Shown here one piece after another: positions 1 to 64,000 of a DNA stretch of 64,000 nucleotides. Below the pieces are notes generated by a model, which worked only from the letters and a program-made list of their open reading frames with translations, was not told where the DNA came from and did no database searches. The stretch spans positions 8,549 through 72,548 of the forward strand of contig CAVWAL010000016.1 in the NCBI GenBank assembly GCA_963752935.1, read 5' to 3'. Position 1 is the stretch's first letter; each line of letters opens with the position of its first letter. Made by a program: the position numbers and the translations under genes. Origin of the DNA: an uncultured bacterium (lineage in GTDB: Bacteria > Chloroflexota > Anaerolineae > Caldilineales > Caldilineaceae).

Positions 1-366
1 GATGGCGCCGTTGTAGACCAGCCCGATCAGCGATGAGCGGCGCGTGCCGGCCAATACATCGGCGCGGGCGTTAGAAGCCATATCGTCTTGGGATGTGGAG
101 GTCTGAAAGCGTTCATCGAAGTTGACGTTGCTGGTGGTGCGGGCAATGGCGACGGTAGAGGAGGCTTCATACACAGGATTCTGCACAAAGCGCAGGGCGA
201 TCACGCCGCCTGCCGCCACGATGGCGGCCAGTAGGGCCAGGGCGATGATCTCACGCCACCAGGCCGCCAGCACCAGAACATATTGGCGCAGATCAATCTC
301 ATCCTCGGCCCAGGCAGGGGACACGGCGGGATCGGGCGTGTCAAATTGGGGATTGCTGACGGCCAT
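1..366 (-). CDS. Polysaccharide chain-length determinant (Wzz/GumC-like) protein, N-terminal part; the gene runs off the window start
   Basis: ATG at 366-364. Hand translation gives MAVSNPQFDTPDPAVSPAWAEDEIDLRQYVLVLAAWWREIIALALLAAIVAAGGV..., a Wzz-type IDLRQY motif followed by a TM helix. The frame stays open to position 1. The + strand ORFs 122-534 are shadow ORFs. Confidence 0.6.
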   Translation of the reverse strand, partial: MAVSNPQFDTPDPAVSPAWAEDEIDLRQYVLVLAAWWREIIALALLAAIVAAGGVIALRFVQNPVYEASSTVAIARTTSNVNFDERFQTSTSQDDMASNARADVLAGTRRSSLIGLVYNGAI

Positions 367-785
367 AGGTGTTTTCCTCACTGGGGGCAACTCTTGGAAC
401 CACTCACAACAAACAATGTATACACGGCGCGGGCAGCATACGTCGCTGGAGCAAGACTTTTCCGGTTAGGCGCCCACGGTAGCGGATGGAGCAGATTCGG
501 CGCTGCGCGATTGCTCTCCTGTAAGCAACGATAAGGGCATGGCCCCATACGCAGAGCGATTGTGACGTCAGTGTCCAGTGTGAGAGCGGAGAGACGGCAT
601 TGGGAGACATGTCACACATGGCTTAGAAGACGATTGCGATCATACTGTAGCCCGTTTCATTTGGCAAGTTTTGACAAGCGGTGGCGGTTGAGCGCGCAAC
701 CAACTAGTGATACACTACCCTCTACACCGCACGTCTGCTGTGCGCCGGCGCACAGCGCCGGAATCGGATTTCCGGCATTCTTCTC

Positions 786-2222
786 GTGACGGCACGCTCA
801 CGCGCGTCGCCTTTGAAGCCTGCATCGTTCCTTTCTGGATACTCTATGCCGCCCAATATGCCACCGAAGCGCAGTGCTACAGTTCTCTACCGTCTTCTCT
901 TGCCGCTGGTTTTGGCCATTGGGCTACTGCCCCTGTTTCACGTCGCCGGCAGTACACAACCGACCCTGAGCTGCCGTCTCGACCCACCCGAGACAAGTCT
1001 GGCCCAGCCGAGCAATCTGCAACTGCGGCTGACCAATGTCCAGAACATGACGGTAGGCGAGATCGAATTGACGGTGCAGTATGATAACGTGACCCTGCTC
1101 GATCCGCCGACCTTCAGCAATGGGGATCTCTTCGCCACACTAGTTGAGCAACCGGTGGAGGCGGGTAAGATCAGCCTCACGCTCACTGCCGAGGAGCCGC
1201 AGGATCCGGCTCCCTTTGCAGTCAACGAAGGGGTGATCGCTGTCTCGTCCGTAACCGGCAACACAGCCGGGGTTGTCTCGTTCACGTTGACTCTGGACAG
1301 CGCCACCCTGGTGGACAGTAACAATGTCACGACCACACTCAGCGTGGACCCCAACTGCTTTCTGGCGATTGGCGGTGCCCAGGTGCCTACCGATACCGCC
1401 ACGCCATCGCCGACCCCGACGCCGACGATGACCTCGACTGCGACGCTGACCACCACACTGACCACGACGCCGAGCCTGACCCCGAACACACCGGTCCCAG
1501 ATACAGCGACGGCGATGCCGGGGGCCACTTCGCCGCTGCCGACGCCAACCTTTACGCCGATACCCAGCGAGACGCCGACCCCGGAGCCGACTGCTACACC
1601 TTCGTGGACGCCCACGCCTTCGTGGACGCCGACTGTGTTGGTGATTGCGACCCCTACACAGCGCAGCGACCTGGCTCAGTCACCGCTCGAGACGCCGACG
1701 CCGCTAATCGAGGCTCAGCCAACAGATACGCAGATTGTGGCGCCCAATACAGCCGGCACGCCCGATATCGCCCTGACCCTGACCGTGGAAGCGCAGGTCA
1801 CCCTGGTCGATCTCTCTGAGGAGGATGTTGTGCTTGTACCACTGGTGGAGACGCCCGTCCTTGTCCCAACGGCAACGCCTGTGCAATCGGCGACGCCGTC
1901 GATCGAGTTGCTGTCGCCGCCTACAATCGATGAAGAGGCGACGCCCGATCTGGACTTGAGTGACGGCAGGGCGCTTGCCGAACCAATCGCAGCCCCCACC
2001 TCTGCACAGATCGCGGTGAACGCGGCAGAGCAGTCTGCCACTGCAGATCAGGCGGCTCCTGCTGCTCCTGCCGGCCAGTTACTTAGCGCCGGCCGGGTGG
2101 ATCAACCGCCGGCCGGGCCGGTGCCTCGTGGCGGCCCGCTCTACCTGACCCTGGGGTGGCTCACATTCGCCGGCGCAGTTGTACTCGTCTTTACATCCTG
2201 GTGGCTACGTCGTCCCCGATAA
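786..2222 (+). CDS. Secreted/cell-surface protein with a cohesin-like N-domain, a Pro/Thr-rich linker and a C-terminal TM plus basic tail
   Basis: 478 aa ORF with GTG at 786 (alternative ATG at 846 gives MPPNMPPKRSATVLYRLLLPLVLAIGLL, signal-like). It contains a cohesin-like segment LRLTNVQNMTVGEIELTVQYDNVTLLD. A long TPSPTPTPT...TPSWTPTPSWTPT linker follows. The C-terminus is LYLTLGWLTFAGAVVLVFTSWWLRRPR. Confidence 0.55.
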   Translation: MTARSRASPLKPASFLSGYSMPPNMPPKRSATVLYRLLLPLVLAIGLLPLFHVAGSTQPTLSCRLDPPETSLAQPSNLQLRLTNVQNMTVGEIELTVQYDNVTLLDPPTFSNGDLFATLVEQPVEAGKISLTLTAEEPQDPAPFAVNEGVIAVSSVTGNTAGVVSFTLTLDSATLVDSNNVTTTLSVDPNCFLAIGGAQVPTDTATPSPTPTPTMTSTATLTTTLTTTPSLTPNTPVPDTATAMPGATSPLPTPTFTPIPSETPTPEPTATPSWTPTPSWTPTVLVIATPTQRSDLAQSPLETPTPLIEAQPTDTQIVAPNTAGTPDIALTLTVEAQVTLVDLSEEDVVLVPLVETPVLVPTATPVQSATPSIELLSPPTIDEEATPDLDLSDGRALAEPIAAPTSAQIAVNAAEQSATADQAAPAAPAGQLLSAGRVDQPPAGPVPRGGPLYLTLGWLTFAGAVVLVFTSWWLRRPR

Positions 2223-2282
2223 TGCCTGTACTTGATAATCTCTATCTTTTTGTTGCCTTTCCTAGAGGAGGAATGAAACCCC

Positions 2283-3746
2283 ATGCATAGTTCCCGATTG
2301 AACCGCGCCGGTCTGTGGATCGCGCTGGTAGCGCTTTGGGCGCTGTTTGCCGCCTGCACCACGCCGGCGTTGCCCGCCATAGATAGCTCTGCCATAGAGA
2401 GTAGTTCCGGCGCGCAAAGTGAAGAAGCCACACCCACTGCCGCACCCGCCGGCACCGAAGCGCCTGCCCAGGCTGCCACAGGCGACCAGGCTACTGCCGA
2501 TAACCAAGAGACGGTGGACGGCATTCCGGTAGGCTTTACCGAAGAGGGTTACCCCTACCGCGGCAGCCTCGATGCGCCGATCACTGTTTATGAATTTAGC
2601 GACTACCAGTGTCCTTTCTGCGCTCGCCATGTCATCCAGACTGAACCGGCGCTCAAAGATAACTATGTCGCCAACGGACAGGTGCGCTTTGTCTTCCGCG
2701 ACTTGCCGCTAGAGTCACTGCACCCCAACGCCATCCCCGCCGCAATTGCCGCCAATTGTGTGGCCGAACAGGGCGCCGTGCCCTACTGGGAAATGCACGG
2801 GTTGCTCTTCCGCGCTCAGTCGGAATGGAGCAACATGACCGATCCCGCTTCGACTTTTGCCCGACTGGCCGAAGAAGCCGGCGCTGATCCGGATCTCTAC
2901 GCTACCTGCATCGCCGAGACATCCGACGCCAAGGAAGCCGCAGTCCGCGCCAGCGTGGACGAAGCCGCCGCCTTCGATTTCACGGGCACGCCCAGCTTCC
3001 TCTTTGTCGACGAAGCCAGCAAAGACGCCTATCCGCTCGTCGGCGCCCAGCCCTTCGATGTCTTTGCCGGCTATATCGATGCCATGATCGCAGGGGAACC
3101 CCCCGTCGATCCCGCCGCAGCCGAACAGGGCGCGGCACAGATCCCCTACTGGGCCACTGCCGAAGGACTTGCGCCGGACCCCGATAACCCCGGTGTCAAT
3201 ATGGCCGGTGATTTCTGGCGCGGTGATCCCGACGCCCCCCTCACTGTCATCGAGTTTAGCGACTTCCAGTGTCCCTTCTGTCGCCAACATACGCTGGATA
3301 CCCAGCCGGTGTTGGATGAGGAGTTCGTCGATCCCGGTACTGTGCGCTGGGTCTTCAAGCACTTCCCGGTGGAACAGAGCCATCCGCAGGCCGTGGCCTC
3401 CTCCGGCGCGGCACAGTGCGCCGGCAATCAGGGCAAATTCTGGGAGATGCACGATCTACTCTTCGAACGCTCCAGCGATTGGGCGAACAGCGGCGTCGAC
3501 GAAGCCCTGGTTACCCTGGCCGAGGAACTCGAGCTCGACATCGATCAGTTTAACGCCTGTATGGAAGATGAGGCCACTTACCAGAAGATCCTGGCCGATC
3601 TTAACGAAGGCGGCGGGTTCGTGCGCGGTACGCCCACGTTTGTGGTCCTCTACGGCGAAGAAGGACGGCTGATCCCCGGTGCGCTGCCCGCCGATCAGTT
3701 CAGCGCCGCCCTTACTCAGATCCTGGCCGAGGCCGGGGGAGAGTAG
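2283..3746 (+). CDS. Lipoprotein with two tandem DsbA-family thioredoxin domains (thiol:disulfide oxidoreductase)
   Basis: RBS GAGGAGGAA lies upstream. The lipobox-like N-terminus is LWALFAAC. Two repeated modules each carry a CPFC motif (SDYQCPFCARH and SDFQCPFCRQH). A terminator follows. Confidence 0.85.
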   Translation: MHSSRLNRAGLWIALVALWALFAACTTPALPAIDSSAIESSSGAQSEEATPTAAPAGTEAPAQAATGDQATADNQETVDGIPVGFTEEGYPYRGSLDAPITVYEFSDYQCPFCARHVIQTEPALKDNYVANGQVRFVFRDLPLESLHPNAIPAAIAANCVAEQGAVPYWEMHGLLFRAQSEWSNMTDPASTFARLAEEAGADPDLYATCIAETSDAKEAAVRASVDEAAAFDFTGTPSFLFVDEASKDAYPLVGAQPFDVFAGYIDAMIAGEPPVDPAAAEQGAAQIPYWATAEGLAPDPDNPGVNMAGDFWRGDPDAPLTVIEFSDFQCPFCRQHTLDTQPVLDEEFVDPGTVRWVFKHFPVEQSHPQAVASSGAAQCAGNQGKFWEMHDLLFERSSDWANSGVDEALVTLAEELELDIDQFNACMEDEATYQKILADLNEGGGFVRGTPTFVVLYGEEGRLIPGALPADQFSAALTQILAEAGGE

Positions 3747-3760
3747 CCCTTGATTCACCC

Positions 3761-3801
3761 AAAAACGACCGGGAAGCCCAAAACTTCCCGGTCGTTTTTT
3801 T
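3761..3801 (+). terminator. Rho-independent terminator after the DsbA-like gene
   Basis: Stem ACGACCGGGAAG / CTTCCCGGTCGT with a 7-nt loop, followed by T7. Confidence 0.85.
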
Positions 3802-3858
3802 ACCCACAGTTCATGGTCCGACTCTTCATCCTGCGGCTAGCAGTGGTCTACCTCTCTG

Positions 3859-4722
3859 TCAGCTAGGGGTAAACAGATCATACGCCCCCAGCAGCGCGGC
3901 CTCTTCACCCAACGACCCACAACGGACCGCCACCGACAGTTCCTGTTGTAGTGCCGACCCGAAGAGATCGAAGGTGTTGGCGATACCACCCATCACCACC
4001 AGCCCATCGGCATCAAAACCGGCCACCAGCGGCCGCATAAAGAGTCCTAGATCGCGGCCAAATTCGGCAAAAGCCCGCCGCGCAGGGGCATCCCCGGCAT
4101 GGGCTAAATGGGCAGCGGCGCGTACATCATCCACCGCAATCCCCGCAGCATGACAGCGACCCATCAACCCACGGATCGAAAAGACGTCGTCGGCCTGGCG
4201 TCCCTCGAAGAGCAGCGGATAGATCCAGCCGTTGGGCGGCACACCCGGCCCCTCTGTCTGTGGCACGCCGCCAACCAGGAAGGCCGATCCGCTGCCGGTG
4301 CCCAGGGTGAGGCCGATAAGCCGGTGCAGGTCACGCCCCACGCCGAACCGCGCCTCGCCCACGATCGCCGCCTCAGCGTCATTGCGAAAGCGGATGGGCA
4401 GATCCAGCGCGCCCAGACGCTGCCGCACACCATCCGCCACGTTGCAGCCGTAGATCGACTCGAACTTTTCCACGCCGCGGATGCGCGAAATCCCAGCCGC
4501 ATAGTCAAACGGTCCTGGGAAGCCCATCGCCACGCCATCCACGGCGCCGGTCTCTGTCAGGTGATCGGTTACAACCCGCGCCAGCGTACCCAGGATGACG
4601 TCGGCGTCTCCCTGGCTATTCATCGCCGTGTGGATGATCTCGCCGCGCAGCAGACCGTCCTCGACCAGGGCGCTCTTTACCGACGTGCCGCCCACATCAA
4701 GCGCTATGACCCTGGCGCTCAT
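3859..4722 (-). CDS. ROK-family / ASKHA sugar kinase (glucokinase-like)
   Basis: N-terminal IALDVGGTSVKSALV phosphate-binding motif and LTLGTGSGSAF motif. It overlaps the upstream gene stop by 4 nt. The classical ROK Cys zinc motif was not seen. Confidence 0.7.
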   Translation of the reverse strand: MSARVIALDVGGTSVKSALVEDGLLRGEIIHTAMNSQGDADVILGTLARVVTDHLTETGAVDGVAMGFPGPFDYAAGISRIRGVEKFESIYGCNVADGVRQRLGALDLPIRFRNDAEAAIVGEARFGVGRDLHRLIGLTLGTGSGSAFLVGGVPQTEGPGVPPNGWIYPLLFEGRQADDVFSIRGLMGRCHAAGIAVDDVRAAAHLAHAGDAPARRAFAEFGRDLGLFMRPLVAGFDADGLVVMGGIANTFDLFGSALQQELSVAVRCGSLGEEAALLGAYDLFTPS

Positions 4723-6572
4723 GGCTGCGCATCCGGTTTGAGGAAGGCACAGATCACGCGTACACGGTCCGATCCTTCGTTGATCAGCCGATAAGCGCCG
4801 GCGGCAGCGGGCACGACAAAGGTTTCAGCGTAGTTGAAGCGTTGGCGCCTGCCGCTCTCGGTCTCCAGGATCAACGACTGCCCTTCGACCAGGCTCATAA
4901 CGTGGGGCGATCCACTGGTTTCGGCCCTGATCTCATGCTCAAACTCGTAGCGACAGACGTCGTAGAAGTGGTCGGGGTGCGTAGGCAGATGGACAAGACG
5001 CCAGTCTTCCCCTTCGGCCAGGATTTCGGGTCGGCTGACCAGTTCGGCGCGCACACGCTCGCCCTTGCGCTCAAAGTTGAGGTTCTCGAAACCACGTTCC
5101 AAATTGATGGGACGCGGGTTGCCCTCCAGATCGAGGCGCATCCAGTCGTAGAGTTTGAAGGTAAAGATGTAGGGTGTGGCGCTGATTTCGAGGACAAGCA
5201 CGCCCTTGCCCGAACAATGAATGGTGCCGTGTGGGATGAGGAAAAGATCGTGCTTGTGCGCCGGTTCACTGTTGACGAAGCGGTCGGCGTCGATGGGTAC
5301 AGACTCAGTAAAGCTGCGTTCCAGTTCGGCGCGGAACCCGCTGGGGTCGATATTGTCCTGAAAGCCGAGGTAGACCTGAGATCCCGGCTCACAGTCGAGG
5401 ATGTAGTAGGTTTCATCCTGGGTAAAGCGCTCGCCGAAATGCCGGCGGATGTAGTCGGGCCGCGGGTGGACTTGCACCGACAGGTTCTGCCCGTCCACGG
5501 TGTCGAGGAAGTCGAAACGAATGGGGAATTCGTAGCCGAAGTGTGCGGCGCTGTCACCCAACACCTCCCGATGGTTGTGAAACATGAGAAAATCAAACGA
5601 GACTTCGAGCAGAACGCCGCCACTCTCGAAGACGATGCCGTTTTCGGGCACGATCAACTCGAACGACCAGGCGTAGTTGGGCACGTCCTGCGGCAATTGG
5701 GGAATGTGACGCTCGATCCAATGGCCGCCCCACACGCCCGGCTCAAACCAGGGGCGCACACGAAAGAAGTTTTGCGACATCTGGTCCAAACCGGCACGCA
5801 GATCGTCACCGGTCATCCACAGCGGATCGTCGGGGCGCTGACCGTCGATCACAATATCCACGTGCGAGAGCAGATGCGCCTTGTGGGCGTTGAGCGCGGG
5901 CCAGTCCACAAAATAGAAACGCTTGTACTGTGGCTTGGGTGAGATTGGTTTCGACGCGCCCAGGTTGTTCACCGTCCCGGCGCGGCTGCGAAATTGGAGT
6001 TCGTTCTTGGGCAGGTCGACGTAAAGGGTGAGACCATGCCAACCTGCCAGCGCTGCACCGCAGCCGTAGAGGATCGACATGTCCGCCTCGGGGTCGGGTG
6101 CCAACCCGGCCAACGCATCGAGATCGAAGAAATCGGCCAGCGTGCCGGTGAAGCGCGTGCCGAAGATGGGGTCATCGCCGCCCAGGAAGGGTTCGATCAT
6201 GGTTGCGATCTCGGCTTCAGGCTTCAGTGCCGGCGACACATCTACCCACGACACGACAAGTTCGCGGGCGCGCAGCGACGCATCCAACCGCTTCTGAAAA
6301 TCTGGCCAGAAGATGCCTTCAAAGCCGTCGATAATCACGGTGTTCTCCTGCATCAACCGCTTCGCCAGCGATCCAAAACCGATGTTGATTTTATTGGGGC
6401 CGATGTCGAAGCCAGGGTAAAGATCGTACTGTCCAGGCTCGGTCGGCGTGCGGGAAGCCGGCATGAGATTCTGGGTGGTCTTGCGCCAGTTAGGAGGGTT
6501 TGGCACGATGGAATCCTTATTGCGAATGGCGAACTGTGATCGGTCTGCCGTCGATGCGGGTTTGAACTGCAC
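4719..6572 (-). CDS. Class I mannose-6-phosphate isomerase-like cupin protein with a long N-terminal extension
   Basis: PMI-type motifs SVQVHPRPDY and LFLIPHGTIHCSG. The start is ambiguous: GTG 6572, GTG 6506 (preceded by AAGGA) or ATG 6464. The 5' end overlaps the tail of the GH38 ORF. Confidence 0.6.
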   Translation of the reverse strand: MQFKPASTADRSQFAIRNKDSIVPNPPNWRKTTQNLMPASRTPTEPGQYDLYPGFDIGPNKINIGFGSLAKRLMQENTVIIDGFEGIFWPDFQKRLDASLRARELVVSWVDVSPALKPEAEIATMIEPFLGGDDPIFGTRFTGTLADFFDLDALAGLAPDPEADMSILYGCGAALAGWHGLTLYVDLPKNELQFRSRAGTVNNLGASKPISPKPQYKRFYFVDWPALNAHKAHLLSHVDIVIDGQRPDDPLWMTGDDLRAGLDQMSQNFFRVRPWFEPGVWGGHWIERHIPQLPQDVPNYAWSFELIVPENGIVFESGGVLLEVSFDFLMFHNHREVLGDSAAHFGYEFPIRFDFLDTVDGQNLSVQVHPRPDYIRRHFGERFTQDETYYILDCEPGSQVYLGFQDNIDPSGFRAELERSFTESVPIDADRFVNSEPAHKHDLFLIPHGTIHCSGKGVLVLEISATPYIFTFKLYDWMRLDLEGNPRPINLERGFENLNFERKGERVRAELVSRPEILAEGEDWRLVHLPTHPDHFYDVCRYEFEHEIRAETSGSPHVMSLVEGQSLILETESGRRQRFNYAETFVVPAAAGAYRLINEGSDRVRVICAFLKPDAQP

Positions 6573-9370
6573 GTCTTCGTTTTCGTTGACAAAATCCTGT
6601 GCTTGAAAACAGTCTCTACGCTACGTGCAACGGTTAGCCGCACGACGGCGACACGCCGCGCGGGGACGACCACACTGGTGGCGCCGTTCTGCACGGGCAG
6701 GTCGGCGCCGGCGTTGCCGAAGAGATCGCACGATTGGGCCGCGCTGATTTGCAGGAGACCCGATCGAATCTGGGCCGGTTGATCGGCGTCGCTGGTGTTG
6801 TGCAAGCGAACGATGATCCCCTCCCCATCCGCCGCGGGCTTGACGTGGACGGCGACGATGGGCGCTTCGGGCAGGCGCAGCAGGGAACCACGCGACGGCA
6901 GTTCGGGCACGGCGATGGTCGGTTCGCCCAATGGCTGCACCACGGGATCGCTGTTGATGGCTTCCCAGCCCCAACGGTGGGCCTGCGCTTCGTCGAAGCC
7001 GCCGGCGTGGGGATGCAAGCGATAGCGGGCCGAGACGCGGCCCGGCTGGTGGGCGCGGAAGTTGGTTTCCCAATAGTTGTTGGTCACCCAGCCCAGCAGC
7101 ATTGCCCGTTCCGGTGCGCACGTGCTCTGGAAGTCGCCGAAGTGGAAGTCGCCCAGTTGCACCAGCGGGTTTTCGGGGATCGCCACCGTCATGCCGCGCT
7201 CGTCGTTAGAGAAGTCGACCCAGCCTTGCACGGTAAAGTAATCGCGGCAGGAGCCGGGCAACTGGTCCTCATGCGGGATCACGGGCTGGCCGCCCACATC
7301 GAAGCGGGCGGTGGCGCCGGGCACGTCGAAGGGGAAGAGCAGGTAGGTGGCGTCGGGGTGGCTGGAAAGGCCCATATCCCACCAAGATTCGCATTCGATC
7401 CAGTCGGCGTAGTGGGGCAAGAAGAGACGCTGCGTTAATTCACCCTCTATGCCCGCTGCGGTCAGGGTCTGGCGCACGACGATACCCAGCGGCGTGTGGA
7501 AGACGCGGTGGCTGCGCACTTCCCCGGCCTGTCGCCGGTTGGGGCGCCAATCCGGCTTCCACCCTGAACCCAGTTCGGCGCGCCTGGCCGACCACGAACG
7601 CTCGAAGAGGTTATTGCGCGGCCACTCGGCATCGTGATCCGCTACTTCCTCATGCACGAAGCTGTGCAGCGGATAGTCCGCCGTGGCGTCGACCCACTCG
7701 CAGTCGAGTTGCTTGTCAAAGAGCGAAACCACGCCGCCCCACTCACGATCAAAGGTGACGCGGAAGCGGTGATTTTCCACGCTGGCCGCTTCGCTCTGCT
7801 CGATGAAGGTATCGGGTTCGCCGCTATAGCGGGCCTGGAAGCCGCCACCGCCGGCTGCACTGCGTTCGGCAGCGTGCACAGCGTTCAGTTCGCTCTTTTT
7901 GACGACGGTATAGCCGTAGCCCGGCACTTCGGTGGGCGGCAGGATGTAGCGATCCTCTGGGCGCTGTACGAGTCGGGCCAGATCTTCCACATGACGGTGC
8001 AGCGTGTGCCGTCGATCCAGGTGGTGGCGACCGGCGGTGCCGTCCTCCACCTGTCCGCGCACATTGACCGACGCCGGCGGCAGCGGACCGGCAAGCGTGC
8101 GCGCCCATGGCAACGGGTTGAAGATGAGCACGTCGGCGTCGTCGTTGCGGGTGACGTAGCGGGCCAGTTCGGCCACACCGTCGCGCTGGAGAAGCAAGCT
8201 GAGGCTGCGGGCGTTGTAGGCGTACTGCGCCTTGTGGAACCACTGCGCCCAGGTGTCCTCGCCGTCGGGGATGCGTACGGCGGTGTCCGCACCCCAGGTG
8301 TGTTCGTCCCACAGGTTGAGGGCATCCCAGGCAGCTTCGCGGTATTTGGCGAAACTTTCCTGCGCCCATTGCGGACGGGTGACGGCCTCGGCTGGGGTAT
8401 CGTCTGCCAGGGCGTGGACGGCGGCGTGGAGGGCATCTGCGCTGCGCAGGCGGGCGCGGCTCTGGCGGTTGAGCGATTGCTCGCGCGCGCTGCTGATGGC
8501 GCCAAAATTCCAGAAGTCGGTCCAGTCGCCGCGCCAGAGGGGCAGATGATCTTCGTAGCGGCGCAGCGCCTGCCACCAGGTACGCGGCGTGCAGAAGATG
8601 ATGCGCGGCGTCTTGCCGGCGGCATTCCAGGCCTCGATGAAGGGTGTAAAGTCGAAGGCGCTGCCGTTGTCACCGAAGGGGTGGTAGCTCTGCAACATCA
8701 GAATCGGCAGCGGGTAGTCGATGCTGTCCAGGTGTTGCTGCACCAGCGACCACCATTCTTCCAGGTGAGCAGGGTCCTCGCGCCCGATGCCGAAGGTCCA
8801 ACCCTTGTCATAGGTCCAACCGTTGTAGGTGAGCAGGGTGCGTCCGCTGGGAGCCTGCCAGCGGAAAGGCATGGGCCGCGGCTTGAGCGGGCCGCCAAAA
8901 TGGTTGTTGATGGCCATGCTAAAGCCTTCGATGCCGGCGTCGAGCAGGGCGTCGACCACGGGCCAGTTCTCGCCGTTGACATCGCAGTTCATGGCGTGGC
9001 GGATGTCGAAGCCAAAGCGGCGGCGCAGACGGTCTACATTTTGCAGGCTTTCCACGACCTGATCGGTGTCATAGAGCGGCGTAATGTTGACGAGCATGCC
9101 GGTCACTTCGATGCGCCCGGCGCGCTCCATGGCCACAAAGCGATCGATCTCGGCGGGCGTGGCCTGATCGAGCCAGCGCATCAACGGCATCGTCGTCTCC
9201 ACCGTCCAATGGAAGGCGCCGTCGCCGTCTTGATCGGCGTACTTCTCGGCCAGGGCCAGGGCTTCGTCGATGAAACGCACGTACATGTCCCACACCACCG
9301 GCTGATCGTGGGTGTAGCCGACGTCGGTGTGGCTGTGGTGGATGAAGTAAACGGTATCGATGGCAGGCAT
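6353..9370 (-). CDS. Glycoside hydrolase family 38 alpha-mannosidase
   Basis: Start at MPAIDTVYFIHHSHTDVGYTHDQ (GH38 N-terminal metal-binding HxHxD motif) with RBS GAGGTG upstream. Length is about 1000 aa. The last ~90 codons look non-native and overlap the next gene. Confidence 0.8.
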   Translation of the reverse strand: MPAIDTVYFIHHSHTDVGYTHDQPVVWDMYVRFIDEALALAEKYADQDGDGAFHWTVETTMPLMRWLDQATPAEIDRFVAMERAGRIEVTGMLVNITPLYDTDQVVESLQNVDRLRRRFGFDIRHAMNCDVNGENWPVVDALLDAGIEGFSMAINNHFGGPLKPRPMPFRWQAPSGRTLLTYNGWTYDKGWTFGIGREDPAHLEEWWSLVQQHLDSIDYPLPILMLQSYHPFGDNGSAFDFTPFIEAWNAAGKTPRIIFCTPRTWWQALRRYEDHLPLWRGDWTDFWNFGAISSAREQSLNRQSRARLRSADALHAAVHALADDTPAEAVTRPQWAQESFAKYREAAWDALNLWDEHTWGADTAVRIPDGEDTWAQWFHKAQYAYNARSLSLLLQRDGVAELARYVTRNDDADVLIFNPLPWARTLAGPLPPASVNVRGQVEDGTAGRHHLDRRHTLHRHVEDLARLVQRPEDRYILPPTEVPGYGYTVVKKSELNAVHAAERSAAGGGGFQARYSGEPDTFIEQSEAASVENHRFRVTFDREWGGVVSLFDKQLDCEWVDATADYPLHSFVHEEVADHDAEWPRNNLFERSWSARRAELGSGWKPDWRPNRRQAGEVRSHRVFHTPLGIVVRQTLTAAGIEGELTQRLFLPHYADWIECESWWDMGLSSHPDATYLLFPFDVPGATARFDVGGQPVIPHEDQLPGSCRDYFTVQGWVDFSNDERGMTVAIPENPLVQLGDFHFGDFQSTCAPERAMLLGWVTNNYWETNFRAHQPGRVSARYRLHPHAGGFDEAQAHRWGWEAINSDPVVQPLGEPTIAVPELPSRGSLLRLPEAPIVAVHVKPAADGEGIIVRLHNTSDADQPAQIRSGLLQISAAQSCDLFGNAGADLPVQNGATSVVVPARRVAVVRLTVARSVETVFKHRILSTKTKTCSSNPHRRQTDHSSPFAIRIPSCQTLLTGARPPRISCRLPARRPSLDSTIFTLASTSAPIKSTSVLDRWRSG

Positions 9371-9466
9371 GGTCACCTCGGTCGATGGATAGTGAAGGGG
9401 TCGATGGAGGGGACTATAGCAGGGAGGGGAAGGATTGGGCAAACACGATTGGTCACCGCCGGTGAG

Positions 9467-9727
9467 CTACGGTAGTACGGTCCAGAAAGGCGTTCTGCAA
9501 CGGACATGAATCCGACGCAGGAAATTTATGCTCGAAGGGTCAGCCCTGCCGCCGAGTAGGTTCACTTCTTCCCCGACTCGCGCCAGCACGTTGCCTGTGG
9601 CGTTGACCACTTCGACAACGCCTTCACGCTGCACGAGTTCGGCGTCGGCCGGCCATAAAGGGACCATCCAACGGCAAGCCAAATTTGGAGAAAAGCACAG
9701 TGCTGCGACTAGACAGAACAAAGACAC
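9467..9727 (-). CDS. Possible small lipoprotein (hypothetical)
   Basis: 86 aa ORF with N-terminus MSLFCLVAALCFSPNLAC (lipobox-like L-A-C). No recognisable family and no clear RBS. Confidence 0.3.
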   Translation of the reverse strand: MSLFCLVAALCFSPNLACRWMVPLWPADAELVQREGVVEVVNATGNVLARVGEEVNLLGGRADPSSINFLRRIHVRCRTPFWTVLP

Positions 9728-9981
9728 AGCATTAACTGCGGAGTTCTGGGAATGGGGCGGTGTGAGGAGGCTGCGGTGAGATTCCCAGGGTCTCTTGGAA
9801 CCTAAGTTTAGGCTTCTGTCAGGTTCGGGGTCAACTGGTCAGGTGACCAGGGGGCGCATCCAAAATCTGTTGGCCGATGGCAAGTATCTGGCGCCGGCGT
9901 TGGATGCCTGCCCGCTGGCGGCACGCTCGCTTCCTCAATCCACGAATCACTCTCCTGACCGAGATTGATCGGTTGTCGTAC

Positions 9982-10048
9982 GGGTTTGGGTGGGGCGGCG
10001 GCTAGTTTCACCGGTAGGAGACGTCGGTTCTCCGCCCCACCCAAACCC
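9982..10048. repeat. Perfect 17-bp inverted repeat with a 33-nt spacer
   Basis: GGGTTTGGGTGGGGCGG (9982-9998) pairs with CCGCCCCACCCAAACCC (10032-10048). It is intergenic. Confidence 0.8.
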
Positions 10049-10175
10049 CTACCTCTCGCTCAACCTTCTACCATTTGAACAACAACTTTTGGATGCACCC
10101 GAGACCAGGGGAAGCGTGAACGGTGAATAGTGAAGGCGGGTTTTCCAAAGATTCAACCTTCACACCACCGCTTCG

Positions 10176-10204
10176 TTGACATCCGCTCTGATCTTCCATA
10201 AGAT
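10176..10204 (+). promoter_or_regulatory. Candidate sigma70-type promoter for the cyanophycinase-like gene
   Basis: TTGACA, a 17-nt spacer, then TAAGAT, about 85 nt upstream of the ATG at 10290. Confidence 0.4.
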
Positions 10205-10289
10205 GACGTCCAGAAGAGTTGACAGAATCAACCTCGCAACTTGTGCGTTTCGTTTTTCCGGCAAAGGCTAAGCCAAGGATCTCACACCG

Positions 10290-11189
10290 ATGCCTGCACC
10301 CGTCCCTGCCGGTTACACACGCGGCGCAATTCTGTTTCTTGGCGCCTGCCAGGACGAACGCGCCGAGGCCCATCTGCTGCAACGTTTCTGGGAAGAGGCG
10401 GGCGGCTACGGCACACGCGTGATCCTGATGCCGTTCGACGCCGGAAGCGCCGCCATCGCCCAACGCTTCGCCGCTCGCTTCACCGAATGGGAGTCGGATT
10501 CGGTGACGCAGATGCTGGTGGACAGCCGCGAAGCCGCGCTGCGCGCCACCAATCTGGAACGCATCGAGAGCGCTACCGCCATACTCTTGTTGGGCGACAA
10601 CCCGCTGCGCCTTGCCACCATCCTGGGCGGAACGCCGCTGGCGCAGAGCATTCGCCGCGCCAACGCCCGCGGCAAGATCATCGGCGGCCATGGACGCGCC
10701 GCCACGCTGCTGTGCGAGCACATGATCGCCTATGAAAGCGAACGCGAGGAAGAACGCCGCCCCCTGCTGGCGCGCCACCTGATCCACTTTGCGCCAGGGC
10801 TGGGCATCACCAACCGGCTCGTCCTCGACGTGACGCCTGCCGAGGCGGGCGCGGCCATGAACCGGCTGGCCCGTCTGCTCCACGCCGTGGCCTACAATCC
10901 GTTTCTCGTCGGCGTCGGCCTCGAAGTGGACACCGGCGCCGTGATCTACGCCGACAACACGCTGGAGATCTTCGGCGCCAACAGCGCCCTCATCGTCGAC
11001 GGCGCCAACGTCACCGAAACCGATGTCCACGAATACCGGCGCAGCACGCCGTTGAGCCTGATCGGTGCCCAGGTCCACGTGCTGGGGCCGACCTACATCT
11101 TTAACCTGCAAACGCGCAGCGGCCACGCACCAGAAACGAGCGATATCCCCGACCGTGCTGTACCTGACGAGACGGGCGAATGTATATAA
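10290..11189 (+). CDS. Cyanophycinase-like (peptidase S51 fold) protein lacking the nucleophile motif
   Basis: It aligns by eye to CphE: LLQRFWEEAGG, LLLGDNPLRL, MNRLARLLHAV and GVGLEVDTGA. The GxSAG serine motif is replaced by GGHGRAA (nt 10683-10703). Confidence 0.7.
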   Translation: MPAPVPAGYTRGAILFLGACQDERAEAHLLQRFWEEAGGYGTRVILMPFDAGSAAIAQRFAARFTEWESDSVTQMLVDSREAALRATNLERIESATAILLLGDNPLRLATILGGTPLAQSIRRANARGKIIGGHGRAATLLCEHMIAYESEREEERRPLLARHLIHFAPGLGITNRLVLDVTPAEAGAAMNRLARLLHAVAYNPFLVGVGLEVDTGAVIYADNTLEIFGANSALIVDGANVTETDVHEYRRSTPLSLIGAQVHVLGPTYIFNLQTRSGHAPETSDIPDRAVPDETGECI

Positions 11190-11279
11190 ACGCGGGATGA
11201 TGGGATAATGAAATGATGATCTACACGATCTCCCATCATCTCATTATCTCATCATCTTTTTTCTATAAAGGAGCCACCC

Positions 11280-12653
11280 TTGTCAACGATGACACCTCTC
11301 ACCACCTCCACTCTCAGTGGTATCGAGATCCACGGTCCTCTGCCCGGCCCCAAAGCAGCCGCCTATATTGAACGCGATGAAAAAGTCACCAGCAATTGTC
11401 TGGGCCGCGTCTACCCGCTGGTGCCGGAGCGAGGCGAAGGGTGCTGGATCACCGATGTGGACGGCAATCGCTTCCTCGACTTCTTTGCCGGCATCGCCGT
11501 CTGCGCCACAGGGCACAGTCACCCTGCCGTGGTCAAGGCCGTGCAAGAGCAAGCGGCGCGCCTGATCCACGCCGGCGGTAGCGACGTTTACAGCCCCGGC
11601 TATGCCGAATTGTGCGAAAAGCTGGTTTCGCTGGCACCACAGGGCAGCTACACCGGCGATTGGCAGGTCTTCTTGACCAATAGCGGCACCGAGGCCGTGG
11701 AAGGTGCGCTCAAGTTGGCGCGCTACCATACAGGTCGCCAGCGAGTGATCGGCTTCTTGGGCGGCTTCCACGGGCGCAGCATGGGCGCACTGAGCGTAAC
11801 GGCCAGCAAGGCGATTCAACGCCGCGGCTTTGGTCCACTGCTCAGTGGGGTTAGCCATCTGCGCTTCCCCAACCGCAGCCACTGCCCGCCCGGTGTAGAA
11901 GAGTTCACCTGGGGCCGTGAGATGGCGCAGCGTCAGTTCGACGAGATCTTCACCACCACCACGCCCGCCGAAGAGGTGTCCGCCGTTATCGTCGAGCCGA
12001 TCCAGGGCGAAGGCGGCTACATCGTTCCACCGGATGGCTTCTTGCAGGCGATCCGCGAGATCTGCGACCAACACGGCATCGTCTTTATTGTGGACGAGGT
12101 GCAGACCGGCTTCGGGCGCACCGGCAAGACCTTCGCCATCGAACACTGGAATGTGCAGCCCGATGTGATCTGCATGGCCAAGGGGATCTCCAGCGGCGTG
12201 CCCATAGGCGGCTTCATGGCCCGGGCGGAGATGATGACATGGCCGCCCGCTGCGCACGGCAGCACCTGGGGTGGAAGCCCGATTGGCTGCGCCGCGGCGC
12301 TGGCCAATATCCACGTCATTGAGGACGAGCACCTGATGGCAAACGCTGTCGAGCAGGGCGACTACCTGATGGAACGCTTCCGCTCGCTACAAGATGAGTG
12401 CGATCTCCTCGTCGACGTGCGCGGTATCGGGCTCATGATCGGGCTGGAGTTAAGCCCCAACGTCAAAGCCTTCGAGTGGATGGAACGCTGCTTCCAACGA
12501 GGGTTGCTCACCCTGACGGCGGGGATCAACAACATCCGCCTCTGTCCGCCACTGATCCTCAGCCGCGAGGAGGCCGAACTGGGCTTCCAGGTATTGCGTG
12601 AGGTGTTGCTAGAGATGGCGCAGATGCAGCAAGTGGAAGTTGTGGGGGGGTAA
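11280..12653 (+). CDS. Class III PLP-dependent aminotransferase (4-aminobutyrate/acetylornithine aminotransferase family)
   Basis: DEVQTGFGRTGKTFA and CMAKGISSG (PLP Lys) motifs. RBS AGGAG lies 7 nt before TTG 11280 (alternative ATG 11289). Confidence 0.85.
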   Translation: MSTMTPLTTSTLSGIEIHGPLPGPKAAAYIERDEKVTSNCLGRVYPLVPERGEGCWITDVDGNRFLDFFAGIAVCATGHSHPAVVKAVQEQAARLIHAGGSDVYSPGYAELCEKLVSLAPQGSYTGDWQVFLTNSGTEAVEGALKLARYHTGRQRVIGFLGGFHGRSMGALSVTASKAIQRRGFGPLLSGVSHLRFPNRSHCPPGVEEFTWGREMAQRQFDEIFTTTTPAEEVSAVIVEPIQGEGGYIVPPDGFLQAIREICDQHGIVFIVDEVQTGFGRTGKTFAIEHWNVQPDVICMAKGISSGVPIGGFMARAEMMTWPPAAHGSTWGGSPIGCAAALANIHVIEDEHLMANAVEQGDYLMERFRSLQDECDLLVDVRGIGLMIGLELSPNVKAFEWMERCFQRGLLTLTAGINNIRLCPPLILSREEAELGFQVLREVLLEMAQMQQVEVVGG

Positions 12654-12759
12654 CAAATGGATGTTTTCTCCCCAATCAATCGGCGTTGAGGATGATACAG
12701 TATAGAAGAGTTGTGCTTTCAAACGCGTCTTCAACGAAACTCTTTTGTAAAGGAATTTT

Positions 12760-13986
12760 ATGTTACAGCAAGTTATGAACTGGCAACGGAGTAATCCGTA
12801 TCCGCTTTACTGGATGTTACGGCGGGTGAAGCCGCTGCTCAACATTGGGCGCTACGATCTCTGGTTCGCCACCAAATATGACGATGTCAAGCGTGTACTG
12901 TCAGACTACGAATACTTTTCGTCAGATTTCCGCCGTGCGTTCGGCAATGCCGAGCTTGATCGCAGCAGCAAGATCAGTCTGATCGCGTCGGATCCACCGA
13001 TCCATACCAAGCTGCGCGGACTGGTCACCCGTGCCTTTACGCCACGGGCCGTGTCCAATCTTGAAGGACGCATCGCTGAACTGACCCACGAAATCATCCA
13101 TCCCCTGCGCCAGGATGGGCACATGGATCTGATCAACGACCTGGCCTATCCGCTGCCGGTGATGGTGATCGCCGAGATGTTGGGCGTCCCCGCCAAGGAC
13201 CGCGCCGATTTCAAGATCTGGTCGGAGGCATTGGTAAAATCGGCGGATCAGATTTTTGCCGAGAGAGAAGAGATGAGTGAGGCCGAACGCCAGGCCCGGG
13301 CAGATCTGCCGCCCACGCTGGTGGGTGGGATGGGGCCATATTTCAAAGAGATCATCGCCCAGCGCCGCGCCGATCCCAAGGACGACCTGATCAGCGTGCT
13401 GGTGGCGGCAGAACTCGACGGCGAAAAACTCAGCGAGTGGGATCTGCTGGACTTTTGTAGCCTGCTGCTGGTGGCGGGCAATGTGACGACGACCAACCTG
13501 ATCGGCAACGCCGTGAGGTGCTTCCTCGACCACCCTGCAGCGCTGGCCGCCGTACGCCAGGATCGCTCCCTGCTGCCCGGCGCCATCGAGGAAGTGCTGC
13601 GCTACCGCTCGCCCGTGCAGTTCATGTTCCGCATCTCAACCAAAGAGACCGAACTCGGCGGGCGCCTGCTCCCGGTCAATCAACGCGTCATCGCGCTGAT
13701 CGGCTCGGCCAACCGCGACGAAAGCAAGTTCCCCGATGCCAACCGCTTCGACATCCACCGCAGCCCCAATCCGCACATTGCCTTTGGGCACGGCGTCCAC
13801 TACTGCCTGGGCGCACCCTTGGCGCGACTCGAAGCCAAGATCGTCCTCAGTATTATGCTGGATGAATTGCAGGACTGGCAACGCATTGGCCGCGGATCTC
13901 TGCCGCCGGGTGACAGCGTGATCCTCAACGGCGTGAAGACGCTGCCGCTTGGGTTCAAGACGACGCAGATGCGGGTGGCAGCGTAG
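12760..13986 (+). CDS. Cytochrome P450
   Basis: Heme-binding loop FGHGVHYCLGAPLARLE, ExxR motif EEVLRYRSP, and I-helix LLVAGNVTTT. Confidence 0.9.
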   Translation: MLQQVMNWQRSNPYPLYWMLRRVKPLLNIGRYDLWFATKYDDVKRVLSDYEYFSSDFRRAFGNAELDRSSKISLIASDPPIHTKLRGLVTRAFTPRAVSNLEGRIAELTHEIIHPLRQDGHMDLINDLAYPLPVMVIAEMLGVPAKDRADFKIWSEALVKSADQIFAEREEMSEAERQARADLPPTLVGGMGPYFKEIIAQRRADPKDDLISVLVAAELDGEKLSEWDLLDFCSLLLVAGNVTTTNLIGNAVRCFLDHPAALAAVRQDRSLLPGAIEEVLRYRSPVQFMFRISTKETELGGRLLPVNQRVIALIGSANRDESKFPDANRFDIHRSPNPHIAFGHGVHYCLGAPLARLEAKIVLSIMLDELQDWQRIGRGSLPPGDSVILNGVKTLPLGFKTTQMRVAA

Positions 13987-14011
13987 TGATGCGTCAAGCG
14001 TGATGTGATCG

Positions 14012-14071
14012 GTAGGGGCGCTGCTTGCTGCGCCCGCACAGTGTGCCGGGCGCAGCAAGCAGCGCCCCTAC
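14012..14071. repeat. Perfect 25-bp stem / 10-nt loop palindrome (GTAGGGG...CCCCTAC type)
   Basis: GTAGGGGCGCTGCTTGCTGCGCCCG (14012-14036) pairs with CGGGCGCAGCAAGCAGCGCCCCTAC (14047-14071), 26 nt after the P450 stop. There is no T-tract. Confidence 0.85.
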
Positions 14072-14134
14072 GGAATTGTCATCACTTGACCGTTGACACG
14101 ATAGTAGTAGGTCGTGCGTGATGCGTAAGATTGT

Positions 14135-14177
14135 GTTACACGATCTGACTCCCAAAGCCAGCGTCAGATCGTGTAAC
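14135..14177. repeat. Perfect 15-bp stem hairpin
   Basis: GTTACACGATCTGAC (14135-14149) pairs with GTCAGATCGTGTAAC (14163-14177) around a 13-nt loop. Confidence 0.8.
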
Positions 14178-14211
14178 GCGACCAGTGCCCCCTGGTACAT
14201 CGCACGTTTTC

Positions 14212-14220
14212 TGCTATACT
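14212..14220 (+). promoter_or_regulatory. Extended -10 element TGCTATACT
   Basis: TGnTATACT lies about 46 nt upstream of the TTG start at 14267. Confidence 0.4.
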
Positions 14221-14266
14221 TGAATCAAATCCTCCGCCGGCAATTGTTTAGCAACGGGGTGAGCAC

Positions 14267-14647
14267 TTGAGTACAGAGACAGCACCAGAAACGCCGAACT
14301 TCTCCCATCCTCTAGAAGAGGAGTTCGCCCGTATCCTCGATTTTTACGGCATCGAATGGGAATACGAACCGCACACTTTCCCCCTGGAATGGGACGCCGA
14401 AGGCAATGTCAGCGTCGCTTTCTCGCCAGATTTCTACATGCCCGACCAGGATCTCTACGTCGAACTGACCACGTTACGCCCCAAGTTGATCCGCCATAAG
14501 AACCGCAAACTGCGCCGCATGGCCGAACTCTATCCTCACATCAACGTCAAGCTCTTTAAACGCAAAGATCTGCGCGATATGATGGTCAAGTACGGCGTCG
14601 ACCACCACGCCGAGCCGATCATGGGCACCGATGCACAAGATGAGTAA
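14267..14647 (+). CDS. Hypothetical protein, possible PD-(D/E)XK-like nuclease fold
   Basis: 126 aa ORF with a TTG start. The FSPDFYMPDQDLYVELTT segment resembles the D...E-x-(K/T) core of restriction-endonuclease-like folds. This is a pattern-level call only. Confidence 0.45.
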   Translation: MSTETAPETPNFSHPLEEEFARILDFYGIEWEYEPHTFPLEWDAEGNVSVAFSPDFYMPDQDLYVELTTLRPKLIRHKNRKLRRMAELYPHINVKLFKRKDLRDMMVKYGVDHHAEPIMGTDAQDE

Positions 14648-14776
14648 CCAACTGTAGGTAGCCACCTGCAACTAGAAAGAAAATTGTTCCGACTCCACAA
14701 CCGCCCACACCACACAACCTCTTCCCCTTGTTGGTGGATCTGAGTGGTCTTCAATAAAGCGCGTTTGATTGAAGTT

Positions 14777-15421
14777 TTACGAAAGATTGTTCTCCCCAAT
14801 CAACGTCTGCCAGTGGAACCAATCCTCTGCAGAATCCAAATCTAGCGCCAGTGCCGTTGACCTGATCTCGTGGATGGTGAGGTCGGCCGCTTTGGCGCGC
14901 TCGATGTGGCGCTGCCGGCTCTGTGGACCGTAGGCGAAGTCGATGGCATAGGCAGGGCGCAACAGGAGGGCGTTGGTACCGCCGTCACGGCTGCCGGCAA
15001 GCACGATGCAGCGATCATGGAGATTGCCGAGGTGGATCATTTCCCCAATGTCGTGGACGGTGAGTAGAGGCAGGTCGGCAGGCAGGATGAGGATGGCATC
15101 GGCGCCACGCTCTACGGCGACGGTGCGCGCCTGGTTCAGAGCGTTGTTGAGCGCAGCTTCGGGATCGGGAAGAGCAGGATCGGTAGGGATCGCAGCTTCG
15201 GGCAGCGTCGACGCCCCACCGGCTCGTGCCAGCGTCAAGACTTCTTCGTCGCGGCTGATGGCGATGATTCCCGCCAGATCCTCGACGGCGGCGACAGTCT
15301 TCAATGTCTGCAACAACAATCGCCGCGCCAACTCTCTCCTCTCCTGCGCGGACAGCAACGAGGCCAACCGGCTTTTGCCCAATGAAAGGGGTTTAACGGG
15401 CACGATCAGCCAGAGTTGCAT
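14777..15421 (-). CDS. cofC: 2-phospho-L-lactate / phosphoenolpyruvate guanylyltransferase (CofC/FbiD)
   Basis: N-terminal LIVPVKPLSLGKSRL, ILPADLPLL and SRDGGTNALL motifs. Its ATG overlaps the cofD stop (TAATG). Confidence 0.85.
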   Translation of the reverse strand: MQLWLIVPVKPLSLGKSRLASLLSAQERRELARRLLLQTLKTVAAVEDLAGIIAISRDEEVLTLARAGGASTLPEAAIPTDPALPDPEAALNNALNQARTVAVERGADAILILPADLPLLTVHDIGEMIHLGNLHDRCIVLAGSRDGGTNALLLRPAYAIDFAYGPQSRQRHIERAKAADLTIHEIRSTALALDLDSAEDWFHWQTLIGENNLS

Positions 15422-16414
15422 TAGCGAGCGGACGAGGGGTCGACGGATGAAATGGTGCTGTTAGACTGAGTGACAAGCCCAAAGTCGACGACGGCGCGGG
15501 CCAATCTAGCTTTGCTGTGGATGTCGTGCATGATGGTGTCGGTAACGAGGGCAGGGAGGATCACAGCGTCGCTGAGGTCGGCGTCCTGGCTGTCGAGGAC
15601 GAAACCGTCCAGCAGGTCGCCCAGGTGGTCAACGACGGTAAGCGGGCTAATCATTTCGCCGAGTTCCTGCATCATCTTGGCGGCAGGGCCTTTGATCGCC
15701 TGACCGCTGACGATGGGGCTGACGGCAATTTTAGGCGCTTTGGCTTGGCGCAACCGCTCCCGCAACCCCGGCACCGCCAGGATCTGGATCGATGCTGACG
15801 TAGGGGTTGCTGGGGCAGAAAACAATCAGATCGGCGCGCTCTATGGCGCGTTTGATGTCATTGGTCAGCTTCGCTCGTTCGGCGCCCAGGAAGGTGAGAT
15901 CGATGAGAGTGGGCTCACAGCGACGGCGCACGAAGTAATGCTGAAAGGGAAGATCCCCTTCGTCTGTGTGGACAAGGGTGCGCACAGGTTCGTTGGCCAT
16001 GGGCAGGATCAGCGATGGTACGCCCAACATTCGGCGCAGACGGTCGGCCACATCACTGAGCGGTACACCCTGGCGCAGCCATTCGGTACGGCGCAGATGT
16101 AAAGCCAGATCTTTATCACCGATGCGGAACCAGTCTTCGCCGCCGTACCGTTCCATCTCGGTAAGGACATTGAACTCCTCATTGGCGCGGCCCCAGCCGT
16201 AGTCGGGGTTGCTGACGTCAGCCAAATTGTAAAGGACGGTATCGAGATCGGGGCAGATGTGCAGCCCCCAATGCTCGAAATCGTCGCCGGTGTTGACGAT
16301 AACCGTCAGCGCGCCCGGTTCCAGGATCTGCTGAAGACCCATCGCCAGCTTGGCTCCGCCCACGCCACCGGCGAGGGCCACCACTCGAATCTGCGACAAT
16401 TGGGGAGAGGTCAT
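15421..16414 (-). pseudogene. cofD: 2-phospho-L-lactate transferase CofD/FbiA interrupted by a 1-nt frameshift
   Basis: The N-terminal ORF 15731-16414 (VVALAGGVGGAKLA...CPSNPYVSID) and the C-terminal ORF 15421-15825 (..ILAVPGLRERL..SPIVSG) are in different frames. Removing one base near 15784 restores SNPYVSIDPILAVPG. Confidence 0.8.
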
Positions 16415-16542
16415 GTCCTATCCTTTGAATAATAGTCCGAACACCCAGGAAGCCAACTTAAAGGCGCAACCGTGTAGAGGTGCAAAGCTACACTGCTAAC
16501 AACCCGTTGCACCTCTGCATCCTGGCGGCCTTGTGTGAACGG

Positions 16543-17187
16543 TTAGCGCCAGATGACCCGTTGGCTCAGATCAACTCGGTCTTTTTCTTTGGTTTCGGCA
16601 GGGTAGCCGAGTGTGATCAACGCCTGCGGCTGCCATGCTGACGGCAAGTCGAGGGCGTTGCGCACCAGATCGGGGACAAAAAGTGGCGCACACATCCAGC
16701 AGGCACCCAGGCCGGCATGGTGCGCAGCCAGGAGCAGATTCTGGCAGGCCAACGCGGTGCTTTGCACGGCCATCAACCATTCGGCCTCGGCGCGCTGGGC
16801 GTCGGGGTAGACGTCCATATCGTCCATCGACACCGAGGCAATGATCAACGCTGCCGCACCGGTGAGGCGGGCGTGGCTGATGGCGATTCGTTTTTCAACG
16901 AAGGCAGGATCGGCGCCGTCCTTACCTAAATCACGACGCCATTGATCGCTCATGCGCGCGCTCAACCGCTGTTTTGTCTCTGCCTCGCCGACCACACAGA
17001 AGCGCCACGGTTGGCGGTTGTGCGCCGACGGCGCCCACGTCGCCGCCGTGAGGATCTGCTCGATCACCTCTCGCGCCACAGGGCGATCCTCATAGCGGCG
17101 GATCGAGCGCCGTCCCTGGATCAGATGCCAGAAGGCGTCGTCCGCCAGATCGATTGTAGCCTCTTCGAGCGGTGGTCTCCTGTCCAT
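16543..17187 (-). CDS. Nitroreductase-family flavoprotein (stand-alone FbiB C-terminal-domain-like)
   Basis: [12 protein letters not shown]...[12 protein letters not shown] nitroreductase signature. The start at MDRRPP (17187) lies 6 nt downstream of a TGCTATAAT box. It is adjacent to cofD and cofC. Confidence 0.8.
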
Positions 17188-17193
17188 GTGTGG

Positions 17194-17202
17194 ATTATAG
17201 CA
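17194..17202 (-). promoter_or_regulatory. Extended -10 TGCTATAAT, implying a leaderless transcript
   Basis: The reverse complement of 17194-17202 is TGCTATAAT. The ATG at 17187 begins 7 nt after the hexamer. Confidence 0.5.
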
Positions 17203-17437
17203 CGCCTGTACGCGCACCCAAACTTCCCCCAACCCATAACGAAACCGGCGAGCGGGTCCTCTTTAGAAAGCAGACCCACACAGACGGGAACTACCACAAG
17301 GAACACGGAGAACGCATGGACGGACAGGGACGCGGGCCGCTCTCTACTACCTTGACGCTCAAGAAAGGCGCGGGGTACAATGGCGGCATAGAGTAGTTGT
17401 CAGACAACCTCCAATCATCACCTCAAGGAGTCTCTCC

Positions 17438-18448
17438 ATGACCGAACCGAAGTACACGCGCGTGGCCCTTTACTTGCAGGACAAACACCCGATCCGCGAG
17501 GGGATGGAGTATGTCCGCTATGCAGAGGAAAAGGGCTTCGAGGCCGTCTGGCAGGCGGAAAGCCGCCTGGTGCGCGATGCGATTGTGCCAATGGCTGCCT
17601 TTGCCGCCGTCACCGAGCGCATTAAGATTGGTTCCGGCGTCATCAACAATTGGACGCGCAACATCGGTCTGCTGGCCGCGACATTCCTGACGTTAGATGA
17701 TCTGGCCCCGGATCGGGTGATCTGCGGCATTGGCGCCTGGTGGGATCCGCTGGCGCGCAATGTGGGCATCGACCGCCGTAAGCCGCTGGCCGCCATGCGC
17801 GAAACGTGCGAACTGCTGCGCCGTCTGCTCGACATGGAAAATGTGACCTATGAGGGTGAATTCCACAAGCTCAACGGCGTGGAGTTGGACGTAGTCCACG
17901 GGCGGCGCGAACCGCGCAACGTCCCGATTATGATCGGGGCCACGGGTCCGCAGATGTTGGAGATGACAGGCGAGATGGCCGACGGTTGTGTGCTCAACTA
18001 CTGTGTGCCGCCCGAATACAACCACATGGCGTTGGAGCGTCTGGAAGCAGGCGCCAGGAAGGCAGGCCGCACCCTGGACGATGTAGACCGCCCGCAGTTG
18101 ATCGTTTGCTCTGTGCACGAGGATCGGAAGACGGCGTTGGATGGCTCCCGCGAACTGCTCACCCAATATTTGGCGCAGCAGCCACACATTGCCCAGGCCA
18201 GCGGCGTCAAAAAGGAAGTGGTGGCACAGATCCAGGCGACATTGGGCTGGCCCGCCACCAAAGAGCAGGTGCGCGAGGCCATGCACTTCGTGCCCGACGA
18301 TTTGGTGGAACGTATCACAGCCAGCGGCACCCCCGAAGACGTGAAAAAGAAGGTCCGCGAGTATATGGAAAACGGCGCGACCTGCCCCATTCTCTACCCG
18401 CTGGGCGACGTGAAGTTAATGATCGATACATTTGCAGGAGGGTTTTAA
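17438..18448 (+). CDS. LLM-class F420-dependent oxidoreductase (luciferase-like)
   Basis: 336 aa with luciferase-like TIM-barrel sequence pattern ([23 protein letters not shown]). RBS AAGGAG. It is divergent from the F420 biosynthesis genes. Confidence 0.8.
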
Positions 18449-18453
18449 CAAAG

Positions 18454-18756
18454 TTGGTCAAGTTCATCCTATCCACGCTCGCGACGGCCGCCGCGCTACC
18501 CGCTCTTCTTTCCTGGGCGCAGGGACGCGCGGAGGGGCAGATCGATAAGATGCAGGATGCAGTCTTCAATACGCCGGGCGCAGAATCGCCGGTGACGCCC
18601 GACGTGGCGTTGGCCGGCGTCGGCTTTGTGAGCGCCCATTTCGTGCTGGGGCAGAAGGTACTCGGGCTGCGCGGCTGGCAGACGATCCTGAGCCTGTTGC
18701 TCGGCATCGGCATCGGGATCGGACTCTTCTTTCAATGGAAAGGATCTGAACGATGA
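18454..18756 (+). CDS. Small membrane protein (hypothetical)
   Basis: TTG start after AGGAGG. Hydrophobic N-terminus VKFILSTLATAAALPALL and C-terminal TM ILSLLLGIGIGIGLFF. ATGA overlap with the next gene. Confidence 0.45.
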   Translation: MVKFILSTLATAAALPALLSWAQGRAEGQIDKMQDAVFNTPGAESPVTPDVALAGVGFVSAHFVLGQKVLGLRGWQTILSLLLGIGIGIGLFFQWKGSER

Positions 18757-19547
18757 TCGTGCGCAAGATGGGGAATGGACGGCTGCTCTGCATCCACCAG
18801 ACCACGCATGCGCTGATGGCGGCGCAGTTTTGCCGTTTCTGGGGCAACGACGACTTCACCACACCTCGGCCTTACGCGCCGGTGATGATGGCGATCGCCC
18901 AACACGACAACGGCTGGGCCGAATGGGAAATGGCCCCACTCCTCTGCGACGACGGCTTCCCGATGGACTTTATGACCTTCACCGATCAGGCGGCCAAGAC
19001 GCGGCTGTGGCAGCGCGGCATCGAGCGGGCATGGGGACAGCATCCCTACGCTGCGCTGATTATCGCCCGTCATGCGGCTATTCTTTATGAACAGTTTCAA
19101 GCGCGCGACGCCTATGATTCGGCCAACAACGCCGAGGTCAATCGCTTCCTGGCCGACCAACGCCAGTTGCTCGAACGTGCGCGGCAGTTGCTGGCCGACG
19201 TTCCTGAGTTCGTGATGGCGATGCAGCCGGAGGTGATCGAAGCCAACGCCCGGCTACTCCAATTCGGCGATCATGCCAGCCTCCAGGTCAGCGTGCCCTG
19301 GGCCGAAGAGGCGACGCTCTCGCACTGCCCGTTGGATTACAGCGGCGTCGAGGTCGAGATCCGCATGCGCTATACCGATGAGCAGATCAGCTTCGATCCC
19401 TGGCCCTTCGGCGTCGATGAATTCGACGTCGCCCTCGAGGGCTACCTCATCGAACAAGATCACTTCGCCGACGAACGCGCCTATCATCGAGCGCTGGCAG
19501 AGGCCCAGTTTTATCGAAAGACATGGACAGTAGTGCACTGTGCATAG
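18753..19547 (+). CDS. Hypothetical protein (possibly DUF3891-like)
   Basis: 264 aa clean ORF, translationally coupled to the upstream small ORF. The family assignment is from memory only. Confidence 0.5.
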   Translation: MIVRKMGNGRLLCIHQTTHALMAAQFCRFWGNDDFTTPRPYAPVMMAIAQHDNGWAEWEMAPLLCDDGFPMDFMTFTDQAAKTRLWQRGIERAWGQHPYAALIIARHAAILYEQFQARDAYDSANNAEVNRFLADQRQLLERARQLLADVPEFVMAMQPEVIEANARLLQFGDHASLQVSVPWAEEATLSHCPLDYSGVEVEIRMRYTDEQISFDPWPFGVDEFDVALEGYLIEQDHFADERAYHRALAEAQFYRKTWTVVHCA

Positions 19548-19612
19548 TCGGTTGTGGATCATCCGGCCAACGACGCGCAGGCACTACGCACTTCGCATGA
19601 AGGACTCACCCA

Positions 19613-21055
19613 ATGTACCAGTTCTATATCTCGCCTCGCACGCTCTCGGAAGCGCTGGCACTAAAGGCCCAGCACGCGGACGCCGCACGCATCATCGCCG
19701 GGGGCACGGATCTGATTATCGAAATGGATCGTGCCATACGCAGCGCGCCTGATGGCGGCGCCCTGGGCATTATCGATCTGACGCGTGTGCCGGGGCTGGC
19801 CGAAATCTGGGAAGCGGACGGGCAGATCCATCTGGGGCCGCTGGTGACGCACAACCAATGTGTAGCCAGTTCCTTGATTGTAGAGAAAGCCTTTCCGCTG
19901 GCGCGTGCCTGCTGGGAAGTGGGCGCACCGCAGATCCGCAACCGGGGCACGCTGGTGGGCAACATCATCACTGCCAGCCCGGCCAACGATTCGATTGTGC
20001 CGCTGCAAGCGCTGGGTGCCACGATCACCGTGCAGAGCGCTGCGCGCGGGGAACGCACATTGCCCATCGAGGACTTCGTTACGGGCTTCCGCAGCGTCGA
20101 TCTGGCCCCCGATGAGATCGTAACCCGCATTTCGCTGCGCCCACTGACGGCGAATGAGCGAGGCGATTTCATCAAGTTGGGGTTGCGCCGCGCCCAGGCC
20201 ATCAGTGTCAACAGCATTGCCGCCGTGGTGGAAATTGATCCGTCTAGCGCAGAAGCGGAGACGCCGGTGGCGAGGCAGGCGCGCATCAGTTTGGGCGCAG
20301 TGGCCCCGGTCATCGTGCGGGCGGCGGCGGCCGAAGACTTTCTCGTGGGCAAAGCGCTCAGCGAAGAGGTCATCATCGAAGCGGCGCGGCTGGCGGCGCA
20401 GGCGGCATCTCCCATCGACGATATTCGCGGCAGCGGCGAATACCGGTTGGCGATGGTGGAAACGCTCACGGCGCGGCTGCTGCGCCAGATCGCCTCCGGT
20501 CGTCACCGTGCAGGATGGCTGGATCATCCTGTTCTGCTATGGGGTGCAACAGACGGTAAGTGGCCGGTCGGGGGGAGTGAAAGAGAGGCAGATCGCAACC
20601 CGCAACCGGCCACCGTCAACGGCCAGAACGTCACCCTTTCCCCCAATAGGACGCTGCTCGATAGTCTGCGCGAGGCGGGCTTTGTGGGGGTAAAGGAAGG
20701 CTGCGCCGAAGGGGAATGCGGTGCATGCACCGTCTTCCTCGATGGCATGGCGGTGATGGCATGTTTGGTGCCTGCGGAACGGGCAGCGGGCAGTAAGGTG
20801 GTTACGATAGAAGGGCTGGCGAATGGGGAGCAGTTGCATCCGCTGCAGGCGGCCTTTGTGCAGAGCGGCGGCGTTCAATGTGGCTACTGCACGCCGGGCT
20901 TTCTAATGTCGGCGGCCAAGTTGCTAGAGGAACGCCCTCACCCGACGCGGGGCGAGGCGCAAGAAGCGCTTACAGGCAATTTATGCCGTTGTACAGGCTA
21001 TCGCAAGATCCTTGATGCGGTAGTGATGGCTGGTCACACAGAAGAATCAAACTAA
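19613..21055 (+). CDS. Molybdopterin-dehydrogenase FAD-binding subunit fused to a [2Fe-2S] subunit (CoxM/CoxS-like fusion)
   Basis: The N-terminal half has IIAGGTDLI (FAD-binding domain). The C-terminal half has CAEGECGACTV, CGYCTPGF and NLCRCTGY cluster motifs. Confidence 0.85.
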   Translation: MYQFYISPRTLSEALALKAQHADAARIIAGGTDLIIEMDRAIRSAPDGGALGIIDLTRVPGLAEIWEADGQIHLGPLVTHNQCVASSLIVEKAFPLARACWEVGAPQIRNRGTLVGNIITASPANDSIVPLQALGATITVQSAARGERTLPIEDFVTGFRSVDLAPDEIVTRISLRPLTANERGDFIKLGLRRAQAISVNSIAAVVEIDPSSAEAETPVARQARISLGAVAPVIVRAAAAEDFLVGKALSEEVIIEAARLAAQAASPIDDIRGSGEYRLAMVETLTARLLRQIASGRHRAGWLDHPVLLWGATDGKWPVGGSEREADRNPQPATVNGQNVTLSPNRTLLDSLREAGFVGVKEGCAEGECGACTVFLDGMAVMACLVPAERAAGSKVVTIEGLANGEQLHPLQAAFVQSGGVQCGYCTPGFLMSAAKLLEERPHPTRGEAQEALTGNLCRCTGYRKILDAVVMAGHTEESN

Positions 21056-21072
21056 CACACAAAGGATTCCAC

Positions 21073-21393
21073 ATGCTCTTCGAATTGCGTCAGTATCGCG
21101 CGAAGGCCGGCAAGCGCGAGGAATGGGTGCGGTTTATGGAAGATGTGATCATCCCCTTTCAGGCATCCAAGGGAATGGTAATCGTGGGTAGCTTCATCGC
21201 CGAACAAGAGGAGGATCTCTACGTTTGGATCCGTCGCTTCGATGACGAGGAAGATCGCAAAAGGCTCTACGCCGCCGTCTACGAGAGCGATTTCTGGAAG
21301 AACGAAATCTCGCCCAAAGTCCCCGAACTGCTCGACCGCGAAAAGACCGTCATAACGAGACTCAACCCAACGCCAAAATCGGTGCTGCGATAA
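21073..21393 (+). CDS. NIPSNAP family protein
   Basis: MLFELRQYRAKAGKREEWVRFM is a typical NIPSNAP start; 106 aa. Confidence 0.7.
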   Translation: MLFELRQYRAKAGKREEWVRFMEDVIIPFQASKGMVIVGSFIAEQEEDLYVWIRRFDDEEDRKRLYAAVYESDFWKNEISPKVPELLDREKTVITRLNPTPKSVLR

Positions 21394-21468
21394 GACGAGA
21401 GATCATGCAAAGGCGCTGAATCTAGAACCGCTAACGACTCCATCCCAAATTCAAAAGGAAATTCCTCA

Positions 21469-22479
21469 ATGGCCAATTCCAAGAGCAAGCCAGAGACAAC
21501 CACTCGATCAATCCGTTGGGGCATCCTTGGCTGTGGGAACGTTACGGAAGTAAAAAGCGGGCCGGCCTTCGCTAAGATCAAAGGATCGGAACTGGTGATG
21601 GTGATGCGCCGCGACGCCGCTCTGGCCCAGGACTATGCACACCGTCACGGTGTGCCCGGCTGGACGAACGACGCCGACACGCTGATCCACAATCCCGAAG
21701 TAGACGCAGTCTACATTGCCACACCGCCTGATTCACACGCCGAGTACACTCGGCGTGTGGCTGCGGCGGGCAAACCCGTCTATGTGGAAAAGCCAATGGC
21801 GCGATCCTATGCAGAATGCCTGCCGATGATCGAAGCCTGCGAGGCCGCCGGGGTGCCGCTCTTCGTGGCCTACTATCGCCGCAGTCTGCCCAATTTTCTC
21901 AAAGTGAAGGAGTTGATCGAGGCCGACGCGATCGGCGCGATTCGCTTTGTGGCCATCCGTCTCTTGCAACCAATCAAACCGGCAGAACAGAATGCGCGGG
22001 ATCTTCCCTGGCGCGTACAACCGGCGATTTCGGGCGGGGGGCACTTCTTTGATCTTGCTTCGCACCAGCTCGATTTCCTCGACTACCTGCTTGGCCCGAT
22101 TGTGGCCGCCCACGGGCATGCGGCCAATCAGGCCGGTCTTTACCCCGCCGAAGACATTGTCACCGCCAACTTCCGTTTTGCATCGGGCGTGCAAGGCAGC
22201 GGCGTCTGGTGCTTCACCGTGGACCCACATCAGAAGTGCGACACAATGGAGATCTTCGGCAGCCGGGGCAAGATCGTGTTCTCGGCCTTTAGTGACGATC
22301 CCGTGCGGCTGGAGCGCGACGGCGCCGTGCAGGAATGGCCGATCTCTTACCCCCAGCACGTGCAGCAACCGCTGATCCAGACCATTGTCGACCAACTCCA
22401 CGGACGAGGGCACTGCCCCAGCACAGGTGAATCCGCTGCCCGTACTTCACGCGTGATGGATGAAATTGTGGGCAGATAA
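21469..22479 (+). CDS. Gfo/Idh/MocA family oxidoreductase
   Basis: IRWGILGCGNV Rossmann motif and EKPMA motif. Confidence 0.85.
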   Translation: MANSKSKPETTTRSIRWGILGCGNVTEVKSGPAFAKIKGSELVMVMRRDAALAQDYAHRHGVPGWTNDADTLIHNPEVDAVYIATPPDSHAEYTRRVAAAGKPVYVEKPMARSYAECLPMIEACEAAGVPLFVAYYRRSLPNFLKVKELIEADAIGAIRFVAIRLLQPIKPAEQNARDLPWRVQPAISGGGHFFDLASHQLDFLDYLLGPIVAAHGHAANQAGLYPAEDIVTANFRFASGVQGSGVWCFTVDPHQKCDTMEIFGSRGKIVFSAFSDDPVRLERDGAVQEWPISYPQHVQQPLIQTIVDQLHGRGHCPSTGESAARTSRVMDEIVGR

Positions 22480-22483
22480 AAAC

Positions 22484-22522
22484 GTTGACGGCCAGGTGCA
22501 GTGAGTGCAGCCGGCCGTCAAC
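22484..22522. terminator. Hairpin between convergent genes
   Basis: GTTGACGGCC pairs with GGCCGTCAAC (10 bp stem). There is no strong T-run. Confidence 0.4.
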
Positions 22523-22552
22523 CTTACCTCAATCACTTGAAGTGATGCCACT

Positions 22553-23512
22553 TTACCCTCTGATCTCTTCAACCGCCTGTACAATGTCGGCGGCAGTCAG
22601 ACCATACTTCTCCAACAGTTCCTGCCCACTGCCGGATTCGGCGAAGGTGTCGCGCAGGCCGACAAAATTCATGCGCACGGGGTGGCGTAGCGCGACGACA
22701 CGAGCCACGGCTGCGCCCAGCCCACCTTCGAGGAGATGTTCCTCTGCCGTGACAATGGCGCCGGTTTCGCTTGCTGCGGCGACAATGGCTTCTTCATCGA
22801 TAGGTTTGATGGTGTGCATGTCGAGCACGCGCGCTTCGATCCCCTGTTCGTGCAACTTCTGAGCGGCTTCCAATGCCGCGGCAACCATCAGACCACAGGC
22901 AATGATCGTCACATCTTTGCCGTCGCGCAGTTGATTGGCTTTGCCGATCTGGAAGGGAACCTCCTCGCCGTCGTAGATCAGCGGCACTTTTGATCGCCCT
23001 GTGCGCAGATAAACAGGGCCGTCATGGGCGAACATCGCCCGCGTCGCCGCCGCCGTTGAGGGACCGTCCGCAGGCACAAGCACCGTGAAATTGGGCAGCG
23101 CCGTCGCCAACGCAATGTCCTCGATACCCATCTGGCTGGGGCCATCTTCGCCAATACTGATACCGGCATGCGATCCCATCAACTTCACCGGCAACTGCGG
23201 AAAGGCGATGCCCATCCGAATCTGATCGAAGGCATTGCTCCACAGAAATGTTGCAAAGCTAGCCGCCAAAACATCCTTGCGAGAGGCAGCCAATCCACTG
23301 GCAACGCCGATCAGGTTACTTTCGGCAATGCCTAGATTGAAGAAGCGGCCAGGGAAGGCTTCGCCGAATTTCTCTGTGCGGGTGGAATTACCCACATCCC
23401 CGTCGAGGACCACGAGGTTTTCGTTCTCTCGGCCAATTTCCACAAGTGCCTCGCCAAACGCATCGCGCGTGGCCGGGCCATAGTCCAACCCGATTGATTT
23501 TCCAATATCCAT
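22553..23512 (-). CDS. Transketolase, C-terminal (pyrimidine-binding) subunit
   Basis: Split-transketolase architecture. It lies 2 nt after the N-terminal subunit gene and shows typical Pyr/C-terminal domain sequence. Confidence 0.9.
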   Translation of the reverse strand: MDIGKSIGLDYGPATRDAFGEALVEIGRENENLVVLDGDVGNSTRTEKFGEAFPGRFFNLGIAESNLIGVASGLAASRKDVLAASFATFLWSNAFDQIRMGIAFPQLPVKLMGSHAGISIGEDGPSQMGIEDIALATALPNFTVLVPADGPSTAAATRAMFAHDGPVYLRTGRSKVPLIYDGEEVPFQIGKANQLRDGKDVTIIACGLMVAAALEAAQKLHEQGIEARVLDMHTIKPIDEEAIVAAASETGAIVTAEEHLLEGGLGAAVARVVALRHPVRMNFVGLRDTFAESGSGQELLEKYGLTAADIVQAVEEIRG

Positions 23513-23514
23513 TG

Positions 23515-24411
23515 TCAGTCCCCCATTTCTCCGTACAACTCGTCCAGCGCGGCTAAGGTATCGTCTAGCTTGTCCTTTGGCACCGGATTGCCATGCATGC
23601 GGTTCTCGCTTTCCTCGAAAATGGAAAGCCCCTTGCCCTTCAGTGTATGCGCAATGATCATCTGTGGGCGATCTTTGACCTTTTGCGCGGCACGCAATGT
23701 GCGCAAGACGCCGTCAATATCATGGCCGTCGACCGTGCCCACATCCCAGCCGAAGGCGTGCCACTTATCGGCGACCGGCGCCAGGCTGGGCATCACATCG
23801 CTGACCGGTCCCGTTTGCTGAAACTGATTGTAGTCGAGGATGCAGGTCAGGTTGTGGACTTTGTACTTGGCGGCGGCCATCGCTGCTTCCCAGATCTGGC
23901 CTTCGTCCGATTCGCCATCACCGATCATGACATAGACGCGGTAATCGCGTCTGTCCAGACGGGCGGCGAGGGCATGGCCCAGCCCGATAGACAGCCCCTG
24001 GCCCAGGGAGCCGGTTGAAGCTTCGACACCGGGCAGCCGGCGCATGTTGGGGTGCCCTTCCACCGGGCTGTTGATCTGTCGCAGCGTGGGCAGCAGATCA
24101 TAGTCAAAGTAGCCCGCTTCGGCCAGGATGGCATAGAGACCGGGGGCAGCATGCCCTTTGCTGAGGATAAACCGATCACGGTCGGGCCAGTCGGGGTGCT
24201 GGGCATCGTAGCGCAGCACATCACCGAAGTAGAGCGCCACCAGGATGTCGATGGCGGAAAGTGAACTCGACGGATGTCCGGAACCTGCCTTCGTGGTGAT
24301 CTCAAGGATCGTCCTGCTCAATTGCCACGAAATCTTCTGTAGCTCTTCCGTAGACTCGTGTCCGTTTTGGGATGTCCTGGTTGTAGATCTGGTTTTTGGG
24401 GATGTAGCCAT
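23515..24411 (-). CDS. Transketolase, N-terminal (TPP-binding) subunit
   Basis: GSGHPSSSLS and GDGESDEGQIWEA TPP motifs. The start is taken at MATSPK (alternative ATG 24462). Confidence 0.9.
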   Translation of the reverse strand: MATSPKTRSTTRTSQNGHESTEELQKISWQLSRTILEITTKAGSGHPSSSLSAIDILVALYFGDVLRYDAQHPDWPDRDRFILSKGHAAPGLYAILAEAGYFDYDLLPTLRQINSPVEGHPNMRRLPGVEASTGSLGQGLSIGLGHALAARLDRRDYRVYVMIGDGESDEGQIWEAAMAAAKYKVHNLTCILDYNQFQQTGPVSDVMPSLAPVADKWHAFGWDVGTVDGHDIDGVLRTLRAAQKVKDRPQMIIAHTLKGKGLSIFEESENRMHGNPVPKDKLDDTLAALDELYGEMGD

Positions 24412-24892
24412 AAAAGTGGAGCCTCCCTGAACTCGAAAACTGTAGAATAGAGTCTGAGCCATTCAATGCCGCATCCTCCACAACGGTTATCGAAACAAAC
24501 ATTGGGGAGGATGCACAGGCTGGTTATGTTGAACTGTCAATCTGTCAGCGCCGAGGGCGAAGATTGCGTCTCTCGCTGCGAATAGGAATCAACTTCAGAG
24601 CAGGCTGTTGTCCTTGATCGCCGATCGACAGCGCCGAAGACAACGCTACACTCAGATCGAGCACACCTTCACGAAGAGTAGCTGCTCCTGTTTGCAACCA
24701 CCGGTAAATGCTATTCAACGAAATCATGGCGTTATGGTCCTTACTTGGTTCGGTTCGTGAGCGCCCAATAAGCGCCTCTTGCACAGCATAAACGCAACCG
24801 GGCCAATGCTCAATGCATCTTGGTATAACTGAAGGGTACAGAGTTGGCATGAGGTAGAGCAGGCGCAGAGCAGCGAGAGAGGGATAACGGGG

Positions 24893-24925
24893 TGAAGAAA
24901 ACGGGAGCGCAGTTGCGCTCCCGTT
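24893..24925 (-). terminator. Rho-independent terminator after the membrane-protein gene
   Basis: AACGGGAGCGC pairs with GCGCTCCCGTT, followed by TTTTCTT on the minus strand. Confidence 0.75.
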
Positions 24926-24947
24926 GTGTAAACAGCAATTGAAACTG

Positions 24948-25697
24948 TCAGGAAGCTCGTCTTTGGAAGAGATTGCGGAAGAGAATCAGTACGCCGATAC
25001 CGATGATCGCCAGCGGCCACAGGAACTCTAACAGGCCAAAGCTGGAAGTCAGGACCACAAACGACATGATCAACATGACACCCGCCGGAATCCAGGCCCA
25101 GGTCATGCGTCCTTTCGGGGTTGGCACCAGCCCAACAAGGGCGAAGGTGGCGCCCAAACCCAGGAAGAAGAAGACGGCGCTCGCATCACCATTCCCTATG
25201 CCCACTTCATCCAGTGCGGCAACGACAGCCAGTGTGCCCAAGACGCCACCGGGGATCACGGCCCACCACATGTCGCGGTTGAGGACGTAGACGGTGACGA
25301 AGCCCAAGCCGATGCTGCCCAGGAAGATCGATCCCTCAAAGGGGATGAAGCGCAGGATGTCGCTGGCGATAATCGTACCCGACAGCCCCAACAACGCGAA
25401 ACCCGGAATCGCCATCCACCAGTTCTTGCGACCGGTTATCGCCAAACCGCCTAGAAATGCTAACCCACCCAGGCCAAAAATACCCGTCCATACGATCGAC
25501 CACAGGGTCGCAGGCACAAAACTCAAGAAGTCGAACCAACCAAGATTCTGGAACAAGAAGAGAAGGCCGGCGACGATGAGCAGCCCACCCCAGAGCAGGC
25601 GTAAGTCTGAGGCGGCCTGAGGCTTGCCACCGTTAAGATTGTCGCCATTGGGTTCAGGGTTGTTGTACTCAAGGTCAGTCATTGTTTGCTTTGCCAC
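24948..25697 (-). CDS. Multi-pass membrane protein with a LiaF-type N-terminal TM module
   Basis: About 7 predicted TM helices. It shares the motif LLIVAGLLFLFQNLGWFDFL with the neighbouring LiaF-like gene. Confidence 0.6.
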   Translation of the reverse strand: MAKQTMTDLEYNNPEPNGDNLNGGKPQAASDLRLLWGGLLIVAGLLFLFQNLGWFDFLSFVPATLWSIVWTGIFGLGGLAFLGGLAITGRKNWWMAIPGFALLGLSGTIIASDILRFIPFEGSIFLGSIGLGFVTVYVLNRDMWWAVIPGGVLGTLAVVAALDEVGIGNGDASAVFFFLGLGATFALVGLVPTPKGRMTWAWIPAGVMLIMSFVVLTSSFGLLEFLWPLAIIGIGVLILFRNLFQRRAS

Positions 25698-25724
25698 GGT
25701 GGAAATCCTTTCTATAGGTACGGT

Positions 25725-26447
25725 TTATTTGCTCTTGACGCTGACACCGCCAAACATGGCGAAGCCAGTAACGATTAAGTCAGGGTGATCGTCCTGCACA
25801 AGCGGCTTTTCAGAACGGTCATCGTCGCTGCCGCCAAAGATGCCCAACACGTCACGTTTGACTGTCCATGTTGCGGGGACAACGACGTCCACGCCGCCGA
25901 ACAGGGCAAAGGTGTTGATGCGGGCGGGCGCTTCCGTCACGGCGGCGGACCGTAAGTCCAGGTCTATGCCGCCGAAGATGGCCGTCGTCTCGCCGCCCTG
26001 GAAAGAAGAAGTGGTGACTCGGTGTTCAGCGCCATTGAAGATCGACAGGATGCTGACTTCGGTTTCATCCTCCCGGTGTGTGAACGGCGCCGGCGTCCTA
26101 ACCCCAGACCGTTCTAACAACATCGAGCCGCCAATCAGGATGAGGATCAAGGGCCAAAACTGCCAGATCGACGCAAACTCAATGATGTCAAAGGCGGCCA
26201 ATTGGAAGGCCGCGCCGCCCGCAATCAAGATCACCGGGCCGGTGATGAAGCGGAAGCGATTGGCGATCAACTGCCAGATACCGAGCAAAACGAAGACCGA
26301 CGGTATCCACTGAAACGCTGAGGACAGATCCAACCATCCCAGATTGCTGACAAGAATCGCGAACCCAATCAGAACCAGAATCAAGCCAACAAAAACCTGG
26401 CTAGAGAAGGCGCGATTGCGCATGGATAACTGCTCCTTTTGTTGCAT
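25725..26447 (-). CDS. LiaF-like cell-envelope stress protein (TM module plus DUF2154-like C-domain)
   Basis: Strong RBS AAGGAGG before ATG 26447. It carries ILVSNLGWLDLS and C-terminal repeats of FGG(I/V)D(L/V). Confidence 0.65.
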   Translation of the reverse strand: MQQKEQLSMRNRAFSSQVFVGLILVLIGFAILVSNLGWLDLSSAFQWIPSVFVLLGIWQLIANRFRFITGPVILIAGGAAFQLAAFDIIEFASIWQFWPLILILIGGSMLLERSGVRTPAPFTHREDETEVSILSIFNGAEHRVTTSSFQGGETTAIFGGIDLDLRSAAVTEAPARINTFALFGGVDVVVPATWTVKRDVLGIFGGSDDDRSEKPLVQDDHPDLIVTGFAMFGGVSVKSK

Positions 26448-26708
26448 CAGGGGGCCCTCCTTGGCCGATGACCTGTTCTGAACGCCGTACCTTTTGCTGT
26501 GCACAGATCCCAGCCTGTGATGGCGTTGGGGTATCTACTACGGCTGGTGAACCACAAAGTTTCATATCTCGGTCAAATTGCTGCACAATTGACTCGTCTG
26601 GTCCTATCTTAGGTCATGAACGTTTCACTCACATCTGTCTTTCGTCACATCGTCGGTCATAAAATGTGGAGATATTGTGAGACAAAAGTTGCAGAAGGGC
26701 CCGGCACA

Positions 26709-26741
26709 TAAAAAAACCCCGGCAACTTGCGGTCGCCGGGG
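26709..26741 (-). terminator. Rho-independent terminator
   Basis: CCCCGGC pairs with GCCGGGG, followed by T7 on the minus strand, downstream of the 26775 stop. Confidence 0.75.
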
Positions 26742-26774
26742 CGTGCACCTTTAACGCAGATCGGGTTCGTCATG

Positions 26775-28430
26775 TCATCCGCCGTCTTCCGAGACAACAG
26801 CGGCTTCCTCGTCTGCAGGTTTGTCTGCCGGTTCCTCTTCGGGGCGCAACCGGTTGGATGCCCAACTGTCATAGCGTTGATGGATCGCGGTATAGTTCGG
26901 CGGCAGTTCAAAGTAAGGCGCTTCGAGCGGCGTCAACCCTTCAACGTCCGCCTTAAACTGGAAATAGTTCCACACGATCCGGCTGATCTCGTTCATGGTG
27001 CTGTTGCTCGTATCCCAGTCCATCCAGCCCTCGCGCCAGAGATAGACGCTGATCACATAGGGGCCCGCCGGTCCCCACACCAGGGCCAGGTCGCTGTGCG
27101 CCTCGTTAACGAAGCCGTGTTTGTGGACGATCCATGCCGTCTTGGGGCGAGGGAGACCGCCCCAGATCAGCTCCTGGAACTCGTCGTGGCTCATATAAAA
27201 CAGGATGTCATGACACTCGCGCGGCGTAAAGGCGTCGCCAAAGGTAGACAGCAGCCGCCCCTCGCCCTGCCAGCAGCGATAGATTTCGCCCAACAGTCGC
27301 CCCATATCCACCGGGGTAGACTGAAGATGGGGATCGGGATCCGTGTTCCAGTCAGTACGCCGGTTGGCCGCCGTGGAAATAGGGGCGATGTTGCTCTTGT
27401 CCTCGTAGCCGGTCTGGATGAACGAATTGTCGAAGCCCAGCGCCTGCATCAGTTCGGTGACATGCCGGCCACCGGCGTAAATGTCGGTATTGCCGTTCCA
27501 CCTCAGCACTTCATTGGCCGCCGCATTGCTGCTTTCACCCAGCGCATAGTCGATCCACTGGCCCAGATACGGTTCAGGCGGTTCCTCCAGTTGGCGATAG
27601 GCTTCGGTGACAATTGCCACCTTCATCGTGGACATACCAGAAAAGGCCACATCCACATCCACCATTGCCTCTTCACCGCTGGCCAGATCTTGCACATAGA
27701 TCGCAGCAAAGCCGGGGAAATCTGACGTAAAGCTGTTCAAGACTCGGCTCAGCGCGTCCATAGACAGCGGAGGTGGTTCCGTTTCGGCCAGGACGAGATG
27801 AGCGGCGGCGTGATCGGGATCGGTCAAGGTATCGATGATCGACTGGACACTTTCCTCGACTAGCAAGGTCTGGCCGGGCGTCCCCAACGTCCAGCGCCAG
27901 TCCTCTTGCACGCTGCCGGTGAAACCGGTGGGCAGCATCTCATCGCCGCCGCTATCGGTCCACCCCCACTGCGGCGGAACGGCGCGGGCCGTCTGCGGCT
28001 CACGGTTGTGCTCGACAGCCACGTTGGCCAACCAATCGTGCAGTTTGTCGTGGTTGAGGGTGAAACGGAGCGAAACCTGGCGGCGGCGCTGCGGCAGTCC
28101 TAAGAGGTGACGCACCGAAATGTCGATGAAGTCGGTGCCTTCCAGATAGCCGGACGCCTCCATCAACATGATCTCGGCGTCGACGTGGAAGTCCACGTCT
28201 TCAGGGTCGAGGACAAGCCGCTCCTCACCAAAGTAGACTGCCACCGGATCACGGAATCGACTGCGGATCGCCTCCACAATCTCTGCCGGATCTTTGTAAT
28301 GGCTCATCTCCTCACCCGCCAGATAGACACCCGGCGGGATCGGTCCTGCCGCTGCCTTAAAACGCGTATACAGCGGGAAGAGCGCCAGGATGAGGATTAG
28401 GAAGAAAACAAAGCGTAAAAATCGACCCAT
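26775..28430 (-). CDS. Membrane-anchored serine hydrolase with a class A beta-lactamase/PBP-like fold
   Basis: N-terminal TM helix. SGMSTMK (SxxK), ESSN (SxN) and KHG (KTG-like) motifs occur in order. The C-tail is acidic. Confidence 0.65.
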   Translation of the reverse strand: MGRFLRFVFFLILILALFPLYTRFKAAAGPIPPGVYLAGEEMSHYKDPAEIVEAIRSRFRDPVAVYFGEERLVLDPEDVDFHVDAEIMLMEASGYLEGTDFIDISVRHLLGLPQRRRQVSLRFTLNHDKLHDWLANVAVEHNREPQTARAVPPQWGWTDSGGDEMLPTGFTGSVQEDWRWTLGTPGQTLLVEESVQSIIDTLTDPDHAAAHLVLAETEPPPLSMDALSRVLNSFTSDFPGFAAIYVQDLASGEEAMVDVDVAFSGMSTMKVAIVTEAYRQLEEPPEPYLGQWIDYALGESSNAAANEVLRWNGNTDIYAGGRHVTELMQALGFDNSFIQTGYEDKSNIAPISTAANRRTDWNTDPDPHLQSTPVDMGRLLGEIYRCWQGEGRLLSTFGDAFTPRECHDILFYMSHDEFQELIWGGLPRPKTAWIVHKHGFVNEAHSDLALVWGPAGPYVISVYLWREGWMDWDTSNSTMNEISRIVWNYFQFKADVEGLTPLEAPYFELPPNYTAIHQRYDSWASNRLRPEEEPADKPADEEAAVVSEDGG

Positions 28431-28450
28431 AGGATTGGTTTACTTCAAGG

Positions 28451-30019
28451 CTACTCCCACTCAATCGTAGCGGGCGGTTTGCTGCTAATATCATATACCA
28501 CGCGGTTGACCCCGTCTACCTCGTTGACGATACGGTTACTCACCTTCGCCAGCAGATCGTAGGGCAGGCGCGCCCAATCCGCGGTCATGAAATCGTCGGT
28601 GGTGACGGCACGCAGGGCAATCGGATTCTCATAGGTGCGTCCGTCACCCATCACCCCCACACTGTGCACCGGCAGCAGCACGCAGAAGACCTGGCTGGTT
28701 TTGCGGTAGAGATCGGCGGCGCGCAACTCCTCCAGAAAGATGGTGTCGGCCTTGCGCAGCACTTCGAGCCGATCCCAGGTGACTTCGCCTAAGAGCCGGA
28801 TCGCCAGTCCTGGGCCGGGGAAAGGGTGCCGCCAGACGATCTCATCGGGTAGCCCCAACTCTGCGCCCAGGGTACGCACCTCGTCTTTGAAGAGCATACG
28901 CAGCGGTTCGATCAGGCGGAAGGTCATGTCCGCAGGCAGGCCGCCCACATTGTGATGGGTCTTGATCGTGCGAGCGTTGCGCGTCTCCTCATTGCTCGCC
29001 GATTCGATGACGTCGGGGTATAGCGTCCCCTGCGCCAGGAAGGCCGGGTGATCAATACCCCACTCCAGCGCCAAGCGTGCCGCCTCGGCCTCAAAGACGC
29101 GTACGAAGCGTGTACCGATCAATTTACGCTTCAGTTCAGGATCGGTGACACCAACCAGATCGCTGAGGAACTCCTCTTTGGCATCGACGGCGATGAGACG
29201 CATGCCCTGGTGCTGCTCGAAGGTTTCCACCACCTGTTCGGCCTCGCCCTGGCGCAGCAGCCCATGATCGACGAAGATGCAGGTAAGGTTGTCGCCGATA
29301 GCTCGATGGATGAGGGTGGCGGCGACGGCGCTGTCCACGCCGCCACTGAGGCCGCAGATCACGTGTCCATCCGGCCCCACGGTCTGGCGGATGCGGTCGA
29401 CGCTCTCCAGGATCACATTGCCTGCCGTCCAATCGCCGGTGCAGCCGCAGATGCCACGCACAAAGTTGTGCAGCAGTTGGTTACCGTGCGGTGTGTGCAC
29501 GACTTCGGGGTGGAATTGAATACCATAGCGGCGGCGGCCTTCATCGGCTACCGCGGCCAGGGGAGAATTGTCACTGCGGGCGATGGAGATGAAGCCCTCG
29601 GGCAGACGGTCCACGCGGTCGCCGTGGCTCATCCACACACGCTGAGCCGCGGGCAGGTTCACGAAGAGCGGCGACTCGGACAGCAGGCGGATCTCGGCGG
29701 CTCCGTACTCGCGTTCGCTGCTGGGCACGACGTGCCCACCGCCGTAATGAGCCAGCAGTTGCAGGCCGTAACAGATGCCCAGCACCGGCACGTCCCCCGC
29801 CAGGACAATTTCGGGCAGCGTCGGCGCGCCGGCGTCATAGACGCTGTTCGGCCCACCGGATAGGATGACACCGGCCAAATTCTCGATCTGCGGCAACCGC
29901 GCTGCCGCCCGATCCCACGAAATCAACTCGGCAAAGACATTCGCCTCGCGCACCCGGCGGCAGATCAATTGGCTGTATTGGCTGCCATAATCCAGCACGG
30001 CGATGGTTTGGTGTTGCAT
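28451..30019 (-). CDS. guaA: GMP synthase (glutamine-hydrolysing)
   Basis: GATase [11 protein letters not shown]-PPase SGGVDS, C-terminal ...[17 protein letters not shown] before ATG 30019. Confidence 0.95.
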
Positions 30020-30055
30020 GCAATCTCCTTGGTAGTGAAGGTATGTCAACAAAAC

Positions 30056-30670
30056 CTAGGCAGTTGTCGAAGAACCGCCATCCTCATTCGGATCGCGCAC
30101 CACGATCGCATCATTGTCCATGCTATCGACAATGGCGAGGGTGACGATGGGCACGTTGAGATGCGACAACTGGGCGCGGCCCGATTCAAACGATTTTTCG
30201 ACCAGGCAGCCGATTCCGCACAACGTGGCGCCGCAGTCGGCGATCAGTTGCGCCAGCGCGTGGATCGTTTTGCCCGTGGCCAAAAAGTCGTCGATAAGCA
30301 GCACGCGGTCGGCGGGGTGGAGATATTCGGGCGAGACCATCAACTGCACGATGCCGCCTTTGGTGTGGCTGGGCGCTTCAGATGCGTAGAAGCCTGCGGG
30401 CATGGTGATGGGCCGGTGTTTGCGTGCATAGACAACAGGTACACCCAATGCCATTGCCGTAGTAAGCGCCGGTGCGATGCCGCTGACTTCAGCGGTGATG
30501 ATCTTGGTGATCCCATCGACGCCGGCAGCAGCAAATCGGCGGGCAAATTCCTGCCCCATCTCAACCGTGAGAACCGGATCGAGCTGATGGTTGATGAATC
30601 CGTCAACCTTGAGGATACCGCGCCCCAGGTTGCGTCCTTCACTACGAATACGCTCTACAAGTGCTTTCAC
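30056..30670 (-). CDS. xpt: Xanthine phosphoribosyltransferase
   Basis: GTG start after GGGGAGGA. It carries ILKVDGFINHQ and the PRPP loop VLLIDDFLATGKT. At 204 aa it matches Xpt size. Confidence 0.85.
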   Translation of the reverse strand: MKALVERIRSEGRNLGRGILKVDGFINHQLDPVLTVEMGQEFARRFAAAGVDGITKIITAEVSGIAPALTTAMALGVPVVYARKHRPITMPAGFYASEAPSHTKGGIVQLMVSPEYLHPADRVLLIDDFLATGKTIHALAQLIADCGATLCGIGCLVEKSFESGRAQLSHLNVPIVTLAIVDSMDNDAIVVRDPNEDGGSSTTA

Positions 30671-30779
30671 CCAATTCCTCCCCTGGCGGTTTCGCGGACA
30701 AGATCGTTGCGTCGTGTCTTCAGCCTCAGGTGAAACACGCTGTCCGTATCGTCGCATCTGAGGCGTTTCGTTGCGTCCC

Positions 30780-30808
30780 ATTGTACTGCCCGCCGCGGCA
30801 CAGGACAA
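30780..30808 (-). promoter_or_regulatory. Candidate promoter of xpt-guaA
   Basis: On the minus strand: TTGTCC (30808-30803), a 17-nt spacer, then TACAAT (30785-30780). This leaves a leader of about 100 nt. Confidence 0.5.
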
Positions 30809-30823
30809 AGATTCGGGGAATAC

Positions 30824-30861
30824 AAAAAGCGCAACGATCAGCGCTGATCGTTGCGCTTTTT
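30824..30861. terminator. Bidirectional rho-independent terminator
   Basis: AGCGCAACGATCAGC / GCTGATCGTTGCGCT is a perfect palindrome flanked by A5 and T5. It ends the SPFH operon. Confidence 0.85.
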
Positions 30862-30879
30862 GGCTTGAGAGAGGGAAGG

Positions 30880-31947
30880 TTAGCCCGCCAGGAACTGATC
30901 GATGACGCCCTTGCTAATGCGATATTGGCTGCCGATCTTGCGCGCCGAGATCTGTCCTTCGTCGATCAGGGCCTGGATATCGGCGGGGGCGACCTTCAGA
31001 TAGGCGGCGGCTTCATCCAACGTCATGACGTCGGGCACGGCGGCTGCGCCGGCGCCGGCAGCGGGCGTTTGCCCTTGCTGCGGCTGCTGTTGCTGACCGC
31101 TGTTGAAGGCATTGGCGATCATACCGGCCATACCCGCACCCATACCGATCCCCGCGCCCAAACCCAACCCTTCGGAACTGCCACCGCCGGGCTGCTGTGC
31201 GGCATCGCCCATGGCGCGTGCGGCTTTGAACTGGAGATAGGCGTTCATATCGCCGATAGCACCCATTGCGGCGCGTTCGTCGATGGCCTTGGCGGTCTCT
31301 TCGGTGGGGCTGATGGAGACGATACGAAATTGCTTGAGCGAGATCCCCATCGCCAGGAAGTCATCCTGGAGCGTGGCGCGCATGGCGGCGCCGAGTTCAT
31401 CGAACATCTTGGGCAGATCGAGGATGCTGGTCATGTTTTCTGCGATCACGTCGGTCATCTTGCTGATGATGACGCTGCGCAGAAAGTCGCTGATCTGCGC
31501 TGTGCGGTACATGCCCTGCGTACCCACAAACTGATCGACAAAGCGTTTGGGGTCGGCAACCTGGATGGAGTACTGTCCGAAGCCGCGCAGCCGAACCAGG
31601 CCCAGATCGGTGTCGCGCAGGCTGATCGGCTCGGGGGTACCCCATTTTTGGTCGGTGAACTCACGCATGTTGACGAAATAGACTTCGGCGGTGAATACGT
31701 TATCGCCACCGGTGCCGAAGCGCATGAGCGTGGAAAGGACAGGCAGGTTGGCGGTGGAGATGGTGTGTCGTCCCGGCTCGAAGAGATCGAGCGAGCGTCC
31801 ATCGCGGTAGAAAACGGCGCGCTGGCTTTCGCGTACGATCACTTGACTGCCAAACCTGAAATCGCCGGAATCAAACTCCGGTTTGCGTACAACCAACTCA
31901 TCTGGCCCTTGATTGGGCGCTTCGACAACGTCAATGATCCTTGGCAT
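30880..31947 (-). CDS. SPFH/band-7 (YdjI / COG4260-type) protein fused to a C-terminal excisionase-family HTH
   Basis: The N-terminus IIDVVEAPNQGPDELVVRKP...VIVRESQRAVFYRDG...NLPVLSTL is typical of YdjI-like SPFH proteins. A Gly/Ala/Gln linker follows. The C-terminus MTLDEAAAYLKVAPADIQALIDEGQISARKIGSQYRISKGVIDQFL matches the HTH_17 pattern. Confidence 0.75.
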   Translation of the reverse strand: MPRIIDVVEAPNQGPDELVVRKPEFDSGDFRFGSQVIVRESQRAVFYRDGRSLDLFEPGRHTISTANLPVLSTLMRFGTGGDNVFTAEVYFVNMREFTDQKWGTPEPISLRDTDLGLVRLRGFGQYSIQVADPKRFVDQFVGTQGMYRTAQISDFLRSVIISKMTDVIAENMTSILDLPKMFDELGAAMRATLQDDFLAMGISLKQFRIVSISPTEETAKAIDERAAMGAIGDMNAYLQFKAARAMGDAAQQPGGGSSEGLGLGAGIGMGAGMAGMIANAFNSGQQQQPQQGQTPAAGAGAAAVPDVMTLDEAAAYLKVAPADIQALIDEGQISARKIGSQYRISKGVIDQFLAG

Positions 31948-31994
31948 GGTGAAATCTCCTTTGGGCTTGAAAAGCGCAGTTATCTGGTTACTGA

Positions 31995-32594
31995 CTATTT
32001 AGATGCTTGGGCGCCGTACTGGTCGGCCGCCTTGAGCCAGTCTTCACTGACGTTGGGGGCTTCACCTTCCAGTAACGCTGGATCCTCGACGGCACGGTGG
32101 CGCTGATCGAAGAGACGGTTCATTTCGATGAGCTTCTGGTTGAGCGTATCGATAGCCTCTTCGACACCACCCTCACCGATCGCCTTCTCCAGCCCGTCTA
32201 CGGCTTCGCTGATCTCGTAGGTGCGCGCGGCCAACGCCACGTCGAAGCGGTGGAGAGCGTCCAGTTGTTCTTCTTTGATGCGCACAGCATTGAAGAGACC
32301 GGCGTAGCCATAGCTGGCAGTAGTCACCCGATCGGCCAGCGTCTGCAATTTCTGCACAACCCCGTCCACATCATCGAGGTAGCGCAGACCACCGTTGCGC
32401 AGTAGGTTTTGCTGTAAAGAATAGATCCGCTGTTTTTCGGCGGTCAACCCTTCGGCAATCGTCTGGCGCAGGCGATAGTCCGCATCCCGGCGCAATTCTT
32501 TATCTACATAGCCGCGGATAATCGGCAGTCCTTTGAGCAGCCGTTCGATAGCGCCCATCTCATCTTTGGACCTGTCAACAAATGGATTGGACAT
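31995..32594 (-). CDS. Coiled-coil protein (hypothetical)
   Basis: RBS GAGGAG before ATG 32594. It is 199 aa, helix-rich, with no TM helix. I recognised no family. Confidence 0.6.
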   Translation of the reverse strand: MSNPFVDRSKDEMGAIERLLKGLPIIRGYVDKELRRDADYRLRQTIAEGLTAEKQRIYSLQQNLLRNGGLRYLDDVDGVVQKLQTLADRVTTASYGYAGLFNAVRIKEEQLDALHRFDVALAARTYEISEAVDGLEKAIGEGGVEEAIDTLNQKLIEMNRLFDQRHRAVEDPALLEGEAPNVSEDWLKAADQYGAQASK

Positions 32595-32653
32595 TGGTTC
32601 TCCTCGTGAATACGAAAAACGTGAAAGAATGGGGAATCGAGAGTCTGTATTTA

Positions 32654-33208
32654 TCAGGAACTTGTAGACGGCGCTGCCGTCGCTGCGGCCGCCCGCTTGG
32701 TCAAGAAGACTTCGCTGCCACACCAGGGACAAACGATCACACCTTTGCCGGCGAACTGCAATTCGCCGCCGCAGTTCGGGCACTTGCGGTTATCCGTCAG
32801 TTGCTGGCTTTCCACACTGTAGAGGACGCCTTTGTCCCAGTTGATGGCGCCGCTGAAAAGCTGCTTGCCCACTACGTTGCGGATCATCGCTTCGACCTGC
32901 TCACGCGGTTCTTCCAGTTCGACCACGATTTCCTGGATCGTCACCTGGCCTTGGGTAAGGACCATGTTGAGGATTGTTTTCTCTTTGGCAACCTGGGCAA
33001 ACTGGCCTTCCTCCTGCCGTCCTTTGCGGAAAAGGTAGAAGCCAATCGCTGCCAGTGGGGCGCACACGATCAACGCCAGAAAAACGCCCAGCACGATGCC
33101 GCCGGGGCTGTTGCCTTCCGCCGTGATAACTGTCAATGACCAGCCGATCAAAAGAACGACGGCGATGATCATCATGGCGATACCGATAATGCGTCCACCT
33201 CCGCGCAT
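32654..33208 (-). CDS. Membrane protein with two N-terminal TM helices and a C-terminal zinc ribbon
   Basis: IIGIAMMIIAVVLLIGW and GIVLGVFLALIVCAPLAAIGFYLF TM helices. The C-terminal ribbon is CPNCGGELQF...VCPWCGSEV. Confidence 0.65.
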   Translation of the reverse strand: MRGGGRIIGIAMMIIAVVLLIGWSLTVITAEGNSPGGIVLGVFLALIVCAPLAAIGFYLFRKGRQEEGQFAQVAKEKTILNMVLTQGQVTIQEIVVELEEPREQVEAMIRNVVGKQLFSGAINWDKGVLYSVESQQLTDNRKCPNCGGELQFAGKGVIVCPWCGSEVFLTKRAAAATAAPSTSS

Positions 33209-33293
33209 AAGTCTCTCCTAAAGGCTCAGAATGAATATTCACAAAAGCATTGAACGGCGTGATGATCGAGATAAAGCGGTTCTGCCCATCAAC

Positions 33294-35255
33294 TCATCCA
33301 AATCCACCACCGCCGCCACCGCCACCGCCGCCGCCCCCACCACCGCCGCCAGAGAAGCCGCCGCCACCGCTCCAGCCGCCACCGCTCGACGATGAACTGG
33401 CCGGGCGACTGGTCATGGTGGCGCTGGCACTGTTGAGCATGGCGCCCAATCCGGCGCTCATCCCGGCCAGACTGCTGCCCATGCCGCGGCTGGCGCTGCT
33501 CAATCCACCGCCCAGGCTGCCGCCTTCACCGGCGCCGCCCATAAAGTCACCCATTCCACCGCCTGTCGACGTGGCGATAGGACCAGTGCCATAGTAGCGC
33601 TGTCGGTACGGGCCGTAGAGCGTGGGGTTAGGGATGTACCAGCCCGGCGCAGGGGCGTCGATGCGCTCAAACTTGGCCAGATATTGTTTCTCGACGCCAA
33701 AGGCAATGGCATAAGGAAGCCAGCGATCCCAGATCGTCTTCTGCTGTTCCAGATCGCTGTAGCGATCGATATCGGCCAGATACCGCTTAAAGGCTTCCCA
33801 CCGTGCTGCGGCCTCAGATCCTTGATCGGTCTTGCGCGGCATGTAGCGCGACAACAGAAGGAACCCCAACGCCGTAACGCCCAGGCCGAACCCTGGTAGA
33901 AAGGCAGCAGCCGTCAGTTCGCCAAACATCCCCAACAGGACAACACCCGCCACCACGGCCAGGATCAGAAGGATAACGCCCAGACACCCATACTGGTTGC
34001 GCACATTTTCGGGATTGCGAGCGAAGAACCCCTCTTCGGTGACCGCGTTGTACAGCGCCGTCTTGATCTTGGGGATCTTTTCGTAGAACTTGTTCTTGAG
34101 ATCCGACAGCTCCACCTCCTCTTTGCCGCCAAAGACGCTATCCAGGACCAACTTTTCATAGGCGCGCATGGGGACACCTTCATTTTCGCGCCGATAGATA
34201 AAGTCTGTTGACGTCGTCAAAAAGCCGCTCTTCTTCACCTCGGTGATGCTAATCGCCTTGCGCCGTGCCAGATCGACCAGCGTCGCCACAATGTCCTGCA
34301 TGTCGGCCTGTTCATCGAGGAGCGTCCCCACGAGGCCGGGCGGCAGATCATCAGGCGGCTCGGGCAAATAATCGGCCACAACGTCCACCGGTTTATCGCG
34401 ACCGAGTCGATCCCAAAGCAGATAGAGCAACGCCGGTCCACCCAGCAGGAAGAGAGCGCCCAGTGCGCCCAATCCAACCGTCGCAATCGGAGCCCACCTT
34501 TGCTGATACGCCTGCGCCGCTTCGCGTTCGGCCACTACTTGATCGGCCTGCACCTGCCAGGGTTGAGCCGAACCGGCCACCACCCCAGGGGCAAACTCGA
34601 CCCGCACTTCAAATTCTTCGCCCGCTTGCAAGCGTCGATCCAGATCAAACAGGACAGATCTCTGCCCTTCGAGCACTGTCGCTGTGGCGGAATCGCGCGC
34701 GTCACGCTCGTTGATATAGGCGGCCCATTCCTGGATCGGGGCCGGTGTTTCCACCGTCACGCGTCCTTCAAGCACGGGAAAGCTGCGATCCCCATAGATC
34801 GCCTTCCACCATACTTGATCCCCACCCTCGTAGAAACGTATGCCGCCGTGAACGCGGTAGCTGAGCGTATAGGTTTCCGTCTCGTTGCGCATGGGGGGGA
34901 AGTACCAGCGGATCACATAACTTGAGCCCTCTTCGTCGACCGTGAAGGTGTAGGGCGATCCGCTGCCGCTGACCAGCTCATAGCGGTTGCCGCTTGAGTC
35001 GGTTACGGCCCAGTCATCGATGTAATTATAAAAACGTATAGGGATATCTCGATAACCGAAGGTGAATTCACCATCGGTGAAACGAATCTGCTGGTGTTCA
35101 GCGACATCGAACGTACCGTCTGTGTTGACAAGGATGTCCACATCAAAGCGGTCCCACACCAGGGACTTTTCCTGAGCCTGGATCGCCAGTGGCATCAATA
35201 TCACACAGAGCAGTGCGATGAGCCAGGGCAATTGACGACGCACAAGCAACTTCAT
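33294..35255 (-). CDS. DUF2207-family membrane protein with a poly-Gly C-terminal tail
   Basis: Signal peptide [31 protein letters not shown]2207-like ectodomain, several TM helices, and the tail [33 protein letters not shown]. Confidence 0.75.
33297..33383 (-). repeat. Low-complexity (GGN)n tract encoding the poly-Gly tail
   Basis: 16 consecutive Gly codons at 33303-33350 plus flanking GGGG/GGG blocks. The + strand poly-Pro ORF 33250-33594 is its shadow. Confidence 0.9.
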
Positions 35256-35386
35256 GGTAGCCTCGTTTCAGGAATCATTCGATAGGGTAAGCCAATATAG
35301 CAAGAATAGTATGCTCTAGCCGCAAGCGATCCACCTGACATTCTATCAACAATTTACCTGACCTTCAACACAGCCGCAGCGTCAGG

Positions 35387-35541
35387 GTGTGTCCCATATT
35401 AATTATTAGGGGGTCCGTATCTTCCGGGAAGCCACGACGGATGGACACGGAGGTCCATCCCTACGTGTAGGGACCGGCCTCCGTGCCGGTCCGTTCTGCG
35501 TAGCTGCCCTGAAGATCAGAACCGAAATACTTGGGACGCAC
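35387..35541 (-). mobile_element. MITE-like element, one-unit copy (inverted relative to the 59.7 kb copy)
   Basis: It has the same arms and the same double-hairpin core as 59654-60108. The termini are GTGTGTCCCA...TGGGACGCAC. It sits between the DUF2207 operon and rsfS. Confidence 0.6.
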
Positions 35542-35578
35542 GTCCTCAGCGCAAATTCATTGAGTCGGAGCCGTCTTT

Positions 35579-36007
35579 GTGCTAAAATGCGTAGTGTCCT
35601 GTGTTACCTATCAGAATTTTTCGATTCACTACAGTCAGCCCAAGGAGGCATGTCTGGACAGCAATGAACTCGCTCGACGAATCGTAGAGATTGTCGAGGA
35701 TAAACAATCGTCGGATATTTTGCTGCTCAACGTGAGTGAGCAGACCACCATCGCCACCTTTTTTGTAATCGCTACGGTGGACAACGAGCGGCAAGCCAAT
35801 GCCATTCGCGATGAATTGTGGGAACAACTTCAAGTAAAAGAAAAAATCCGCCCCCTCAACAGCAGCGCGCCGGTTGGCAACAGTGGCGGTTGGATCTTAC
35901 TTGATTACGGCGATGTCATCCTGCACTTGTTTACTGAAGAGGCCCGACTTTACTACAACCTTGACGAACTCTGGCAAGATGCAAATGTTGTTCTAAGAAT
36001 GTTGTAG
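35579..36007 (+). CDS. rsfS: Ribosome silencing factor RsfS (iojap-like)
   Basis: ILLLNVSEQTTIATFFVIATVDNERQANAIRDEL and GGWILLDYGDVILHLF motifs. These are maximal ORF coordinates. The true start is probably near 35654 (CTG after AAGGAGG). Confidence 0.8.
   Translation: MLKCVVSCVTYQNFSIHYSQPKEACLDSNELARRIVEIVEDKQSSDILLLNVSEQTTIATFFVIATVDNERQANAIRDELWEQLQVKEKIRPLNSSAPVGNSGGWILLDYGDVILHLFTEEARLYYNLDELWQDANVVLRML
35580..35588 (+). promoter_or_regulatory. Extended -10-like element TGCTAAAAT upstream of rsfS
   Basis: TG-C-TAAAAT at 35580-35588, which lies inside the maximal rsfS ORF. Confidence 0.35.
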
Positions 36008-36036
36008 CGTCAGGATCTTCGGATTTGATTGGGATC

Positions 36037-36072
36037 AAAAAACGGCTTCCGCCGTAGCGAGAAGCCGTTTTT
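36037..36072. terminator. Bidirectional terminator between rsfS and ndk
   Basis: AAACGGCTTC pairs with GAAGCCGTTT, with an A-run before and a T-run after. Confidence 0.8.
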
Positions 36073-36106
36073 GCGCGTTTGCCTGGTTACGCCGTTTGAC
36101 TCGCGT

Positions 36107-36553
36107 CTATTCGAAAATCCACGGATCGGCCGCACGTCCCCAACTGACCAAATCCTCGCCAAACCAGAGGGCGATTTCACTGGCCGCTGTGTCCGGGCCG
36201 TCGCTGCCATGCACCAGGTTGCGCCCGATTTCCAGACCGTAATCTGCGCGGATCGTGCCGGGGTCGGCTTCTGCCGGCTTGGTGGCCCCCATCGTCTTGC
36301 GCACAGCCGCGATCGCATTGGTGCCTTCGAGCACCAGTGTCACCACGGGGCCGCTGATGATGTACTGGATCAGCCCGTTGAAGAAGGGTTTCCCCTCGTG
36401 CACAGCGTAGTGTTTGCGCGCCAGTTCTTCACTGACCTGCATGAACTTCATCCCCGCGATCTTTAGGCCGCGGCGTTCAAAGCGAGCCACAATCTCGCCG
36501 ACCAGGCCGCGCTGCACAGCATCCGGCTTGATGATGACAAAAGTGCGTTCCAT
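36107..36553 (-). CDS. ndk: Nucleoside-diphosphate kinase
   Basis: [21 protein letters not shown] and NLVHGSDG (active-site His). Confidence 0.95.
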
Positions 36554-36650
36554 TGTGTTGGTATCTCCTCAAATGCATGGGTCGTCTGTTGGTCGGCGCG
36601 CGGGCAAGCGGCGCGCCAGCCCATACCTTAGCGCATCCGTCAGGATTCGT

Positions 36651-37457
36651 CTAATTCGTCGCCGTCATTTCGCTAACTTCGGCAAAGAAGCGGGCTTCTC
36701 GCGAGGAGATCATCAGGGGGGCAGGCGCAGTATGCGCCCTATGTATGCCGTAGCGACTGGCAGCGTAAGCGCCGTCTGTGTCCATTGCAGTGAGTGGGGC
36801 CTGAGCCAACGCCCGATCGTCATCGTCGCCTACCTCGGCTGATACCAACCAGGCCAGGAGCAGGTTGGGGTCGCGGATGGCTAACGAATGCGCCAGATCG
36901 ATGGCGGCATCGATCTCACCGCTCTGCCAGAGGCATTCGAGATAGCCACTATAAATATCAGGGCGATCCGGATAGCTGGACATCAAGGTGGCGTAGATCT
37001 GCTGGGCCTCTCGCCAACGGCTCCCATGCCGATACACGGTGGCCAATGCGGCCTGGCTAAGCGTCAGGGCGGATGCCTGACCGAGGGTCGTCCGTACAAC
37101 GCCGGCGCGAACCTGCCGATTGTAGGGGGCTTGCTCAAAGGCCAGATGCCAGAAGCGCTGGGCCATCGATGGGTTGCCGATCTCTTCGGCTGCATTGGCA
37201 AGCACAGCCCAGGCCAACTCTTGCATAGGATCTGCTTGCAGCAATCGCCTCGCCCACAGTTCCCCATCGCGCCAACGCCGCGTCAACCACAGCGCGTGGA
37301 GCATCTGACGTTGGGCGGGCAAGTAGCGCGGCAGTTGGCGCAGGATCACAGGCAGCAAACGTAAGGCTGTACCAGGGCGGTTTTGTCCTAGCACTCGATC
37401 GATAACCTGCCGCCAACTACTCAGATCAGTGACATCGTCGTGCGGTCGATCTTGCAT
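36651..37457 (-). CDS. TPR-like repeat protein (hypothetical)
   Basis: 268 aa, helical-repeat-like sequence. It starts 7 nt after the mce stop. Confidence 0.5.
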   Translation of the reverse strand: MQDRPHDDVTDLSSWRQVIDRVLGQNRPGTALRLLPVILRQLPRYLPAQRQMLHALWLTRRWRDGELWARRLLQADPMQELAWAVLANAAEEIGNPSMAQRFWHLAFEQAPYNRQVRAGVVRTTLGQASALTLSQAALATVYRHGSRWREAQQIYATLMSSYPDRPDIYSGYLECLWQSGEIDAAIDLAHSLAIRDPNLLLAWLVSAEVGDDDDRALAQAPLTAMDTDGAYAASRYGIHRAHTAPAPLMISSREARFFAEVSEMTATN

Positions 37458-37464
37458 GGCGAGA

Positions 37465-37890
37465 TCAGGGCTCCGCTCGCTGCAACAACTCGATCATGAC
37501 ACCATGGGTCGCCTTAGGGTGGACAAAGGCGACCAGGCCGTGGATGCCCCTACGCGGGGTTTCATCGATCAGGCGCAGCCCCTGTTGGCGCAGATGGTCC
37601 AAGGCCGCGCCAATGTCATCCACCGCAAAGCAGATATGGTGAGTGCCTTCACCGCGCGCCGCTAAGAAACGCGCCGTGCCACTCTGGGGGTCGATGGGGG
37701 CCAGCAGTTCCAGTGTGCTGTTACCGGCATCGAGGAAGGCAACGTCCACGCCATGCTCGGGTGCGGAATGACGCTCGAGTAGGCGCATCCCCATCAACTC
37801 CCCGTACGTTTTGAGCGCATCATCAATACTGCGCACCACAATACCCACATGATCCAGATGGCGGAGGAAGGGAGAGATGTTTGTGTTCAA
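37465..37890 (-). CDS. mce: Methylmalonyl-CoA epimerase (VOC family)
   Basis: LDHVGIVV...HHICFAVDDI...AFVHPKATHGVMIELLQ. It is adjacent to the mutase gene. Confidence 0.85.
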   Translation of the reverse strand: MNTNISPFLRHLDHVGIVVRSIDDALKTYGELMGMRLLERHSAPEHGVDVAFLDAGNSTLELLAPIDPQSGTARFLAARGEGTHHICFAVDDIGAALDHLRQQGLRLIDETPRRGIHGLVAFVHPKATHGVMIELLQRAEP

Positions 37891-37967
37891 TCCAGATCCT
37901 TTGTGTGCGGGTGGGTGCTAGCGTAAAAACAGATAGAAAAGGATTATCGACAAAACAAGCAACCGGT

Positions 37968-39671
<1,704 letters not shown>

Positions 39672-39680
39672 ACGACTTTC

Positions 39681-40355
39681 TTACATCTCGCTGCGCCCAG
39701 AGAGTGCGTTGCTGAGGGTGGTTTCATCGGCGTATTCAAGATCACCGCCGGTAGGCAGTCCGCGCGCCAGGCGCGTGACCCGCACGCCGAGCGGTTTGAA
39801 GAGGCGCGCAATGTACATGGCGGTCGCTTCACCCTCTAGATTGGGATTGGTAGCGATGATCAACTCTTTCACAGGGACGGCGTCGTCATTGCCTTGACTG
39901 TGCTGAACCCGCATCAGCAACTCTTTGATCTTCAGCTCTTCGGGGCCAATCCCTTCCACAGGCGAAATCGCCCCGTGGAGGACGTGATATTGGCCTTTGA
40001 AGTCACCGGTGCGTTCGATGGCCTGCACGTCCAGCGGTTCTTCCACCACACAGATGACGGCGGCGCCACGCTCAGGATCACTGCAAATCGAGCAAGGATC
40101 GCTGTCGGCAATGTTGTGGCAGGTCTGGCAGAAGAGCGTCTTTGCCTTCAACTCTTCTAGTGCAGCCGCCAGATCAAGGGCGATTCGCTCATCGCTGCGC
40201 AACAAAAAATAAGCCAGCCGGCTGGCGGTCTTTGGGCCAATACCGGGCAGTCGGCTGAATGCATCGATCACGTTGGTGACAGGTTGTGCAAGTGGTTTCA
40301 ATGTGTTCCTCTTTGCGCCATAGAGACTGGAGACTGGAGATTCAAAACCGATCAA
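39681..40355 (-). CDS. recR: Recombination protein RecR
   Basis: HhH motif LPGIGPKTASRLAYFLL, zinc finger CQTCHNIADSDPCSIC, and a Toprim region. The start may be slightly downstream. Confidence 0.9.
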   Translation of the reverse strand: MIGFESPVSSLYGAKRNTLKPLAQPVTNVIDAFSRLPGIGPKTASRLAYFLLRSDERIALDLAAALEELKAKTLFCQTCHNIADSDPCSICSDPERGAAVICVVEEPLDVQAIERTGDFKGQYHVLHGAISPVEGIGPEELKIKELLMRVQHSQGNDDAVPVKELIIATNPNLEGEATAMYIARLFKPLGVRVTRLARGLPTGGDLEYADETTLSNALSGRSEM

Positions 40356-40393
40356 GATCTAAAGTTTCTAATCTCCAATCCCCAGTTACGATC

Positions 40394-40789
40394 CTAAAAT
40401 CCCAAACCAGGCGGTAGATCCAGCCCACCGGTGACGCCGCCCATGCGTTCTTCGGCCAGGGCCTTGGCCTTGGTCGACGCGTCATTGATGGCGGCCAGCA
40501 GCAGATCCTGGAGCATCTCCACATCCTCGGGATCGACGACCTCGGGTTTGAGACGCACGGCTTTGACATTCTGATGTCCGTCCATATCGATCTCGACCAT
40601 ACCGCCGCCCGCGCTGCCGGTGACTTGCTCTTCACCCAGGGCGGACTGGGCCTTTTCCATTTCCTCTTGCATCTTACGGACCTGGGCCATCAGATTGCCG
40701 CCCATGCCACCGGGAACGCCCCCGGGCATTCCGCCGGGCATACCGCCACCGATTCCGGTCCGTCGCGGCTTTTGTGGTTTCTTCGCCAT
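40394..40789 (-). CDS. ybaB: Nucleoid-associated protein YbaB/EbfC
   Basis: NLMAQVRKMQEEMEKAQ...VTGSAGGGMVEIDMDG, with a Gly/Pro/Met-rich N-terminal extension. Confidence 0.9.
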   Translation of the reverse strand: MAKKPQKPRRTGIGGGMPGGMPGGVPGGMGGNLMAQVRKMQEEMEKAQSALGEEQVTGSAGGGMVEIDMDGHQNVKAVRLKPEVVDPEDVEMLQDLLLAAINDASTKAKALAEERMGGVTGGLDLPPGLGF

Positions 40790-40828
40790 GAATCTACTCC
40801 TTGCCTAAAGGTTTCTAAAAACGAAATG

Positions 40829-42529
40829 TCATGTTGGCTGTTCTGGTCTATCTTTACTGCTCTCTTCGACTGCCTGAGCGCCCAGTTCATCCACGGCATA
40901 TTGCACCAGTGGATCGGGTCCATCCGACTCGGTCGACTCACGGATGATACGGCCTGCCGAGGCCGGGAGCGTCGCCGATTCGCCGATCTGACAGGTGAGG
41001 CTCACCGTGCGCCCCAGGATCTGTGAAAGGATCTCGGCAACCTGATTCAGTGTCTCGGGGTTGGCAATCATCTCACGCGCGAACTTGTTCTTACCGAAGG
41101 CAAACGATGCCGCATGGTCACCCACAGCAATATCGCGCACGGCACGCAAGGCCGCCTCTTGTTTGAAGCCGCAACGGTTCTTGACCAATCCCAGGAACTC
41201 GGGCCAATGGTTCTCCAACTGTTTGACTGCGGCTTCATCCAACGGCAGCGGCGCAGAAGCGTCGGCGACAGGCGTCTCTGTTGCGGTTGACGGCTGGCCG
41301 GCGCCGTCACTGCCGCTTTTTTGGGCGGCGTTCTGCGGCCGGGGCGAGGATTTTGTACTCGCTATTGGTTGTACTGCCACCTGGTTCGGCGCAGCACCTT
41401 GAGACAAGCCCGCTTCAACCGGTGCAACGCTTTGTACCGGCGTCACTACACCTTGAACCGCTTCGATCAGCGCCAATTCTAAGGGGAGTTGTGGTTGCAA
41501 TCCCCCTTTTAGCTGGCCGATGGCTTCGCTAAAACGTTTGATGGCATAGAGGATCTGTCCACGTTGAAGATGTTTCGCCTGCTGCGCCATCAGTTCCACC
41601 ATGTCGAGTGGCTGATCGGTGAGCAGCGACCTGTCGCCCGTCATCTCCAAGAGCATCACCCCGCGCAAGTGCTCCACAACCTGGGTCGTAAACTCCTGCA
41701 AGCTGGCGCCGCTGAGTAGCAACTGCTGGATCAACGTGAGCCCGGCGGCAACCTGTTTCTGTGCAACCGCATCCACAAAGGCGGCCACTGACTCGCTGCC
41801 GGCGCTGCCCAGCACCTGCTGCACCTGGGCCAGCGAGATCAGATTGGAATCATAACTCGTCATCTGATCGAGCAGGCTGATGGCGTCTCGCATACACCCT
41901 TCGGCGCTGCGCGCAATGGCAGTCAAGGCCGCATCCTCGATGGGAAAGTTTTCTTCGGCGGCGATATGACGCAGATGCTCGGCAATTTCGGGCACTGGGA
42001 TACGCCGGAAGTCGAAGCGTTGGCAACGGCTGTGTACTGTGGCCGGGATCTTATGCGGTTCGGTTGTGGCCAGCACGAAGCGCGTATGGGGCGGTGGCTC
42101 TTCCAACGTCTTTAGCAGAGCGTTGAAGGCACTGGTGCTCAGCATGTGCACTTCGTCGATAATGTAGACTTTGTATCGCCCTTCGCTAGGCTGAAAGCCG
42201 ACCTTGTCGCGCAGTTCGCGGATGTCGTCTACACTGTTGTTGCTGGCGGCGTCGATCTCAATGAGGTCGAGCATACGTCCTTCACCGATGGCGATACAGG
42301 TTGGGCATTCGCCGCAAGGGCGCTCTGCCTCAGGCGCAGTGCAGTTGAGTGCCTTGGCCAGGATACGCGCCGTGCTCGTCTTGCCTGTGCCGCGTGGGCC
42401 AGAAAAAAGGTAAGCGTGGGCTACACGTCCATCACGCAGCGCATTGCGCAGCGTTTGGGTCACGTGCTCTTGACCGACCACTTCGTCGAATGTCCGGCTG
42501 CGCCATTTGCGATAGAGGGCCTGCGCCAT
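40829..42529 (-). CDS. dnaX: DNA polymerase III subunit gamma/tau
   Basis: Start at MAQALYRKWRSRTFDEVVGQEHV. Walker A GPRGTGKTS, zinc module CGECPTC and IIDEVHMLS. Confidence 0.95.
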   Translation of the reverse strand: MAQALYRKWRSRTFDEVVGQEHVTQTLRNALRDGRVAHAYLFSGPRGTGKTSTARILAKALNCTAPEAERPCGECPTCIAIGEGRMLDLIEIDAASNNSVDDIRELRDKVGFQPSEGRYKVYIIDEVHMLSTSAFNALLKTLEEPPPHTRFVLATTEPHKIPATVHSRCQRFDFRRIPVPEIAEHLRHIAAEENFPIEDAALTAIARSAEGCMRDAISLLDQMTSYDSNLISLAQVQQVLGSAGSESVAAFVDAVAQKQVAAGLTLIQQLLLSGASLQEFTTQVVEHLRGVMLLEMTGDRSLLTDQPLDMVELMAQQAKHLQRGQILYAIKRFSEAIGQLKGGLQPQLPLELALIEAVQGVVTPVQSVAPVEAGLSQGAAPNQVAVQPIASTKSSPRPQNAAQKSGSDGAGQPSTATETPVADASAPLPLDEAAVKQLENHWPEFLGLVKNRCGFKQEAALRAVRDIAVGDHAASFAFGKNKFAREMIANPETLNQVAEILSQILGRTVSLTCQIGESATLPASAGRIIRESTESDGPDPLVQYAVDELGAQAVEESSKDRPEQPT

Positions 42530-42732
42530 GAAATGATCCTGTTGCTTGGTAAATCCCGGCGGAAATCTGTCCACGTTGCCGACCAGAGGCAGGAGTGCCA
42601 ACTTTTCGCCGTGGTATTTACGCCCAACTGTATTAGGTAGAGAGCAGACGTTCAAACGTTCTAAACGTCGCCCTCTAGTTTACCATTGAGCGGGATGCGA
42701 GGCAAAAAGAAATCAAAAATTCCCCACTGCTG

Positions 42733-42741
42733 TGCTATAAT
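42733..42741 (+). promoter_or_regulatory. Extended -10 TGCTATAAT, implying a leaderless transcript
   Basis: TGCTATAAT at 42733-42741. The ATG at 42749 begins 8 nt after the hexamer, and there is no SD sequence. Confidence 0.5.
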
Positions 42742-42748
42742 CGTCGCC

Positions 42749-44335
42749 ATGAGCGACAAGCTGATCAACACCTTCCACCTACGTCGAAAACTCAACGCCG
42801 ATATTGAAGCACTCGGCAACACCACCAACGAATCCGAACTGCTTGAACAGGTGCGCGCGATTGCTCAAAAGTATGAGCACGACCTGATCATGACCGTGAT
42901 GCGTAAGTATCTCGATACAGGGAGCAGTCAACTGCGCGGTGGACTTGGACGGCTGGCAGCCATGCTTCCCTTTGAGGAAGTCACGGCTTTGCTGCGCCAC
43001 GAAGCCGCCAATCGCAACAATCCGACCCAGGCCCGACTGACAGCCGCGTTGATCCTCGAACGCTTCTTGCAGGCCGAAATTGCCGCGGCGCTGATGAGCG
43101 ATCTCAAAGATCCCGAAGTGGTGGTGATGCAGAGCCTCGAAGAAGCGCTTGAGGAAGGCAGAACCAACCGCTATGTCCTGCTCGACTATGTGCGCCAAAT
43201 GCGCCAGGAAAACGAAGACGTGGCCTATATGGTCATCGATCTTCTCGATCTGCTGCCGGCGGCGGATTCTCCTGAGTTACTGCGCCTCATCGCCTACGAC
43301 ACGCGACCCTTGGTGGCGCGCACCGCAATGGACAAGCTCGCAACGTTGCGTTCGCCCGATGTCGGTTACCAGGCCGCCGAAGCGCTAGACAATCTTCAGG
43401 TCAACCTGGCTCCGGCACTGGCCGAGTATGCCACACGCTGTCTACGCAAATTGCGCTTTAGCGGCGTGGTCTACAATCCACCCCCGATCACCGGCTGGCG
43501 CGCGCTGTTGACCCCTGTAAGCCTCAGCGGAGAACAGGATCTTTGGTTCCTGCGCTCAGAGCAGAACAGTGGCATCTTGATCGGCCTGCGCTTTGACACC
43601 ACCGCCGGCCTGCTGGAAACATTCGGCAGCGAAGACGTAGAGGCGCGCTACCTGCCGCCCAATCGCGCGGTGGGCGAACTCATCTCGATTGCCATCACCA
43701 GCAACACACCGATGGTCTTTTTAGAAGTCCCGGTGGACTATGCGCGCTGGCATCTGCGCCAGGTGTTGGAGCGACACTGGCAGCAGCCGGCGCCGCGTCC
43801 GCTCCCCCTGGAATACACGTTGCACAGTCTGAACCTCTTCCGTTATCAGGCTCCGCAGTTGGATCCAAAACTGACGGCACTCTTTGAATCAGGCCCGACG
43901 CAATGGGCGGACATTATCCAGCGTGCAGATGGCTACGAAGCGGGCGGCTATTCTGGGCATCGACTGGCCGAAATCGCGGCAGAATTCTTGCGACATCCGG
44001 CTATGAGTGGCTGGTTCTTTCAAGAGCAATCCCTGCGCGAGGCTGTTTTGCGTGCCACCGCGCAAAGCGGACGCGCCGATCCGGCCACTCTGCTGCCACC
44101 GCTGATCGCGCAGTTGTTTGACGGTGCAGCCGGGGAGCTCATGATGTCCCGTTTGCAGATTGCACTCAAAGCGCAGGCGGCCTGGCTCTCGATCGCCGGA
44201 CACGAGCGTAACGCCGGCTATGCCATGCTGCTTGCCGAAAGCTTCAACCACGTGCCCATTGTCAAACATCCACTGACCGCGCTGATGATGGAAGTTGGAC
44301 TGATGCTCATACTCAACCGACGCACCGGTCAGTGA
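42749..44335 (+). CDS. Hypothetical protein (helical-repeat-like), divergent from dnaX
   Basis: 528 aa clean ORF starting at MSDKLINTF. I recognised no family. Confidence 0.6.
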   Translation: MSDKLINTFHLRRKLNADIEALGNTTNESELLEQVRAIAQKYEHDLIMTVMRKYLDTGSSQLRGGLGRLAAMLPFEEVTALLRHEAANRNNPTQARLTAALILERFLQAEIAAALMSDLKDPEVVVMQSLEEALEEGRTNRYVLLDYVRQMRQENEDVAYMVIDLLDLLPAADSPELLRLIAYDTRPLVARTAMDKLATLRSPDVGYQAAEALDNLQVNLAPALAEYATRCLRKLRFSGVVYNPPPITGWRALLTPVSLSGEQDLWFLRSEQNSGILIGLRFDTTAGLLETFGSEDVEARYLPPNRAVGELISIAITSNTPMVFLEVPVDYARWHLRQVLERHWQQPAPRPLPLEYTLHSLNLFRYQAPQLDPKLTALFESGPTQWADIIQRADGYEAGGYSGHRLAEIAAEFLRHPAMSGWFFQEQSLREAVLRATAQSGRADPATLLPPLIAQLFDGAAGELMMSRLQIALKAQAAWLSIAGHERNAGYAMLLAESFNHVPIVKHPLTALMMEVGLMLILNRRTGQ

Positions 44336-44384
44336 GAGATTTGCCGAAAGCATTCGCCTGTCTTTCTGCCGTTCAATCCAAATG

Positions 44385-44424
44385 AAAAAGCGTGGACGAC
44401 TATGCCATCGTCCACGCTTTTTTG
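44385..44424. terminator. Bidirectional rho-independent terminator
   Basis: AGCGTGGACGA pairs with TCGTCCACGCT, flanked by A5 and T6. Confidence 0.85.
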
Positions 44425-44463
44425 TTGCGAGCAAGACCGTCTGCTACGCGATTCAGCGATAGC

Positions 44464-44787
44464 TTAAAAGATCCCCAACTCGTCTCTAGCCTCGTCTGAC
44501 ATCATGTCTGGATTCCAGAAGGGCGTCCACACCAGGTGGATGTTCACTTCGTCCAGCGCGGGGAAGCCATTGTGGACGGTGCGCTGCACGTCGCTGATGA
44601 TCTGTGGGCCTGCCGGGCAGCCGGGGCTGGTCAACGTCATGGTGACTTCTGCGCTCTTTTCGGGCGTAATCTCCACACTGTAGACCAGGCCGAGATCCAC
44701 AATGTTCATCATCAGTTCAGGATCACGCACGTGTTCCTGAATTTCAGCGCGCACCTGTTCCGGGGTGGGTAATGTCTGTTCGCTCAC
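44464..44787 (-). CDS. sufT: Fe-S assembly protein SufT (DUF59/MIP18 family)
   Basis: GTG start after AAAGGAGAG. DPELMMNIVDLGLVY and TLTSPGCPAG motifs. Confidence 0.8.
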   Translation of the reverse strand: MSEQTLPTPEQVRAEIQEHVRDPELMMNIVDLGLVYSVEITPEKSAEVTMTLTSPGCPAGPQIISDVQRTVHNGFPALDEVNIHLVWTPFWNPDMMSDEARDELGIF

Positions 44788-44888
44788 TGGTTTCTCTCCT
44801 TTCGTATCAGTCTCAGATTCTTTGTGGCTACTCGCTCTTGGCAGAAGCCGGCGAGAGTACACGCAAACCTCAGGTGATGATCTTAATC

Positions 44889-45206
44889 TTAATACGGCGT
44901 TTCTACCCAGATATCGTCGTTATCTATCTGGATTTCGTACGTGTTGGTCGGTGAAAAAGCGGGCATACTGAGCGCTTGTCCGGTGCGAATATCGAATCGC
45001 GCACCATGCCGCGGACAGCGTATCTGGCAACCGTTTACTATGTCCCCTTCAACCAATGGACCCCCATCGTGGGTGCAGACATCCTCGATGGCATAGTAAT
45101 CGCCATCCAAATTGAAGATGGCGATGCGGACTCCTTCGATCTCGACGAGCTTGCGCTCGCCTGGGGGGAGTTCGGTCACCGTCGCAACTTTGACAAATCC
45201 TTGCAT
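44889..45206 (-). CDS. Rieske [2Fe-2S] ferredoxin
   Basis: CTHDGGPL ... CPRHGARF (CxH...CxxH); 105 aa from MQGFVKV. Confidence 0.85.
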   Translation of the reverse strand: MQGFVKVATVTELPPGERKLVEIEGVRIAIFNLDGDYYAIEDVCTHDGGPLVEGDIVNGCQIRCPRHGARFDIRTGQALSMPAFSPTNTYEIQIDNDDIWVETPY

Positions 45207-45291
45207 AAATTCACCTGCTGTGAAGCACTCGTGGGCTGATGAGCCGGAATGTAACCGGCCGATCAAGCGATTATAGTCAATGAGTAGGGCG

Positions 45292-45672
45292 CTACTCAGG
45301 CCACTCGTCCAGGCCCCACACGCCGGCCTTGAGGGCCTTGAGCGGCAAGAGCGCACATTTGAGGCGCACCGGCCCAATCTCGATACCGAGCAGGTCGAGG
45401 ATGTCCTCCTTGCCCCACTTCTTGAGATCGTCCACCTGCATCCCGATGATCTCTTCCATGATCATTGAGGCGCTGGCCTGGCTGATGGCGCAACCGCGAC
45501 CGTCGAAGGCAGCGTCCACCACAATACCGTTTTCCACTTTCAGCTCGATGGTTACTTCATCGCCGCAGAAAGGATTGGTGTCGTGGAAATGGACATCCGG
45601 CTCGTGTAGATGGCCTTTGTGCCGCGGGTGTTTGTAGTGATCTAGAATTGCTTCACGATAGAGTTGGTCCAT
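45292..45672 (-). CDS. sufU: SUF system zinc-dependent sulfurtransferase/scaffold SufU
   Basis: REAILDHYKHPRHKG, NPFCGDEV, GCAISQAS and RLKCALLP motifs. Confidence 0.9.
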   Translation of the reverse strand: MDQLYREAILDHYKHPRHKGHLHEPDVHFHDTNPFCGDEVTIELKVENGIVVDAAFDGRGCAISQASASMIMEEIIGMQVDDLKKWGKEDILDLLGIEIGPVRLKCALLPLKALKAGVWGLDEWPE

Positions 45673-45805
45673 GATCGTCCCAATGCTTTCGGTGAGGTTG
45701 GATGAGCTATTGTTTCAGCATCCCATCATCCCACCATCATATTCTGAGTGCAAGTAGCGTACTAAATCTATATTCAGGTGCGGCGCACCTGAAACGGAAC
45801 AGTTA

Positions 45806-47083
<1,278 letters not shown>

Positions 47084-47230
47084 TTGGTTCCTGTTGTTCG
47101 ATCCAACATCCTGTTGGGGTTCAGTCCATTCGATGCCAAAACATTCTCATCTTTGTACAAGACGCGTTCGATCACAACTACCCAACTGGACAGGTCGGCA
47201 ATCAACCATGGTTTACTCCCGGGCAAGGAT

Positions 47231-48082
47231 CTACTTTTCGATCGGTAAACCGACGGCATTGCCCCACTCGGTCCACGAACCATCATAGTTGCGTACTTGT
47301 GGATAGCCGAGCAGGTAGGTGAGCACAAACCAGGTATGGCTGGATCGTTCGCCGATACGGCAGTAGGCGACGACATTGTCTTGTGCGCTCAACCCTTGTT
47401 CCTGTTCATAGATCGCGCGCAGCTCGTCGGCACTCTTAAAGGTGCCATCCTCGTTGGCGGCGCGTGCCCAGGGAACGTTGCGCGCACCTTTAATGTGTCC
47501 ACCACGCAGGGCACCCTCTTGCGGGTAGTTGGCCATGTGCAACAATTCGCCCTTGTATTCGGCCGGGCTGCGAACATCAACCAGTGGATTGCCTGCGGCC
47601 TGGTGCGCCAACACCTCATTGCGGAAGGCGCGGATGCGGACGTCATCGCGATCTTTGGCCGTGTAATGAGTCGCTTCGACGGAAGGCACTTCGCGCGTCA
47701 CCTCGCGACCTTCGTTGACCCACTTAAGTCGTCCGCCATCCATGACCCTGGCATTGGTATGACCGAAGAGTTGGAAGACCCAGAACGCATACGTTGCCCA
47801 CCAATTGCTCTTATCGCCATAAAAAACCACGGTCGTATCATTGCTAATGCCCAGGCGGCTCATGAGTGCTTCAAAGGCGTCTTTGCCGATATAATCTCGC
47901 ACCAGTGGATCGTTCAGGTCATCCTGCCAGTCGATCTTGAGCGCCCCGGGGATGTGCCCGGTGGCATACAACAGCGGATCCTCGTTGGATTCCAGCAAAC
48001 GCACATTCGGATCGTTGAGATGTTGGGCAACCCAGTCTGTGCTAACCAGTGCTTCGGGGTGAGCGTATCCTTTGTCTGCCAT
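47231..48082 (-). CDS. Thiosulfate/3-mercaptopyruvate sulfurtransferase (tandem rhodanese)
   Basis: Two rhodanese domains. The active-site loop is YCRIGERSS. Confidence 0.85.
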
Positions 48083-48142
48083 GAGTCCTCCTCTACAGCA
48101 TGTGAAACGTGCATATTGACTTGCGTAGAACGTGATGTACGA

Positions 48143-48190
48143 AACGTGAACCGATCAACGAAAGCCTGTGGCCATCGATCGGTTCACGTT
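48143..48190 (-). terminator. 14-bp stem hairpin between sufD and the rhodanese gene (possible attenuator or processing site)
   Basis: AACGTGAACCGATC pairs with GATCGGTTCACGTT around a 20-nt loop. The T-run is weak. Confidence 0.35.
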
Positions 48191-48226
48191 CCTGGGTACG
48201 GTGGCATCCATTCAGACCCACTGCTG

Positions 48227-49567
48227 TCAGCCGCCGATTTTGCGTTCGATCACTCGTTCAAGCTTGGTGCGGACGCTCTCAACGGGCACACGGTCGAGGA
48301 CGGCCTGGAAGAAGCCCTGAACGATCATGCGTTCGGCCTGTGGGCGGGTCAACCCACGCGCCATCAGATAGAACACATACTCATCCTCTACCTGTGCCGC
48401 CGTAGCGGCATGGGTACAGCGGACGTCATCAGCCTCAATCTCCAACCCCGGGATGCTGTCGGCGCGGGCCGTACCGTCCAGGACTAGATTACCGTTACGC
48501 TGAAAGGCATCGGTCTTCTGCGCTTCTGGGAAGACCTTAATAATGCCCATGTAGACATTGTGCGCCCGATCTTTAAGTGCCCCGTTGAAGAGCAGATCGC
48601 TAAAGCAGTTGGGCACACGATGAAGTTGAAGCGTCTGATGGTCGATGTGCTGGCGACCGGTGGGGAAGTAAAGCCCCAACAGCTCACCATGCGCGCCCTG
48701 GCCCACCATGTCCAGATCGAGGAACGCCTTGGTCATGCGGCTCCCCCAACTGACCTGGATCCAGCGCAGATCGGTGTCACGGCCCATCACGGCGCGCCCG
48801 TTCAAGAAGTTCCACAGGCTGTGGTCGAAATCTTGCAGGTTCATGTAACGCACAGTGGCGTTGTCGCGCACCAGCAACTCCACGGCGCTGCTCTGCATCC
48901 CCTTGATGCCACCCACCAAATCGTCGACAACCGTCACTTCGGAACCGGGCTCGGCAATCAGCAGTGTGTGATGATAGCCGCCGACGCTTTCACTGGCCTG
49001 GTTGAGAATTATCTGCAACGGTAGGTCGACCTTGGTATTCTTCGGCACGTAGATGAGCGCGCCGGTGTCCCAAAGTGCAGCATGCAGCGCCGAGAACTTG
49101 TTGTGATCAACCTTGATGGCTTCGGTCATAAAATGTCGGCGCACAAGATCTGCATGATCGTGTACAGCGGCATGAAGATCGCAAAAGATCACGCCTTTGC
49201 CGGCCAGATCTTCGCTTTGTCCCTTATACAGCAGCCCACCATCCTGAAAGATCAAGCTGGCTGCGCTTTCCATCTCCGAAAGTTCACTTTGCAGCATGGG
49301 TGATAACTCGTCCTGTGCGACAAGAGCACCCGGTGTGGCAAAGGGGGTAAAATTCTTCAGATCGAAACCTGTCAAGCGCGTACGCCGCCATGACTCGTCC
49401 GTCGCTTTGGGCCAGGGCAATGATTCAAAGATCGCCCAGGCATCCAGGCGGAATTGGAGCATCCAATTCGGCTCGTTGTGCGCTGCCGAAATCTCACGCA
49501 CAGTTTCTTCGTTAAAGGCGGCAGCAGCGGTTTTTACAGCTTCGTGCTCATTGATCATCAGGGTCAC
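48227..49567 (-). CDS. sufD: Fe-S cluster assembly protein SufD
   Basis: SufBD-family beta-helix sequence. Its position is after sufB. Confidence 0.9.
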   Translation of the reverse strand: MTLMINEHEAVKTAAAAFNEETVREISAAHNEPNWMLQFRLDAWAIFESLPWPKATDESWRRTRLTGFDLKNFTPFATPGALVAQDELSPMLQSELSEMESAASLIFQDGGLLYKGQSEDLAGKGVIFCDLHAAVHDHADLVRRHFMTEAIKVDHNKFSALHAALWDTGALIYVPKNTKVDLPLQIILNQASESVGGYHHTLLIAEPGSEVTVVDDLVGGIKGMQSSAVELLVRDNATVRYMNLQDFDHSLWNFLNGRAVMGRDTDLRWIQVSWGSRMTKAFLDLDMVGQGAHGELLGLYFPTGRQHIDHQTLQLHRVPNCFSDLLFNGALKDRAHNVYMGIIKVFPEAQKTDAFQRNGNLVLDGTARADSIPGLEIEADDVRCTHAATAAQVEDEYVFYLMARGLTRPQAERMIVQGFFQAVLDRVPVESVRTKLERVIERKIGG

Positions 49568-49674
49568 GTTTGGTCCTCCAAAAATATGAGTTGTGAGTGC
49601 CGGACAAAGAACCCTGAATCGGCGACCGATTGGCCGGGATTTATCGTTCTTTGTTCAGCACTCACTTCTGTTTC

Positions 49675-51090
49675 TTAACCGATGCTGCCTTCCATCTGCA
49701 ACTGGATCAGCCGGTTCATTTCAACGGCGTACTCCATCGGCAGTTCCTTCACCAGCGGTTCGATGAAGCCACCCACGATCATAGCAGCCGCCTCGTCCTC
49801 ACCGATACCACGGCTCCTCAAGTAGAAGAGCTGCTCTTCACCGATCTTGCTCACCGAAGCTTCATGGCCGACACTGACATCATCCTCTTCGATCTCGATG
49901 TAGGGATAGGTGTCAGAGCGGCTGGCCGAATCGAGCAGAAGGGCGTCGCAGACCACATTGCTGCGGCTATGGTGCGCCCCCTTGGCGACCTTGAGCAGAC
50001 CGCGATAGCTGGCGCGACCGCCATCCTTGCTGATGGATTTCGATACAATCTTGGAGCTAGTGTACGGCGCACCGTGCACAACCTTGCCGCCGGCGTCCTG
50101 GTGCTGTCCGCGACCGGCAAACGCAATCGACAGGATCTCGCCGTGGGCCTTGGGGCCCATCATATAAACGGCGGGGTACTTCATGGTTACCTTGCTGCCC
50201 AGGTTGCCGTCGATCCACTCCATGGTGGCGCCTTCTTCGGCAATCGTGCGTTTGGTCACCAGGTTGTAGACGTCGGTGCTCCAGTTCTGGATCGTGGTAT
50301 AGCGGCAGCGAGCACCCTTCTTCACGATGATTTCCACCACGGCGCTGTGCAGGCTGTTGCTGGAATAGATGGGTGCGGTGCAGCCTTCGACGTAGTGGAC
50401 GCTGGCGCCCTCTTCGACGATGATCAACGTGCGCTCGAACTGGCCCATGTTCTCAGCGTTAATGCGGAAGTAGGCCTGCAAGGGGATATCCACATTGACG
50501 CCCTTGGGCACGTAGACAAAGCTGCCGCCACTCCACACCGCGCTGTTCAGCGCCGCAAACTTGTTGTCATTGGCGGGGATGACCGTCGCAAAATACTCCT
50601 TGACGATATCCTCGTGTTCGCGCAGACCGGTGTCCATATCCAAAAAGATAACGCCCAACTTCTCCCATTCTTCGCGCAGGCTGTGGTAGACCACTTCAGA
50701 CTCATACTGTGCGCCCACACCGGCCAGGAACTTGCGTTCCGCTTCGGGGATGCCCAGGCGGTCGAACGTGCGCTTAATATCTTCGGGTACATCGTCCCAA
50801 CTCTTGCCCGCCTTTTCGGTTGGGCGCAAGTAGTAGAAGATGTCATCGAAGTCCATGCCGGTCAGGTCCGCGCCCCACATTGGCAAGGGCTTGGCCAGGA
50901 AGATGTCCAGCGCGTCGTGCCGGAACTGGCGCATCCAGTCTGGTTCCTTCTTAAGGTCAGAAATTTGATCGATGACCTGGTGGTTAACGCCCCTCTGGGC
51001 CTTAAAGATCGGCTTGTGCTCATCGTGGAAGCCGTACTGATATTCGTCCTTAACCCCGGTCAGGTGTTCGCGATCTGATTGTGTAGCCAT
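49675..51090 (-). CDS. sufB: Fe-S cluster assembly protein SufB
   Basis: Highly typical SufB sequence (...YRGLLKV...CDALLLD...HEASVSKI...YLRSRGI). Confidence 0.95.
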
Positions 51091-51160
51091 GGATCAATGC
51101 CTCCTGGCGGTAAATTCAACAATTAGCGTGTAGCGGTTTCTTCTTGTCGGCTTGCTTGTG

Positions 51161-51970
51161 TTACGCCGACACTGGCTCGGCATCGGCAAACTCTTTTTCC
51201 ACCCAGCCGTAGCCCTTTTCTTCCAACATGTGGGCAACTTCGGGGCCGCCGGTCATCACAATGCGACCGCCGTGGAAAATGCTCACGAATGTCGGTGTGA
51301 CGTAGTTGAGCAAGCGCTGATAGTGAGTGATCATCAAGAAGCCGCGATCTTCGGTGGCCAGCTTGTTGATTCCTTCGGCCACAACTTTCAGCGCATCAAT
51401 ATCCAGGCCAGAGTCCGACTCGTCTAGAATGCCGAACTTGGGTTCGAGCATGGCCATCTGCAACACTTCGGTGCGCTTCTTCTCTCCACCCGAGAAACCC
51501 TCATTCAGGTAGCGACGAGCAAAGCTAGGATCGACGTTATACTCTTGCATCTTCTGGTTCAGCTCACGACGGAACTCACGCATGGGCATCAAGTTGCTGC
51601 CGATGACGCCGCTCTGACTTTCCTCGCGCTTTTCGGTGTAGCCGCGCACATTGGAAACCGCGGTGCGCAGAAAATTGGCAACACTGACGCCGGGCACTGA
51701 AACCGGGTATTGGAAGGCCAGGAAGAGACCAGCGCGAGCGCGCTCATCCGCTTCCATCTCGAGAATGCTCTCACCATCGATCAGAATATCACCCTCGGTG
51801 ATTTCGTAATGCGGGTGCCCGGCGATCACATAGGCCAGGGTGGACTTGCCCGAACCATTGGGGCCCATCAGCGCATGGATCTCACCGCTACGCAAAGTCA
51901 GATCAACGCCCTTAAGGATTTCAGTCTCCCCTACGGTCGCATGCAGATTACGGATCTCTAGAACGCTCAT
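51161..51970 (-). CDS. sufC: Fe-S cluster assembly ATPase SufC
   Basis: Walker A GPNGSGKST, signature NEGFSGGEKKR, Walker B LDESDSGLD. Confidence 0.95.
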   Translation of the reverse strand: MSVLEIRNLHATVGETEILKGVDLTLRSGEIHALMGPNGSGKSTLAYVIAGHPHYEITEGDILIDGESILEMEADERARAGLFLAFQYPVSVPGVSVANFLRTAVSNVRGYTEKREESQSGVIGSNLMPMREFRRELNQKMQEYNVDPSFARRYLNEGFSGGEKKRTEVLQMAMLEPKFGILDESDSGLDIDALKVVAEGINKLATEDRGFLMITHYQRLLNYVTPTFVSIFHGGRIVMTGGPEVAHMLEEKGYGWVEKEFADAEPVSA

Positions 51971-52159
51971 TGCTCACTTAACTCCTTCGTAAAATATGCA
52001 GGACAACAACAAAAAGTGGTTACAAAAACTGTTATCATAGATTCGGAACGCAGACAGCGCTCCTGAACGTAGCAAGCAATACCCAATACATGACATGAAC
52101 AGCGTAACCGTCATGTAGATAACTGCAAGTGCAGTAAATTACCAACTATTTCAAAACGG

Positions 52160-52855
52160 TCAATCACTCTGCAGTGCAAGATCTTCATGAAGGGCAATCG
52201 GTTGATTCTCATTGACGCCATTTTTGCTGACAACAAAGGAGCAGCCGCGATCGCCGTCCATGAGACAAGCACTAAGCGAAACATCACTGCCCAACACCTG
52301 CTGCAACATATCCTGATCCATTTCGCAGATTTGCCGGTGTTCCTGTGCCAGTTCATGATAGGGACAGTTGTAGGTTTTGAGGATGATTGTGTTCTCATCC
52401 TGCGGCATCACATCGGTAAGCACACCCTGTCGATTCAGCACAGTCGCCATCTGTTCAACACGACGGCTGAGGACATCGGCCGTCACACTGCCTGCATAGC
52501 GATTAGCCAGTCGATTGCTGACCCGATCCATCAGGGTTGATATTCGATCGGACCCTACCATCTCGAACATTTCTTCCAGCATAGTCAGCGCCAAATCATC
52601 GCAATGACAGGCAAACAACTCCTGCGCGGCCTCAGTGAGCACGTAAACGTGGTGGGGGCGCCCAACACCGGCATGGACTGTGGTGCGATCTATATATTCT
52701 TCCAACTGAAGCGTACGCAAATGTTGACGTACCGCCGTAGTTGTTACCCCCAACATCTGCTCAAGATCTTTGATCGTTGCCGCATGGTGGCGTTGCAGAT
52801 ACTCGATAATCTGCCAGGCCGGCGAATTTTTGTCATGAAATACACTAAGGACCAT
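52160..52855 (-). CDS. sufR: SufR-like winged-helix transcriptional regulator with a C-terminal Cys cluster
   Basis: The wHTH segment is IIEYLQRHHAATIKDLEQMLGVTTTAVRQHLRTL. C-terminal cysteines occur at CPYHELAQEHRQIC...SAC...GC. It heads the suf operon. Confidence 0.65.
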   Translation of the reverse strand: MVLSVFHDKNSPAWQIIEYLQRHHAATIKDLEQMLGVTTTAVRQHLRTLQLEEYIDRTTVHAGVGRPHHVYVLTEAAQELFACHCDDLALTMLEEMFEMVGSDRISTLMDRVSNRLANRYAGSVTADVLSRRVEQMATVLNRQGVLTDVMPQDENTIILKTYNCPYHELAQEHRQICEMDQDMLQQVLGSDVSLSACLMDGDRGCSFVVSKNGVNENQPIALHEDLALQSD

Positions 52856-53185
52856 TCGTCTTCCTGTCGGAAATTTGAAAAGGCGACACAGGGTACAGAG
52901 CAAAGAAGTTACTTGTCCTAGACTGAACATGAAGACCAAATAGCAGTCATCTTGTTTGCCCTGTGATGGATGTAAGTTTATCACCTCTCGAGGGGTTTTG
53001 TCAATTCTTGATGTTTTAATTGTTTTATCTAGCGGAACTGTTTTTAGTCGAGAAAATCAACCTAGTGTAGCACCTTGTCGAAGTAATTTCCAATTTCTGA
53101 CGGCTATACCACTAGACAAATTATGATCAACTGGATCATCTTTGGGAAGACGATCACACTTGTCTCTGGTGTGGCAACAGGAATT

Positions 53186-53214
53186 TTGACAGGGAGTGTC
53201 CACAATCGTATAAT
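53186..53214 (+). promoter_or_regulatory. Consensus sigma70 promoter of yceD-rpmF
   Basis: TTGACA (53186-53191), a 17-nt spacer, then TATAAT (53209-53214). Confidence 0.65.
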
Positions 53215-53354
53215 GCTCATCTGTCCGTCTGTGATCCACCGTGTCCGCCTGTTATTGGGCTGCGTTGAAAGGAGCGGAATCCTCTTCAGTCATGTTGCCC
53301 CATTAAGAACGACTGTTGTGAGATCAGCGTGTCGGACAGCGAAGGAGTTCAATC

Positions 53355-53951
53355 ATGCAATTTAATGTTGCTCAGCTCTTGAAGCAGCCCATAGGGGCTA
53401 CACGTGAGTATGAGTTGAATGAAGAGATCGAAGGACTTGACCCCGGACTCGTTCCACTTTCGCTCCTGACTGGCAAGGTCAAGTTGCTGCGCACTCATAG
53501 TGGGATTCTCGCCATAGGCGATTTAGAAGTCACGTTGGAAGTCAGCTGTAATCGTTGCCTGGAACCGGTGGAAATGGCGGTCACAAGCCATTTTGAAGAA
53601 AGCTTTCGCCCATTGACTGATGTAGAGACTGGGCGCTTCTTGATGCCACAGGAGTTCAAGGGGCAACAGGAAGAACTCAGCGACGCAGCGCTGATCATCG
53701 ACGATCATCATATTCTCGACGCGTCGGAGATCATTCGGCAGAACATCTGGTTGGGGATGCCGATGTACCCGGGCTGCACGTATGAGGACCCGGCTCACTG
53801 TCCGAATTTTGCCGTGCGACTTCAAGAGATTGAAGCTGTTCACAGTGATCTATATGAGGACGTGGAACCAGGCGCCGAGAATGTTGATCCACGTTGGGCA
53901 GCGCTCCTGGCGTTAAAGCAAAAGCAAGACGATCCAGAACGAGAAGGCTGA
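53355..53951 (+). CDS. yceD: YceD/DUF177 family protein (ribosome-assembly associated)
   Basis: It lies upstream of rpmF as in many bacteria. CNRCLEP motif. RBS GAAGGAG. Confidence 0.8.
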   Translation: MQFNVAQLLKQPIGATREYELNEEIEGLDPGLVPLSLLTGKVKLLRTHSGILAIGDLEVTLEVSCNRCLEPVEMAVTSHFEESFRPLTDVETGRFLMPQEFKGQQEELSDAALIIDDHHILDASEIIRQNIWLGMPMYPGCTYEDPAHCPNFAVRLQEIEAVHSDLYEDVEPGAENVDPRWAALLALKQKQDDPEREG

Positions 53952-54035
53952 ACGTTCTGTCTGATTGAATGATAACTATTCGTAAAATTTCTGTGTAAAT
54001 GTTGTCTGACAAATAATGGTTAAGGAGAATCCAAC

Positions 54036-54236
54036 ATGGGACCGCTACCAAAACGAAAACTTAGCAAGGGTCGCCGCGATCGTCGCCGCGCCCATGATGC
54101 CCTGGGCACCCCCAATCTGGTCAAGTGTGCGAAGTGCGGTCAGCCGTCACTGCCGCACCGAGTCTGCCCAAGCTGTGGCACCTATATGGGGCGGTTGCAG
54201 GTCATCGATGTAGATGAGACTGCAGCGGCGGCGTAA
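54036..54236 (+). CDS. rpmF: 50S ribosomal protein L32
   Basis: PKRKLSKGRRDRRRAH plus a CxxC...CxxC zinc ribbon. Confidence 0.95.
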   Translation: MGPLPKRKLSKGRRDRRRAHDALGTPNLVKCAKCGQPSLPHRVCPSCGTYMGRLQVIDVDETAAAA

Positions 54237-54260
54237 GATAAGTCAACTGATGGGAACGTA

Positions 54261-54300
54261 AAACAGGGGATTGGGCATCTGCTTCAATCCCCTGTTTCTT
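54261..54300 (+). terminator. Rho-independent terminator after rpmF
   Basis: AAACAGGGGATTG pairs with CAATCCCCTGTTT, followed by TTTCTT. Confidence 0.75.
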
Positions 54301-54341
54301 GTCTTGGGCACGATTCACCCCAACCACAATGGCAAAGGCTT

Positions 54342-55316
54342 ATGTCCGAATTTTCTTACACTGACAAATCCTTCCCTTTGGCCTTGATCTTCCCAGGGCA
54401 GGGCAGCCAACACGTGGGCATGGTGCAAGATCTGGTTGCACAATTCCCCGTTGCCCGGGAGACGCTGCAAGAAGCCGATGAAATCTTAGGCTTTGACCTG
54501 AGCCGACTAAGTGCTGAAGGGCCGGCCGACACACTGACGGCAACCATCAATGCACAACCTGCGTTATTGGCGGCAAGTATTGCTGCCTTGCGCGTGTTGC
54601 AGCAGGAAATGGGCAGTTTGCCGCGTCCGCGCTTCTTTGCAGGGCATAGTTTGGGTGAGTACAGCAGTCTTGTAGCCGCAAACAGCATCTCGTTTGCCGA
54701 CGGACTACGCCTTGTTCGCGAACGGGGCCGGTTGATGACCGAGGCCGGGGCCATGAAGGCAGGCATGATGGCCGCCGTGTTGGGGCTGGATGAAGCCACG
54801 GTGGCGCAGACATGCGCCGCGGCCATGGCAGACGGTGGCGGACTGGCTCAGATTGCCAATGACAATTGTCCTGGTCAGGTCGTCATTTCGGGCGACAAGC
54901 CGGGCATGGAAAGGGCTATCTCTGCTCTTCAGGCCGCCGGCGCACGCAAAGTCGTACCCCTGGAGGTGAGCATTGCCTCTCATAGCCCATTGATGGCCCC
55001 GGTTGCTGCACAGTTGCGTGCTGCCGTTCAAGCAACACCCATCGAGCCACCGACTGTGCCGCTTATCGCCAATACGACGGCCCGACCGATTGTCGACTCG
55101 ACGGCCATTGTCGATGAACTGGCGGCACAGCTTACCGGTAGTGTCCTATGGACAGGATCGATCCAATACGCCGTCGATGCCGGTGTATCCGTTTTCGCCG
55201 AAGTCGGCCCTGGTGCCGTTCTCACCGGCCTGATCAAACGCATCGCCCGCGAGGCGGAACGAATCAACGTCGCCGATCCAGCAGGGGTTGAGTCTTTTCG
55301 CAAACGTTTTGCCTGA
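54342..55316 (+). CDS. fabD: Malonyl-CoA:ACP transacylase
   Basis: FPGQGSQ and GHSLGEYS active-site motifs. Confidence 0.95.
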   Translation: MSEFSYTDKSFPLALIFPGQGSQHVGMVQDLVAQFPVARETLQEADEILGFDLSRLSAEGPADTLTATINAQPALLAASIAALRVLQQEMGSLPRPRFFAGHSLGEYSSLVAANSISFADGLRLVRERGRLMTEAGAMKAGMMAAVLGLDEATVAQTCAAAMADGGGLAQIANDNCPGQVVISGDKPGMERAISALQAAGARKVVPLEVSIASHSPLMAPVAAQLRAAVQATPIEPPTVPLIANTTARPIVDSTAIVDELAAQLTGSVLWTGSIQYAVDAGVSVFAEVGPGAVLTGLIKRIAREAERINVADPAGVESFRKRFA

Positions 55317-55488
55317 TAGAACCCGACTAAGTTTCAACTCTATCTTCAACTGTAGCAACTACAATGTAGCAACTACAATCGACGACAAGGATCAGTTGCG
55401 TCTCTTTCGACACCGCGCTGGATGTGCGCTATAATGATACACACACTCCACTGCGCAAAAGACGATAATTCACTTCGAGCGAGGCAAT

Positions 55489-56238
55489 TTGATGGAGTTT
55501 TCGGGGAAAGTGGCGTTAGTCACCGGGAGCAGTAGCGGTATTGGCGCTGCCATCGCAAAGGAATTGGCGGCACAGGGCGCTCGTGTAGCGATCCATTATC
55601 GCGGCAATCAGGACGGCGCAGAACAAGTAGCGTCCCACATCCGAGAGGCCGGCGGCGAATGCGCCATCTTTCAAGGGGATGTAGGCAATTTGGAGGCGGC
55701 GCAGGCGTTGGTCAAAGCCGTTGAAGAGAGCCTGGGCGCCATCAGTATTCTGGTCAACAACGCAGGGACAACGGCCGACACGCTTCTGCTGAGTATGAAG
55801 CCTGACGAGTGGGAACGGGTGATCCAGACCAATCTCAACAGTGTCTATTACGTCACCAAAGCAGCTATGCGCAAGATGCTGCGGGCGCGGTGGGGGCGGA
55901 TCATCAATATCACCAGCGTCGTAGGGTTGGCCGGGCAGGCGGGGCAAAGCAACTATGCCGCCAGCAAAGCCGGCATCATTGGTTTCACCAAGAGCGTGGC
56001 CAAAGAAGTTGGCAGTCGTAACATCACCGTCAATGCGGTAGCGCCCGGGTTTATCCCCACGGCGCTGACAGATCTCCTCACTGAAGAGCAGCGTGCGCAG
56101 ACAATTGCGGCTACACCGGTCGGCCGTTTGGGTGAACCCGAAGAAATTGCATGGGCGGTTGCCTTCCTGGCAAGTGAGCGCTCCAGTTTTATAACCGGCC
56201 ATGTTCTGACTGTGGATGGTGGGCTGGTCATGCAGTAA
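55489..56238 (+). CDS. fabG: 3-oxoacyl-ACP reductase
   Basis: TGSSSGIGAAIA, NNAG and YAASKAG SDR motifs. Confidence 0.9.
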   Translation: MMEFSGKVALVTGSSSGIGAAIAKELAAQGARVAIHYRGNQDGAEQVASHIREAGGECAIFQGDVGNLEAAQALVKAVEESLGAISILVNNAGTTADTLLLSMKPDEWERVIQTNLNSVYYVTKAAMRKMLRARWGRIINITSVVGLAGQAGQSNYAASKAGIIGFTKSVAKEVGSRNITVNAVAPGFIPTALTDLLTEEQRAQTIAATPVGRLGEPEEIAWAVAFLASERSSFITGHVLTVDGGLVMQ

Positions 56239-56317
56239 CTTGCACAATCCGCACAGACAACGTACAGTCTAGAGAAATCTTCTAGATGTACATTTCTATT
56301 GGATAACGATTGATTTC

Positions 56318-56842
56318 ATGGCTGGACACTCTCCGCATTCCCCAAATGAGCAGGTTCCGTCGCAAGGTGATCAGCCCGGGGCGAAACGCCGGCCCTTTCC
56401 GCGTGACGATGAGACTCGATTTCAGCAGATTCGCACCCGTCACAAAGCGCGTCAGACTGCACTACAGGTGCTCTACGAGGTCGATACCACAGGCCATAAA
56501 CCGGGCCGCGTATTGGATGCACGTCAGGCTGATGCACGACTCGACAACGATGGTCTTGTCTTTTTACGCTGGTTGATCAGTGGTGTTATTGAAAACCTGG
56601 CGGATCTCGATCAATTGATCGGCCGTTATGCCCCAGATTGGCCTGTGCAACAATTAGCAATTGTTGATCGTAATATTTTGCGTCTGTCCATTTTTGAATT
56701 GCTTAGCCCTGATTCGGATGCACCGCACAAAGTCGTGATCAATGAAGCGGTAGAACTGGCTAAAATCTTCGGCAGCGACAGTAGTCCACGCTTCGTTAAT
56801 GGCGTGCTGGGGACAGCGCTGGCCGAGATGTCACCCGATTAA
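56318..56842 (+). CDS. nusB: Transcription antitermination factor NusB
   Basis: RHKARQTALQVLYEVD, and VINEAVELAKIFG near the C-terminus. Confidence 0.9.
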   Translation: MAGHSPHSPNEQVPSQGDQPGAKRRPFPRDDETRFQQIRTRHKARQTALQVLYEVDTTGHKPGRVLDARQADARLDNDGLVFLRWLISGVIENLADLDQLIGRYAPDWPVQQLAIVDRNILRLSIFELLSPDSDAPHKVVINEAVELAKIFGSDSSPRFVNGVLGTALAEMSPD

Positions 56843-56922
56843 GGCAGCCCCCGTCGTACCGATGTAGTTTGTGCCTTGGGTACCGGCAGCATCAACCCGG
56901 TCTATTCGGACTTACAACGCTT

Positions 56923-57750
56923 ATGGATAGCTTCTTCGGTATTGGTGTTTTTGAACTGGTCTTTATTGTCATATTTGCCCTCATTTTTTTGGGGCCAGAG
57001 CGCCTGCCAGGTCTGTTGCGACAGATCATCGCCGTCATTCGACAGGTGCGCGACCTGACTGCCGATGTTACCAAGCAGTTTAACGACGAATTCGGCGATC
57101 TGGCGGAGCTAGATCCGCGCCGTCAGATCCAAAAGGCGTTGAACGAAACAACTTCTGAGATCAAAGAGGCCACCAAACCGGTCACCAAGTCCCTCGCAAA
57201 GCCCACTGCCAAGCCCACAACGGCCAAGAGTACGCCGCCCAAGACACCGGCCAAACCAATAGCCGCAAAAGCCGGCACCGATAGCGCCGGTGAAGCGGCC
57301 GGCAGTGTGACTGCCGCGGAATCGGCGGCGGCAGTGACTACGGCTGCTTCCGCTGCAGGGACAGATGGACACAAGGACGAGCCCAAAATCGCCGGCGATC
57401 AAAACACAGATACGACGATGGACCGCGCTCATTCAACCGAGCCTGCAGTTCAGGCCCAGGCTGAAGACGAATCCATTGTGGTGAAGCCCACGCCAAAACA
57501 GCCGTCGCCCGATGATCAGATTTCGCCTGCCTCTGCCTATTTTGCCGACAAAGCTGCTCACCCGGCACCTGAAGATAATGGGGCAAACCCGTCGGCGAAT
57601 CATTCCGTCGCCATGAAGGCGGCCGATGTTGACATGGTTGAAGAGAACAAGATTGCCCCTCCTTCGGCACAGCACCCTTCTCGTAGCGATGTATCTGTTT
57701 CTGAATCTGAGCAAGCGGATGAGCCCGCACCCGAGGAGGAAAGTAGATGA
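56923..57750 (+). CDS. tatB: Twin-arginine translocase TatA/TatB-family protein with a long disordered tail
   Basis: MDSFFGIGVFELVFIVIFALIFLGPERLP followed by an amphipathic helix and a ~200 aa Ala/Pro/Lys/Thr-rich tail. It overlaps tatC by 4 nt. Confidence 0.8.
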   Translation: MDSFFGIGVFELVFIVIFALIFLGPERLPGLLRQIIAVIRQVRDLTADVTKQFNDEFGDLAELDPRRQIQKALNETTSEIKEATKPVTKSLAKPTAKPTTAKSTPPKTPAKPIAAKAGTDSAGEAAGSVTAAESAAAVTTAASAAGTDGHKDEPKIAGDQNTDTTMDRAHSTEPAVQAQAEDESIVVKPTPKQPSPDDQISPASAYFADKAAHPAPEDNGANPSANHSVAMKAADVDMVEENKIAPPSAQHPSRSDVSVSESEQADEPAPEEESR

Positions 57751-58508
57751 GCCAAGGTGAGATGGTCCCTCAGTACGATCCTGTCGAAGACAGTCGTATG
57801 GGGTTATTGGAACATCTGGGTGAGTTACGCACACGCTTGATTTGGGTGGTGGGCGCGCTTCTGATTGGAACACTGGTCAGTTTCATTTTTGTCGAGCGAC
57901 TTCTAGCGATCATTACGGAGCCGGTAGGCGAAGCGTTGATTGCCATCGGCCCCACCGACACCATCGGGATTTTCTTCCGCGTCGGGTTTGTCGCCGGTGC
58001 GGTGATCGCTATGCCGGTGATTGTGTACCAGATTGTGGCCTTTATTGCGCCGGGACTTTATCCGCACGAGAAGCGCATGCTTTTCCTGATCTTGCCCGGT
58101 ATTATGGCGTTATTCTTAATCGGTGCGTGGTTTGCTTTCAAAATCATGCTGCCGGTGGCTACCGGGTTCTTGCAGAACTTCCTCGGTTCTGTGATTAATC
58201 AGGAATGGACGATCGACCGCTATGTCAGTTTTGTGACGCGTATCGTGTTTTGGATCGGCGTCTTCTTTGAGACGCCTTTGGTGATTGCCTTCCTGGCCCG
58301 TATCGGCCTGGTAACCGGGCCCAAGCTGTTAAGCTACTGGAGACAGGCGATAGTGGGCGTGTCGGTCATTGCCGCCATTATCACCCCGACGGTAGATCCA
58401 GTGAACATGGCGATTGTGATGTTGCCACTCATTGTGCTCTACTTTCTGGGGGTAGGGCTGGCCTATATCCTTTACCGTCCTCGTGAACCACGTGACTTCT
58501 CTGACTAA
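57747..58508 (+). CDS. tatC: Twin-arginine translocase subunit TatC
   Basis: LEHLGELRTRLI start and a 6-TM pattern. Confidence 0.9.
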   Translation: MSQGEMVPQYDPVEDSRMGLLEHLGELRTRLIWVVGALLIGTLVSFIFVERLLAIITEPVGEALIAIGPTDTIGIFFRVGFVAGAVIAMPVIVYQIVAFIAPGLYPHEKRMLFLILPGIMALFLIGAWFAFKIMLPVATGFLQNFLGSVINQEWTIDRYVSFVTRIVFWIGVFFETPLVIAFLARIGLVTGPKLLSYWRQAIVGVSVIAAIITPTVDPVNMAIVMLPLIVLYFLGVGLAYILYRPREPRDFSD

Positions 58509-58550
58509 GGAGTGGGGTAGGCCCCAGTCCACGCACAGCTAAACCGATCC

Positions 58551-58600
58551 GTCCAAAACGAAACCGGCGAGCCAGATGGCTCGCCGGTTTCGTTTTGGAC
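58551..58600. terminator. Perfect 23-bp stem bidirectional terminator between tatC and nfo
   Basis: GTCCAAAACGAAACCGGCGAGCC - AGAT - GGCTCGCCGGTTTCGTTTTGGAC. Confidence 0.8.
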
Positions 58601-58634
58601 TCATGCGTAGCTTTGCACAGGCGAAATCATCCGC

Positions 58635-59531
58635 TCAGGTGGGTCGCAGACCTTGAGCGAGGCGTGTGCCATCTTCGACCAATGCAGCCAACGCCGCCAA
58701 ATTGCGAGCGTCGTTGCCGTCGCCATCGTCATCCTTGGGCGTCTCGAGCAGCATGGGCACCCCATCCCAGCGCGCATCATTCAGAATCAGGCCAAAACCG
58801 GCGAGGCCAATCTCGCCTTCACCAATATGCGCATGACGGTCCTTGCGGCTGTTCAAACCGGATACGCTGTCGTTGAAGTGCCAACACTTGACTCGATCCA
58901 ACCCTACCGTCTTTTCAATCGTGGACATCATGGCGGCATAGCCTTCTTCGTTGCGCAGATCGTAGCCTGCAGCGAATGCATGACAGGTGTCGATGCAAAC
59001 ACCGACACGCTCGTCATCTGTGACATTTGCTATGATCTCCGCCAGTTGCTCAAACGAATAGCCCAACGTTGTGCCCTGCCCGGCGGTCAATTCGAGGAGT
59101 GTCAGTGTGTCCGCATAGGACGGCGTCTGCGCATGGATCTGGTTGAGCGCAGCAGCAATGCGCTGAAGGCCGGCGTCTTCACCGCTGCCTGTGTGCGCCC
59201 CTGGATGCAACACCACATGAGGGATACCGTAGGCATGGGCGCGTTTGAGTTCATCTGCCTGGGCGCGCTGACTCTTTTCCCACAGATCGTCCTTGGGGGT
59301 GGCCAGGTTGATCAAGTAGGTGGCATGGCTGACAGCATATTCCACCCCCGACGGGGTCATCTGCTCGTTCCATCGCGTCACGTCGTCCTCGTCGACCGGT
59401 GGTCCATTCCACTGACGATTGTTCTTGGTAAAGACCTGTACTGCATTGCTATAAACGGCGGCTGCACTGTCGAGTGCATTGCTGATGCCGCCCGAAATGG
59501 ACATATGCGCGCCAAGTTTCAACCCCTGCAT
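58635..59531 (-). CDS. nfo: Deoxyribonuclease IV (endonuclease IV)
   Basis: Start at MQGLKLGAHMSISGG after GGGAG. VLHPGAH, CIDTCHAFAAGYD and WHFNDS metal-site motifs. The upstream ORF extension runs into the repeat element. Confidence 0.9.
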   Translation of the reverse strand: MQGLKLGAHMSISGGISNALDSAAAVYSNAVQVFTKNNRQWNGPPVDEDDVTRWNEQMTPSGVEYAVSHATYLINLATPKDDLWEKSQRAQADELKRAHAYGIPHVVLHPGAHTGSGEDAGLQRIAAALNQIHAQTPSYADTLTLLELTAGQGTTLGYSFEQLAEIIANVTDDERVGVCIDTCHAFAAGYDLRNEEGYAAMMSTIEKTVGLDRVKCWHFNDSVSGLNSRKDRHAHIGEGEIGLAGFGLILNDARWDGVPMLLETPKDDDGDGNDARNLAALAALVEDGTRLAQGLRPT

Positions 59532-59653
59532 GGTGACTCCCATCTTTCGTGCGAATAGATCGTGGCAGAAATTACAACATTGTTCTACTGTCTCGTTGCC
59601 GGTTGATTGTACTGCACAAGCTACGGGCGCGCCTAACCGTCCGCGCCGGTAGG

Positions 59654-60108
59654 GTGCGTCCCAAGTGTTTCGGTTCTGATCTTCCGGGCAGCCTGCAGAA
59701 CGGACCGGCACGGAGGCCGGTCCCTACACGTAGGGATGGACCTCCGTGTCCATCCGTGATCGTCCACCAACCCGAAACGGACCGGCACGGAGGCCGGTCC
59801 CTACCGTAGGGATGGACCTCCGTGTCCATCCGTGATCGTCCACCGACCCAGAACGGACCGGCACGGAGGCCGGTCCCTACCGTAGGGATGGACCTCCGTG
59901 TCCATCCGTGATCGTCCACCAACCCGAAACGGACCGGCACGGAGGCCGGTCCCTACACGTAGGGATGGACCTCCGTGTCCATCCGTGATCGTCCACCAAC
60001 CCGAAACGGACCGGCACGGAGGCCGGTCCCTACCGTAGGGATGGACCTCCGTGTCCATCCGTCGTGGCTTCCCGGTAGACATGGACCACCCAATACTATG
60101 GGACACAC
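59654..60108 (+). mobile_element. MITE-like element carrying a tandem double-hairpin array
   Basis: Imperfect terminal inverted repeats GTGCGTCCCA / TGGGACACAC. The arms are shared with the 35387-35541 copy. It is bracketed by the 16-nt direct repeat CCGCGCCGGTAGGGTG (59641-59656 and 60109-60124). Confidence 0.6.
59701..60062. repeat. Tandem repeat, 5 units of 76/77 nt (last unit lacks the linker)
   Basis: Units start at 59701, 59778, 59854, 59930 and 60007. Each unit contains GGACCGGCACGGAGGCCGGTCC and GGATGGACCTCCGTGTCCATCC hairpins. Confidence 0.95.
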
Positions 60109-60380
60109 CCGCGCCGGTAGGGTGTGTGGACACTTCCCAGTGTCACGGGTTGTGTCTACCCTATGTAAGCGCAAATGTAACGGTTATTCATGGCATTTGT
60201 GCACAGTTCTGGTATAATTGAGAGTGGTTGTGCGCTCCATGCCCTACGTATCCTGGTGTGGGCGTGTTCGCCAGACAAAGAGCGCTGTAACCGTGAATGC
60301 ATTTTGCAGTGGCAAGCAGCTTCCGTAGCTTGTTTTGTCGCTGTCCACGATAGATTCAACCTAGTGTAAGGAGATTTTCC

Positions 60381-61793
60381 ATGATTCATGAGTCAGTCTA
60401 TGAGATCCGCCAGCACATCAAGGGGATCGTCGGCATTGACGGCGACCAGGTCGAGGTGCTGGACGATCAGAAGCTCCGCAATCAGGTAATTGATGTCCTG
60501 GCGCGCGATGCAGTGTTTGGGCCCCGCTCCGTTAAGTCCTTTAGCCGTTGGTTGATCTGGGAACTGGGACAGGCTCTCGGCGCCAAACCTGCCAGCATTC
60601 ACGACTACTACATGGCCCGTGCCCGCAACGAATGGTCCAACCGCACGGTACCGGCTATGAATATGCGTTTTACCACCTACGACGCCGGTCGAGCCGCTTT
60701 CCGCGCCGCCCTCAAAGCGGACGCAGGCGCCTTCATCTTCGAGATTGCACGCAGTGAGATGGGCTACACCTATCAGGAGCCGTCGGAGTTCTCGGCGATG
60801 TTGATCGCTGCCGCCATCAAAGAAGGATTCACCGGCCCCATTTTCATTCAGGGCGATCACTTCCAGGTCAATGCCAAGAAGTTCGCCAAGGACCCCGAAG
60901 GTGCGATCAAAGAAGTCAAGGACCTGGCCGCCGTAGCGATCCCGGCAGGCTTCTGGAACATCGACATCGATACCAGCACGTTGGTCACATTGGAACCGAC
61001 GGCCCTGAGCGAACAGCAGTATCACAACTATGCTCGGTCGGCCGAGTTGACCAAGTACATCCGCGATCTCGAACCCAACGGCGTCACCATCAGCCTGGGC
61101 GGCGAGATCGGCGAAGTAGGCGAAAAGAATTCAACCGTCGATGAATTGGACGCCTACGTCGAAGGCTACAAGCGGATGCTGGATGAGATGGGTGACTACG
61201 CCGGCCTGAGCAAGATCAGTGTGCAGACAGGCACCAGCCATGGCGGCGTGCTGTTGCCAGATGGCACCCAGGCAGATGTCGCCGTCGACTTCGACACGCT
61301 GGAGAAGTTGGGTGAACGTGCCCGCCAGTTAGGCTCCGGTGGCGCAGTACAACACGGCGCCAGCACGCTGCCCGAAGTCCTCTTCGACAAGTTCCCCGCT
61401 GTGGAAACGCTAGAAATCCACCTGGCCACCGGCTTCATGAACGCCTTCCTGGATCACCCGGCCTTCCCCAAAGAGCTGTTGAAGGAAATCTACGCACACA
61501 TCGACGCCAATCATGCCGGTGAGCGAAAGCCTTCGCAGAGTGATATCGTCTTCCACCTGTTAACCCGCAAGAAGACCCTGGGACCGTTCAAGCCCGAACT
61601 GTGGGCATTGCCCGAATCGCTCAAGCAGGAGATTTATAGTGGTCTAGAAGAGCATTATGGCTTCTTCTATGACAAACTAAATGCTACCGGTTCGCGCGAC
61701 CTGGTGAACAAGATCGTGAAGCCGGTCGAGTATCATAAGCCAATGCCCAAGTTGGGCCGCGGCGCCGGTGACGACGAAGGTCTCGCCGACTAA
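60381..61793 (+). CDS. Class II (metal-dependent) fructose/ketose-bisphosphate aldolase family protein, long form
   Basis: [25 protein letters not shown] and VQTGTSHGG motifs. RBS AAGGAG. Confidence 0.75.
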
Positions 61794-61815
61794 TCAGCAG
61801 CCTCAGATGACAGTC

Positions 61816-61850
61816 AAAACCTGGCGGGTTTGAAAGCCCGCCAGGTTTTC
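61816..61850 (+). terminator. Rho-independent terminator after the aldolase gene
   Basis: AAACCTGGCGGG pairs with CCCGCCAGGTTT, followed by a T-run. Confidence 0.8.
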
Positions 61851-61876
61851 TATGTCTATTGCGAAGGACCACAGCC

Positions 61877-62569
61877 ATGATCCTGGCCCTGGATACAGCC
61901 ACCGCCACCGCTTCACTGGCGCTGTACGATCCCCGGAACCAAATGATCCTTGTTGAGCAGACCTGGCAGGCGCGGCGTCGCCAGACAGAGCAACTTCTGC
62001 CGGTCTTGCAGCAAGTGATGGATCAAGCAGATCTGCAGCCCGATGCCATTCGCACTGTGGCTGTGACCACCGGCCCCGGTAGCTTTACCGGCGTACGCAT
62101 CGCCATCAGCGTCGCCAAAGGGATCGCGCTGGGCGCGACGACCATGCCGACACTCGTCGGCGTACCTACGTTGAGCGTAACAGCAGCGCCGTGGATCGAA
62201 GCCGCCCATGCCGCAGGGGACGCCGAGATCTGGGCCTTCATTCAGGCCGGCCGTGGACGCTACAATTGGGCCGTCTTCGCGGCGGGCGACCTGACCTATC
62301 GGCCTGATGTGAGCGCGCACCGCATCGGCAATGTCGAACGCCTGGAAGCCGAACTGGCCGCGCTCAATCGTCCTGTGTGGTTGGTGGGCGAGACGACACA
62401 GGCAATTCAGCAGATGGCAGTCCGGCTCGATCATCTCTTGCTCATCGATGCCACCAGTGGACTACGCCGCGCCTCTGCCCTGGCCCGTCTGGCTGCGCTG
62501 CACGAGCAGGCGGGTCACGTTGAAAGTGTCGATAGCCTGCAGCCCCTATACCTTCGAGAACCCTCTTGA
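61877..62569 (+). CDS. tsaB: tRNA t6A37 biosynthesis protein TsaB
   Basis: MILALDTATATASLAL and GPGSFTGVRI motifs. Confidence 0.9.
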   Translation: MILALDTATATASLALYDPRNQMILVEQTWQARRRQTEQLLPVLQQVMDQADLQPDAIRTVAVTTGPGSFTGVRIAISVAKGIALGATTMPTLVGVPTLSVTAAPWIEAAHAAGDAEIWAFIQAGRGRYNWAVFAAGDLTYRPDVSAHRIGNVERLEAELAALNRPVWLVGETTQAIQQMAVRLDHLLLIDATSGLRRASALARLAALHEQAGHVESVDSLQPLYLREPS

Positions 62570-63120
62570 GCGAACCACATCTGCCACTCCAGTTTCGCCC
62601 CATGACGCTGTCGGACATTGACAATGTGATGCTGCTTGAGCATCAGTCTTTCGCCGATCCCTGGCCGCGTTCGCTCTATGTACGCGAAGTCAAAGAGGGA
62701 AGATACAGCCGCTACTATGTCGCAGAGACGGATACGCCCGACGTCGACCCGCCTATCCTGGTAGGTCAGGCTGGGTATTGGCTGCTCGGGGAGGAAGCCC
62801 ACATCGTCACCATTGCCGTGGATCCGCAGTGGCGCGGGCGCAGGGTAGGCAAGTGGCTGCTGCTAAAACTCCTGGCAGATGTACACGCTCACGGCGCTAC
62901 CCTGGTGACCCTCGAAGTGCGCCCCAGCAACACGGCGGCGTTAATGCTCTACAAAGACCTGGGCTTCGACAAGACTGGACAACGAAAACGCTACTACGCC
63001 AACGGCGAAGATGCACTTATTCTCGAACTGGCCAACCTGACTGAACCCCACGTCTGGCAGCCCCTCGCCCAACAGTTAACCATCCTCGACACGCGATTCG
63101 CCGGTACAGCTTCTGTTTAA
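62566..63120 (+). CDS. rimI: Ribosomal-protein-alanine N-acetyltransferase RimI (GNAT)
   Basis: 4-nt overlap with tsaB. The GNAT motif is VDPQWRGRRVGKWLL. Confidence 0.85.
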   Translation: MSEPHLPLQFRPMTLSDIDNVMLLEHQSFADPWPRSLYVREVKEGRYSRYYVAETDTPDVDPPILVGQAGYWLLGEEAHIVTIAVDPQWRGRRVGKWLLLKLLADVHAHGATLVTLEVRPSNTAALMLYKDLGFDKTGQRKRYYANGEDALILELANLTEPHVWQPLAQQLTILDTRFAGTASV

Positions 63121-63168
63121 CGCAAAGGCGTAGACGTGTAGCGAAACGAATTTCTACGCCTTTGCGTT
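63119..63168. terminator. 15-bp stem hairpin between convergent rimI and the dehydratase gene
   Basis: AACGCAAAGGCGTAG pairs with CTACGCCTTTGCGTT around a 20-nt loop. There is no clear T-run. Confidence 0.45.
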
Positions 63169-63182
63169 AAGGCTTCCCACCC

Positions 63183-64000
63183 TTACCAATCGATGGCTGC
63201 GCCGTCATCCGGATGATAGGATTCGCGGTTGCGCCAGTCATGCCCGATCTTGTCGGCCATGGCTTCTTCATCGAGTTCGATACCCAATCCTGGCGCTGTG
63301 GGTAGATCCACATAGCCCTCTTTGACAACGAACGGCTGTTTCAAATAGCCCTCGCCCAGGGACACCTGCTCCTGTGCCAAAAAGTTAGGGATGCTGGCGT
63401 CGAGTTGAATGCCCGCAGCCAGAGAGATCGGCCCCAGTGGACAGTGGGGAGCGACAGCGGCATAATAGCTCTCGGCCATGCCCGCGATCAGTCGTCCTTC
63501 GAAGATGCCGCCGGCGTGGGAAAGGTCCGGCTGCAAGATACTGGCTGCACCCTTCTCAAGCAGTTCGCGGAAGCCCCATTTTGTGAAGACGCGCTCACCG
63601 GTAGCAATGGGCAGATGTGTCTTCTTGGCGATATCGGCCAGCACATCCACATTCTGACACTGCACAGGCTCCTCGATGAACATGGGTTGGTAGGGTTCCA
63701 GCGCCTTGATCAGGATCATCGCCGTCTGTGGGCTGACCGCGCCGTGGAAGTCCATGGCGATATCCACATCGCGGCCGGCGGCCTGGCGCAGGGTGGCGAA
63801 GCGCTCCACGACTTTGTCCACAAAGCCAGGGGTCTCGACGATGCGGGCCGGCCGCGGGCCTCCTACACCGGTTTTGAAAGCGATGTATCCTTCAGCCACC
63901 TTGTTCTTAATGTCCTGGGTTTGTTCCTCAAGGGTGGCGCCCCGGATGTGGGCGTAGATCTTGATGCGGTCGCGCAAAGGTCCGCCCAGAAGTTTGTAGA
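63183..64000 (-). CDS. Enolase-superfamily D-galactonate dehydratase-like protein (C-terminal part; the gene continues beyond the window)
   Basis: MDFHG, MFIEEP, ATGER and DLSHAGG metal/catalytic motifs of the MR/MLE family. The frame is open to the window end. Confidence 0.8.
   Translation of the reverse strand, partial: YKLLGGPLRDRIKIYAHIRGATLEEQTQDIKNKVAEGYIAFKTGVGGPRPARIVETPGFVDKVVERFATLRQAAGRDVDIAMDFHGAVSPQTAMILIKALEPYQPMFIEEPVQCQNVDVLADIAKKTHLPIATGERVFTKWGFRELLEKGAASILQPDLSHAGGIFEGRLIAGMAESYYAAVAPHCPLGPISLAAGIQLDASIPNFLAQEQVSLGEGYLKQPFVVKEGYVDLPTAPGLGIELDEEAMADKIGHDWRNRESYHPDDGAAIDW

Follow-up and report, generated by a model that had tools for sequence, protein, structure and literature searches.

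The question raised by this locus, which occupies positions 30880–35255 on the minus strand of the 64-kb stretch of DNA analyzed here (the window), is what an SPFH protein does when it ends in an excisionase-type helix-turn-helix domain and is encoded last in a set of four co-directional ORFs (g1-g2-g3-g4), and whether that domain reads DNA. We propose, with moderate confidence and by analogy, that the locus is a self-contained sub-membrane scaffold operon centered on a YdjI/SamI-family SPFH protein, and that it is a PspA-less relative of the pspA-ydjGHI (samGHI) envelope-stress operon of Bacillus subtilis. The features on which the argument draws are as follows.

33294–35255, minus strand: g1, DUF2207 membrane protein, 653 aa
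32654–33208, minus strand: g2, membrane hairpin / winged helix / zinc ribbon protein, 184 aa
31995–32594, minus strand: g3, soluble four-helix-bundle protein, 199 aa
30880–31947, minus strand: g4, YdjI/SamI-type SPFH (Band_7_1) protein fused to HTH_17, 355 aa
31261–31863, minus strand: SPFH domain (Band_7_1) of g4, residues 29–229, from Pfam
31099–31170, minus strand: glycine-zipper-like hydrophobic segment of g4, residues 260–283, GLGLGAGIGMGAGMAGMIANAF, with nearly invariant columns
30886–31029, minus strand: C-terminal HTH_17 / excisionase-type domain of g4, residues 307–354, from Pfam and TIGR01764
35334–35368, minus strand: operon promoter from a promoter scan, with -35 TTGAAG and extended -10 TG-n-TAGAAT
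30824–30861, both strands: bidirectional intrinsic terminator, a 38-nt perfect palindrome with A5 and T5 flanks, from the sequence

An earlier note on this DNA had described four tightly spaced genes between a MITE-like element upstream and a perfect bidirectional terminator downstream, and this outline holds. The gene coordinates and the gaps of 85 nt (g1/g2), 59 nt (g2/g3) and 47 nt (g3/g4) were confirmed, a Shine-Dalgarno-like sequence precedes each gene, and a terminator scan picks out the palindrome on both strands. The upstream element is a genuine repeat, in that its 55-nt palindromic unit (35439–35493) is one of three identical copies in the window, the others lying at 59701–59755 and 59930–59984, with 0 expected. 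The operon is flanked by housekeeping genes (GMP synthase, phosphoribosyltransferase, RsfS, and Ndk), among which no integrase or mobile element is present.

The domain assignments made from the sequence alone also fared well, with the exception of g3. The DUF2207 call for g1 is supported by Pfam (DUF2207, E = 1.8e-20; DUF2207_C, E = 4e-51), and a signal-like N-terminus is followed by a domain outside the cell (about residues 28–255, from hydropathy and Pfam), a membrane helix (~257–280), a cytoplasmic domain, two further membrane helices (about 424–470, from hydropathy), and a cytoplasmic C-terminal region that ends in a long Gly/Ser tail (...GGGGGGFG). DUF2207 is usually paired with LemA. 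Unlike that arrangement, g1 is wired into an SPFH operon, and a Pfam search of the four proteins confirmed that LemA is not represented among them. In g2, the AF2 model (pLDDT 69) contains the two anticipated transmembrane helices as a hairpin (~4–29 and ~35–60), then a long helix and a winged helix (~88–131), for which Foldseek returned winged-helix, PCI, and TFIIE folds at a probability of 0.98–1.0 and weak E-values of 0.02–0.3. The CPNC...CPWC zinc ribbon of g2 (C143-x2-C146...C160-x2-C163) has Pfam matches below cut-off, and its four cysteines are invariant in 36 homologs. The g3 protein had been described as an unassigned coiled-coil protein of 199 aa. The length stands, the ATG start being confirmed by 39 aligned homologs, but AF2 predicts a compact four-helix bundle (pLDDT 78, pTM 0.75) rather than a coiled coil, and "unassigned" is in part superseded by a sub-cut-off match to NCBIfam LIMLP_15305 (E = 4e-13). 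A Foldseek search found no fold match for g3 in the PDB (best E-value 0.2), and the protein carries an invariant GLP-x4-Y-x2-K-x2-RR-x-AD motif near its N-terminus and an invariant A-x2-G-x-AGL in the loop joining helices 2 and 3. The YdjI-type SPFH domain of g4 is supported by its Band_7_1 match (E = 2.4e-60). Hydropathy gives g4 no N-terminal membrane anchor, its glycine-zipper-like segment reaches a maximum Kyte-Doolittle hydropathy of 1.38, and a Gln/Pro/Ala linker leads to the C-terminal ~50 aa, where the expected excisionase-type domain was found above the cut-offs of both Pfam HTH_17 (E = 1.3e-10; score 41.8 bits, cut-off 27) and TIGR01764 'excise' (E = 8e-10).

Gene order at this locus is conserved far beyond chance. 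Across relatives it is unchanged in 73/73 Caldilineales species loci of sufficient length to include all four genes; the median gaps there are 109, 94, and 75 nt, and g1 always lies directly upstream of g2, in some loci as 2–3 tandem copies. The flanking genes vary, each being common to just 2–7 of 83 loci. A close relative of g4 is encoded in 446 GTDB species genomes, the top 80 of them being without exception Caldilineales or Chloroflexota MAGs, and the operon occurs in essentially every Caldilineales genome sampled, its divergence being that of the species themselves. The pair formed by g3 and a Band_7_1 gene is conserved well beyond Caldilineales, with g2 and DUF2207 recurring as partners upstream: a Band_7_1 gene lies directly downstream of g3 in 64/67 diverse metagenome loci, g2 is upstream of the pair in 17 of the 48 loci with room for it, and g1 is upstream in 12 of 25 g3 loci, as is g2 in 12 of those same 25. 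Homologs of g2 are found in the non-Caldilineales loci L084, L090, L091, and L116, and among the diverse g3 loci g1 and g2 each occur with every class of SPFH tail.

It is this last domain of g4 that is interchangeable. In g3-linked loci the Pfam-confirmed SPFH tails are HTH_17 (15), double zinc ribbon (15), and SHOCT or GYF_2 (15), the classes are mixed across a neighbor-joining tree of SPFH domains that carries no support values, and segments equivalent to the glycine-zipper-like stretch are present in relatives of every tail type. The earlier expectation that a zinc ribbon is the usual tail agrees with the zinc finger of B. subtilis YdjI (PMC8581546) and with 109 diverse relatives (one representative per 50%-identity cluster), in which Pfam finds zinc ribbons in ~33 and HTH_17 in just 4, the SPFH plus HTH_17 architecture as such being present in at least 120 database clusters. 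The description of g4 as a membrane scaffold joined to a DNA-binding module stands only as a domain label. In other lineages the slot is filled by a zinc ribbon, SHOCT, or GYF_2, and the HTH_17 domain itself is acidic.

Could the tail nevertheless be a working DNA-binding domain, by which a membrane-held g4 regulates its own operon? In such a scheme, which we consider unlikely, free g4 oligomers would bind direct repeats of GTCAGG lying across the -35, -10, and +1 of the promoter, and g1 and g2 would capture g4 at the membrane under stress and so release the promoter, or the reverse, a form of autoregulation resembling the PspA-PspF logic fused into one protein. The tail exceeds the cut-offs of a DNA-binding family, the phage proteins nearest to it carry excisionase or transcriptional-regulator annotations, and R343, G339, and the basic wing residues (A-R/K-K-I-G...Y-R-I-S-K) are conserved. 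Domains of the Xis and BldC type are known to occupy direct repeats in a head-to-tail arrangement. The operon does have a specific promoter with such repeats: the -35 hexamer (35368–35363) and the extended -10 (35345–35340) are separated by a 17-nt spacer, each is directly followed by GTCAGG (35362–35357 and 35339–35334), and the promoters of Caldilineales operons contain 2–3 GTCAGG copies as direct repeats, often with a distance of 9 bp between the final two. In the window there is a single occurrence of the motif T[AG][GAC]AATGTCAG. Caldilineales loci totaling 1.48 Mb contain 53, and 50 of these 53 are <450 bp upstream of a DUF2207 gene of this operon. This dedicated promoter, together with the fact that no other conserved regulator was found among the flanking genes of the 83 loci, leaves room for a DNA-binding role. 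A weak lead in the same direction, that the full promoter motif never occurs in loci with Y342V, may merely reflect shared ancestry. The promoter repeats are, however, not confined to the HTH_17 variants, as GTCAG repeats are also found ahead of g1 in L118 and L120, two operons of the zinc-ribbon type, and four operons of the HTH type (L084, L088, L086, and L135) have none upstream. Moreover, the recognition helix is acidic. Compared with three phage excisionase or regulator domains (33–42% identity, net charge +4 to +5), the HTH_17 domains have net charges of -3 to +1 (about -1 in the window g4; mean -1.4 in Caldilineales, n = 81, and -0.2 elsewhere, n = 18), the T or S that starts the recognition helix is replaced by an invariant D, the K or R before the conserved G is D, E, N, S, or T, and, at the aligned positions of the recognition helix, the polar or basic residues of the phage domains are missing. 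DNA binding by the g4 tail is possible but unlikely, and the tail probably does not read DNA.

Two further explanations concern the locus as a whole and the role of g3. That the operon is a mobile element or anti-phage defense island, with the HTH serving in recombination or phage sensing, would suit a family typical of excisionases, a weak NCBIfam match to the MADS1 defense HTH (E = 1e-5, below cut-off), and the tandem repeats downstream that hold stray copies of the g4 3'-end in some genomes. Yet it is largely refuted, and we give it very little credence, given the housekeeping flanks, the lack of a significant PADLOC match for any of g1–g4, and the near-universal occurrence of the operon in the Caldilineales genomes sampled, with a divergence that matches that of the species. 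Rather more credible, if still improbable, is that g3 is the effector and fills the role of PspA: g4, acting mainly as recruiter, would bring the soluble, helical g3 to damaged membrane for stabilization or remodeling. The g3 protein is helical and ~200 aa long, and its gene is always the one immediately before the SPFH gene; no PspA was found in the window, nor closer than 10 kb to any Caldilineales locus; and in B. subtilis the formation of PspA foci depends on the SPFH protein, and the two proteins interact (PMC8581546). However, hhalign gives g3 versus PspA a probability of 0.4%, g3 has no Pfam match to PspA_IM30 or LemA, and its predicted compact bundle differs from the long hairpin of ESCRT-III proteins. 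In locus L090 a g3-like domain fused to DUF4178 coexists with a true PspA, and g3 is therefore not a simple PspA replacement.

We therefore return to the scaffold operon, in which the roles assigned to g1, g2, and g3 rest on gene neighborhood and on analogy with SamGHI, where YdjG and YdjH bring YdjI to the membrane (PMC8581546) and SamI restrains SamGH signaling (bioRxiv 10.64898/2026.02.06.704340). We propose that the DUF2207 protein, with its outside domain, membrane helices, and Gly-rich cytoplasmic tail, would form a membrane-embedded sensor or receptor together with g2, to which the soluble g4 would be recruited. The invariant glycine-zipper segment may aid membrane attachment or oligomer assembly, and the oligomeric g4 scaffold would restrain or organize the g1/g2 sensor. 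The g3 protein would be a fixed soluble partner of g4, probably binding via its invariant loop, and the HTH_17 domain on its flexible linker would be a tethered adaptor, most likely serving, like the other tails, in protein contacts or oligomer formation rather than as a sequence-specific transcription factor.

Several known systems share parts of this design, although the four-gene architecture is not identical to any named characterized system compared, and a search of the available literature for SPFH with HTH_17 found nothing. The tail of g4 is above the membership cut-offs of phage Xis-type HTH_17 and TIGR01764 domains but differs from them in its position on an SPFH C-terminus, its acidic recognition helix and net negative charge, and the lack of a nearby integrase or mobile element. 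It also matches the NCBIfam model for MamR (E = 1.7e-4), a magnetosome HTH_17-like protein that is likewise found in a membrane-organelle setting and whose model shows a negative surface patch (PMC3905215). The S. mutans DUF2207 protein SMU.243, a mutant of which is stress-sensitive, has both Pfam DUF2207 domains, as g1 does, with a large N-terminus outside and a Gly/Ser-rich C-terminus inside (PMC10457818). Ravi et al. 2024 (PMC11237479) describe DUF4178 proteins, and band-7 proteins that end in a zinc ribbon or SHOCT, as partners that recur with Psp and build complexes beneath the membrane, a picture that the tail variety of g4 relatives fits; in the text searched, DUF2207 is not mentioned, and none of the 17 HTH mentions listed is a band-7 fusion.

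The closest comparison is with pspA-ydjGHI, to which the earlier note had likened the locus while noting a different domain set. That difference is real: PspA is missing from the operon and its surroundings; the two membrane partners, a DUF2207 protein and one that combines hairpin, winged helix, and zinc ribbon, share no demonstrated homology with the TPM-domain YdjH or the two-zinc-ribbon/NTF2-like/TM protein YdjG (domain compositions from PMC11237479); a fixed partner, g3, is added; and the SPFH tail is HTH_17 where that of YdjI is a zinc ribbon. Both systems nevertheless end in a gene for a soluble SPFH protein of the Band_7_1 type, which has a Gly-rich stretch of low complexity and a small domain at its C-terminus. 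Two membrane proteins are encoded ahead of it, one of them bearing a zinc ribbon, and in each system a membrane partner combines a domain outside the cell with a C-terminus rich in Gly. The resemblance is made firmer by L090, whose SPFH protein is the closest zinc-ribbon relative of g4 (54% identity) and whose operon has the order g2-like, g3-like/DUF4178 (a PspA-operon partner according to PMC11237479), PspA_IM30, and SPFH with zinc ribbons, thus placing PspA in the same operon as the g4 relative, with a g2 homolog upstream.

The four genes that the earlier note had read as a membrane operon (30880-35255) were recovered as four open reading frames on the minus strand, separated by gaps of 85, 59, and 47 nt, and the operon and its associated elements are laid out as follows.

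33294-35255, minus strand: g1, DUF2207 protein, 653 aa
32654-33208, minus strand: g2, membrane/zinc-ribbon protein, 184 aa
31995-32594, minus strand: g3, helical protein, 199 aa
30880-31947, minus strand: g4, SPFH-HTH_17 protein, 355 aa
30824-30861: terminator, a 38-nt perfect palindrome
35368-35340, upstream of g1: operon promoter of the sigma-70 type, TTGAAG-17-TAGAAT, with extended -10
35439-35493, minus strand: 55-nt palindrome
59701-59755 and 59930-59984, plus strand: two further identical copies of the 55-nt palindrome in the window

Every one of the four genes is preceded by a Shine-Dalgarno-like sequence, and a longer, GTG-started version of the g3 frame is regarded as an artefact because all 39 homologs start at ATG. 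The terminator proposed from the sequence has A5/T5 on its flanks and is called as a terminator on either strand, and the upstream repeat element is likewise borne out: it is REP/MITE-like, with two adjacent hairpins, and lies beyond the operon promoter. Housekeeping genes flank the operon, namely those for GMP synthase, a phosphoribosyltransferase, RsfS, Ndk, and a TPR protein. No Rfam family was matched at 28000-37000, and a search of sequencing runs for the locus sequence returned DNA metagenome at low share only, with no RNA runs found.

The gene order was expected to be conserved in relatives, and g1-g2-g3-g4 is indeed found in 73 of the 73 loci carrying all four genes, with median gaps of 109, 94, and 75 nt. 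The genes flanking the operon in the window recur in only 2-7 of 83 loci, and the four genes therefore constitute an independent unit. When each GTDB species was represented by a single genome, close relatives of g4 were present in 446 genomes, the best 80 of which are all Caldilineales or Chloroflexota MAGs, and the combination of Band_7_1 with HTH_17 occurs in at least 120 database clusters, all named ones being Caldilineaceae or Chloroflexi.

The assignment of g4 to the SPFH proteins is clear, with a match to Band_7_1 (PF13421) over residues 29-229 of 204.2 bits against a cut-off of 24 (E = 2.4e-60). The protein is without an N-terminal membrane anchor, its first hydrophobic segment beginning at residue 260; this segment (260-283) is glycine-zipper-like and nearly invariant, and after it come a Gln/Pro/Ala linker and then a domain of 48 aa. 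The excisionase-type HTH claimed for the C-terminus stands, as residues 307-354 match HTH_17 (PF12728, 41.8 bits against 27, E = 1.3e-10) and g4 also exceeds the TIGR01764 'excise' cut-off (38.9 bits against 28.8). The Gly-rich hydrophobic segment and the linker are retained in all SPFH relatives inspected. YdjI (SamI) of B. subtilis has been described in similar terms, as lacking an N-terminal anchor and having a low-complexity, Gly-rich segment ahead of a small domain at the C-terminus (PMC8581546). Sequence searches of the PDB for relatives of g4 or its HTH found none. The gene is co-encoded with membrane proteins, and by analogy these may bring g4 to the membrane, with the protein possibly forming higher oligomers.

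The first of these membrane proteins, g1, matches the Pfam families DUF2207 (E = 1.8e-20) and DUF2207_C (E = 4e-51), and its hydropathy indicates a signal-like N-terminus, an outside domain, three membrane helices, a cytoplasmic C-terminal region, and a long Gly/Ser tail. With both the N- and C-terminal Pfam domains and the layout reported for the family, namely an outside N-domain, membrane helices, and a Gly/Ser-rich tail (PMC10457818), g1 belongs to DUF2207. In many Caldilineaceae genomes g2 is preceded by DUF2207 genes in tandem, two or three in number (related loci L011, L017, L022, L023, L028-L030, L033, L036, L038-L040, and L059), and these paralogs may represent diversification of the outside sensor domain. 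The second protein, g2, has no Pfam match above cut-off, its only matches being to zinc ribbons below it. In the AF2 model of g2 (pLDDT 69), a membrane hairpin and a long helix are succeeded by a winged helix and then a zinc ribbon, which agrees with the winged-helix-like segment and ribbon noticed in the sequence, and Foldseek matches the model to winged-helix domains (PCI, TFIIE, and archaeal regulators) with high probability and weak E-values. All four zinc-ribbon cysteines are invariant among 36 homologs. It should be noted that in three genomes (L001 at 6403-7284, L042, and L043) a 293-aa Uma2-family gene, putatively restriction-endonuclease-like, lies between g2 and g3 and widens the gap between them to about 1.1 kb.

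The third gene had been taken for a coiled-coil protein, but its AF2 model is instead a four-helix bundle (pLDDT 78, pTM 0.75), in which conservation is highest at the motif A-x2-G-x-AGL, located in the loop that joins helices 2 and 3. The protein aligns almost end to end with the NCBIfam family LIMLP_15305 (residues 5-166 to 7-170 of 175, E = 4e-13), yet the score of 49.6 bits is below the curated cut-off of 210, and we therefore consider g3 a distant relative of that family rather than a member; in the literature we found LIMLP_15305 as a table entry only, with no function given. That g3 might be a diverged PspA/ESCRT-III or LemA protein is opposed by four kinds of search. Specifically, neither PspA_IM30 nor LemA was matched in Pfam at E ≤ 1, hhalign gave a probability of 0.4% against a PspA, the best Foldseek match in the PDB had E = 0.2 with no PspA, Vipp1, or LemA chains among the 50 matches listed, and the top hit of a profile search of the PDB was PhoU (E = 0.007). 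Nor does g3 occupy the slot of PspA, as is evident from L090, a zinc-ribbon relative (54% identity) in which a g2-like gene, a g3-like/DUF4178 gene, PspA_IM30, and the SPFH gene follow one another in order. The L090 protein encoded at 4180-5199, between the g2 homolog and PspA, is annotated as DUF4178 only; it begins with a g3-like domain (13-170, E = 4e-30) followed by DUF4178 (196-325), so that the g3-like domain adjoins a true PspA. DUF4178 has been reported as a partner in PspA operons (Ravi et al., PMC11237479).

The pairing of g3 with a Band_7_1 protein extends well beyond the HTH-type operons. Diverse g3 sequences served as seeds for a metagenome scan, which yielded 80 loci without taxon labels; 67 of these extend far enough past g3 to show the next gene, and in 64 of them it is a Band_7_1 gene directly following g3. 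Among 45 full-length SPFH partners the Pfam-confirmed tails, that is, the C-terminal domains, were HTH_17 in 15, double zinc ribbon in 15, and SHOCT, SHOCT-like, or GYF_2 in 15, and DUF2207 and g2 occur upstream with every tail class. An exhaustive HMMER search returned 4424 relatives of g4, and a census of 109 full-length representatives of 50%-identity clusters gave about 33 zinc-ribbon, 19 SHOCT, 18 GYF_2, and 4 HTH_17 tails. A neighbour-joining tree built from the SPFH domains, without support values, has the tail classes intermingled, which implies repeated swapping. The upstream genes vary as well: the HTH-type g4 of L084 (47% identity) has g2 and g3 homologs ahead and no DUF2207, that of L088 has g3 only, and that of L086 stands alone, while L091, a relative without the HTH (57% identity), has both g2 and g3. 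The GYF_2-type SPFH proteins of L145, L146, and L149-L151 end in a PPPLP motif, which the GYF domain of an adjacent subunit might bind, a hint that the tails connect one subunit with another. Across many uncultured lineages, g3 is thus a fixed and undescribed helical partner of the SPFH protein. On a bolder and less likely reading, g3 and Band_7_1 with interchangeable tails would be an unrecognised and widespread core of sub-membrane bacterial SPFH systems in which PspA is an optional addition. The SPFH tail is a module open to exchange, and lineages with differing tails provide ready material for domain-swap work on its docking partner.

What the HTH_17 tail does is best considered together with the promoter. 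The domain is by score a true family member yet an atypical one, judging from its residues. Its nearest phage matches (33-42% identity) are annotated as excisionases or transcriptional regulators, and three phage comparators have net charges of +4 to +5, against a mean of -1.4 in the Caldilineales (n = 81, range -3 to +1) and of -0.2 in other lineages (n = 18, range -3 to +1). Aligned with the phage domains, g4 has an invariant Asp where their recognition helix begins with T or S, and it has D, E, N, S, or T where they carry K or R two positions ahead of the conserved Gly; the g4 wing conserves its basic residues and one invariant Arg. As indirect evidence, the acidic charge and the recognition-helix substitutions lean against DNA binding by this domain, which we regard as rather doubtful. 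A role in protein contact or oligomerisation is in our judgement likelier than sequence-specific DNA binding because the tails interchange in otherwise identical operons and the HTH_17 domain is acidic. Stray copies of the HTH-coding 3' end of g4 also occur. The complete Caldilineaceae genome of L037 has a tandem array of three units, each of about 2 kb, downstream of g4. Every unit opens with such a copy (14949-15182, 17005-17199, and 18959-19153) and continues with an ORF of about 340 aa that contains internal repeats of 42 nt, and other stray copies are found in L039 (12563-13090), L018, and L030.

The promoter itself is distinctive. Upstream of g1 the Caldilineales share the consensus TTGAA(T/G)(T/G)GTCAG...TTGGTAGAATGTCAGG(C/T)ATGTCAGG, in which one GTCAG(G) stands after the -35 and another after the -10, with a further one in many cases 9 bp on. 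The promoter 11-mer class has a single occurrence in the window and 53 in 1.48 Mb of loci, 50 of the 53 upstream of g1, and this near confinement indicates that the operon has a dedicated control region. Candidate binders of the repeats are the HTH_17 domain of g4, the winged helix and zinc ribbon of g2, or a regulator encoded elsewhere. It is unlikely, in our estimation, that g4 binds DNA and so forms a direct link between the chromosome and a membrane sensor complex. Were it so, capture of g4 at the membrane would switch the GTCAGG-repeat promoter, or g4 oligomers would connect membrane and nucleoid as a tether; g4 would be the first among SPFH scaffolds to carry a DNA output of its own, and binding of the tail to the conserved repeat promoter would be a new wiring of membrane state to transcription. 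Co-occurrence does not tie the repeats to the HTH_17 tail: L118 and L120, both zinc-ribbon operons, have three GTCAG copies ahead of g1, and none was found upstream of the HTH operons L084, L088, L086, and L135. In L088, whose HTH-type operon belongs to a distant lineage, the stretch immediately before g3 (7286-7340) has palindromic, AT-rich repeats (GTAATTAGTAATTGGTAATTACCAATTACTAATTACC...) instead of GTCAGG. The wing residue Tyr342 is Val in g4 of L014, L024, L032, L061, L065, L070, and L078, none of which has the full TAGAATGTCAG promoter motif, and this could be co-variation or merely shared ancestry.

Two other readings can be set aside. An excisionase acting with an integrase in a mobile element would be suggested by the family of the tail, and is opposed by the housekeeping flanks, in which an integrase is absent, and by inheritance of the module along with the species. 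An anti-phage defence system is opposed by the lack of a significant PADLOC match, g1, g3, and g4 having none and g2 a single marginal one (E = 0.003).

We infer by analogy that the operon may work like the pspA-ydjGHI (pspA-samGHI) envelope-stress operon of B. subtilis. There, YdjG and YdjH carry YdjI to the membrane and YdjI is required for PspA foci (PMC8581546), and SamI brakes SamGH signalling (bioRxiv 10.64898/2026.02.06.704340). In the corresponding scheme for the operon studied here, DUF2207 and g2 would form a membrane sensor or receptor, g4 a peripheral oligomeric scaffold, and g3 its fixed soluble partner, while the C-terminal domain of g4 would serve as a tethered adaptor. We found no literature that names SPFH together with HTH_17, and no description of this operon in literature mentioning Band_7_1. 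The two systems differ in composition. PspA_IM30 was matched by none of the four proteins, the window and the 10 kb around 83 loci are without PspA, and the only operon with PspA is that of the zinc-ribbon relative L090. The domain descriptions also set g1 and g2 apart from their Bacillus counterparts: YdjG comprises two zinc ribbons, an NTF2-like domain, and a TM helix, and YdjH a TPM domain with low-complexity sequence (Ravi et al., PMC11237479), whereas here neither type is seen by domain content, g1 being a DUF2207 protein and g2 a hairpin with a winged helix and one zinc ribbon, with no TPM match. The operon therefore lies outside the pspA-ydjGHI class, because it has no PspA and different membrane partners. 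The connection of YdjI/SamI-type SPFH proteins with envelope-stress signalling is of recent date and known only from Bacillus, and the present locus gives two uncharacterised membrane proteins, one of them from the widespread DUF2207 family, a setting in which they can be tested.

Follow-up and report, generated by a model that had tools for sequence, protein, structure and literature searches.

What is the repeated, palindromic DNA that separates two divergent genes in this genome, one encoding an nfo-type endonuclease (AP_endonuc_2) and the other a class II aldolase: a new RNA switch, a mobile element or a repeat of a known kind? In the window (the whole 64-kb stretch of DNA analysed here), the element at 59641-60124 probably consists of pairs of GTAG-tagged REPs in a BIME-2-like tandem, and is best understood as selfish, non-autonomous DNA whose single-stranded hairpins would be processed by a REP-associated Y1/HUH transposase (RAYT, also called TnpA-REP). 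In kind, the array is ordinary, junk-like bacterial DNA and not a new RNA switch. The features on which this reading is based, numbered from the start of the window, are as follows.

59641..59656: left 16-nt direct repeat, CCGCGCCGGTAGGGTG, exact copy
59652..59700: left arm, starting with a 12-nt terminal inverted repeat, GGGTGCGTCCCA (59652-59663)
59701..59777: unit 1 (77 nt); REP-A, minus strand, 59702-59727; spacer AC (2 nt); REP-B, plus strand, 59730-59755; linker of ~20 nt
59778..59853: unit 2 (76 nt); REP-A, minus strand, 59779-59804; 1-nt spacer; REP-B, plus strand, 59806-59831; variant linker CCGACCCAGAA
59854..59929: unit 3 (76 nt); REP-A, minus strand, 59855-59880; REP-B, plus strand, 59882-59907
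59930..60006: unit 4 (77 nt); REP-A, minus strand, 59931-59956; REP-B, plus strand, 59959-59984
60007..60062: unit 5, core without linker; REP-A, minus strand, 60008-60033; REP-B, plus strand, 60035-60060
60063..60110: right arm, ending with a 12-nt terminal inverted repeat, TGGGACACACCC (60099-60110)
60109..60124: right 16-nt direct repeat, a perfect match to the left copy
60190..60218: promoter-like site of the aldolase gene, plus strand, downstream of the array
35385..35541: second composite copy with one REP pair, inverted (minus strand); REPs at 35439-35464 (minus) and 35467-35492 (plus)

The first-pass annotation had described five tandem units with periods of 77, 76, 76 and 77 nt, and this was borne out almost to the base, except that only four of the units are complete and the fifth is a core from which the linker is missing. 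The array occupies 59701-60062, and Tandem Repeats Finder reported it as a single array (59699-60062; period 76, 4.8 copies, 96% matches, score 689). Alignment of the five units gave 57 invariant core columns. The units differ from one another only in the junction, where there is either one nucleotide or two (C or AC), and at three positions of the linker in unit 2. A block is repeated within the array, 59699-59833 being 100% identical to 59928-60062, and 12 half-unit matches were observed against 0.56 expected. The linkers, of about 20 nt, are nearly identical to one another; they could not be derived from the arms, to which their similarity was at chance level (p about 0.56 for linker versus right arm).

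Each module comprises 26 nt: a 5'-GTAG, an 8-bp stem (GGACCGGC or GGATGGAC), the loop CTCCGT and the return stem. All 12 modules in the window, which lie at two intergenic loci, read GTAG followed by a perfect 8-bp stem and CTCCGT on their own strand. The two hairpins, the CCCTAC-N(1-2)-GTAGGG junction and the complementary loops match the first description exactly. Hairpins A and B are one module in opposite orientations, only 1-2 nt separating the two GTAG feet, and their stems differ at three positions, all of which are compensated. Complementarity of the A and B loops is consequently a by-product of an inverted pair: both hairpins read GTAGGG-stem-CTCCGT-stem from 5' to 3', and placing the same module on opposite strands makes the loops complementary automatically. 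It is therefore no evidence for the switch-like or kissing-loop design that had been proposed. Nor did the view that the element is not a recognisable REP hold, as the module has the defining anatomy of GTAG-tagged REPs (PMC3733652) and the array resembles BIME-2 (PMC3333891). Identity as a GTAG-tagged REP follows from the unpaired GTAG with an 8-bp stem and 6-nt loop, the tail-to-tail heterodimers and the reiteration in tandem. A second type of GTAG-REP is found at 14009-14074 of the window, indicating that the source genome hosts GTAG repeats.

Single modules fold as single-stranded DNA at -7.4 and -9.9 kcal/mol. For one pair as single-stranded DNA, the two-hairpin form (-17.1 kcal/mol) and one long hairpin (-19.8 kcal/mol) are nearly equal in energy, and folding of the whole element gave z-scores of -13.5 and -9.7.

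The inverted copy with a single unit reported elsewhere in the window is present at 35385-35541, between divergent DUF2207 and rsfS genes. Unit number in this genome is thus five at one locus and one at the other. The core of copy 2 is 100% identical to that of copy 1, the arms are ~90% identical, and the one-unit copy as a whole forms a single imperfect palindrome of ~155 nt. Each ~47-nt arm is an imperfect inverted repeat of the other (score 38 in local alignment, equalled in 0 of 2000 shuffles), and the right arm holds a decayed REP-B-like half, GTAGACATGGACCACC, which matches at 13 of 16 positions. The terminal inverted repeat GGGTG(C/T)GTCCCA occurs at both ends of copy 1 (11 of 12 positions match) and at one end of copy 2; its extent is better taken as 12 nt than as first drawn. 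The arms and the bracketing 16-nt direct repeat were both confirmed. Of the left direct repeat, the first 11 nt are outside the element; with a 12-nt inverted repeat this number falls to 9 (GCGCCGGTA). The outer, GCGCCGGTA-containing part is a candidate target-site duplication. The 16-nt repeat has three matches in the window (as many were found in 0 of 100 shuffles), the third being a similar site with two mismatches at 5970-5985.

Comparison with a relative (L007) shows the same nfo/aldolase pair separated by a 336-nt spacer without the element, compared with 849 nt here. The aldolase promoter-like site is conserved in this relative and, as it is downstream of the array, the array is placed upstream of the promoter and outside the leader. 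Both copies are upstream of the -35 elements of divergent promoter-like sites, copy 2 by 14-20 nt from the -35 hexamers, and no terminator-like site was found at the two loci. Since both copies are therefore outside any transcribed leader, a role for the element as RNA is unlikely, as judged from its position in the sequence. ORFs of 73-122 aa that run through the array had been dismissed as genes, rightly so, as they have no Pfam match and the translated array has no homologue among 5.8 billion proteins; a protein-coding repeat was rejected on these results and on a period that is not a multiple of 3. The absence of an Rfam family also held, with 0 matches at gathering thresholds and only sub-threshold microRNA/sRNA noise at E ≤ 10. 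Thus, the account of a non-coding, dispersed, modular element with inverted arms is upheld. Two further candidates were rejected: a CRISPR array, as the repeats are without unique spacers and are separated by almost invariant linkers, and plasmid iterons or a replication origin, which are disfavoured by the chromosomal housekeeping context and by the second copy elsewhere.

Related repeats were sought in public data with the foot and loop fixed and the stem positions free, the 3' stem arms being outside the search pattern. The identical foot and loop with other stems were found in MAGs of Fimbriiglobus (Gemmataceae), in an Acidobacteriota MAG and in metagenome contigs. The 3' stem arms of these matches pair even though they were absent from the search pattern: across eight variants 98.4% of cells pair, and four of the eight pairs change on both sides. 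When partner columns were slid as a control, at most 53% were paired. In these other phyla the related pairs are located either behind stop codons or where two genes converge. The genome scan revealed no close relative within the Chloroflexota that carries exactly this REP, and the exact A/B junction had no match in the metagenome scan. With the general pattern, only Gemmataceae-type pairs were found in metagenomes and there was no match in viral contigs; a blastn search of the one-unit copy against plasmids also gave no match. Contigs of the Fimbriiglobus MAGs contain fold-back artefacts, apparently caused by the related palindromic pairs.

A covariance model was built from the variant sequences, with the REPs of RAYT genes kept out of its building. 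It matches in-frame REPs inside three RAYT-like genes, L012 (45.7 bits), L013 and L014 (both 35.2 bits), where they are located between the HUH and Tyr motifs. These REPs share the build of GTAG, 8-bp stem and 6-nt loop, and in L012 the loop sequence, too, is CTCCGT. Among protein families, the RAYT-like proteins match the NCBIfam model for the REP-associated tyrosine transposase best (E 2.6e-11 to 5.4e-17), and three of the four proteins also reach the cut-off of Pfam Y1_Tnp. L012, L013 and L014 come from organisms other than the source of the window.

How then should the element be explained? A structured ncRNA or tandem riboswitch-like switch, in which the A and B hairpins alternate with a long A:B helix, might be suggested by two alternative folds of similar energy and by the very low folding z-scores. 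We regard it as extremely unlikely: there is no Rfam match at either gathering or permissive thresholds, the element lies upstream of promoter-like sites without a terminator-like site, it is symmetric and so has no preferred strand, the inverted pair fully accounts for the loop complementarity, and the homologous intergenic region of L007 does without it. The palindromes could instead be host regulatory DNA that binds a dimeric protein or extrudes cruciforms, buffering transcription-induced supercoiling or coupling the two promoters. The position of both copies between divergent promoter-like sites and the strong folding of the whole element agree with this, as does the finding that in Escherichia coli REPs and BIMEs serve as topological insulators and are bound by IHF, gyrase and Pol I (PMC3333891). 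However, the gene pairs at the two loci (nfo/aldolase and DUF2207/rsfS) have no relation to each other, L007 regulates the same nfo/aldolase pair without the element, related REP pairs in other phyla have the positions given above, no regulator gene is adjacent and the loci differ in unit number, making a regulatory role very unlikely.

More can be said for the composite of arms and core as a true MITE, either derived from or hitch-hiking on an IS with GGGTGYGTCCCA ends, mobilized in trans by a DDE transposase and causing a duplication of ~9 bp. The units would then be an internal variable-number module, like boxB in the pneumococcal BOX, and their REP-like form would be incidental or captured. 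The terminal inverted repeats, the inverted repetition of the arms over ~45 nt and the empty site in L007 all point this way. In copy 1 the ends abut a perfect direct repeat, of which 9 nt are outside the inverted repeat and 16 nt are present in all, and the arm-unit(n)-arm build parallels the A-B(n)-C build of BOX, which also has terminal inverted repeats and target duplications (PMC3049150). The MITE label used by the first-pass annotation is thus supported by the inverted repeats and the perfect direct repeat of copy 1, and less clearly by copy 2. There, the flanking 9-mers match at 6 of 9 positions if a 2-nt insertion at the left end is assumed and at 2 of 9 otherwise, and the chance estimate for the match with the shifted boundary is weak (roughly p 0.02-0.1). 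Furthermore, the 16-nt repeat overlaps the inverted repeat by 5 nt, as target duplications seldom do, and no IS with matching ends is present in the window, nor is there a plasmid match. The REP core (100%) is better conserved than the ends (about 90%), although a transposase that acts on the ends would lead one to expect the opposite, and the cores are members of a GTAG-REP family that spans phyla and is linked to RAYT genes. A MITE is a rather unlikely explanation overall, but it is the main rival for how the whole composite moves.

Processing of REP pairs by a RAYT, the reading that we favour, would proceed as follows if E. coli is a guide. When the DNA becomes single-stranded, for example on the lagging-strand template, each module would form a hairpin with GTAG at its 5' foot. 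By analogy, a RAYT encoded elsewhere in the genome would bind the hairpin, cut C/T (slashes mark the cut) within the CTAC of the inverted partner and in the linkers, and then rejoin the strands. Such cutting and rejoining could carry pairs to new sites and add units. Unit number may also change when replication slips on the near-identical 76-nt units or when these recombine unequally. For the host, the result would be selfish or neutral DNA parked between divergent promoters; cruciform extrusion that absorbs negative supercoils between the divergent genes, or protein binding, would be secondary and hypothetical.

Several observations count against the REP-RAYT reading. Six-frame motif scans of the window and the REP-bearing loci detected no RAYT/IS200 signatures and no RAYT-like ORF, and only two loci were seen. 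Together, the perfect direct repeat around copy 1 (16 nt) and the terminal inverted repeats (12 nt each) resemble the footprint of a DDE transposase. To our knowledge, such a footprint of inverted repeats with a direct repeat is not expected from Y1 transposases. A mismatch in the stem is required by E. coli TnpA-REP (PMC3333891), but the stems here have none. Both copies are flanked by divergent genes, a setting unlike the convergent or co-directional one in which most REPs are found (PMC3733652).

REP-RAYT systems described so far are vertically inherited. A bolder reading is that the element is a hybrid, in which a DDE-type carrier with terminal inverted repeats and a target duplication moves RAYT substrates and two unrelated transposition systems cooperate, and that the REP family marks a horizontally spreading REP-RAYT system. 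The family in question, GTAGGG...CTCCGT, is common to Chloroflexota, Planctomycetota and Acidobacteriota as well as to the coding sequence of a RAYT gene itself. We consider this proposal distinctly unlikely.

Nearly all work on REPs, BIMEs and REPINs has been done in Proteobacteria. This example from a Caldilineae-like member of the Chloroflexota extends the known range of the REP repeat type and combines two compensated stem variants, BIME-2-like tandem amplification and conserved palindromic arms. Its 56-nt core is a compact substrate for testing hairpin recognition by RAYTs outside Proteobacteria. For annotation, ORFs through such arrays should not be called genes, and short-read assembly of MAGs probably collapses arrays of this kind or gets their size wrong. 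The array opens no new biological question.

Among known systems, the pneumococcal BOX (Croucher et al. 2011, PMC3049150) is similar in its arm-unit(n)-arm build with a variable central tandem module, its terminal inverted repeats and flanking duplications, its intergenic location and its ORFs open on both strands. BOX is, however, unrelated in sequence and host, boxB has no GTAG hairpin pair and BOX is often transcribed. REPINs (Bertels and Rainey 2011, PMC3116915), regarded as the unit that a single-copy RAYT mobilizes, likewise have two inverted REPs that together make one long hairpin; a REPIN has its conserved REPs on either side of a central spacer, whereas here they are central and the arms are less conserved. 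Genes of tnpA-REP subclass 2.4 carry in-frame REP insertions (Quentin et al. 2018, PMC6006769), and on the basis of the same feature, the internal in-frame REPs, the proteins encoded by L012, L013 and L014 may be assigned to this subclass.

In E. coli, BIME-2 is a tandem array built from two types of REP, y and z2; TnpA-REP binds GTAG and the hairpin, cuts the inverted REP at CC/TAC and brings about BIME amplification (Ton-Hoang et al. 2012, PMC3333891). The array described here likewise has two alternating REP types in tandem with a short inner spacer and a second linker, near-identical copies within a locus, a copy number that differs between loci and a cleavage-type motif in the inverted partner (every unit carries CC/CTAC). 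It has no sequence homology to the enterobacterial y and z REPs, its loop is different and its stems are perfect, so it is an analogue and not a homologue; conserved inverted arms and a flanking direct repeat are not BIME features.

The closest likeness is to the GTAG-tagged REPs (Di Nocera, De Gregorio and Rocco 2013, PMC3733652), which have a defined anatomy, form head-to-head and tail-to-tail dimers, including heterodimers, and are found in Chloroflexi and Planctomycetes. Their dimers can reiterate in tandem with flanking DNA or sit in longer palindromes, GTAG-23 repeats are clustered in Thermomicrobium roseum (Chloroflexi) and tail-to-tail dimers spaced by 1-2 bp occur in Opitutus terrae (PMC3733652). 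Common to both are an unpaired GTAG at the foot of a short GC-rich stem-loop, subfamilies defined by complementary stem changes, an 8-bp stem (family range 5-13 bp) and a module length within 20-40 nt. Also shared are tail-to-tail heterodimers whose GTAG feet face inwards, their tandem reiteration along with adjoining DNA and their setting within a longer palindrome, as is occurrence in Chloroflexi and the PVC group (Planctomycetes-Verrucomicrobia-Chlamydiae). The CTCCGT loop and these stems are assigned here at the level of the superfamily, of which 24 families have been published; the host is Caldilineae-like, and location of both copies between divergent genes is the rarer position. What is new is this Chloroflexota example, GTAG-tagged REPs as a kind being already known, including in Chloroflexi.

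Tandem Repeats Finder returned one strong array at 59699-60062 (period 76, 4.8 copies, 96% matches, score 689) and, with an alignment of the five units proposed in the first-pass annotation, bore out the presence of five cores, each consisting of hairpin A, a junction and hairpin B. In that alignment 57 core columns are invariant. The units differ in the junction spacer, which is 1 nt (C) or 2 nt (AC), in three linker positions that deviate in unit 2 only, and in the lack of a linker in the fifth unit, so that the array comprises four full units and one core. Positions 59699-59833 and 59928-60062 are 100% identical at an offset of 229 nt (three units), which fits a recent block duplication. 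Chance is ruled out as an explanation of the repeats, since the half-unit pattern was matched 12 times versus 0.56 expected.

Hairpins A and B, each read on its own strand, are one 26-nt module consisting, 5' to 3', of GTAG, an 8-bp stem (GGACCGGC or GGATGGAC), the loop CTCCGT and the return stem. The GTAG feet face one another with 1-2 nt between them, which produces the palindromic junction CCCTAC-N-GTAGGG. As one module is placed on each strand, the loops of A and B are automatically reverse-complementary, and the switch or kissing-loop design once read into this complementarity is dropped. The three differences between the A and B stems are each compensated inside their own hairpin; thus, the pair is a heterodimer. 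Folded as single-stranded DNA, two separate hairpins (-17.1 kcal/mol) and one long hairpin (-19.8 kcal/mol) are close, while RNA favours the long hairpin (-39.9 versus -31.2 kcal/mol for two hairpins).

The array (copy 1) lies within arms and flanking repeats, and a second copy is present in the window. The direct repeat bracketing the element and the inverted single-unit copy were both recovered as first described; the inverted repeats at the arm ends are present and are better taken as 12 nt:

59641-59656 and 60109-60124: 16-nt direct repeat CCGCGCCGGTAGGGTG, exact
59652-59663, 60099-60110 and again 35385-35396: 12-nt terminal inverted repeat, GGGTG(C/T)GTCCCA
35385-35541, inverted: copy 2, one unit, core identical to that of copy 1, arms ~90% identical

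The genes on either side of copy 1 encode an AP endonuclease of the nfo type and a class II aldolase; those beside copy 2 encode RsfS and a DUF2207 protein. ORFs that span the array had been dismissed as genes, rightly: they have no Pfam match, and the translated array found nothing among 5.8 billion proteins. The best named homologues of the aldolase are in Caldilineaceae and Litorilinea, which places the host among Caldilineae-like Chloroflexota. A relative (L007, 84% aldolase identity) has the identical divergent nfo/aldolase arrangement with a spacer of 336 nt (849 nt in the window) that contains no REP (repetitive extragenic palindrome), indicating that the element is an insertion or a lineage-specific gain. 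Its place is taken in L007 by a CT-rich (TCTTCC)-like microsatellite (L007 5770-5830), and the aldolase -35/-10 site is kept.

GTAG-tagged REPs are defined as short stem-loops that have a 5-13 bp stem and one end marked by an unpaired GTAG, and their subfamilies are set apart by complementary stem changes (PMC3733652). The window module has the unpaired GTAG, a stem within this range and compensated stem variants; the earlier view that no recognisable repeat class applies therefore does not hold. Tail-to-tail dimers with the GTAG feet inside, at times merely 1-2 bp apart, heterodimers, dimers repeated tandemly together with adjoining sequence and dimers within longer palindromes are all on record, and GTAG repeats are known in Planctomycetes and Chloroflexi (Thermomicrobium roseum, clustered in blocks) (PMC3733652).

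One genome per species was scanned with a pattern that left the five inner stem positions free. Three Fimbriiglobus MAGs (Planctomycetota) and an Acidobacteriota MAG share the foot and loop of the window module, with stems GGGCCGCC, GGGCGGCC or GGGTGGCC; a metagenome scan added three matches of the Gemmataceae type. The 3' stem arms, which lay outside the search pattern, do pair (98.4% of cells across eight variants, against ≤ 53% when partner columns were slid), and both sides are altered in four of the eight stem pairs. The pairs in these genomes directly follow a stop codon or separate convergent genes, the usual REP position. Two REP-bearing MAG contigs (L004 4120-4240 and L005 5990-6108) are mirror-imaged about the REP pair, their flanks being reverse-complementary over tens of bases; the palindrome probably seeded a fold-back artefact during assembly. 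L005 also has a ~97-nt tandem duplication (2593-2800) with a Gemmataceae-type REP at the start of each copy; this is a small case of a REP duplicated along with flanking DNA.

Neither the window nor the REP-bearing loci contain an ORF resembling a REP-associated Y1 transposase (RAYT, TnpA-REP). A Roseiflexus RAYT-like protein printed in PMC3733652, used as query, retrieved a large family of ~200-aa proteins. Four were scanned, and their top family match was the NCBIfam "REP-associated tyrosine transposase" (E 2.6e-11 to 5.4e-17), with scores under the curated cut-off, as the domain is interrupted by an insertion. This insertion (VGAGPRACP...GQPQGVAPT in most of the 120 retrieved members) separates the HUH and Tyr motifs and, as DNA, is a pair of REPs, each with GTAG, an 8-bp stem and a 6-nt loop. 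In-frame GTAG REPs are present inside three RAYT-like (PF01797 / NF047646) genes:

L012, 578-693: insert GTAGGGGCGGCCCTCCGTGGCCGCCC, loop CTCCGT, identical to that of the window modules
L013, 10286-10356
L014, 10034-10412

A covariance model trained only on window, Gemmataceae and Acidobacteriota modules scored these independent REPs at 45.7, 35.2 and 35.2 bits (E 1e-8 to 5e-6). In-frame REP insertion is a hallmark of tnpA-REP subclass 2.4 (PMC6006769), with which the three genes agree. Structurally, the window modules therefore fall within a REP type linked to a RAYT clade. The L013 gene lies within a type I restriction-modification operon (6883-16423; hsdM, RhuM-like gene, RAYT-like gene, hsdS, with hsdR further on).

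A RAYT-processed REP cluster is the leading explanation and a probable one. Three features resemble a DDE-transposase footprint, which would not be anticipated of a Y1 enzyme. The terminal inverted repeats measure 12 nt, the inverted arms are long (~45 nt, imperfect; score 38, equalled by 0 of 2000 shuffles), and copy 1 is bracketed by a perfect repeat of 16 nt altogether, with 9 nt beyond the inverted repeat. The composite as a MITE moved by a DDE-type mechanism ranks second, but is unlikely. Conservation is highest in the REP core rather than at the ends, the 16-nt repeat overlaps the inverted repeat, and no IS with matching ends was seen in the window. Copy 2 lends the MITE reading weak support, as its flank bases agree at 6/9 if the left end has a 2-nt insertion and otherwise at 2/9. 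Furthermore, the right arm holds a decayed REP-B-like half (GTAGACATGGACCACC; 13/16 positions, p ~0.009), a hint that the arms themselves are old REP material. Immediately to the right of the element, the native flank at 60117-60165 (GTAGGGTGTGTGGACACTTCCCAGTGTCAC...GTCTACC) carries a GTAG foot ahead of a bulged 7-bp hairpin and is similar to the end of the element itself (GGGTGTGT); copy 1 may have inserted into what was itself decayed REP-like sequence.

Host regulatory DNA is an improbable reading, and a structured RNA more improbable still. Both copies lie upstream of promoter-like sites of the adjoining divergent genes, neither has a terminator-like site, and Rfam gave no match at either of two thresholds, in line with the first-pass annotation; together these argue against an RNA role.

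Other repeats occur in the window. A second GTAG-REP type forms a head-to-head dimer at 14009-14074, directly downstream of the cytochrome P450 gene at 12760-13986. The dimer consists of two inverted GTAGGGGCGCTGCTTGCTGCGCCC copies with GTAG feet outside (10-nt spacer, 9-bp stem with a T-T mismatch), and its match to the REP model is weak (16 bits, E ~0.08). An intergenic 21-nt inverted repeat (9978-10052; GTACGGGTTTGGGTGGGGCGG ... CCGCCCCACCCAAACCCCTAC, 33-nt spacer) has GTA(C/G)GGG at its outer ends and may be another GTAG-footed palindrome family. A perfect palindrome at 58551-58600 (24-nt arms, 2-nt gap) is probably a bidirectional terminator, as it lies between convergent tatC and nfo; another, with 20-nt arms and no gap, is at 30823-30862. 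A CCG/CCA-rich short tandem repeat (33304-33385) was rejected as a separate element, being low-complexity sequence on the minus strand that codes for the poly-Gly tail at the C-terminus of the DUF2207 protein.

In the element, GTAG-type REP pairs form a BIME-2-like tandem cluster enclosed by palindromic arms. The element is non-coding, modular, dispersed and inserted, as originally proposed, and a known repeat class fits it with no need of a switch; it adds a REP-pair cluster to Chloroflexota, where few have been described so far. The array has the architecture of E. coli BIME-2, in which two REP types alternate in orientation in tandem, separated by a short inner spacer and by a second linker, and whose copies are near-identical within a locus and differ in number among loci and strains (PMC3333891). 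The E. coli TnpA-REP binds GTAG and its hairpin as single-stranded DNA, cuts at C|T both in the inverted partner's CTAC and in linkers, and can add BIME units via strand transfer (PMC3333891). Every window unit carries CC|CTAC beside a GTAG hairpin.
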